Origin: Dehalococcoidia bacterium
GTDB lineage: Bacteria > Chloroflexota > Dehalococcoidia > UBA2979
Assembly: GCA_046328255.1 (NCBI GenBank)
Contig: JAXLWY010000026.1
Coordinates: 1 to 21,986 of the forward strand
Direction: 5' to 3'
Length of the DNA stretch: 21,986 nucleotides
Under the pieces are notes generated by a model. That model saw nothing but the letters and a program-made list of their open reading frames with translations. It did no database searches and had not been told where the DNA came from. Both the position numbers and the translations under genes were made by a program. Below are positions 1 to 21,986 of this stretch, piece by piece. Position 1 is the first letter of the stretch, and every line of letters begins with the position of its first letter.

Positions 1-420
1 CGCGCCGTAGCCGCGACCGATCTCGTCCACTTCCTGCTCAACGACCGTGCGGGGACGGCGCCGCTCGAGGTAGTCCGACACCAGCTCGACAAGACGGCGG
101 CCGAGGAGCCGCAACGCCTCGCGATCACCGGCCTCGATGGTCGCGTACCAGTCCGGGTCGGTGCGGGTGTGCAGCTGGCGCCGGATCCGGCTGACCGCCG
201 CGGTCTCGAGGGCCGGGCGCGCGCCCGCGGTCAGCGCGAGCAGATCCGCCTCGGCGAGCCGCCGATGGCCACCCGGCGTCCGAAACGAACGGATCTGCCC
301 GTCGTCCGCCCAGCGTCGGACGGTTGATTGATTGACTCCGACCAGCGCGCAGGCGAACCGGAGACTGATCCAGCGTGTGCCCTCGGCGCCGGCGGTCGGG
401 CCCGGGTTCGCGCTCATCAT
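1..420 (-). CDS. MerR-family helix-turn-helix transcriptional regulator (partial; 3' end beyond window start)
   Basis: Minus-strand ORF from ATG (complement of 418-420) running off the window without a stop. Own translation: MMSANPGPTAGAEGTRWISLRFACALVGVNQSTVRRWADDGQIRSFRTPGGHRRLAEADLL..., a classic MerR/excisionase-type HTH (HTH_17-like). Not in the ORF track because it has no stop inside the window. Co-directional and immediately downstream of dinB. Confidence 0.65.
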   Translation of the reverse strand, partial: MMSANPGPTAGAEGTRWISLRFACALVGVNQSTVRRWADDGQIRSFRTPGGHRRLAEADLLALTAGARPALETAAVSRIRRQLHTRTDPDWYATIEAGDREALRLLGRRLVELVSDYLERRRPRTVVEQEVDEIGRGYGA

Positions 421-574
421 CGGCCCTCGGATCGGCGTGCACGGCGCGACGAACCCGTTCGCCGCCACACCAAATCTACCAAACGCACTCGATATCGTGA
501 GATTCGAGAGTAGCAGTCAGGGCGTCGCCGACAAGGCCGGCGCGACCCGTTCCGGCTTCGCGGCGGGGTGGCGC

Positions 575-1789
575 TCAGCGCATCGCGTCGCGGAGGTCCG
601 GGCGCGCCGCGCGACGAGGCCCGCGGCTGACCGAGGCCGCGCCGAAGCGCTCGCGCAGGCCGTCGATCGCGTGATCGAGCAGTTCCCGCTGCCGCACGGG
701 CGCGTCCTCGAATGCCAGTTGCACCACATCCTCGACCAGGTTCGTGGCCCCGAGGCCGATGAGGCGCACGGGGTGCGTCCCGATCTGCGCCGTCAACGCC
801 TCGAGCAGCGTGATCCCCTCGCGGTGCAGTTCCTGCGTCGACTGGAGCGGCAGGTCCACCGTCCGCGAGCGAACGAACGTGGTGAAGTCCGCCCAGCGCA
901 GCTTCAGCGTGACCGTGCGCGCGCGCTTGCCCGAGCCACGGAGGTCGCCGCCGATGCTGTCCGCATGCACGAGGAGGACGCGGCGCAGTTCGGCGGCGTC
1001 CTCGACGTCGCGCCCGAACGTCACTTCGCGCGACACCGACTTCGCCTCGCGCGGCCCACCGACCACCGGCGTGGGGTCGATGCCGCGCGCGCGGTCGTGG
1101 AGGTAGGCGCCCACCTTGCCGAAGCGGTCCTCGAGCCACCGCGGATCGGCGGCGGCCGCCTCACCGATCGACGTGATGCCCGCGGCTGCCAGGCGTTCGG
1201 CGAGCTTCGGACCAACGAGCGGGAGCTCGCGGATGGGGAACGGTGCGAGGAATGCGGCGTCCTCGCCCGGCGGCACCTCGATCAAGCCGTCCGGCTTCGC
1301 ACGGTCCGAGCCCGTCTTCGCCGTGATCCGCGAGCTCGCGATACAGACGGAGACCGCCAGACCGAGGTCGGACCGCACCCGTGCGCGCAGGCGGCGCGCG
1401 ACTTCGAATGCCCCACCCTGCGGACCGAGGCCGGTCAGGTCCGCATATGCCTCGTCGACGCCGACAGACTCGACGATTGGTGCAGCCTCGCGCAAACGCT
1501 CGTGGAACGCGCGCGACAGCGCGACGTAGCGATCGAAGTGTGGCGAAACCACGATCGCCTGCGGGCAGAGTCGGAGTGCGACCGCCATCGGCATCGCGGA
1601 ACGGCAGCCGAATGCGCGCGACTCGTACGAGGCGCTCGCGACTACGCCTCGAGGGCCGTTGAACCCGACGAGGACGGGCTTGCCGATCAGCGCCGCGTCG
1701 TCCAGTCGCTCGACCGCGACGAAGAAAGTGTCGAGGTCGAAGTGCGCGATACGCCTCGGCAGGCGCGGTCCGGGGTCGAGGCGAGGCAT
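575..1789 (-). CDS. dinB: DNA polymerase IV (Y-family translesion polymerase DinB)
   Basis: 404-aa ORF with Y-family hallmarks: IAHFDLDTFFVAVE, SYESRAFG, VDEAYADLTG, little-finger region. Full length and uninterrupted. Confidence 0.9.
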   Translation of the reverse strand: MPRLDPGPRLPRRIAHFDLDTFFVAVERLDDAALIGKPVLVGFNGPRGVVASASYESRAFGCRSAMPMAVALRLCPQAIVVSPHFDRYVALSRAFHERLREAAPIVESVGVDEAYADLTGLGPQGGAFEVARRLRARVRSDLGLAVSVCIASSRITAKTGSDRAKPDGLIEVPPGEDAAFLAPFPIRELPLVGPKLAERLAAAGITSIGEAAAADPRWLEDRFGKVGAYLHDRARGIDPTPVVGGPREAKSVSREVTFGRDVEDAAELRRVLLVHADSIGGDLRGSGKRARTVTLKLRWADFTTFVRSRTVDLPLQSTQELHREGITLLEALTAQIGTHPVRLIGLGATNLVEDVVQLAFEDAPVRQRELLDHAIDGLRERFGAASVSRGPRRAARPDLRDAMR

Positions 1790-1800
1790 GTGATGATGGT

Positions 1801-1814
1801 AGAACGCGCGTTCT
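1801..1814. promoter_or_regulatory. Putative LexA (SOS) box AGAACgcgcGTTCT, 12 nt upstream of the dinB start
   Basis: Palindrome GAAC-N4-GTTC (core of the actinobacterial LexA box TCGAAC-N4-GTTCGA). Read on the dinB strand: TTGACGccataAGAACgcgcGTTCTaccatcatcacATG, i.e. box between a TTGACG -35-like hexamer (complement of 1820-1825) and a -10-like element. Only GAAC-N4-GTTC instance found in the window. Confidence 0.6.
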
Positions 1815-1821
1815 TATGGCG

Positions 1822-2397
1822 TCAATGCGGAGGAGGCGTGCCTTTCGCATCCCCGAGTTGGCGCAACACGCGAGCCGGCACCCCACCGACGACCGTGTCG
1901 GGTGGAACATCGCGCGTGACGACGGCGCCGGCGGCGACGACCGCGCCGTCTCCCACCGCCACGCCCGGAAGGATCACGGCTCGCGAGGCAATCCAGGCGC
2001 CGTTGCCGATCGTGACCGGCGCCGGCAGGAGTTCGCCCGCCCGTCGAGCGGAGAAGCGAGTGTCGTGTCCCGAGGTCGTGATCAGGACGCCGTGCCCCAG
2101 CGCGACTCGATGACCCACGGTAATCCGGTCGGTCGCATCGAAGACACAGTCCGCGTTGATGAACGAATCCGAGCCGATGACCAGTCTGCGCGAGGCGTCA
2201 CGCCCGCCGAGTAGCCGAAAGGGCGCGAACACGAGTCCTCGGGGCCCGATCTGGAGGCCCACCATGCGCAGGCACTCGGCGCGCAGCCTCGGTGCAACGC
2301 CGACGGGTATCGGCGCGGTGAGCAGCTGCGCGAGGAGGTAGCGAACGTCGACGTTCGCGAGCAGGTCCCCGAGCACTCGCGACACACCGAGTGGCAC
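1822..2397 (-). CDS. Hexapeptide-repeat (LbH) O-acetyltransferase, maltose/galactoside acetyltransferase-like
   Basis: 191-aa ORF with a left-handed beta-helix repeat signature: IGNGAWIASRAVILPGVAVGDGAVVAAGAVVTRDVPPDTVVGGVPARVL. Its stop is 33 nt upstream of the dinB start. Confidence 0.8.
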   Translation of the reverse strand: MPLGVSRVLGDLLANVDVRYLLAQLLTAPIPVGVAPRLRAECLRMVGLQIGPRGLVFAPFRLLGGRDASRRLVIGSDSFINADCVFDATDRITVGHRVALGHGVLITTSGHDTRFSARRAGELLPAPVTIGNGAWIASRAVILPGVAVGDGAVVAAGAVVTRDVPPDTVVGGVPARVLRQLGDAKGTPPPH

Positions 2398-2421
2398 CTC
2401 AGCCGGTCCCGCGGGCGACCA

Positions 2422-2853
2422 TCAATTCTGGGAATCGCCGCGGTTCGACGCACTCGCGGCGTACCCGTTCGCGCTCGCCCCGTTCGAGCGCATCGGCGCG
2501 GGTTGTGCGGCGTCTGATGGCGGCTCCGAAGGCGCTTCATCGTCGCGCTCACGAGGGTGGAGCGACTCGATCTCGGCCTGCGTGACGCCCTCGACTGCCT
2601 CCTCGGCGGTCTGGCCGCGGAGCATGCGCCGGGCGATGGCCACGCTGGCGAGCACGACGAGCGCGCCGGCGACGGCGGCGCCGCCCGCGACGTAGCGATG
2701 CCGTCCGACGAGCTCAGGGAATCGACTCAGCGCGCGGTGCGCGAGCCGGATCGACTGCTCCGCCGCCGCGTCCACCTGCTCGCCGCCGCCGCGCTGTGCT
2801 GGTTCCTGGGGTGTCGATGCCGCGCGCATCCTGCGGCGGGGACGCATCACCAT
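2422..2853 (-). CDS. Small conserved membrane protein (one TM helix), immediately downstream of ribH
   Basis: ~143-aa reading MVMRPRRRMRAAS...RYVAGGAAVAGALVVLASVAIARRMLRGQTAEEAVEGVTQAEIESL...; a hydrophobic helix flanked by charged segments. This is the distal part of track ORF 2422..3333, whose upstream part is out-of-frame ribH. A small membrane-protein gene after ribH is a common actinobacterial arrangement. Confidence 0.5.
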   Translation of the reverse strand: MVMRPRRRMRAASTPQEPAQRGGGEQVDAAAEQSIRLAHRALSRFPELVGRHRYVAGGAAVAGALVVLASVAIARRMLRGQTAEEAVEGVTQAEIESLHPRERDDEAPSEPPSDAAQPAPMRSNGASANGYAASASNRGDSQN

Positions 2854-2878
2854 GGTGGGGAGAGCCTTCCTGGCTGGC

Positions 2879-3335
2879 CTAACCCTCGAGTGCGGGCAGG
2901 AGGGTGGCCATCTCGATCGCCGCGAGCATTGCCTCGCGGCCCTTGTTGCCCACGGCGCCGCCCGCGCGTGCCTGGGCCTGCTCGACAGTGTCCGAGGTAC
3001 GACGCCAAACGCGACTGGCATCCCGTAATCGGCGGCCACATCGGCGATGCCATGTACCGCCCGCCACGAAATCGAAGCGCGGTGCCCGCCTCGGATCACC
3101 GCGCCGACGCAGGCGATGGCGTCGTACCGACCGGTATCGGCGAGCGCGCGCTGCGAGCGGCAGCTCGTACGCACCCGGCACCCACGCCACATCGAGGTTG
3201 TGATCGGACACGCCGTGCTCGCCGCCGTAGTCGAGGGCGCCTGCAGCAGGCGCTCGGTGATCAACTCGTTGAACCGCGACGACGACGGCGACGTGCAGCC
3301 CGCTGGCGTCGAGCGAGCCTCGAAGGTGCGCACTA
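2879..3335 (-). pseudogene. ribH: 6,7-dimethyl-8-ribityllumazine synthase (ribH), reading frame broken by ~6 single-base frameshifts
   Basis: RibH segments in alternating frames: GSLDASGLHVAVVV | RFNELITERLLQ | GALDYGGEHGVSDHNLDVAWVPGAYELPLAARA | RYDAIACVGAVIRGG | RFDFVAGG | AVHGIADVAADYGMPVAFGVV | SDTVEQAQARAGGAVGNKGREAMLAAIEMATLLPALEG*. Example junction: gtacc where gtaacc is expected (homopolymer -1). Confidence 0.75.
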
Positions 3336-4624
3336 GCCCAGCCCCGGTCCCCGTGATCGGCCCATCTTCTCGCGCTTGGTCTGGAGGTAGCGGAGGTTGT
3401 GCGGGTTGGGCTCCACCTCGAGCGGCACACGCTCGACGATCTCGAGGCCGTAGCCATCGAGGCCGGCGCCGCGCAGCTCGCCGTGCGTCTGGATCTCGCG
3501 GACCTTGAGCGGGTTGTTGTCACGAGCCGCATCCGCGTGATGCCGAGGTCGACGAGGATCTGCGCGCCGATGCTGTAGTCGCGGTTCTCGGCAGGCAGGC
3601 CCAGCGCTGTTCGCCTCGACGGTGTCGAGGCCCTGCTCGTCCTGCAGGCGGTAGGCGCGATCTTGTTGTGCAGGCCGATGCCCCGGCCTTCCTGGTCCAT
3701 GTAGACGATCACGCCGCGTCCTCGTCGGCGATGCGCTGCATCGCGGCCTCGAGCTGCTCGCCGCAATCGCAGCGGAGTGAGCCGAACACATCGCCGGTGA
3801 GGCACTGATCGTGGACGCGCACCAGCGTGGGCTCACTGCTCGCGACGTCGCCGAGGACGAGGGGCCACGTGCTCCTTGGAGTCGATGAGCGCGGTAGCTG
3901 ACGGCGCGAGCGTTCCAAATCGCGTCGGTGCAGCGGCTCTTCGACGCGCTCGACGAGGCGCTCGTGCGCGAGGCGGTACGCGATGATGTCGGCGACAGTC
4001 ACGATCCCCATCTTGAACTTGCGGGCGAACCGCTGAGCTGTGGCATGCGCGCCATCGAGCTGTCCGTGACCATGATCTCGCAGGGACCACTGCCGCCGGC
4101 TGGAGTCCTGCGAGCTTGCAGAGGTCGACAGACGCCTCGGTCTGACCGGCGCGCACCAGCACGCCTCCCCGAGCGGGCGCGCAACGGGAAGATGTGGCCC
4201 GGCCGGGTGAGGTCGCGCGCGGAACTCGAGGGGTCCCTGAGCACCGGATGGTCCGCGCGCGATCGGCGGCCGAGATGCCGGTCGTCACGCCTCGCGCGCC
4301 TCGACGCTCACGGTGAAGGCTGTCCCGAGAGGCGCGCCGTTGTGCGCGGCCATGGGGTGCAGGTCGAGTCGGTCGCACCACGTCCCATCAGCACGCAGAT
4401 GAGGCCGCGCGCCTCGGTGGCCATCAGGTTGACCTCACCTCCGCGGTGCAGAACTGGGCGGGGATGCAGATGTCGTCATTCTCGCGGTCCTCGTCGTCGA
4501 CGATGATGAGCGGCTGCCCCGCCTTGAAGGCCGCGATGGCATCCTCGACGCTCATGAGGGCGGGGGCGCGAGTCTTCGTACCGGTGGGCTTGCGCTGGTT
4601 CTGGCTCGGTTGCTTCGTCGTCAT
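3336..4624 (-). pseudogene. ribBA: Bifunctional DHBP synthase / GTP cyclohydrolase II (ribBA), multiple frameshifts
   Basis: RibB motifs (SVEDAIAAFKAGQPLIIVDDEDREN; [15 protein letters not shown]; [13 protein letters not shown]; [27 protein letters not shown]; MARMPQL) and RibA motifs ([35 protein letters not shown]; [19 protein letters not shown]; RAYRLQDEQGLDTVEAN; LGLPAENRDYSIGAQILVDLGI; GLDGYGLEIVERVPLEVEPNPHNLRYLQTKREKMG) spread over five track ORFs in different frames. ATG at 4624 overlaps the ribE TGA (ATGA). Confidence 0.8.
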
Positions 4625-5231
4625 GAATCCCCGCCGGGCGGGCGGGTCACCGGGCCGCGCGCGCCCTCGAGCATCTGCTCCACGTATCGAGCGAGATGTC
4701 GGTTTCGAGGTTGATGCTATCACCGGGGTGACGGGGCGTGAGGTTCGTAGTTCCTTGCGTGTACTGGACCAGCGAGACGCCGGAAAGACTCCGCGTCCTT
4801 TGCCATCACAGTCAGCGATGCACCGTCGACGCAGACCGGGCCCTTCATCGCGATATAGCCCTGGCATCGGGAGCGACGGTAGCGCGCGATGAGCGCGTCG
4901 CCTTCTGGTGTGAGGCTGTCGAGGGTGCACGTGGACCTCGAACCACGCCTGCACGATGTGGCCTGACAGGCGGTCATCCGGGCGCAGGACCGCTCGAGGT
5001 TCACCGCGGAACCGGCCTGAGAGTTGACGAGGTTCGAGCGGCGGAACGTCTCGGGCATCACATCGAACGTCATCGAGCGCGCGTCCATGGCGCGAATCGT
5101 GAGGTCGACGCCGTTGACCGCGATCGAGTCCCCGAGCTTCGACCCTCGATGATCGCGTCGCAGTCGATCACGAGCACGCCGCCATCACGGACACTGACCG
5201 TGCCGACCTCTTCGATGATGCCCGTGAACAA
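4621..5231 (-). pseudogene. ribE: Riboflavin synthase alpha subunit (ribE/ribC), frameshifted
   Basis: LFTGIIEEVGTV (likely TTG start at 5231), MTFDVMPETFRRSNLVNSQAGSAVNLERS, IAMKGPVCVDGASLTV, GDSINLETDI and C-terminus RYVEQMLEGARGPVTRPPGGDS* found in at least three frames. Confidence 0.75.
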
Positions 5232-5248
5232 CGCTTCCGCCCTCGCAA

Positions 5249-6376
5249 CTACTTCCGGCCAGACCGGCACCCTCGATCGGCACATCGTCGCCGAGGCGCG
5301 TGACCTCGACGTCCGCAGCCGCAGCGCCTGCGCCATCCGTCGACGCCCTGCCTGGCAACGGCCGAGGGCGCTCGCCGCACCGATGAGATGATCGGCGCGA
5401 TCACGGCCTGCACCCGGTCCACCATGCGACGGCCTGTGGCGCGACCCAGGACGACGACGCTCACCGCCCTCGAAGAGGACGGTGAGGGCCCCGCGGGCCC
5501 CGAGGGCTGCCAGCAGCGCACGGAGGTCGACGTGGCTGTCGTCGGACGGGAGCACGAGCACCTCGGCGCCCGCGCCGACATCGATGGCGCTACGCCCTCG
5601 GGTGACGCCTCGGTGGTGGCGATGAGCGGGAAAGCGCCGGGTTGCAGTACGCGCAAGGGCGGCGGGCGTCCGCCCCCGCGCATCGAGGACGACGCGCAGC
5701 GGCTGGTGCACCGCGCCGGCCTCGCCCTCGGGACGCGCGGTCAGCTGCGGATCGTCGATCACGACCAGCCCCGACCCGACCACGATCGCGTCGAGGCGCG
5801 GACGGTTGCGGTGCGCCCACGCGAGCGTCTGCGGGCCCGAGACCCAGCGCGAGTCGCCCGAGGACGCCGCGATCCGCCCATCGAGCGAGGCGGCGAACTT
5901 GACGACACGGCGGGCAGGCCCGTTCGTCGGTGCCCGAGGTACCCCTCGAGGATGCGCGCGCCTCTCCGCCGCACCCCCTCGCCCACCTCGACGCCCACGC
6001 CGGCCGCCTCGACCAGCGCGGCCGCGGCCGTTCACCTCGGGGTTGGGTCGTCGAGGGAGTAGTGGGATCGCCGCGACGCCCGCCTCGATGAGGGCGTCCG
6101 TGCAGGGGGCGTGCGCCCCCGGTGGGCGTGCGGCTCGAGGGTCACGTACGCGGTCGCTCCGCGCGCGCGGGTTCCCGCCTCGCGCAGCGCCATCACCTCG
6201 GCGTGCGGGCCGCCGGGCGGCTGCGTGTGGCCCGCGCCGACGACCGCGCCATCGAGGACGATCACGGCGCCCACGGCGGGGTTGGGGGATGACCAGCCGA
6301 GGGCGCGCTCCGCCTCCGCCAGCGCAAGGCGCATGAACTCGCCGGGCGGGCGCGCGGAGCCGGGCAAGCCGGCCAT
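5249..6376 (-). pseudogene. ribD: Riboflavin biosynthesis deaminase/reductase (ribD), frameshifted from ~6100 downward
   Basis: Intact N-terminal deaminase domain: [91 protein letters not shown]. Then shifts: PCTDALIEAGV / HYSLDDPTP / AALVEAAGVGVEVGEGV / VVKFAASLDGRIAASSGDSRWVSGPQTLAWAHRNRPRLDAIVVGSGLVVIDDPQLTAR / PLRVVLD / LVDRVQAVIAPII. First shift is ccccc where cccccc is needed. ATG at 6376 overlaps the dcd stop (ATGA). Confidence 0.75.
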
Positions 6377-6958
6377 CAGTCTGCGGGTCGGCGGTAGTCG
6401 ACCCACCCGCGACTGGCCGTGGGGCCCTGCTGCCCCTGGTACTTCGAGTGCAGCCCCGGCGACCCGTAGGGCCGCTCCGCCGCCGAGGACAGCTCGTGAA
6501 TCGAGAGCTGGCCGATCTTCATGCCGTAGTAGAGCTTGATCGGCAGGTTCGCGACGTTCGAGAGCTCCATCGTGAGGTGCCCGTCCCATCCCGGGTCGAC
6601 GTATCCCGCCGTCGCGTGCACGAGCAGGCCCAGCCGGCCAAGGGACGACTTCCCCTCGACGCGCGCAACGAGATCGTCGGGGATGACGACGCGTTCCAGC
6701 GTCGACCCGAGCACGAACTCGCCCGGGTGCAGCACGAACGCCTCGTCGTCGGCGACCACCTCGAGCTCCGTGAGGTCATCGACGGGCGCGCGCACGTCGA
6801 TGAACGACTCGCGGTGATTGCGGAACACGCGGAACTCGCGGTCGAGGCGGATGTCGATCGAGGCGGGCTGGAGCGCATCGTCGCGCATGGGATCCACGAC
6901 CAGGCGCCCCGATTCGAGGTACGCGCGGATGTCTCGATCGCTGAGGACCACGAGGCAC
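6376..6958 (-). CDS. dcd: dCTP deaminase
   Basis: [21 protein letters not shown]...ASIDIRLD...[76 protein letters not shown]...[21 protein letters not shown]. Intact. Probable GTG start near 6958; the track M at 7038 is likely an upstream over-extension. Confidence 0.85.
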
Positions 6959-6969
6959 CTCGAATGCGC

Positions 6970-6988
6970 GGCGCGAGAACGTCGCGCC
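6970..6988 (-). terminator. GC hairpin (ggcgcga-N5-tcgcgcc) between SIMPL stop and dcd start; possible terminator/attenuator
   Basis: Perfect 7-bp stem with a 5-nt loop, ~55 nt downstream of the SIMPL-gene stop on the minus strand. No U-tract, which is common in high-GC actinobacteria. Confidence 0.25.
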
Positions 6989-7044
6989 GTCGACACGAAT
7001 CGTACCGTCCGCGAGCCGAGGGCGGCAGCGCCCGCCACGTGAGC

Positions 7045-7782
7045 CTATTTCAGTGCGTAGACCACGTGCACCTGGAGCGTGATCTCGGACTCGCCCGGGT
7101 TGATGGGCGTGGGCGCCTCGGCCTGGACGCCCGCTGCCCGCGCAGCTGCGGGCACCGCGATCACATCCCCGTTGCTCGATTCATTGATGGAGCGTGGCTT
7201 GCCCAGCTCGACGCCGGCCAGCTTCGCGAGGTTGTCCGCGCGGTCGTGCGCGTCCTTCACTGCCTGCTCGCGGGCCTGAGCGAGGAACTGCTCGGGTCGG
7301 TCGACCGCGAACGAAATGCCATTGACGCGCGTAGCATCGCCACCGGCTGCGACCGCGTCATCGAGCGTCTTCGAGGCCTTGTCGAGGTCGCGCACCTTGA
7401 CCGTGACGGTGTTCGCAACCACGTAGCCGGTGATCGCTGGTCGGCCGTTCGTCGTCGGCCGCGAGCTGTACTCGGGGTTGATCCGCAGCCCCTGGGTCCG
7501 GATGTCCTTCTCGTTCACGCCATTGCTCGTGATGGAGGTCTGGACGGCATCGGCTGCCGTGGCCGCGAGGCGGCGCGCCTCGGCGACCGTCGGGGCGTGC
7601 ACCTCGACACCGATGTTGAGCACGGCGATATCGGGCACAACCGTCACCTTGCCGGTCCCGGTCACCGCGATACCTCCCGGGTCCGGCGTCGTCACCAGCG
7701 TGGTAGTCGAATCGCACGCTCCCGCGAACGTGGCCACGGACAGCAACACGACCAGCCACAGCATGCGGAACATCGAACTCAT
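7045..7782 (-). CDS. SIMPL-domain (DUF541, YggE-like) lipoprotein
   Basis: MSSMFRMLWLVVLLSVATFAGAC (signal peptide plus lipobox Cys) followed by a SIMPL domain: ...ISFAVDRPEQFLAQAREQAVKDAHDRADNLAKLAGVELGKPRSINE.... GAGGAGGG RBS 5 nt upstream of the ATG at 7782. Intact. Confidence 0.8.
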   Translation of the reverse strand: MSSMFRMLWLVVLLSVATFAGACDSTTTLVTTPDPGGIAVTGTGKVTVVPDIAVLNIGVEVHAPTVAEARRLAATAADAVQTSITSNGVNEKDIRTQGLRINPEYSSRPTTNGRPAITGYVVANTVTVKVRDLDKASKTLDDAVAAGGDATRVNGISFAVDRPEQFLAQAREQAVKDAHDRADNLAKLAGVELGKPRSINESSNGDVIAVPAAARAAGVQAEAPTPINPGESEITLQVHVVYALK

Positions 7783-7810
7783 GCGACCCTCCTCGCACAG
7801 CGACGCACGA

Positions 7811-8632
7811 TCAGAGCGAGCCTCGACGCCGCAGCCAGAGCGCTGCAGCGAGCAGCGTGAGCGTGGATGCCGCGACGGCCAGCACAATCTGCACGCTCAG
7901 CCACACGGGCCCCTGGTCGAGCCGCTGGAGCGGCAACGGCGGCAATGGTGTGGCCGAGGCAGTGGGTTCGCGAATGGCGGCCTTCGAGGGCGTCTCAGGC
8001 GAGGGCGCCGCTGCCCCTCCGGACGGCGCGCCACTCGACGGTCGAGCCGGCGGAGCCTGAGGAGCTGCCGCGGGCGCACCTGCGGGCGCGGCCGCCGGCG
8101 CGATGGCCGGGGCAGACTCGTTGGCGCCGGTCGCAGGCGCAGCGGCCCGGGCGCCCGAGGACTGCTCGGCCTGCTTGCGCGTATCGGCGACGGCGGTTGC
8201 GGCATCGCGCGGCGCACCTGTCGATTGCGCCCCGGACAGGGCCGAGTCCGCCTGCGGCTTCGAGGCCAGCGTGGAGACGAACGTCGTGGTCGGCAGCACG
8301 CTGACCACCGTCAGCACGAGTGCGGCAGCCACGGCTCCGACGCGCGCGAACAACTCGATGCGCGGGAGCGCCGGTGAGGGCCTCACCGTGCCGGGCTGCA
8401 GGGCGAACGAGCGCGGGGCGTGCTCGAAACCGAGTGAGCCAAGGCTCGCACGGACCGCGCGCATCCCCTCGAGGGCGACGCGCACCTCGACGTCGCGTTC
8501 TGCCTCAGCTTCCAGCTGGGTGCGCTGCGGCGGCACGAGCGCACCATCGAGGTATGCCGACAGCCGCTCGTCCCGCTCGCTCGCGGGCGTGCTCGGCATC
8601 TCATCCTCGTCGCGCTGCCAGGGCCAACGCAT
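7811..8632 (-). CDS. Transmembrane anti-sigma factor (RseA/RskA-like N-terminus without Cys, Pro/Ala-rich extracytoplasmic part)
   Basis: N-terminus ERDERLSAYLDGALVPPQRTQLEAEAERDVEVRVALEGMRAVRASL matches the anti-sigma N-domain pattern. TM helix FARVGAVAAALVLTVVSVLPTT, long PA-rich region, second C-terminal hydrophobic segment. Directly downstream of the ECF sigma gene. Start codon is uncertain (8632 or 8599). Confidence 0.65.
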   Translation of the reverse strand: MRWPWQRDEDEMPSTPASERDERLSAYLDGALVPPQRTQLEAEAERDVEVRVALEGMRAVRASLGSLGFEHAPRSFALQPGTVRPSPALPRIELFARVGAVAAALVLTVVSVLPTTTFVSTLASKPQADSALSGAQSTGAPRDAATAVADTRKQAEQSSGARAAAPATGANESAPAIAPAAAPAGAPAAAPQAPPARPSSGAPSGGAAAPSPETPSKAAIREPTASATPLPPLPLQRLDQGPVWLSVQIVLAVAASTLTLLAAALWLRRRGSL

Positions 8633-8651
8633 GCGCTCTCCCGTTCGCGTT

Positions 8652-9257
8652 CTAGGAAGTAAGACGCCCAGCGGGGGACGTAAGTTCCCCGGTGGCGAGC
8701 AGGATGTCGCGCAGCCGTCCACGCGCCCGGCTGATTCGCGACTTCACTGTGCCGAGGGGCAGTCCCGCGGCGATCGACACCTCCTCGTAGGACAGGCCGT
8801 GCACGTCGGTCAGCACGACGACGAGACGCCACTCCTCGGGGAGCTGGAGGAGCGCGCGCTCGAGGGCGGCGCGCAGCTCAGCGTTGAGGGCGGCCGCCTC
8901 GGGGCTGGGTCCGGGATCCGCAGGGTCGGGCGCGCTCGCCTCACCCTCGAGCGCCGGCGCATCGAGGGAGCGCGTGGGACGCCGCCGCTGTCGTCGCAGC
9001 TCGTCCCGACAGGCGTTGGCGGTGATGCTGAGGAGCCACGCGCGGAAGTGCTCCCCTCGGAAGCTCCGAATGGCGCGAAACGCCCGCACGAAGGCCTCCT
9101 GCGTGGCGTCCTCGGCGGCGGCACGCTGTCCCATGAAGCGGTAGGCGAGGCTGTACACCTGGTCCTGGTGCGCAAGAACCAGGCGGTTGAACGACTCCAC
9201 GTCGCCCGCCTGGGCGCTTCGAACAAGCTGCTCTAAGTCCACGCGGGCGGGCTCCAC
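8652..9257 (-). CDS. ECF (sigma-70 family, group 4) RNA polymerase sigma factor
   Basis: 201-aa with region 2 (FNRLVLAHQDQVYSLAYRFMGQRAAAEDATQEAFVRAFRAIRSFRGEHFRAWLLSITANACRDELRR) and region 4 (LPEEWRLVVVLTDVHGLSYEEVSIAAGLPLGTVKSRISRARGRLRD). GTG start. Intact. Confidence 0.85.
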   Translation of the reverse strand: MEPARVDLEQLVRSAQAGDVESFNRLVLAHQDQVYSLAYRFMGQRAAAEDATQEAFVRAFRAIRSFRGEHFRAWLLSITANACRDELRRQRRRPTRSLDAPALEGEASAPDPADPGPSPEAAALNAELRAALERALLQLPEEWRLVVVLTDVHGLSYEEVSIAAGLPLGTVKSRISRARGRLRDILLATGELTSPAGRLTS

Positions 9258-9380
9258 CTGGTACGCCGCGGGCGCGCCTCCGTGCTGCGCTGTCAGCCGC
9301 CCCGAGGCCGAGGGTGGCGCATCGAGCGGGATCCGCGGGGCACGGAGCTCCTCGATGCTCCCCGAGGTGTGGAGGCGCGA

Positions 9381-10212
9381 ATGGGACTGGCGACCGGCCG
9401 AGCCTGCTTCACGCGGCCGAGCGCGGCGGCTATGCGGTGCCCGGATTCAACGTCTCGAACCTCGAGCTGGCGCTCGGCGTGCTCGATGCCGCGCGTCTTT
9501 GCGCGCGCCGGTGCTGCTGCAGTTCAACACGAGCAACATCACGCACTTCGGCGGCATCGAAGTGGTTGCGGCCACGGCCCGCACGCTCGCAGCCTTGCCG
9601 AGACGCCGGTCGCGGTCCACCTCGATCACGGGACCTCGCTGCCGCAGGTTCGAGCGGCGATTCGCAGCGGGTTCACGTCGTTAATGTTCGATGCGATCGA
9701 CGTTCTCGCTGGAGCGCAACACGCGCGAGACGCCCGCGCGGGCGCGGCGGTCTCCTCGAGGCGGGGCTCGCCCTCGAGGCCGAGCTCGGCCACGTCGGCG
9801 GGCGCGAGCCGGGCGTGGCGACCTCGGAAGCGGTGTCACCGAGCCCGAGGACGCCCGCCGGTTCGTCGAGGCAACGCGCGTCGACGCGCTGGCGGTCTCG
9901 GTGGGAACGGCGCACGGCATGGCGGGCGACGTGAACCTCGATCTCGTCGCCGCGCTCCGAGAGGCCACACGCGGCCTGCCGCTGGTCCTGCACGGCGGAT
10001 CCGGCGTGCGATCGAGTCAACTCCGCGAGGCCGTGCGCGCCGGCATTCGCAAGGTCAACATCTCGACGGAGATCCACGCCGCGTTCGCTGCTTCGCTCGC
10101 ACAGGGCGTGGATGCCGACCCTCGACCGGCGTTGAATCGAGCGCGTGCCGCTGTTGCCGATGCTGCGTCGTCACGCATCGAGTTGCTGGGCGCCACGCGT
10201 CGAGCCTGGTGA
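9381..10212 (+). pseudogene. fba: Class II aldolase (fructose-/tagatose-bisphosphate aldolase, FbaA/GatY family), ≥5 frameshifts
   Basis: Pieces in three frames: MGLATG | SLLHAAERGGYAVPGFNVSNLELALGVLDAAR | APVLLQFNTSNITHFGGIEVVAATARTLAA | TPVAVHLDHGTSLPQVRAAIRSGFTSLMFDAIDVLAGA | LEAELGHVGGRE | EDARRFVEATRVDALAVSVGTAHGMAGDVNLDLVAALREATRGLPLVLHGGSGVRSSQLREAVRAGIRKVNISTEIHAAFAASLAQ...SRIELLGA*. First shift within ~7 codons of the ATG. Confidence 0.7.
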
Positions 10213-10290
10213 TACATAATCAGTTCACTTATCCGCGCGCTTCTTCGGGAAGCCGCGCGTGCGAACTGATCTCGGGGCTATACTCGGGCA

Positions 10291-11065
10291 ATGCGCGAGC
10301 CGATCAGCCAGGATCTCCCTCGGGTGCAGACGCCCGTCCTTGTCCAGACGCCGGTGGTCCTGACCGCCACGCATCAGGGCCTGATCGACTTCGACCCGTG
10401 GGAGGCCGAGTGGCAGCAGCGGCCGTGGGCTGCGGCGCCCGCGAGGCGCACCCCGCTTTCGATGATCCCTTACCAGTGGCTGGCGGAGGTGTTGAGGTCG
10501 GGCGCTCGCGCTTCTTCATGTTCATCGCCGTCCAGCAGGCCTCCAGAACTTCATCGTCGATGGCGGCTCGATGGAGCCGAACTTTCATTAATGGCGAGTT
10601 TGCTCATCGTCAACAAGGTCGCGTTCCGCACGCTGAGCGTCCTGTTGCTCCCGTTCGTCGACAAGACGTGGAGGCCATTCGGGCTGCCAAAGCCAGGCGA
10701 CGTGGTGGTCTTCGAGTTCCCCCAGGACCCCTCGCGCGACTTCATCAAGCGCGTGATCGCGGTGCCCGGCCAGCAGGTCGAGGTGCGAGAGGGCCGTGTG
10801 TACATCGACGGCCAGGTCACCGACGAGCCCTACCTCGCCGAGCCGCCGCATTACCAGTACGGCCCGATCGGTGCCGGAGGGCAACCTGTTCGTCCTCGGT
10901 GACAACCGGAACAACTCATACGACTCGCATTCATGGGGCATGCTCCCCGAGCACTTCCTCATCGGACGCGCCGAGTTCCGCTACTGGCCGCTGTCGGCCG
11001 CGGGTCGGATCACCAGCCCCGCCGAGGCCTCCTCGACTTCCGGAGGCAGTGCCACATCGCAGTAG
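10291..11065 (+). pseudogene. lepB: Signal peptidase I (LepB), several frameshifts in the N-terminal/catalytic region
   Basis: Box B FIVDGGSMEPNFH (frame 2, runs into TAA), then LLIVNKVAFRTLSV...GLPKPGDVVVFEFPQDPSRDFIKRVIAVPGQQVEVREGRVYIDGQVTDEPYLAEPP (frame 1), then VPEGNLFVLGDNRNNSYDSHSWGMLPEHFLIGRAEFRYWPL* (another frame). TATACT hexamer 6 nt upstream of the ATG suggests a leaderless transcript. The N-terminal ~70 codons are not confidently resolved. Confidence 0.65.
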
Positions 11066-11076
11066 ATCCCGTCGTC

Positions 11077-11616
11077 GTGCGTGCGTTCGAGGATGCCGGC
11101 GCGTTCCTGCGCGGGCACTTCCAGCTCGCGTCCGGACGCCACTCCGATGCGTACCTCGAGAAGTTCAACCTCCTGCAGTGGCCGCCACAGACCGACGTGG
11201 TATGCGCGCGACTCGCCGAGGGCGGACGTGAGTTCGCGCCTCAGATCGTCGTCGGGCCGACCACCGGCGGGGTGATCATCGCCTACGAGGTCGCCCGCCA
11301 CCTCGGACTGCGGGGAGTCATCGCCGAGCGCGACGAGGGCGGCCGCTCGATCGGCCGGCACTTCCGCCTCGAGCCGGGCGAGCGTGCGCTCGTCGTCGAC
11401 GACGTGCTCACCACAGGCGGCTCGGTGCGAGAAACGCTCGAGGCGGTGCGGAGGGCGGGCGGGGTCCCGGTCGCCGTGGCGGTCATGGTCGACCGCTCGG
11501 GCGGCAAGGTCGACTTTGGCGTGCCGCTGTTTGCGGCGACCGAGGTGGAGATGCAGACCTGGGAGCCCTCGGACTGCCCCCTCTGCCGTGACGGCGTTCC
11601 CCTCGAGGTGACCTAG
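11077..11616 (+). CDS. pyrE: Orotate phosphoribosyltransferase
   Basis: GTG start 12 nt after the lepB stop. (M)RAFEDAGAFLRGHFQLASGRHSDAYLEKFNLLQWP...IVVGPTTGGVIIAYEVARHLGLRGVIAERDEGGRSIGR...ALVVDDVLTTGGSVRETLEAVRRAGGVPVAVAVMVDRSGG (PRTase type I fold, PRPP-binding motif). Intact. The track ORF 10933..11616 over-extends upstream into lepB. Confidence 0.8.
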   Translation: MRAFEDAGAFLRGHFQLASGRHSDAYLEKFNLLQWPPQTDVVCARLAEGGREFAPQIVVGPTTGGVIIAYEVARHLGLRGVIAERDEGGRSIGRHFRLEPGERALVVDDVLTTGGSVRETLEAVRRAGGVPVAVAVMVDRSGGKVDFGVPLFAATEVEMQTWEPSDCPLCRDGVPLEVT

Positions 11617-11741
11617 CTCGGCATCGCACGAGCCTCACCCGACACGCACCCGCAAGGCCTTCCTCACCTAGACAGTCCTCGACGCAAGCCCGATCGTGAT
11701 CCGCGCAACCGTGATGGTGTCCGGAGGCCCGGAGGCGCACG

Positions 11742-13823
11742 ATGCCGTTCGACCTGCCTCAGATCGCGTGGTTGACGACGGCGCTGACCATCGGCATCCC
11801 TGTCCTCCTGCTCATCGTCCTCATCGGGCGGCCGCTCGTGAACATCGGCGGCGAGGAGGTGGGTCTCGTCGAGCGGCGCTACTTCGGAGCCGGACTTCCG
11901 GAGGGCCGCGTCATCGCGATGCCGGGCCAGGTCGGCATCCAGGCGCGCGTGCTGCGCCCGGGCCTGCACGTCCTCTTCCCGTACCTCTATCGAGTGCAGA
12001 AGCGCCCGATGATCGTCATCGGCGAGAACGAGGTGGGCATCGTCGAGTCGATCGACGGGAACCCGCTCGCACCGGGACACATCTTCGCGCGGCGCATCGG
12101 CAGCCACGACCTCTTCCAGGACGGCGAGGCCTTCCTGCGCGCCGGTGGCCAGAAGGGTCCCCAGGTCGACGTACTCCCGCCGGGCCAGTATCGAATCAAC
12201 ACCTACCTGTTTCGCATTCGCGTCGAACCGGCCCTCATCGTGCCGGCGAACCAGGTGGGTGTGGTCAGCGCTCGAGACGGTGAGCAGATCGAGGCGGGGC
12301 GCCTGCTCGCGTCGCAGACCGCCGGGCACAACTCGTTCCAGGACGGCGAGGCGTTCCTCGCAAACGAGGGCCAGCGCGGCCCCCAGATCGACGTGATCCT
12401 GCCCGGCCGCTATCGCCTCAACACCGACCTGTTCAGCGTGCAGGTCGCGCCCGCCACAGTCGTCGGGGCCGCGATGGTCGGGCAGGTCACCGCGAAGGAC
12501 GGCGAACCACTCCCCTCGGGTGAGCTCGTGGCCGCGAGCGTCACGGGACACACCGACTTCCAGAATGGCTCGGCGTTCCTCGCGGCCGGCGGTCAGCGGG
12601 GCCCGCAACTCGACCTCCTGCGGCCGGGTACGTACTACATCAACCCCTTGATGTTCGACGTCACCCTCGACGACGTCGCGGTCGTGCAGCGCGGCCAGGT
12701 GGCGGTCCTCGTATCGAACGTCGGGCCCGAGCCGGACCGGCCTCAGGCAGAGCGCCTCGCCGAGGGCCTCGAGCGCTACGTGGTGCCGCAGGGCTTCCGC
12801 GGAATCCAGTCGGAGGTCGCAGGGCCGGGTGTGTACTACCTCAACCGCTGGGCCTACCTCGCCTACGTAATTCCGACGACGAACCTCACGATCGACTGGG
12901 CCGAGGAAACCACCATCATCACCGAGCAGTCGGGGCCGCGCACCCAGACCGACGAGGAGCCCGAGCCTCGCCGCCTGCAGCTCTTCAACCCGCTCTCCGT
13001 GATCAGCCGTGACGGCTTCGAGATGAAGGTCTCGGTGAAGGTGATCATGCGCGTGCATCCCGAGCAGGCGCCGCTGATGGTGGCGAAGATCGGCTCCGTC
13101 CAGAACCTGATCGACCACGTCATCCACCCGATGATCGACTCGTCCTTCCGCAACCAGGCGTCGTCCACCGAGGCGATGTCATTCATGCAGGACCGCGCCG
13201 TCGAGCAGGAGAAGGCCGAGGTGCGCGCGCGCGAGGAGATGGAGAAGTACCACGTCGAGTGCGTGCGGGTGCTGATCTCGCAGATCATCCTGCCCGAGGA
13301 GTTGATGCACATCCACACGCGGCGCGTGATCGCGATGCAGCAGCAGGAGATGTTCATCGAGCAGCAGAAGTCGGAGCAGCAGCGCATCGCCACCGAGAAC
13401 ACGCGCGCACAGGCCGACCAGCAGATCAACCTCGTCTCGGCGCAGATTGGCGTGCAGATCGCCGAGCAGAACCGCCAGACCACGGTCATCGGCGCCGAGG
13501 GCCGCGCGCGCGCCATCGAGCTGGAGGGCAACGCTGAGGGCTCGAAGATCCTCGCGATCGGCAACGCCACCGCCGAGGCCTACGACCGCCAGCAGAACGC
13601 GATCGGCCAGGCGAACCTGTTCGGCATCGAGATCGCGAAGTCGATCGCGGGGGCCGGGCTGAAGATCACCCCGGACATCGTCGTCGGTGGGGACGGCGGC
13701 GGCGGGATGTTCGCGGCGTTCCTCGCGCAGATGCTCGCGGGCGGACGGGTGCCGGCGCTGGTGGGCGGCGGCAACGGTGGCAGTCCCGCGGCGGCACCGG
13801 ACTCCGAGATGCCCTCGAACTAG
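11742..13823 (+). CDS. Flotillin-like SPFH/band-7 family membrane protein with expanded N-terminal repeats
   Basis: 693-aa uninterrupted ORF. N-terminal TM (IAWLTTALTIGIPVLLLIVLIG), then 3-4 tandem ~60-aa repeats (FQDGEAFLRAGGQKGPQVDVLPPGQYRINTYLF / FQDGEAFLANEGQRGPQIDVILPGRYRLNTDLF / FQNGSAFLAAGGQRGPQLDLLRPGTYYINPLMF). Then SPFH core and a flotillin-type heptad region (EQQKSEQQRIATENTRAQADQQINLVSAQIGVQIAEQNRQ...AIELEGNAEGSKILAIGNATAEAY) and a Gly-rich tail. Confidence 0.85.
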   Translation: MPFDLPQIAWLTTALTIGIPVLLLIVLIGRPLVNIGGEEVGLVERRYFGAGLPEGRVIAMPGQVGIQARVLRPGLHVLFPYLYRVQKRPMIVIGENEVGIVESIDGNPLAPGHIFARRIGSHDLFQDGEAFLRAGGQKGPQVDVLPPGQYRINTYLFRIRVEPALIVPANQVGVVSARDGEQIEAGRLLASQTAGHNSFQDGEAFLANEGQRGPQIDVILPGRYRLNTDLFSVQVAPATVVGAAMVGQVTAKDGEPLPSGELVAASVTGHTDFQNGSAFLAAGGQRGPQLDLLRPGTYYINPLMFDVTLDDVAVVQRGQVAVLVSNVGPEPDRPQAERLAEGLERYVVPQGFRGIQSEVAGPGVYYLNRWAYLAYVIPTTNLTIDWAEETTIITEQSGPRTQTDEEPEPRRLQLFNPLSVISRDGFEMKVSVKVIMRVHPEQAPLMVAKIGSVQNLIDHVIHPMIDSSFRNQASSTEAMSFMQDRAVEQEKAEVRAREEMEKYHVECVRVLISQIILPEELMHIHTRRVIAMQQQEMFIEQQKSEQQRIATENTRAQADQQINLVSAQIGVQIAEQNRQTTVIGAEGRARAIELEGNAEGSKILAIGNATAEAYDRQQNAIGQANLFGIEIAKSIAGAGLKITPDIVVGGDGGGGMFAAFLAQMLAGGRVPALVGGGNGGSPAAAPDSEMPSN

Positions 13824-13928
13824 CCTTCGCTCGCCGACGCTTCAGACTGCCGCCATGCGACGCGGCCGCAACTGGCGGGGGTGAGGGCAGCCTGTGGGGA
13901 ATCCGCCCTCACGGCGACCGGGCCTCGC

Positions 13929-13944
13929 GAGGCCCACCGCCCAC
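13929..13944. terminator. Palindrome gggcctcgcgaggccc between convergent flotillin and CaCA genes; candidate bidirectional terminator
   Basis: Perfect 16-nt inverted repeat immediately 3' of the CaCA stop (13948) and ~105 nt 3' of the flotillin stop. A second hairpin, gtgagggc-N17-gccctcac, lies at 13891-13923. Confidence 0.3.
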
Positions 13945-13947
13945 GCG

Positions 13948-15192
13948 CTACGCCTCCGCGTGCGCCTCGGCGAAGGCCTTTGGATTCTTGAACACCTGGA
14001 GCGCGGTGCCAACCAGCTCACCCACCTGGCGGTACTGGCGCAACGCGATCAGGACGGCAAGCACGATGTAGAGGACGCCGATGCCGACGCGGAGCTCCTC
14101 GATGAGAACTGCGATGCCGGGCGATAGCTCACCGAATACCGGCGCGACGAACTGGATGGCGAACAGGACGAACAGCAGCACCGCCTCACGGCCGGACAGG
14201 CTGAGGCTGGCAAGGACTGCGACCGCGAAGATCGACTGCGCCGCCGTCAGGAACATCTCCTCGCGCGCCAGCGTTTCGAGGGGAAGCGCCGCCGTGCTGC
14301 GATCTGAGACTGCGTAGGCAATCGGCAGGCCGCCCACGAGCAGCGTCCACTGGTTCACCTTCGAAGAGATGAGCGCCCCCATCGCGACTGCCGCGCGACC
14401 TCGCCACGCGAGGATGAACGTGACCACGAACTCGGGCGCCTCCGAGGCGACAGGCGCGAGCCACTGCACGAGCAGGAACTCATCGATGCCGATCTCGGTT
14501 CCCACGTGCACGAGGCCGTGGGCGAACGGCTCGGCCGAGGCAAGGATCGATCCCGCCGAGTAGACAAAGAGCGCGCCCACCACGCTGCGTCGCTGCAGGC
14601 GCGGCAGCGCGCCGATCATCCTCGCGGGGCCGACGAGCTCGGGGTCCTCTGCGGGCGCCCTCGCGAGGACCGAGACGTAGGCGACGAAGATCACGCCGAG
14701 GATGGCGGCGTCGAGGAGCGACACGGACGCCTTGAACGGGATCACAAACGAGTAGAGCGTCGCCAGCGTCAGCGCCACCACCTCGAGCGAGTAGCTGCGT
14801 TCGAGGATCAGCGTGCCGACGCGTGTGCGGAAGTAGAGGATGGCGACGATCAGCGGCCATGCCGCGCCGATGAGCAGTCGATTGCCGCCGGTCATGTTCG
14901 CGATCGCGAATTTTGCCTGCTCAGGATCGCCCGGCGCGTGCCAGGCGAAGGTCATGCTCACGGCGTACTCGGGAAGGACGGCGATCAGCGCGATGAACGC
15001 GACCGCCACGCCCTGCGCGACGTCCACCTCGGACGCCTCGGCGCTCCACGCGAGGAGGAACGCGGCGGCGACGATCGAGAGTCCGTAGAGCGCGGTGTCG
15101 GAGGCCGTGCCGATGTGGTAGCCGCCCATGCGCAGCATCAGTCCGGGAATGGCACAGAGCAGTGCGACGACGACTATCGTCCGGTTCCCCAA
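13948..15192 (-). CDS. Cation/Ca2+ exchanger (CaCA) family antiporter
   Basis: Polytopic membrane protein with two alpha-repeat-like segments (LAWSAEASEVDVAQGVAVAF and QWLAPVASEAPEFVVTFILAWRGRAAVAMGALISSKVNQWTLLVGG). The track ORF extends to 15369, but the first ~60 codons look non-coding (Arg/Ser-rich). Probable start near 15192 (TTG) or an internal Met; start is uncertain. Confidence 0.7.
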   Translation of the reverse strand: MGNRTIVVVALLCAIPGLMLRMGGYHIGTASDTALYGLSIVAAAFLLAWSAEASEVDVAQGVAVAFIALIAVLPEYAVSMTFAWHAPGDPEQAKFAIANMTGGNRLLIGAAWPLIVAILYFRTRVGTLILERSYSLEVVALTLATLYSFVIPFKASVSLLDAAILGVIFVAYVSVLARAPAEDPELVGPARMIGALPRLQRRSVVGALFVYSAGSILASAEPFAHGLVHVGTEIGIDEFLLVQWLAPVASEAPEFVVTFILAWRGRAAVAMGALISSKVNQWTLLVGGLPIAYAVSDRSTAALPLETLAREEMFLTAAQSIFAVAVLASLSLSGREAVLLFVLFAIQFVAPVFGELSPGIAVLIEELRVGIGVLYIVLAVLIALRQYRQVGELVGTALQVFKNPKAFAEAHAEA

Positions 15193-15332
15193 CGCATCCT
15201 CCGATGATCCGTTCTCCCGGCTCCGGTCATCATCGTGCCTCGGGCAGCACCGCGCCACGAGGCGTACCTCGCCAGATGGCCGCGCGTAGACTCTCGTCAC
15301 CCCACGGGCCAAACACGCATTGAGGGAGAGGG

Positions 15333-15848
15333 ATGATCCGGGACGTCGAGCTACGGGACGCTGGGCCAAAGGGCAGAGGCGTGTTCGTGCGACGGAGTTT
15401 TCGGCGCGGCGAGTTCATCTTCCGTCGCAGGCAGGGTCCGGCGCTCACCGCTTCCGAGATCAGTCTGTTGTCGGACGATGAGCGAAGGCACCTGTGCGAG
15501 CTCGACTGGAACCACAGCGCAGTGCTCTTCCCGCCGGGCTGCTACCTCAACCATTCGTGCGAACCGAACGCGATGAGAAGCGGCGTGAAGGTGTTCGCAT
15601 GGCGGGATGTGGAGGCAGGCGAGGAGATCACCATCGACTACCGGCTCAACGCCTTCGACGACACCGAGCGGTGGCCGTGCCTGTGCGGGCACTGCGCCGG
15701 CACGGTGACGGGGAGCTTCTTCGCGTTATCCATCGCGCGTGCCGACGCCTACCTGCCGTACGCGCCGCGCTTCATCCGGCTCGAGTACCAGAGGCGACGT
15801 GTGCTCCTCGAAGCATCTCGCTCACGGGCCGCCATCGATGTAGCGTGA
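15333..15848 (+). CDS. SET-domain protein (putative protein-lysine methyltransferase) with Cys-rich post-SET motif
   Basis: GRGVFVRRSFRRGEFI..., NHSCEPNA, EAGEEITIDY, and post-SET WPCLCGHCAG. GGGAGAGGG RBS directly upstream of the ATG. Confidence 0.8.
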   Translation: MIRDVELRDAGPKGRGVFVRRSFRRGEFIFRRRQGPALTASEISLLSDDERRHLCELDWNHSAVLFPPGCYLNHSCEPNAMRSGVKVFAWRDVEAGEEITIDYRLNAFDDTERWPCLCGHCAGTVTGSFFALSIARADAYLPYAPRFIRLEYQRRRVLLEASRSRAAIDVA

Positions 15849-15852
15849 AGCC

Positions 15853-16467
15853 ATGTGGCTGCAGAGCACGTCGCGGTACCCGCTCGACGAGGTGCGCACG
15901 CTCGTCGAGTTCGCGATGGCCGAGATCGACCATGGCGAGCTCGCGGTCCGGGTCAAGAACACCCGCGACATCTATCGAGGCCGCGCGTACGACGGCCTGC
16001 CCTCGATCTCGGCCGCGCAACGCCAGCCGGGCATGACGCGCCTCGTCACGCTTGCGATCGGCGCGCCCTCGAACTTCCCCACGACGAACGAGGTGCGCAC
16101 GGCGCGCTGGCGTCGAGTCCGCGAGGGCGAGTCCCTCGATGGCGTGCGAGCCTCCGACCTCCGACGCACCCGTCCGAACGCCCGCTCCGGCGCCCGAGCG
16201 CGCACCGGCGCGCCCGCCGACCCGCGAGGTCAGCTCGAGCGGCGCGAGGTGCGCACGCACGGCTACGGCGGAGTTACGTCGCCGGTCGTCGAGATCGCCG
16301 ACTGGCAGGAGGCGCTGGTGGCGGTCGCCTCCCACGAGGCGCGCCACATCTGGCAATACCAGCACGACGCGCCTCGGAGCGAGGTGGATGCGGAGCGTTA
16401 CTCGGCGGCGCGCCTTGCACTCTGGCGCGAATGGCGCGCATGGCGCGAAGGCCCCATCGCGATCTGA
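15853..16467 (+). CDS. Hypothetical protein with HExxH (HEARHIWQYQH) zincin-like motif, co-transcribed with the SET gene
   Basis: Starts 5 nt after the SET stop. High GC3 across the whole ORF, including the Arg-rich central linker. C-terminal GYGGVTSPVVEIADWQEALVAVASHEARHIWQYQHD resembles HExxH-x(n)-H metallopeptidase-like families (DUF45/SprT/DUF4157-like), but no family can be assigned by eye. W-R-E/A triplet repeat at the C-terminus (LALWREWRAWRE). Confidence 0.5.
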   Translation: MWLQSTSRYPLDEVRTLVEFAMAEIDHGELAVRVKNTRDIYRGRAYDGLPSISAAQRQPGMTRLVTLAIGAPSNFPTTNEVRTARWRRVREGESLDGVRASDLRRTRPNARSGARARTGAPADPRGQLERREVRTHGYGGVTSPVVEIADWQEALVAVASHEARHIWQYQHDAPRSEVDAERYSAARLALWREWRAWREGPIAI

Positions 16468-16528
16468 CCGCGGACGTTGCGGCGCCTCTCGCCGTCCGGG
16501 ACACTGAATCGCGCACACGGAGGGCCAC

Positions 16529-16798
16529 ATGTGGAAGCGACGTCGACGTCGTGCGCTGGGCAGGCGGAAGCGATTCCCGCTCGCGATCATGGGCCTGATC
16601 CAGTTCGCGCTGCTGGTCGCCGCGCAGATCGATCTCCTGCGTCGTCCAGACGCCGCTGTGCGCGGGCCGAAGTGGGCCTGGCGCGCGGCCACGCTCGTGA
16701 ATTTCGTCGGTCCTCTCGCGTATTTCGCCCTCGGCCGTCGCGAGGTTGCACCCGCCTCATCCGCACCGGCGGTACCGAGCGCGTTCGAGCCGGCCTAG
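16529..16798 (+). CDS. Small membrane protein with PLD-nuclease N-terminal-like (PLDc_N) domain
   Basis: MWKRRRRRALGRRKRFPLAIMGLIQFALLVAAQIDLLRRP...PKWAWRAATLVNFVGPLAYFALGRRE. Two hydrophobic helices around a conserved D/R...KW...PxxGP...GRR pattern typical of PLDc_N mini-proteins. GGAGGG RBS 6 nt upstream. Its 3' end overlaps the convergent amidase stop by 4 nt. Confidence 0.6.
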   Translation: MWKRRRRRALGRRKRFPLAIMGLIQFALLVAAQIDLLRRPDAAVRGPKWAWRAATLVNFVGPLAYFALGRREVAPASSAPAVPSAFEPA

Positions 16799-18099
16799 CC
16801 GCCTGTCGCCGCGAGCACTGACTCGACCGCGCTCGCGACCGCGAGCAGCGCCTCGTCGGCGCCATGCCGCCCGGCGAGCTGCAGCCCGACGGGCAACCCC
16901 CCGATATCGCCGGCCGGCACGCTGACGACGGGCAACCCCGCGTGCGTCCACGGTGTGTTCATCACCGGGCTGCCGGTCGAGGCTTGCCCGAGCGGAGCGG
17001 CGCCCGGCGCCGACGGACTGGCCCAGGCGTCGAGCCGGTGGAGCTCCATGAGTCCCTCGAGCGCGTTGCGCAGGGCAAGCGTTCCGGCGACGCCCGCGGA
17101 GCGCTGCTCCGAGGTCACCGCGCTGCCTTCCTCGAAGAGCTGGGCTGAGCGAGGTCGGTAGAGCGGGCCGTACTCGGCGAACAGCGCGCGGTGCTGATCG
17201 GCGAACTCGGCGGCGGTCAGCCAGCCGTGGCGCGTGCTGATCGCCGCGATGTCCTCGAGGGCCGGCACGCGCCGCACCTCGATGCCCGCAGCCACCAGTG
17301 TGTCGAGAGTGCGCTCGAAGGCGCCCAACGCTGCCGACTCGGCGCGTGCGAGGTAGGGGCCTTCCGGTACGCCAAGCACGACACGGGGCGCCGACGAGGC
17401 TTCGCGCCAGTCCTCGATGAGCACGCGCGCGGCCTCGATCAGACCGGCGACATCGCGGGTGAACCAGCCTACGGTGTCGACGCTCGGCGAGTAGTACACG
17501 ACGCCGCTCGAGGGCACGCGTCCCAGCGACGGCTTCAGCGCGGCGACGCCGCAGTAGGCGGCGGGCCGGATCACGGAACCCACCGTCTGCGTGCCGAGGG
17601 CGAGCGGAGCCAGCCCCGCGGCAACCGCGGCCGCCGACCCGCTGCTCGACCCGCCCGGGGTATGGCCGGGTGCTCTCGGGTTCCGCGTCGCCGCGGGCTC
17701 GAAGTAGGCGAACTCGGTGGTGGCGGACTTGCCGAGGATGAGCGCGCCGGCCTCGCGGAGGCGCGTCACGACCCACGCCTCGGCGCCCGCGAAGACTTCG
17801 GTGGGCAACGCCGAGCCCGCGCGCGTCGGGAAGCCGTCGACGCGAATCACGTCCTTCACCGCGACGGGCACGCCGAACAGGGGCGGACGCACCGACGGAG
17901 TGAATCGAGCCTCGAGGGCGCGCGCCTCCGCGCGCAGACGCTCACGGCGGCCCAGCTCCGGGAGCACGGCGAGCACGTGTGGGTTGAGCTCCTCGAGACG
18001 GTCACGAAGGCAGCCTCGGTAAGTGCCGTTACGTCGAGTTCGCCGCCTCGAGCCGCTGCGAGGCCGCGAGTTCAAGCCCAGTGCCTCGAGTTGGCTCAT
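16795..18099 (-). CDS. Amidase-signature (AS) family amidase; N-terminus carries two compensating frameshifts (~18030-18075)
   Basis: GGSSSGSAAAVAAG signature, VAVKDVIRVDGFPTRAGS, ILGKSATTEFAYF. ATG at 18099 gives MSQLEALGL, but the expected consensus (…TELAAARGGELDVTALTEAA…) is only found in another frame before returning to LRDRLEELNPHV. Body of the gene is intact. Confidence 0.8.
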   Translation of the reverse strand: MSQLEALGLNSRPRSGSRRRTRRNGTYRGCLRDRLEELNPHVLAVLPELGRRERLRAEARALEARFTPSVRPPLFGVPVAVKDVIRVDGFPTRAGSALPTEVFAGAEAWVVTRLREAGALILGKSATTEFAYFEPAATRNPRAPGHTPGGSSSGSAAAVAAGLAPLALGTQTVGSVIRPAAYCGVAALKPSLGRVPSSGVVYYSPSVDTVGWFTRDVAGLIEAARVLIEDWREASSAPRVVLGVPEGPYLARAESAALGAFERTLDTLVAAGIEVRRVPALEDIAAISTRHGWLTAAEFADQHRALFAEYGPLYRPRSAQLFEEGSAVTSEQRSAGVAGTLALRNALEGLMELHRLDAWASPSAPGAAPLGQASTGSPVMNTPWTHAGLPVVSVPAGDIGGLPVGLQLAGRHGADEALLAVASAVESVLAATGG

Positions 18100-18169
18100 C
18101 GCCCTCCGACTTCGCCCCGTGAAGCTGCAGGAAATCCAGCCCGGCGCCCGACCATCGGAGTGTCTCTGG

Positions 18170-18448
18170 ATGGCGAAAGAGGCCCCGCGCATGTTCAGCA
18201 GTTGTGATGCGTGCAAGCGCCCAGATCCTTCCGACCTCACCCAGATGCAAGGTCGAGCGCGGCAACTGGTGGCCACCAAGCTCGGACTCTCGCTGCGGCC
18301 GCGTTCTCGAGACCTGTTCGTCCTCTGCCACGACTGTGGCGAGCTCGCGATTGCGCGCGTCCGCCCGGTCGTCGCCGAGGGTGAACGGCCAGCGCCGCGC
18401 GGGCTGATCGTCGACCACTTCGCCTCGATTTCCCGTCCGTGCGTGTGA
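18170..18448 (+). CDS. Small zinc-ribbon protein (CxxC...CxxC), hypothetical
   Basis: MAKEAPRMFSSCDACKRPD...(34 aa)...CHDCGELAIARVRPVV.... Divergent from the amidase with a ~70-bp intergenic spacer. GC3 is lower than in confident genes, and it lies in a frameshift-rich block, so its length and existence are uncertain. Confidence 0.3.
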   Translation: MAKEAPRMFSSCDACKRPDPSDLTQMQGRARQLVATKLGLSLRPRSRDLFVLCHDCGELAIARVRPVVAEGERPAPRGLIVDHFASISRPCV

Positions 18449-18478
18449 CACTGGCGAGGCGTCCCCTACGCTGGGATC

Positions 18479-19336
18479 GTGCGCTCGCTTCTTCGATCCG
18501 CTCCCCTCGCCGCTCGCAGCACCCTGCTTGCGGGCTGCGTCGTCCTTGCATGGATCGCGTCGGGCTGCAACGTCGCCGTCGGTGAAACCAGCCGCGGACC
18601 CGAGCCGCTGCGCTCAGTCGGCGACGCCCTCGACGCGGATACGAAGATCGACCGTGGACTGCGGCGGCGGGCACCAGCAGCAGCATTGGGGAGATCGTCC
18701 AGACCTCGGGTGACGCCGCGGCACCGGCCGTGAGCGTGACGATCTCGGCGGGCGGCACGGGAATCAGTCTGCCGAAACGACTGCCAGGTTGGCGTGCGCG
18801 CCGGCACGGACCGACGGCACCACCGTCGATGTGGTCGAGTACGGCGCCGGACGCTGTGCGAGCTGGTCGAGGCCTGCTGGAAGCGCCATCATGGGTGCGC
18901 GGCAAGTACCTCGAGCCCTGCCGCCGCCCGACAGGCGCACGACTCGGTGTCTCCTCGACCTCGCCGGGGGACCCAGCCGTCCGCGCAGCTCCGAAAGTGG
19001 AGCAGCGAGCTGCTCGATGGCACCGGCCGGATCGCTCCTGAAGGCCGGCACGCGCCGAGCTCTCCAGGAGCCGTGATTACCACCTCGGCGCTGGAACGCA
19101 TCGGAAGGCAATACGCCAGCTCGCCGCCGACATCACGGCCGCCGAGGCGGCGACCGCGCCCGCCTGCGCCATCCTCGGAAATACCATCGAGGCGGCAACC
19201 GCCGCGGCCGATCTCGCGAAGCAGGCCGCGACGGCGTTCTCGAGCGGCGCCAGTACTTCCGCGCTGGACCCGCTGGTGAGCAGGCCTGCAGCGCAGCAGG
19301 AATCAGCCCGGCTGATCACGCTCTGCGCGAAGCGCT
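18479..19336 (+). other. Fragmented coding region of unknown function (lipoprotein-like N-terminus; Ala-rich helical C-terminal piece), probably one or two frameshift-broken genes
   Basis: GTG-initiated VRSLLRSAPLAARSTLLAGCVVLAWIASGCNVAVGETS... (signal peptide plus lipobox) stops after 84 codons. Other frames continue with ...AVSVTISAGGTGISLPK..., ...GTTVDVVEYGAG... and, in frame 1 without its own start codon, IRQLAADITAAEAATAPACAILGNTIEAATAAADLAKQAATAFSSGASTSALDPLVSRPAAQQESARLITLCAKR* (ends ~19336). Confidence 0.25.
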
Positions 19337-19483
19337 GATCCCGGACAGGCTCGCACACCCCACAACGCCGCGGGGCGCGCTGGTACGCCTCGTAATGGCC
19401 GTCACCGTCGCGCGGCTGTAGCGAGGAGTGCAGCGTGCAGATCAGTCCCAGCGTCCGCGCGATCCGGGTTCCGACGACAAGCC

Positions 19484-20429
19484 GTGCACCCCGGCGGCAC
19501 CAACATCTACCTCGTCGGCAAGGGCCAGGCGCTCACCATCGACTCCGGCGAGGCGATGGATCACTACAAGTGGATGCTTCGCGGAGTACCTCGCGGCGGT
19601 GGGCGCTCCGGAGATCGCGCACTCGCGGCGATTACCCACCACCACGCCGATCACAGCGGCAATCTGCGCTGGGCGAACTGGCATCTTCCAAGGCCGAGGT
19701 GGTGGTCCACAGGCGCGCAGTGCCGCTGCTCAAGGGGAAGCTGCCGAAGAAAAGGCGGTTCGCTTCATCGGGCGGCGGTGCTCGACATGGGCAGCGGCGT
19801 GAAGCCCGCGCGTGATCTTCGCGCCCGGCCACAGCGGTCGACTCGATCAGCTACTACCTCGAAGACGAGGGCGTGCTCACCTTCACCGGCGACGCCTGCT
19901 CGGATCAAGCACCACCACCGTCAATGACCTCGGGAGCTACCGCGCCTCGCTCCAGCAGCTGGTGAAGCTGCCCAACCTCAAGGTGATCTGCCCCGGCCAC
20001 GGCGCGATCGTCAACGATCCGCGCGAACGACTGCAGGGGCTGATCGCGCACCGCGAGATGCGGGAGCGCCAGATCCTCGAGGTCCTCGACGACCGACGCC
20101 CTCGGACGTCGTGGGAGATCATGGAGGCCGTCTACCCCGGCCTCGACAAGCGCCTCAAGCGCGCGGCCACGGGGAACGTCGAGACCCACCTCCGCCAGCT
20201 CGAGCAGGAGAAGCGCCTGCTCCTCCATCCCGGCCGCGCGAAGAAGCCGAACGCGAACGTGGTGCAGCGCGAGGTGGAGCACGCCAAGTACGTCGACGGG
20301 GTGCTCAAGGAGGCGAAGAAGCTGGAGGAGCAGCGCCGACGCGCGGAACTGCGCATGCAGGAGAGCCCACCAGGCGCGGCATGGTCACGACAGCCGAAGT
20401 ACGAGCTCGTAGGGCGGGCGAAGGACTAG
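19484..20429 (+). pseudogene. MBL-fold metallo-hydrolase; N-terminal half broken by ~8 frameshifts, C-terminal 175 codons intact
   Basis: GGTNIYLVGKGQALTIDSGEAMDHYKWM | AEYLAAVGAPEIA | ALAAITHHHADHSGNL | KAEVVVHRRAVPLLKGK | AAVLDMGSGVKPAR | VIFAPGHSG | DSISYYLEDEGVLTFTGDA | then from ~19905 in one frame: GSYRASLQQLVKLPNLKVICPGHGAIVNDPRERLQGLIAHREMRERQILEVLDD...GRAKD*. Confidence 0.65.
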
Positions 20430-20556
20430 GTCTCCTGCCCGGACGGACGGGTCGGGATATCGCTGTCACGTTCACGACGCCCCGCCCGCGGAGTATTGTT
20501 GAAAGACGCGCTCCGACCGGTGAGCGCATGTGCGCCTGCGTGGTTCGGAGGGCGCG

Positions 20557-21471
20557 ATGCACGACTCTGTTCGGCTGTCCGTGCCGAGCCTCGAACGGCT
20601 CGATAACCCCCTCGTCATCGGCGCCTTCCGAGGCTGGCACGATGGGACCGGCTCGGCGGTGGCCGCGATTCGATACCTGCGCACGGACTGGGGCGCGACC
20701 GAGGTCGCGGACCTCGATCCCGACCGCTACTACGACCTGACCGTCGCCCGGCCACACGTCCAGTTGCAGGGCAACGAGCGGATCATCCGCTGGCCCGGCA
20801 CCCGGTTCTACGCCGCTCCCTCGGTGCCCGGCTCGCGCGACGTCGTGCTCCTCGCGGGACGCGAACCGAGTCTCGCGTGGCGAAGCTACTGCGAGGCGAT
20901 CGGTGACGTGATGCAGGAACTCGATGCGACCGAGTTCATCGCGCTCGGCTCACGACCCGCCCTTGTGCCGCACACGCGGCCCGCCTTCGTTGGTCTGGCC
21001 GATGCGGATCCCGAGTTCGAGTCGCTCTTCCAGATGGAGTCGACGCCGACCGGCTACCAGGGGCCGACCGGCATCCAGACCGTGCTGGCGCTGCACCTCC
21101 GTTCCCTCGGAATGCGGACGGCCCGCCTGACCGTGCGCATTCCGTCGTACGTGACGGCGGGGCCGAACCCGAAGGCCGCGCTTTCGCTCATCGAGCGCAT
21201 CGATGCCGTCACCGGCCGCCGCACTTCCCTTGGGGCGCTGCGAGGCAACGTGACGGCGTTCGAGCAGCAGACCGAGGCCGCCCTCGATCAGCTGGAGAAT
21301 GCCGGTCAGATGCGCGGGCAGATCAACGAGATGGAACGCGTGTACGACGAGAGTCAGCCCGCACCGAAGGTCGAGAGCGGCGCCGCCGAGCTGCCCAGCA
21401 CGGAGTCGCTCATCGGGGATATCGAGGCGCTCCTGCGTGAGCAGCGCCACGGACCCGAGCCCTCGGCCTAG
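20557..21471 (+). CDS. PAC2 (proteasome assembly chaperone 2-like) family protein
   Basis: MHDSVRLSVPSLERLDNPLVIGAFRGWHDGTGSAVAAIRYL...WPGTRFY...DVVLLAGREPSLAWRSYCEAIGDVMQELDATEFIALGSRPALVPHTRP...YQGPTGIQTVLAL; matches the actinobacterial PAC2-family pattern. The track start at 20530 is probably nine codons too far upstream. Intact. Confidence 0.75.
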   Translation: MHDSVRLSVPSLERLDNPLVIGAFRGWHDGTGSAVAAIRYLRTDWGATEVADLDPDRYYDLTVARPHVQLQGNERIIRWPGTRFYAAPSVPGSRDVVLLAGREPSLAWRSYCEAIGDVMQELDATEFIALGSRPALVPHTRPAFVGLADADPEFESLFQMESTPTGYQGPTGIQTVLALHLRSLGMRTARLTVRIPSYVTAGPNPKAALSLIERIDAVTGRRTSLGALRGNVTAFEQQTEAALDQLENAGQMRGQINEMERVYDESQPAPKVESGAAELPSTESLIGDIEALLREQRHGPEPSA

Positions 21472-21485
21472 CGAGGCTCCGAGAA

Positions 21486-21920
21486 CTAGCCCTCGCCCGG
21501 CCGCACCACGAGCACAGGGCAGGGCGCGTGCCGCACGACGGCTCCCGAGACCGACCCGAGGAGCGCTCCGGCGAGTCCGCTGCTGCGGCGGCTGCCGATC
21601 ACAACGATGTCGGCCTCGATGTCCTGGGCGACGTGCACCACGTGCTCCCAGTCGTCCTCCCCGTGGGTGAGCTGCTCGATGCGCACGTCGGCCACGAGGT
21701 CGAGTGCTTCCAGTCGGGCCGTGAGCGCGGTGCGTGAGGCATCCGCGACCTTCGCCAGCGCTTCGCGTGTCGTCGGCGCGACGATATCTGCCGCATCGAT
21801 GAGCGGGTTCAGGACGTGAAGCACCGTGACCTCGGCCGCTGATGCCCGCGCGAGCTTCGCAGCAGCCGCCAGGGCGGCGACAGCGCCGTCGGTGCCGTCA
21901 TACGCAACGAGGAATCGCAT
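21486..21920 (-). CDS. Universal stress protein (UspA family)
   Basis: MRFLVAYDGTDGAVAALAAAAKLARASAAEVTVLHVLNP...ADIVVIGSRRSSGLAGALLGSVSGAVVRHAPCPVLVVRP, the canonical USP ATP-binding/C-terminal motif. Intact. Confidence 0.85.
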   Translation of the reverse strand: MRFLVAYDGTDGAVAALAAAAKLARASAAEVTVLHVLNPLIDAADIVAPTTREALAKVADASRTALTARLEALDLVADVRIEQLTHGEDDWEHVVHVAQDIEADIVVIGSRRSSGLAGALLGSVSGAVVRHAPCPVLVVRPGEG

Positions 21921-21986
21921 CGAGCCTCCCGCGCCATCATAGGCGGCGTCCCGCGTGTGGTCCGGATGAGTTTCGAGGAGTGGCGA

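Follow-up and report, generated by a model that had tools for sequence, protein, structure and literature searches.

Dense frameshifts in the riboflavin operon of a Dehalococcoidia contig are very probably errors of the deposited assembly

Results

Gene content of the riboflavin locus

The window, that is, the whole stretch of 21,986 nucleotides analysed here, is the complete NCBI contig of a Dehalococcoidia MAG, and the indel pattern described below is present in the public NCBI record, where the contig carries the proteins MFN8639819-MFN8639835 (locus tags U0360_10290 to U0360_10380). The riboflavin genes were found on the minus strand, running from 6376 to 2879 in the canonical order ribD-ribE-ribBA-ribH. 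At the junction with the upstream gene, the stop codon of dcd and the ATG of ribD read TGATG with an overlap of 1 nt, not the ATGA that a previous sequence-only reading had given. No FMN riboswitch was detected in the rib region, the Rfam scan being without matches, and a tRNA scan also gave no matches. The features, including three stretches of low accuracy (patches A, B, and C), are as follows.

2422-2853, minus strand: hypothetical membrane protein of 143 aa (MFN8639821.1), intact; downstream neighbour of ribH
2879-3333, minus strand: ribH (lumazine synthase), 4-7 frame changes; final ~117 nt clean
3333-4624, minus strand: ribBA (DHBP synthase / GTP cyclohydrolase II), 13-15 frame changes
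4650-5231, minus strand: ribE (riboflavin synthase, Lum_binding domain), 5-8 frame changes
5253-6376, minus strand: ribD (deaminase/reductase), 11-13 frame changes, from 6108 downward; first ~268 nt clean
5070-6035, minus strand: frame-chimeric ORF of 321 aa, MFN8639824.1, "RibD family protein" at NCBI; a product of the indels
6376-6951, minus strand: dcd (dCTP deaminase, MFN8639826.1), intact; upstream neighbour of ribD
2998-6108, no strand: noisy patch A, covering most of the rib operon, with ~43 frame changes, ~48 window-unique small indels, and excess substitutions
9247-10868, plus strand: noisy patch B, with 5-7 frame changes in class II fructose-bisphosphate aldolase (fba) and 5 in signal peptidase I (S26, lepB)
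18006-19900, no strand: noisy patch C, covering the 5' end of an amidase gene, a 294-aa gene, and the N-terminal half of an MBL-fold hydrolase

As deposited, the rib genes did not form continuous ORFs, and the raw ORFs contained domain fragments only; in MFN8639824.1, the RibD_C match was limited to residues 45-191. In the EPC...PPC zinc motif of the RibD deaminase, the first Cys is replaced by His (LEPH) in the window and in the closest relative, L081. This His was considered as a substitution error and rejected, because L081 has the same codon; it was regarded as a lineage trait and dropped as evidence.

Frame changes and substitutions in the riboflavin genes

Frame changes were counted by frameshift-aware protein-to-DNA alignment against intact orthologues. 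We used our own alignment of this kind because blastx against the six-frame ORFs of the relatives was too noisy in DNA of 70% GC. In the rib genes, 35 frame changes were observed against L001/L003 and 31 against L085. When a more sensitive penalty was used with the closest relatives, L081/L084, the number was 43 (ribD 13, ribE 8, ribBA 15, and ribH 7). No in-frame stop was found in the rib genes in any alignment. The earlier description of an operon full of small frameshifts at 2950-6100, lacking nonsense substitutions, was thus confirmed, with frame changes from 6108 to 2999, but its count of about 20 was too low. Nor is the entire operon affected, as had been stated: the first indel lies at 6104/6108 and the last at 2998/2999, and both edges of patch A are within ribD and ribH, away from the operon boundaries, with the two outer ends clean.

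In multi-sequence DNA alignments, 35 window-unique indels with a length not divisible by 3 were found at 3244-6108, compared with 0-2 in three intact relatives. The indels of patch A were nearly all of 1-2 nt, and deletions exceeded insertions by about 2.5:1; some are 2 nt long, contrary to the reading that every one is ±1. Window-unique substitutions were distributed over codon positions 1/2/3 as 43/40/60, compared with 14/6/75 for L081. This corresponds to about 2-3% extra substitutions, flat over the codon positions, with roughly one indel for every two of them. Hence, the damage is not one of "indels without substitutions", since excess substitutions occur at codon positions 1 and 2. Nor was the argument from homopolymers supported, as no enrichment in them was seen.

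The flanking genes were flawless, as had been noted. No frame change was found in dcd, dinB, and the hexapeptide acyltransferase, in the SIMPL, sigma-70, and phosphoribosyltransferase genes, or in the small membrane protein gene 3' of the rib operon. If 13.8 frame changes are expected per kb, the 2.3 kb that dcd, dinB, and the acyltransferase gene span together would be free of them with a probability of about 1e-14, by our own arithmetic. The distance between dinB and patch A is 1.1 kb.

Coding signal of the frame pieces

The frame pieces showed 82-90% amino-acid identity to the closest orthologues. Their dN/dS was 0.13-0.28, slightly above the 0.05-0.21 of intact pairs. When the frames were repaired, the translations contained the domains of all four riboflavin enzymes in canonical order: dCMP_cyt_deam_1 and RibD_C in RibD, Lum_binding in RibE, DHBP_synthase (1-191/191) and GTP_cyclohydro2 (1-165/165) in RibBA, where both Pfam models were matched end to end, and DMRL_synthase (2-138/139) in RibH. 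Judged from their sequences, the pieces, indels aside, still look like selected genes. Comparison with related genomes, which had been suggested as a check, showed that the rib genes are intact and identically arranged in all relatives examined (L001, L002, L003, L081, L084, L085, and L089), at 74-83% DNA identity to the window.

Noisy patches elsewhere on the contig

Besides patch A, the 22-kb contig contains two further noisy patches in genes unrelated to rib. The fba and lepB genes of patch B are housekeeping genes and were intact in all relatives. The right edge of patch C, at about 19900, was inferred from the reading frames. The patch edges are sharp and lie inside ribD, ribH, lepB, and the amidase gene, and the affected genes are mutually unrelated. 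Low-accuracy sequence makes up about 30% of the contig, in three stretches of 1.6-3.1 kb each; the damage recurs on the contig independently of gene function and gene boundaries. Candidate frame changes at 15232-16043 were rejected, since a stop-to-stop ORF with out-of-frame sequence had been aligned; the Na/Ca exchanger ORF at this position is intact and has no indels against the Logan contig described below.

Independent assembly of the same population

The Logan contig SRR26348421_269499 (L088, from SRA run SRR26348421) is an independent assembly of the same population. Over the 3.5 kb at 14501-18005, the window differed from L088 by 15 SNPs and 0 indels, the SNPs being clustered at 15728-15740, 17008-17020, and 17323-17352. 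In the 1.8 kb at 18006-19823, we found 50 substitutions and 51 indel events of 1-5 nt. Relative to L088, the window had 35 deletion events and 16 insertion events, of which 32 and all 16, respectively, were of 1-2 nt, and 55 nt were deleted vs 19 nt inserted. About 6-7% of the bases of patch C differed, the substitutions were mostly transitions, and 16 of the 21 single-base deletions were outside homopolymers. Over this patch, L088 has intact ORFs of 435, 73, and 294 aa. A predominance of 1-2 nt indels, a bias to deletions, and accompanying substitutions are typical of noisy reads, and this spectrum was observed in patches C and A. A second Logan contig, L086, was 100% identical to the window at 518-1941.

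The errors were absent from the independent assembly at patch C; for the rib patch, no sequence of the same population was found. Protein searches with the repaired RibBA, the RibD C-terminal piece, and RibH plus RibE gave best identities of 87%, 68%, and 83%, respectively, none indicating a same-population copy. In a metagenome scan, a 23-mer from the 5' end of ribD matched only an unrelated contig by chance, and neither dcd nor a 693-aa flotillin-like ORF had an exact-sequence match in the contig index. L089-L091, from the 90% clusters of dcd, were considered as the same population and rejected, because their DNA identity of 74-79% indicates different species. Literature on SRR26348421 yielded nothing relevant.

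Discussion

The frameshifts are very probably errors of the deposited assembly and not mutations of the organism. A technical artefact had already been the leading reading, and it is now supported on other grounds, namely patches B and C, the comparison with L088, and edges that ignore the genes. By analogy with patch C and from its internal signatures, patch A is almost certainly an artefact as well, and it presumably shares its cause with patch C. Since the errors are confined to sharp kb-scale patches and are not concentrated in homopolymers, they point to uncorrected read sequence in places and not to residual consensus error. Frameshifts and false pseudogenes caused by indel errors in long-read assemblies are well known (bioRxiv 10.1101/2021.08.23.457338; PMC12007338).

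We infer the sequencing technology and the assembly step behind the patches as follows. The contig would consist of accurate stretches alternating with three low-accuracy ones, each of the latter being either one error-prone long read left without correction or a consensus of such reads at very low depth. These may have entered by hybrid gap-filling, by scaffolding, or by a local failure of consensus or polishing, and one of them would happen to overlie most of ribD-ribE-ribBA-ribH. Because L088 is unbroken across patch C, a simple model of a short-read coverage gap would hold only if the MAG and L088 were derived from different libraries or samples, and the SNP difference of 0.4% between the window and L088 is compatible with this. 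On this view, the rib genes of the organism are most likely intact and functional.

Recent decay, which had been named as the alternative, stands as an alternative but is now very unlikely. It would mean that the operon has genuinely decayed to pseudogenes in a riboflavin auxotroph relying on uptake, the other patches being errors or further decay. All four rib genes are indeed disrupted, the window-unique substitutions are even over the codon positions as expected after loss of selection, many indels are likewise expected in a true pseudogene, the dN/dS of the pieces is slightly above that of intact pairs, and the protein searches gave no intact copy from the same population. However, the damage in the rib patch neither follows the genes nor has a natural mutation spectrum. 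It begins 268 nt into ribD and ends 117 nt before the ribH stop, and by our own arithmetic the probability of both ends being clean by chance, given the rate of frame changes in the patch, is about 0.005. The indels are almost all of 1-2 nt with no larger deletions, and their ratio of about 1:2 to the excess substitutions is far richer in indels than natural bacterial mutation spectra; nonsense codons are lacking. Furthermore, the same kind of patch occurs in fba, lepB, and three other genes of the contig, and patch C, the sole checkable patch, is missing from the independent assembly. The patches might also be real DNA of a subpopulation, in the form of kb-scale localized mutagenesis tracts rich in -1 frameshifts, for example from a Y-family polymerase acting repeatedly in error-prone repair, dinB being close to patch A. 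This we consider exceedingly unlikely; if it were true, riboflavin synthesis would be destroyed in a cell line living on community riboflavin.

An artefact of another kind, either a consensus over collapsed strains or damage by a polishing step, is unlikely. The clustered SNPs against the Logan contig in the clean part indicate that several strains coexist, which would favour collapse of strains. Such collapse should yield substitutions and indels of codon length, not 51 out-of-frame indels of 1-5 nt in 1.8 kb with a bias to deletions, and the SNP-rich clean region has 0 indels. Biological decoding, in which programmed ribosomal frameshifting, transcriptional slippage, or RNA editing would restore full-length proteins, fits the stop-free frame pieces and their high identity to functional Rib proteins. 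It is nevertheless hardly conceivable for about 43 sites in 3.1 kb that lie in unrelated contexts, shift both +1 and -1, and have no common motif or homopolymer enrichment; the orthologous sites are in frame in seven relatives, Rfam is empty, and one or a few conserved slippery shift sites were not seen. Taken together, these findings argue for uncorrected read sequence in the deposited contig.

The practical value of this analysis is the quality control of a public contig. Taken at face value, the contig would label a Dehalococcoidia MAG as a riboflavin auxotroph lacking aldolase and signal peptidase I, and this conclusion on its metabolism would be false. The rib patch is no basis for inferring riboflavin auxotrophy or loss of riboflavin synthesis. 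At least one frame-chimeric ORF, MFN8639824.1, is now in the protein databases, and the pseudogene counts, pathway completeness, and auxotrophy predictions of the MAG are untrustworthy until it is re-polished. The same caution may apply to the other contigs of the assembly, this analysis having covered one.

Comparison with known systems

The patches resemble the false pseudogenes of long-read and hybrid assemblies: conserved genes are broken up by closely spaced indels of 1-2 nt, the pieces still match the orthologues, the fragments are annotated as proteins or pseudogenes, and the errors are gone in an independent accurate assembly (here for patch C). They differ in that the errors are gathered in three kb-scale patches with sharp limits, the rest of the contig being accurate, and are not evenly spread. 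Tools for such indel-induced false pseudogenes include proovframe (bioRxiv 10.1101/2021.08.23.457338) and Kastor (PMC12007338).

In gene order and in the domain content of the repaired translations and the Dehalococcoidia relatives, the locus agrees with the canonical ribD-ribE-ribBA-ribH operon (ribGBAH in Bacillus). Unlike that operon, it has no detected FMN riboswitch, and ribD abuts dcd with the 1-nt overlap; compared with canonical RibD, the first Cys of the zinc motif is His in the window and L081. With the true operon decay of reduced-genome or auxotrophic bacteria, the locus shares multiple frame disruptions across the pathway and a relaxed codon-position bias of lineage-specific substitutions. 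It differs from such decay in that large deletions and nonsense codons are absent, the edges are not bound to genes, the same pattern appears in unrelated essential genes nearby, and patch C is contradicted by the independent assembly.

Results

Frame changes in the riboflavin operon

The riboflavin operon lies on the minus strand of the window, the GC content of which is 70%, and is arranged with its neighbours as follows.

6951-6376 (-), dcd, whose TGA overlaps the ribD ATG by one base (TGATG); MFN8639826.1
6376 to ~5253 (-), ribD
5231-4650 (-), ribE
4624-3336 (-), ribBA
3333-2879 (-), ribH
2853-2422 (-), membrane-like protein of 143 aa downstream of ribH; MFN8639821.1
2397-1822 (-), hexapeptide acyltransferase downstream of the operon; MFN8639820.1
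1789-575 (-), dinB downstream of the operon; MFN8639819.1

A dcd search of genome collections placed the DNA in a Dehalococcoidia (Chloroflexota) lineage and reached relatives in which the gene order was that of the window and the rib genes were intact. Closer relatives (contigs L081-L083, L084, and L085) were collected using the repaired RibBA as the query, and ribD, ribE, ribBA, and ribH were all intact in them, including L081, which showed 83% DNA identity to the window. The deaminase zinc motif of RibD (window 6130-6128, minus strand) reads LEPH in the window and LEPC in other relatives, His replacing the first Cys. A sequence error at this zinc ligand was considered and rejected, because L081 carries the same His; judged from the sequences, this residue is a lineage trait common to the window and L081.

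Frame changes were counted with a purpose-written protein-to-DNA local aligner permitting frame jumps of 1 or 2 nt. The rib genes contained 35 frame changes with the proteins of the relatives L001/L003 as the reference, 31 with L085, and 43 with the closest relatives and a lower frameshift penalty (ribD 13, ribE 8, ribBA 15, and ribH 7); the first and last were located at 6108 and 2999, respectively. The sequence-only reading had described an operon riddled with frameshifts, free of nonsense changes and flanked by intact genes. Indeed, no in-frame stop was found in the rib pieces in these alignments, and no frame change in dcd, dinB, or the acyltransferase, SIMPL, sigma-70, and phosphoribosyltransferase genes. 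Its estimate of about 20 frame changes was too low, the measured density being about twice that.

In a four-way DNA alignment, 35 window-unique indels with a length not a multiple of 3 were observed at 3244-6108, versus 0 in L081, 2 in L085, and 1 in L001. Approximately 48 window-unique indel events, nearly all of 1-2 nt, fell within 2998-6104, with a ratio of deletions to insertions of about 2.5:1. The damage starts 268 nt into ribD and stops 117 nt short of the ribH stop. The frame pieces showed 82-90% amino-acid identity to the closest relatives; furthermore, the repaired translations matched Pfam models nearly end to end, whereas the raw ORFs matched as fragments only.

Window-unique substitutions in the rib patch numbered 149-154, versus 94-99 for L081, and were distributed over codon positions 1/2/3 as 43/40/60 (14/6/75 in L081). 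These values imply, at the level of sequence comparison, roughly 2-3% added substitutions; the earlier description of indels without substitutions was thus wrong, and noise accounts equally well for the added substitutions. When the in-frame pieces were compared with L081, dN/dS, for which about 0.1 had been proposed as the mark of a functional gene, was 0.13-0.28, slightly above the 0.05-0.21 of intact pairs; hence, most of the sequence still bears the imprint of purifying selection.

Exact protein matches showed that the window makes up a whole 21,986-nt contig of an NCBI MAG ("Dehalococcoidia bacterium", locus tags U0360_....). A 321-aa ORF (5070-6035, minus strand) crosses several wrong frames, extends into the ribE start, and has been entered at NCBI under MFN8639824.1 with the name "RibD family protein". 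The frameshifts therefore stand in the public record. The accession numbering implies three further proteins annotated inside the patch (MFN8639822, MFN8639823, and MFN8639825).

Other noisy patches

In a plot of GC3 by frame, the phase also flipped often at two further places. All patch edges fall within genes, and the clean stretches between and around the patches are 3.0, 3.1, 7.1, and 2.1 kb.

2998-6108, patch A, most of ribD-ribE-ribBA-ribH
9247-10868, patch B, aldolase and signal peptidase I
18006 to ~19900, patch C

Frameshift-aware alignment gave 5-7 frame changes in the class II fructose-bisphosphate aldolase gene (9252-10206) and 5 in that of signal peptidase I (10281-11062). This region held 15 window-unique out-of-frame indels, versus 1-4 in the references, and its ORFs matched Pfam as fragments only; both genes are intact in L001, L003, L085, and L089. 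The gene at 18460-19335 showed 8 frame changes relative to L001, and the motifs of the following MBL-fold hydrolase were spread across three frames up to about 19900, from which the right edge of patch C is inferred. Since these two regions are also frameshifted, the contig holds three noisy patches, and the rib genes are not the only ones damaged.

At 11742-13823 (+), the window carries a single uninterrupted ORF of 693 aa in which flotillin/Band_7-like segments recur; the matching L085 DNA is called as three genes (212, 61, and 307 aa), and this region of about 2.5 kb is absent from L001. In L090 (JAKFZD010003196.1, GCA_021733565.1; 5251-7251), the phosphoribosyltransferase and the aldolase are called at 139 and 201 aa, versus 187 and 276 aa in other relatives, and local faults may be present in this assembly too.

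Patch C in an independent assembly

Two Logan contigs of SRR26348421 represent the same population as the window. L086 was 100% identical to window 518-1941, and L088 (5359 nt) aligned to 14501-19823. Up to 18005, L088 differed by 15 clustered SNPs and 0 indels; the clusters (15728-15740, 17008-17020, and 17323-17352), within otherwise identical indel-free sequence, resemble either microdiversity among strains of the population or tracts of recombination. At 18006-19823, the window lacked 55 nt in 35 deletion events and had 19 nt added in 16 insertion events; it also carried 50 substitutions, 35 of them transitions. Homopolymers were not enriched, since 16 of the 21 single-base deletions lay outside them against a background expectation of 60%. 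The L088 ORFs are intact across the patch (an amidase of 435 aa, ORFs of 73 and 294 aa, and the MBL gene start). Given the intact L088 and the dense differences from 18006, patch C reproduces, with errors at about 6-7% of bases, a sequence that is intact in the population. The indel sizes and deletion bias of the rib patch match those of patch C, and its level of added substitutions is similar.

Discussion

Error-prone sequence that was never corrected, its profile resembling that of long reads, would have been incorporated into the contig at three places, possibly by hybrid gap filling or scaffolding, or through a local failure of consensus or polishing; both the technology and the assembly step are inferred. 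We consider it highly likely that such sequence caused the rib frameshifts. Protein homology searches found no same-population sequence across the rib patch, so this conclusion is drawn from analogy and internal signatures. The sequence-only reading had favoured a technical artefact over recent decay, and the two further patches and the intact L088 support that preference.

True pseudogenes, which would leave the organism with decayed riboflavin genes, are very improbable: the operon is clean at both ends, the indels are confined to 1-2 nt with a very high ratio to substitutions, nonsense codons are absent, and housekeeping genes of the contig carry the same kind of damage. Programmed recoding is excluded, the sites being too many and too varied. 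Taken together, these findings favour error-prone sequence in the deposited assembly, and the organism itself very probably carries intact rib genes.

The probable artefact in the rib patch is of interest solely for the caution it imposes on the use of this MAG and of the protein fragments it put into databases. Indel errors in long-read assemblies are well documented as a cause of false frameshifts and pseudogenes (bioRxiv 10.1101/2021.08.23.457338; PMC12007338). The rib frameshifts are most probably an assembly artefact of this known kind, not a real biological feature.

Follow-up and report, generated by a model that had tools for sequence, protein, structure and literature searches.

The aldolase (fba) and signal peptidase I (lepB) genes that lie between an ECF sigma factor gene and pyrE on this Dehalococcoidia contig are each broken many times by small indels, and the block that holds these defects (positions 9316–10871) is best regarded as a low-accuracy assembly patch rather than as the biological state of the genes; judging from the sequence comparisons described here, we put the probability of this reading at about 0.93. 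The defects stop at the limits of the block, occur only in the window (our name for the whole 21,986-nt stretch of DNA that was analyzed), fall on coding and non-coding DNA alike, and are not seen in a separately assembled copy of the locus from the same species. In the organism itself, fba and lepB are almost certainly ordinary intact genes in their place between the sigma factor gene and pyrE.

The original prediction had favored a localized sequence-quality problem over the loss of both genes, and the comparisons support it: the locus is intact in a contig from another sequencing run (L082), a LepB sequence deposited separately is identical to the LepB of that contig, and the indels are specific to the window. 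The outline that it gave to the block has to be redrawn. The first defect lies at 9316 and not at 9390, which takes in the spacer between the sigma factor gene and fba, together with the upstream ATG at which the sigma gene call of L082 starts. Likewise, the block does not contain “indels only”, as had been stated, but 35 substitutions as well, 13 of them non-synonymous. Furthermore, it is not one uniform stretch but a series of dense islands (9316–9836, 10234–10286, 10458–10643, and the site at 10870) with clean stretches between them.

The locus and its two disrupted genes

The window has a G+C content of about 70% and is most closely related to uncultured Chloroflexota that bear the label Chloroflexi or Dehalococcoidia. 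The gene order sigma factor, fba, lepB, pyrE, SPFH protein is common to the window, to L082, and to the contig CADEHD010000024.1 (L001), and a further contig (L081, 84% nucleotide identity) covers the lepB, pyrE, and SPFH part of the locus. A scan of metagenomes with a clean 30-mer returned only distant relatives (L083–L085, 71–75% nucleotide identity), which contribute no more than L001 does. In the order and orientation of its genes the window resembles an ordinary locus of Chloroflexota of the Dehalococcoidia type, as seen in L082, L081, and L001; it differs from all of these in that only the window copy carries indels.

That fba and lepB are dense in frameshifts is confirmed by three-frame translation, in which pieces of both proteins can be recognized across all the forward frames, and by alignment to the L001 orthologues with a purpose-written protein-to-DNA aligner that tolerates frameshifts and takes the intact L001 proteins as guides. 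With the L001 Fba (276 aa) as guide, the window gene undergoes seven net changes of frame, and eight indels (9403–9836) interrupt a reading frame that is continuous in both L082 and L001; at least five shifts had been proposed. The frame is first lost at codon 8 (about position 9403, the ATG being at 9381), in keeping with the earlier estimate of about seven codons, and the 3′ part of the gene (9837–10212) stays in one frame. Over the matched codons the encoded protein is 82% identical to that of L001, and the conceptually repaired Fba matches PF01116 with 271 bits, well over the cut-off of 25.5, along profile positions 4–275 of 277; the L082 protein reaches 275 bits. The L082 aldolase also passes the ketose-bisphosphate aldolase model TIGR00167 (223.3 bits vs. 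a cut-off of 215.6) and falls below the cut-offs of the FBA equivalog models NF009497 (238.6 vs. 423) and TIGR01859 (236.7 vs. 343). On these scores the gene can be assigned at the subfamily level only, a level that establishes neither a substrate nor the label of an essential fba. Because the equivalog cut-offs were failed, the description of both genes as normally essential goes beyond the evidence for the aldolase, which passed TIGR00167 alone; the assignment of lepB, the other gene so described, is clear.

The signal peptidase gene is disrupted in a similar manner. With the L001 LepB (258 aa) as guide there are six net changes of frame; L082 and five more relatives have an unbroken reading frame of 258 aa, which nine indels (10492–10870) interrupt in the window. 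The catalytic-box motif GSMEPNFH does run into a TAA, as had been noticed: the window has gained a T at 10588 and has T in place of C at 10589, which gives CAT TAA where L082 has CAC AAT and the relatives have CAC AAC or CAC AAT. Both GSMEPN and DFIKRVIA are legible in the frame segments of the window gene, with the Ser box (GSMEP) and the Lys box (KRV), which we take to supply the catalytic dyad, both present. The repaired LepB is 79–96% identical to its relatives (79% to L001 over matched codons), and the L082 LepB reaches 143.2 bits against TIGR02227, where the cut-off is 47, and 156 bits against PF10502. The expectation that both genes shift again before their C-termini holds, with the last shifts at 9836 in fba and at 10870 in lepB, and the final 195 nt of lepB are clean.

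In the alignment to L001, the only in-frame stop codons within fba and lepB are those that the shifts themselves create. The frameshift signal is not an artefact of the method, because the same aligner found no frameshifts in about 1,700 codons of control genes (pyrE, the SPFH gene, a Na/Ca exchanger gene, a DUF6782-like gene, and the dcd core). The pyrE gene is intact and lies 207 nt past the last defect, where about 200 nt had been given; its assignment is clear, and its three differences from the L082 gene are synonymous, so that the two proteins are identical.

Two features of the local reading frames are worth describing. A mechanically called open reading frame of 649 aa (9282–11231, plus strand) spans the entire block without a change of frame; this is an artefact of high G+C content, stitched together from segments of true and false frame, that a gene caller could mistake for a gene. 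At the left edge, the gene call on L082 starts the ECF sigma factor at an upstream ATG (222 aa; L082 positions 783–785, at about 9320 in the window). The 2-nt insertion of the window (9316–9323) falls just inside this longer frame, and only the GTG at 9257 gives an open frame there (201 aa). The function of the sigma factor is not in question, because its domains begin at residue 26 of the short form.

Comparison with an intact copy of the locus

L082 is a contig of 4560 bp from the Logan assembly of run SRR26348421, a different run from that of the window, and we assume that it derives from accurate short reads. A literature search on this run turned up no publication. An exact search with pyrE matched L082 alone, and one with the 693-aa SPFH protein had no match. 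It was located through a protein search with the repaired LepB, which led to a cluster member (P0127) that is 96% identical and encoded on this contig. L082 aligns to positions 8536–13094 of the window at 98.4% identity (99.8–100% in the flanks) and carries intact sigma factor, fba (277 aa), lepB (258 aa), and pyrE genes and the start of the SPFH gene, in the order of the window and with Pfam matches that span the genes end to end. An independent sequence with continuous reading frames had been named beforehand as a check on the disruption, and L082 is such a sequence. Given the 0.3% difference in the right flank and the separate run, it may represent a different strain. In addition, a partial LepB from a separate NCBI metagenome-assembled genome (MFN8640083.1, P0121) is identical to the L082 LepB over its 231 residues. 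With an intact allelic locus present in the population, the suggested search for intact paralogues is no longer needed.

Table 1. Features of the locus and of the block, with differences counted against L082. Indel positions are followed by the number of nucleotides gained (+) or lost (-) in the window.
Feature	Positions	Strand	Length	Indels	Substitutions	Difference	Remarks
ECF sigma factor gene	8652..9257	-					Left clean flank; PF04542/PF08281; 8536-9315 identical to L082
Spacer, sigma to fba	9258..9380	.		4	5		9316 +2, 9324 -1, 9327 +1, 9344 -1
Class II ketose/fructose-bisphosphate aldolase gene (fba)	9381..10212	+		8			PF01116; 9403 -1, 9500 -1, 9593 -1, 9694 +1, 9737 -1, 9751 +1, 9754 +1, 9836 -1
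Spacer, fba to lepB	10213..10290	.		3	3		10241 +1, 10250 +2, 10286 -1
Signal peptidase I gene (lepB)	10291..11065	+		9			PF10502/TIGR02227; 10492 -1, 10501 -1, 10512 +1, 10534 -1, 10539 -1, 10542 +1, 10588 +1, 10603 +1, 10870 -2
Premature stop in lepB	10586..10591	+					CAT TAA directly after GSMEPNFH; three-frame translation and L082 alignment
Orotate phosphoribosyltransferase gene (pyrE)	11077..11616	+					Right clean flank; TIGR01367
SPFH/Band 7 protein gene	11742-13823	+	693 aa				Right of pyrE
Left flank	8536-9315		780 bp	0	0	0%
Island	9316-9836		521 bp	12	17	5.6%
Inter-island stretch	9837-10233		397 bp	0	3	0.8%
Island	10234-10286		53 bp	3	3	11%
Inter-island stretch	10287-10457		171 bp	0	0	0%
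Island	10458-10643		186 bp	8	12	10.8%
Inter-island stretch	10644-10869		226 bp	0	0	0%
Single site	10870		2 bp	1	0		2-nt deletion
Right flank	10872-13094		2223 bp	0	7	0.31%	6 substitutions synonymous

Measured against L082, the defects are sharply concentrated (Table 1). Every one of the 24 indel events lies within 9316–10871, as do 35 of the 42 mismatches, so that the block differs by 3.8% and the flanks are 99.7–100% identical; there are 59 differences in the 1555 bp of the block vs. 7 in the 3004 bp outside it (Fisher p = 6e-21), and the indels taken alone give p = 5e-12 for block vs. flanks. The indels comprise 13 deletions and 11 insertions, each of 1–2 nt. The two intergenic spacers carry 7 of the 24 events, at a density at least equal to that in the genes, and the dense islands alternate with clean or nearly clean stretches, the change from one to the other taking only a few bases even in the middle of a gene.

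The outgroups place these changes on the window side of the comparison. In a four-way alignment, both L001 (76% nucleotide identity) and L081 (84%) support the L082 state wherever the window and L082 differ by an indel; at mismatch columns they side with L082 in 39 and 29 cases, respectively, and share the window state in 10 and 2. Hence, the window alone carries these changes, and it did not acquire them from any relative that was sampled. A 41-mer that spans two of the errors had no match in metagenome_contigs. A divergent allele brought in by recombination was rejected as an explanation on the same comparison, the window variants not being common to L081 or L001, and a collapse of repeats or paralogues was rejected in that the window contains no second copy of the block. 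The changes specific to the window LepB (EVLRS for EALEVV, Q-GL for RGVA, L for V, and L for P) all fall on columns that are invariant in six relatives, down to 79% identity. These changes at conserved residues, together with a non-synonymous to synonymous ratio of 13:14 inside the block and 1:6 in the flanks, count in favor of the low-accuracy reading.

It is also worth considering whether the genes are genuine pseudogenes, that is, whether this strain lost fba and lepB, and with them the riboflavin genes elsewhere on the contig, by mutation and survives on paralogues or on its community. Pseudogene clusters are found in the reductive genomes of Mycobacterium leprae and of recently host-restricted symbionts, and the multiply disrupted reading frames of the window resemble these in that housekeeping genes with several frameshifts are still recognizable. 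The ratio of non-synonymous to synonymous changes, 13:14 in the block vs. 1:6 in the flanks, also lies in the direction that such a loss would produce. However, true pseudogenes diverge at a roughly neutral rate that they share with neighboring synonymous sites and gather far fewer indels than substitutions, and one would not find DNA 100% identical to an intact relative at their borders, as one does here. The flanks, whose differences amount to 0–0.3% and are almost all synonymous, show that the window and L082 parted very recently. By our own rough estimate from the synonymous divergence of the flanks, 1555 bp of neutral sequence should hold about 12 substitutions, about a third of the 35 found (Poisson p = 5e-8), and one or two indels, where there are 24 (indel-to-substitution ratio 0.69). 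The steep step from nearly identical flanks to the block argues against true gene decay, as do the equal damage to the intergenic spacers, the sharp end of the defects inside genes (the 5′ part of ribD and the end of lepB are spared), and the intact allelic locus in two independent assemblies. Three blocks on a single 22 kb contig would, moreover, each need a mutation burst of their own. We consider loss of the genes in this strain very unlikely, although it fares slightly better than the other biological readings.

Character of the changes and their origin

The substitutions in the block are rich in transitions (25 of 35) and asymmetric between the strands, with C-to-T changes from L082 to the window numbering 13 and G-to-A changes only 2 (p = 0.007). 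This asymmetry probably reflects a consensus built from one or a few reads of a single orientation. A T was added in 5 of the 11 insertion events, and the local G+C content is lowered, to 0.64 in 10501–11000. Among the 23 indels of a single base type, 3 lie in homopolymer runs of at least 3 nt, against a background of 10%, and error driven by homopolymers was rejected on this count. The indel spectrum looks like that of raw or low-depth single-molecule reads and not like residual consensus error, and it provides no argument for a biological origin.

A real but localized burst of mutation, or “mutation shower”, arising from error-prone repair synthesis (for example by DinB/Pol IV) in one molecule or a minor lineage would likewise give clustered, strand-asymmetric changes, many of them transitions or 1-nt indels, that are found in the window alone, and a dinB homologue lies within the window (575–1789). 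Yet the density of changes in the islands, 5–11%, is to our knowledge orders of magnitude above that of known repair-associated mutation clusters; housekeeping genes would have been inactivated in at least two or three blocks of one contig; and the perfect stretches between the dense islands are more readily explained by patchy correction than by a repair tract. Furthermore, a single damaged molecule that came to represent the assembly would itself be a consensus artefact. Such a shower is, in our judgment, still less probable than strain-specific gene loss. The same low standing belongs to its fuller version, in which several kilobase-scale bursts of error-prone synthesis, marked by strand-biased C-to-T changes and 1-nt indels, knocked out fba, lepB, and the rib operon of an environmental Chloroflexota cell that lives on paralogues or on metabolites of its community. 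Hypermutation and strain-specific pseudogenes together account for a few percent of our expectation. Programmed recoding, in which ribosomal frameshifting or transcriptional slippage would yield full-length proteins and which draws on the conserved residues kept in each frame segment, is effectively refuted by the intact orthologous locus and has a negligible chance of being correct: the two genes contain 17 shifts of both signs instead of a single conserved slippery site, only 3 of 23 indels in the block lie in runs of 3 nt or more, every relative has a continuous reading frame, the same species included, and identical defects occur in non-coding spacers.

The low-accuracy patch that we favor has a plausible route of formation, for which we infer the sequencing technology and polishing history of the contig. 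Most likely, the contig began as a noisy single-molecule long-read draft, a long-read gap fill, or a hybrid assembly, and polishing by consensus or with short reads would have fixed most positions while correcting the sequence only in part. Polishing may have failed where coverage or short-read alignment failed, or where heterogeneity of the population prevented it, and islands would then be left near the error level of raw reads (5–11%) beside perfectly corrected DNA. The same process would have produced the block in the riboflavin operon and probably also one near 18–19.9 kb. Three bursts in 22 kb, each blind to genes and each bounded by perfect sequence, point to the patchy correction of a noisy draft and not to a biological process.

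Indel frameshifts, local ones included, have been described in long-read metagenome-assembled genomes with insufficient coverage or polishing (proovframe preprint, 10.1101/2021.08.23.457338; Sereika et al. 2022, PMC9262707). The window resembles long-read (Nanopore or PacBio CLR) or hybrid assembly error in several ways: dense 1–2 nt indels and substitutions split conserved genes, the frame segments still encode the conserved protein, the defects are patchy and ignore gene boundaries, and they are absent from short-read-type assemblies of the same organism. It is unlike the residual errors of polished nanopore sequence, which are described as derived from homopolymers, in that its indels are not enriched in such runs; the classic homopolymer signature of polished nanopore, 454, and Ion Torrent consensus is absent here, and the local error level is closer to that of raw or very low-depth reads than to that of a polished consensus.

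Other blocks on the contig and consequences for annotation

The consequence of the block is practical and not biological. Annotators who took the contig at face value would wrongly call the aldolase, signal peptidase I, and the riboflavin operon pseudogenes or missing, and such calls would distort the metabolic reconstruction and the completeness estimate of this Chloroflexota metagenome-assembled genome. The contig needs re-polishing or frameshift correction, and positions ~3000–6109, 9316–10871, and probably ~18026–19900 should be masked in evolutionary analyses. Were the defects true, which is very unlikely, it would be remarkable for core functions such as these to be lost together.

The riboflavin operon (ribH, ribBA, ribE, and ribD, on the minus strand at ~3000–6109) contains a larger block, and the likeness that had been drawn between it and the fba–lepB block stands, with the same pattern of many frameshifts in ribBA, ribE, and ribD. 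Against the L001 proteins there are 13 frameshifts in ribBA (3787–4684), 9 in ribE, and 11 in ribD, at least 33 in total, and ribH is split over two open reading frames. Those in ribD all lie within 5268–6109; the block ends inside this gene, at about 6109, and leaves clean both its 5′ part (up to 6376) and the neighboring dcd (6379–7022). A DNA-level comparison with L001 again shows dirty and clean stretches in alternation. When the repaired ribD was used as a query, the best match was only 79% identical, and the boundaries of the rib block rest on L001, at 76% nucleotide identity.

A third error block is probably present at ~18026–19900. The motifs THHHADHSG, PGHS, TGDA, and CPGHG of a single MBL-fold hydrolase gene are found there in three frames (~19450–19960), and the alignment of an amidase breaks at two −1 shifts (18064 and 18026). 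No coherent open reading frame was seen over 18465–19400, and a Pfam search with fragments of the suspected block matched only a winged-helix domain. Between the blocks the sequence is clean, including dinB (575–1789), dcd, the sigma factor gene, pyrE, the SPFH gene, the Na/Ca exchanger gene, and the amidase core. The first of these, on the minus strand, is an intact gene for a Y-family polymerase of the DinB/Pol IV type with IMS, IMS_C, and IMS_HHH domains, and it is of relevance here only to the unlikely hypermutation reading.

What the first reader, a model, noticed from the sequence alone, without database searches (positions are those of the whole stretch)
15333..16798. Tight SET-domain methyltransferase + HExxH-motif protein pair, followed by a PLDc_N mini-membrane protein
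A bacterial SET-domain protein carrying a Cys-rich post-SET module is followed after 5 nt by a 204-aa protein. Its only recognisable feature is a zincin-like HEARH-x5-H motif after a long Arg-rich linker. A PLDc_N-type two-helix membrane protein comes next. Bacterial SET proteins are uncommon outside host-associated effectors and archaeal chromatin modifiers. Their partner proteins are largely uncharacterised. A methyltransferase/putative metallopeptidase couple could modify and process a specific substrate, or act as a toxin-immunity-like pair. The surrounding genes (antiporter, amidase) offer no functional link, consistent with an accessory insertion.
Basis: partly seen in the sequence, partly recalled or inferred. 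Interest (0 to 1): 0.6.

Follow-up and report, generated by a model that had tools for sequence, protein, structure and literature searches.

The report
SET gene inserted beside unrelated zincin
The three genes are real, but the methyltransferase is a recent 549-base insertion in front of an older, unrelated zinc-hydrolase-like gene. The "tight pair" is therefore a chance neighbourhood, not a two-protein system.

Summary
Observation confirmed. SET (15333-15848, 171 aa), a 204-aa HEARH protein (15853-16467) and a PLDc_N mini-membrane protein (16529-16798) sit as described on a Dehalococcoidia contig.

Interpretation split:
- Functional SET/zincin couple not supported. Profile searches found no SET gene in 44 other ORF2-family loci (33 with at least 600 nt upstream). 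Four retrieved SET-homologue loci hold no ORF2 relative. Orthologous loci with 89-91% identical ORF2 read antiporter|ORF2|PLDc_N (amidase next where the contig reaches that far) with no SET.
- DNA alignment shows window 15260-15808 replacing 19-53 nt of intergenic DNA.
- The last 13 SET codons and the stop codon are ancestral ORF2-upstream DNA. They overlie a conserved TAGCGT-N6-ATG promoter-like element, so the 5-nt spacing is accidental.

ORF2 belongs to an unnamed, mostly basic zincin-like family (1056 clusters at 50% identity) with clade-specific neighbours and unknown substrate. Low interest overall.

The parts
13948..15192 (-). Na+/Ca2+-exchanger-family antiporter, the left neighbour in the ancestral synteny. 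The mechanical ORF runs on to TTG 15369, but orthologues are called at 414 aa, so the real start is near 15192.
   Evidence: Pfam Na_Ca_ex 9.7e-17. Orthologues lie directly upstream of ORF2 in L001, L002, L003, L012, L013 and L037.
15260..15808 (+). Inserted segment of 549 nt, absent from orthologous loci. It holds 73 nt of 5' leader with a Shine-Dalgarno-like GAGGGAGAGGG (15322-15332) plus the conserved part of the SET coding sequence.
   Evidence: Local alignments: window homology to L037 ends at 15259 and resumes at 15809, with 19 nt between in L037. Against L048 the junctions are 15259 and 15806, with 53 nt between. No flanking target duplication or terminal inverted repeats.
15333..15848 (+). 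SET-domain methyltransferase gene, 171 aa. NHSCEPN is at 15549-15569, the catalytic Tyr103 is in ITIDY, and the post-SET-type CxCx2C is at 15678-15695.
   Evidence: Pfam SET 4.1e-13. The family alignment shows invariant N73, H74, C76, P78, Y103, C116, C118 and C121. A family profile matches the SET and post-SET regions of NSD2, ASH1L, MLL and SETD2 at about 1e-11.
15809..15848 (+). Non-homologous C-terminal tail of the SET ORF (13 codons plus the stop codon). It is read from ancestral ORF2-upstream DNA.
   Evidence: SET family homology ends at about residue 157. DNA from 15809 onwards aligns with the intergenic DNA of SET-less orthologues.
15817..15846 (+). Putative ORF2 core promoter kept intact by the insertion. 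It has a -35-like CTCGCT (15817-15822), an 18-nt spacer and a -10-like TAGCGT (15841-15846), 6 nt before the ATG. This suggests a leaderless mRNA (inferred).
   Evidence: GTAGCGT-N6-ATG/GTG and the upstream CTCGC are conserved in all eight clade-A loci, down to 55% ORF2 identity, while the rest of the spacer diverges. The consensus sigma-70 scan finds nothing, so the function is inferred only.
15853..16467 (+). ORF2, 204 aa: a cytoplasmic, basic (pI 10.3) zincin-fold protein from an unnamed family.
16090..16263 (+). Variable Arg-rich insertion (residues about 80-137) between the N-terminal beta-sheet subdomain and the active-site helix. It is absent from many family members.
   Evidence: Alignment gaps in P0064 and P0092-P0104. 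Many family members are only 124-160 aa. pLDDT dips to 69-80 here.
16333..16347 (+). H161-E162-A-R-H165: predicted metal-binding histidines and catalytic glutamate.
   Evidence: E162 and H165 are invariant and H161 is at least 90% conserved in 46 diverse members. The motif lies in predicted helix 151-170.
16381..16395 (+). E177-V-D-A-E181 at the start of the following helix: candidate third metal ligand, gluzincin style.
   Evidence: E177 and E181 are each at least 90% conserved. Helix 177-199 is in the model. Geometry was not checked because no coordinates are available.
16529..16798 (+). PLDc_N-type two-helix membrane protein, 89 aa. It is syntenic with ORF2 only within the closest clade.
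   Evidence: Pfam PLDc_N 8.1e-8. It lies downstream of ORF2 in L001-L003, L012, L013, L036-L039 and L050. It is absent next to ORF2 in other clades.
16795..18090 (-). Amidase, the right neighbour in the ancestral synteny. Its start is approximate, taken from orthologues of 432-435 aa.
   Evidence: Pfam Amidase 6.3e-69. Same position in L001, L002, L036-L039 and L050.

Best explanation
The 'pair' is a chance juxtaposition.

The ancestral locus in this Dehalococcoidia lineage was antiporter(-) | ORF2(+) | PLDc_N(+) | amidase(-). In the window's lineage a 549-nt segment landed in the spacer between antiporter and ORF2, about 10 nt upstream of ORF2's core promoter-like element. The segment carried one stand-alone SET methyltransferase gene: a leader, a ribosome-binding site and the conserved coding part.

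The insert ends inside the variable C-terminal tail of SET. The reading frame therefore continues for 13 codons through ancestral DNA and stops at a TGA that overlaps the -10-like TAGCGT, 4 nt before ORF2's ATG. That accident produces the apparent tight coupling.

SET is an intact member of a very abundant family of bacterial SET plus post-SET proteins of about 160 aa. These occur singly in changing neighbourhoods. It is presumably a SAM-dependent methyltransferase of an unknown lysine or small-molecule substrate.

ORF2 is an independent, vertically inherited gene of an unnamed zincin-fold family. The most likely mechanism (inferred) is a cytoplasmic mono-zinc hydrolase. H161 and H165, plus a glutamate on the next helix (E177 or E181), would hold the metal, and E162 would activate water. 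A peptide or amide bond is the most probable target.

PLDc_N is simply the next gene in the clade's synteny.
For: Shown:
- ORFs and domains.
- Orthologous loci with 89-91% identical ORF2 (L036-L039, L048) and more distant ones (L001, L002, L012 at about 74%; L003, L013 at 55%) have the antiporter directly upstream of ORF2 and no SET.
- The junctions at 15259|15260 and 15806-15809 are reproduced with two independent comparators.
- SET family homology ends at residue about 157. DNA homology to the closest SET (L049) spans 15333-15811 only.
- A SET-family HMM finds no SET in 44 other ORF2 loci, and an ORF2 HMM finds no hit in the four retrieved SET loci.
- The sampled SET homologues sit beside DinB, HxlR/SDR, 3HCDH/Obg or GNAT genes.
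- ORF2 neighbours differ by clade: GerE/HtrA/rhomboid in one, GT4/M24 in another.
- The same insertion is present in a second strain at 97.65% identity.
- TAGCGT-N6-ATG is conserved in the right arm.
- ORF2 fold and motif.

Inferred: the direction of the event (gain rather than loss), the promoter and leaderless reading, the metal ligands, and the peptidase chemistry.
Against: - Only five SET-homologue contexts out of more than 1000 were inspected, so the SET-side test is thin.
- Insertion versus loss rests on parsimony over ORF2 identity levels, not on a species tree.
- No mobile-element hallmarks explain how the segment arrived. Its GC3 (0.85) is host-like.
- The new arrangement could still be co-transcribed, and no terminator is seen between the genes.
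- Foldseek against the PDB gave nothing significant.
- The metal-site geometry could not be inspected.
Confidence: 0.8

Rival explanations
1. SET and the zincin-like protein are a dedicated two-component system: the methyltransferase modifies a substrate or the partner and the metallopeptidase processes it, or they act as a toxin-immunity-like pair. They would be expressed as a translationally coupled operon.
For: The two genes are 4-5 nt apart on the same strand. No terminator-like site lies between them. The arrangement is kept in two strains at 97.65% identity.
Against: - No SET lies next to ORF2 in 44 other loci, and no ORF2 relative appears in the SET loci examined.
- Near-identical orthologous loci lack SET.
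- The short spacing is explained by read-through into ancestral DNA.
- ORF2 keeps its own conserved upstream element.
- Neither protein matches any PADLOC defence model.
Confidence: 0.04
2. The SET-ORF2 arrangement is ancestral, and SET was deleted in the relatives.
For: Presence or absence alone cannot give direction without a rooted tree. No insertion hallmarks (target duplication, inverted repeats) were found. SET codon composition is host-like.
Against: - All three more distant tiers of relatives (about 90%, 74% and 55% ORF2 identity) lack SET at this site. That would need at least three independent losses against one gain.
- The SET C-terminus is non-homologous exactly from the junction on, and reads through DNA that is conserved as non-coding promoter-like sequence in the others. 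This is the signature of a gain.
Confidence: 0.03
3. ORF2 is not a peptidase. It would be a YbeY-like metal-dependent nuclease, or a hydrolase that acts on nucleic acids or nucleic-acid-bound proteins.
Against: - The invariant Glu in HExxH is the peptidase-type general base. By my recollection YbeY has an H-x3-H-x5-H motif with Gly at that position. The corresponding third His (H171) is not conserved here.
- High Arg content is partly an effect of the 70% GC composition.
Confidence: 0.25

Closest known systems
Bacterial and viral minimal SET-domain methyltransferases, and the SET plus post-SET core of eukaryotic NSD/ASH1L/MLL/SETD2 (Pfam PF00856)
   Same: The SET domain scores above the Pfam cut-off. 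The NHxCxPN and catalytic-Tyr motifs and a post-SET-type Cys cluster are present. A family profile hits NSD2, ASH1L and MLL at about 1e-11, PBCV-1 vSET at 3e-7 and BurB at 4e-7. SET genes are already documented in free-living bacteria (PMC3980110).
   Different: - It is a stand-alone protein of about 160 aa with a family-specific C-terminal helix region (GSFFAL...YLPYAPRFI..EY).
- This copy and its nearest relatives have CxCx2C instead of CxCx4C.
- The last 13 residues are a non-homologous read-through tail.
- The substrate is unknown. BurB shows that a bacterial SET enzyme can methylate free methionine rather than a protein (PMC12542666).
Minimal zincin-fold metallohydrolases: YbeY/UPF0054, minigluzincins (proabylysin, projannalysin, selecase), SprT/Wss1 (WLM), and Pfam DUF6782
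   Same: A single-domain fold of about 140 aa, with a beta-sheet followed by an active-site helix and a second helix. HExxH lies on the first helix and conserved acidic residues on the next. There is sub-threshold sequence similarity to DUF6782 over the HExxH helix in all 27 members tested.
   Different: - No Pfam, NCBIfam, PHROG or PADLOC model reaches threshold.
- No PDB sequence or Foldseek match is significant.
- It has its own signature: W-x-E-x-L-V-x-x-A-A-H-E-x-x-H-x-x-Q-[FY]-x(6-9)-S-E-V-x-x-E, and an N-terminal NTSxYP...Y-x-G-x-A-Y motif.
- The spacer between HExxH and the candidate Glu ligand is very short (11-15 residues).
- A variable Arg-rich insertion is present.
- The third His of YbeY and the metzincins is not conserved.
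PLDc_N small membrane proteins (PF13396)
   Same: Two predicted transmembrane helices, and a Pfam hit above the cut-off.
   Different: No functional link to ORF2 was demonstrated. The adjacency is restricted to one clade's synteny.

Membership tests
SET-domain methyltransferase (PF00856) with post-SET | Profile match to the SET domain above the curated threshold | tested here: met
   50.1 bits against a cut-off of 22.4, E 4.1e-13, residues 14-103.
SET-domain methyltransferase (PF00856) with post-SET | Pseudoknot and SAM-pocket motifs NHxCxPN and (E)LxFDY with the catalytic Tyr | tested here: met
   N73-H74-S-C76-E-P78-N and I-T-I-D102-Y103 are present. N73, H74, C76, P78, D102 and Y103 are invariant in 17 homologues.
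SET-domain methyltransferase (PF00856) with post-SET | Post-SET zinc cluster: three Cys (CxCx4C) plus the Cys of NHxC | tested here: met
   C116, C118, C121 and C76 are invariant. The spacing is CxCx2C here and in the three nearest homologues, and CxCx4C in the rest. Metal binding itself was not tested.
SET-domain methyltransferase (PF00856) with post-SET | SAM-dependent methyl transfer to a defined substrate | not testable with these tools
   No assay is possible. The AF2 model was unusable (pLDDT 58).
Zincin (HExxH) metallohydrolase superfamily | HExxH conserved across the family | tested here: met
   E162 and H165 are invariant and H161 is at least 90% conserved in 46 diverse members. 45 of the 46 carry HExxH.
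Zincin (HExxH) metallohydrolase superfamily | Zincin fold: a mixed beta-sheet subdomain, then the active-site helix bearing HExxH, then a further helix | tested here: met
Gluzincin subclass | Third metal ligand is a Glu on the helix after the HExxH helix | tested here: inconclusive
   E177 and E181 are at least 90% conserved at the start of helix 177-199. Coordinates could not be inspected, and the spacer is unusually short.
Metzincin / YbeY-type site | Third His in HExxHxxxxxH (H-x3-H-x5-H) | tested here: not met
   H171 is present in the window protein but replaced by T, A, F, R, N and others in homologues.
Pfam DUF6782 (putative metallopeptidase) | Score above the gathering threshold over the domain | tested here: not met
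   19.4 bits against a cut-off of 27. Only profile positions 87-114 of 241 are matched. All 27 members are sub-threshold.
Conserved two-gene module (operon, toxin-immunity pair or modification-processing pair) | Recurrent adjacency of the two families across genomes | tested here: not met
   No SET in 44 other ORF2 loci, of which 33 have at least 600 nt upstream and 32 at least 600 nt downstream. No ORF2 HMM hit in the four retrieved SET loci.
PLDc_N (PF13396) | Profile match above the threshold | tested here: met
   32.5 bits against a cut-off of 23.3, residues 27-70.

The most novel reading that the evidence does not exclude
ORF2 may found an undescribed clade of minimal, basic gluzincin-like enzymes with the signature HExxHxxQ[FY]-x6-9-SEVxxE. 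The clade is widespread (over 1000 clusters at 50% identity) and has a distinct cellular substrate, for example an RNA, or a protein bound to nucleic acid. In this one lineage, the SET insertion directly upstream may have created a nascent operon that couples methylation to that enzyme.
Probability: 0.1. Interest if true: 0.45.

Novelty: new member of a known kind. Interest (0 to 1): 0.15.

Why it matters
It matters mainly as a caution. Very short intergenic distance and shared strand looked like an operon. Comparison with orthologous loci shows a recent single-gene insertion whose reading frame simply runs into the neighbour's promoter region. This removes a speculative "methylate-and-cleave" or toxin-immunity system from the candidate list.

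Two things of modest value remain:
- A sizeable zincin-fold family with no Pfam model, a clear signature, a confident structural model and no known function. It would merit a family definition and a substrate screen.
- A clean, datable example of how a gene insertion remodels a C-terminus and produces an apparent gene pair.

Tried and rejected
- Foldseek of the ORF2 model against the PDB: no hit with E below 0.1. The afdb50 library was unavailable.
- PDB sequence-profile search with the ORF2 family: only chance eL42 matches.
- NCBIfam, PHROGs and PADLOC for all three proteins: nothing.
- Pfam scan of ten longer family members, looking for informative fusions: nothing above threshold.
- AF2 of SET with a 17-sequence alignment: pLDDT 58, unusable, so no fold search was run.
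- Search for target-site duplications, terminal inverted repeats or other mobile-element marks around the insert: only short matches at chance level.
- Sigma-70 and terminator consensus scans of 15100-16900: no sites.
- Literature search for DUF6782: no papers.
- All-against-all clustering of flanking ORFs: only clade-specific synteny, partly confounded by high-GC shadow ORFs.
- Considered and rejected: an assembly chimera (a second assembly has the same order), and an integron-cassette-type insertion (no attC-like inverted repeat was seen in the repeat scan; integrase genes elsewhere in the window were not searched for).

Full report
**Source and observation.** The window is a contig of about 70% GC. 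Its ORF2 is identical to a hypothetical protein of a Dehalococcoidia MAG.
- SET, 15333-15848 (+), 171 aa.
- ORF2, 15853-16467 (+), 204 aa.
- A PLDc_N protein, 16529-16798 (+), 89 aa.

Pfam confirms SET (50.1 bits, cut-off 22.4) and PLDc_N (32.5 bits, cut-off 23.3). For ORF2 it gives only a sub-threshold match to DUF6782, a 'putative metallopeptidase' family, over the HExxH helix. NCBIfam gives nothing. The left neighbour is a Na_Ca_ex antiporter on the minus strand and the right neighbour is an amidase on the minus strand. An independently assembled contig from run SRR26348421 is 97.65% identical over 4979 nt and carries the same five genes in the same order. The arrangement is therefore real.

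**ORF2 is a zincin-fold protein of an unnamed family.** A word-indexed search found 106 homologues, none with a Pfam domain. An exhaustive HMM search of 1.84 billion cluster representatives found 1056 with E<=1e-3 and 101 with E<=1e-30. Most are 124-230 aa.
- Among 27 closer relatives the invariant residues include H161, E162, R164, H165, Q168, S176 and E177.
- Among 46 diverse representatives, E162 and H165 are invariant. H161, Q168, E177, E181 and W151 are at least 90% conserved.
It is not the family's third ligand.
- AlphaFold2 with the family alignment gives pLDDT 94 and pTM 0.85. The model has an N-terminal beta-sheet/helix subdomain, a variable insertion (about residues 80-137, the Arg-rich 'linker'), helix 151-170 carrying HEARH, and helix 177-199 starting with E177 and E181.
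- Foldseek and PDB sequence profiles give nothing significant, so no close solved relative exists.
- All 27 aligned members give sub-threshold DUF6782 hits.
- The family is basic: median pI 9.7, with 87% above 9, including short forms that lack the insert.
- No PHROG or PADLOC model matches. Longer members carry no informative extra domain.

I infer a mono-metal hydrolase. H161 and H165 plus E177 or E181 would bind the metal, and E162 would act as general base. A peptide or amide bond is the most likely target. A YbeY-like or nucleic-acid-linked activity remains a live alternative.

**The SET-ORF2 couple fails its own test.** I fetched 44 other loci that encode an ORF2 relative, from genomes and metagenomes. 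Neither tblastn with the window's SET nor an HMM of the SET family finds a SET gene in any of them. Of these loci, 33 have at least 600 nt upstream and 32 have at least 600 nt downstream.

ORF2's neighbours are clade-specific:
- Antiporter|ORF2|PLDc_N|amidase in the window's clade.
- Rhomboid, HtrA-like protease and a GerE regulator upstream, with SDR and ABC genes downstream, in another clade.
- Two GT4 glycosyltransferases upstream and an M24 peptidase downstream in a third.

On the SET side, the family is very large and highly conserved. More than 1151 homologues were found, and the best 120 share 62-99% identity with the window's SET. They include proteins from Ktedonobacterales, Anaerolinea and Dehalococcoidia. 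The contexts I inspected place SET beside DinB, HxlR/SDR, 3HCDH/Obg or a GNAT acetyltransferase. The ORF2 HMM finds nothing in the four SET loci that were retrieved. The SET side rests on only five contexts, so it is the thinner test. The ORF2 side is decisive.

**The SET gene is a recent insertion, and the 5-nt spacing is an accident.** Loci whose ORF2 is 91% (L036-L039) or 89% (L048) identical to the window's carry no SET gene. In L037 and L039 the order is antiporter(-), a spacer of about 127 nt, ORF2, then PLDc_N. The amidase follows in L036-L038. The more distant loci L001, L002 and L012 (about 74%) and L003 and L013 (55%) also lack SET.
- Window homology to L037 runs up to 15259 and resumes at 15809, with 19 nt between in L037.
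- Against L048 the junctions are 15259 and 15806, with 53 nt between.
- Thus 549 nt (15260-15808) replace a few tens of bases.
- Protein homology to SET relatives ends at about residue 157. DNA homology to the closest SET gene (L049) covers 15333-15811 only.
- The last 13 codons and the TGA of the SET ORF (15809-15848) are therefore ancestral ORF2-upstream DNA.
- That stretch contains GTAGCGT-N6-ATG/GTG and a CTCGC element 18 nt further upstream. Both are conserved in all eight clade-A loci while the rest of the spacer has diverged. I read this as ORF2's own -35/-10 pair for a leaderless mRNA. This is an inference, and the sigma-70 consensus scan finds nothing.
- The SET stop codon overlaps the last base of TAGCGT.
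- One gain is more parsimonious than three or more precise losses.
- No target duplication or terminal repeats were found. SET GC3 (0.85) resembles that of its neighbours (0.87-0.92). The donor was therefore compositionally similar, and the insertion mechanism is unknown.

**The SET protein itself** looks intact. It has NHSCEPN, the catalytic Tyr103 and invariant C76/C116/C118/C121. The family profile matches the SET and post-SET regions of NSD2, ASH1L, MLL and SETD2 at about 1e-11. It also matches PBCV-1 vSET and the bacterial SET enzyme BurB.
- BurB methylates free methionine (PMC12542666), so a protein-lysine substrate cannot be assumed.
- SET genes in free-living bacteria are already documented (PMC3980110).
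- The NCBI start (153 aa) is probably too short. The first 18 residues of the 171-aa ORF align with all homologues, and a Shine-Dalgarno-like sequence precedes the ATG at 15333.
- An AF2 model from the shallow alignment was unusable (pLDDT 58).

**PLDc_N** follows ORF2 by 61 nt, with its own GGAGGG. It does so in every clade-A locus that extends far enough, but not in other clades. This is synteny among relatives, not evidence of coupling.

**Verdict.** The zincin reading is supported, with a corrected motif (HExxHxxQ...SE..E, not HExxH-x5-H). The functional pair, the toxin-immunity idea and the 'accessory insertion of the block' are not supported. What remains is an ordinary stand-alone bacterial SET gene, newly inserted beside a member of an uncharacterised but structurally recognisable zincin family. 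Interest is low (0.15). The residual novelty lies in the unnamed zincin family and in the neat example of an insertion-generated pseudo-operon.

Noticed in passing
window 15333-15390: The database annotation of the SET gene (P0107, 153 aa) starts 18 codons too late. Residues 1-18 of the 171-aa ORF (MIRDVELRDAGPKGRGVF) align with all homologues, and a GAGGGAGAGGG Shine-Dalgarno-like sequence precedes the ATG at 15333. A second gene caller gives 171 aa.
   Followed up: yes
window 15817-15852; L001, L002, L003, L012, L013, L037, L048 upstream of ORF2: GTAGCGT followed by 6 nt and the start codon, plus CTCGC 18 nt further upstream, is conserved across loci whose ORF2 proteins are only 55% identical, while the surrounding spacer diverges. 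This suggests a promoter for a leaderless mRNA. No Shine-Dalgarno sequence precedes ORF2.
   Followed up: partly
window 11742-13823 (+): The 693-aa SPFH/Band 7 protein has three N-terminal repeats of about 90 aa each (GHxxFQDGEAFLxxGGQxGPQxDxLxPGxYxxN...) before the Band_7 domain. A close orthologue (88% identity) is in L001.
   Followed up: no
window 15193-15369 (-): The mechanical antiporter ORF extends to a TTG at 15369 and would overlap the SET start divergently. Orthologues are called at 414 aa, so the real start is near 15192 and the overlap is an ORF-calling artefact.
   Followed up: partly
window 16363-16365 (H171 of ORF2): The window's ORF2 and some close relatives happen to have a His at the YbeY/metzincin third-ligand position (H-x3-H-x5-H), although the family as a whole does not. 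It might act as an auxiliary ligand in this subclade.
   Followed up: partly
L004, L005, L007, L015 upstream of ORF2 (about -45 to -10): In a second clade the ORF2 homologue is preceded by a strong TATAGT/TATCAT/TATATT box and a conserved CTCCCCCC leader, downstream of a GerE-family regulator gene. This upstream architecture differs from the one in the window's clade.
   Followed up: no
L043 3773-5573: In a Chloroflexia-type clade the ORF2 homologue overlaps the end of a GT4 glycosyltransferase gene by 17 nt and follows two GT4 genes. This is the only context seen that suggests co-translation with a neighbour.
   Followed up: no
window 16795-16798: The PLDc_N stop codon region and the convergent amidase gene's stop overlap by 4 nt. 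In L036-L039 the two genes are separated by 3 nt.
   Followed up: no
PDB 9l4t (BurB) against the SET family profile: The SET family profile matches the bacterial SET enzyme BurB (E 3.6e-7), which methylates free methionine in DMSP synthesis. Small-molecule substrates should therefore be considered for this abundant family of about 160-aa bacterial SET proteins.
   Followed up: partly
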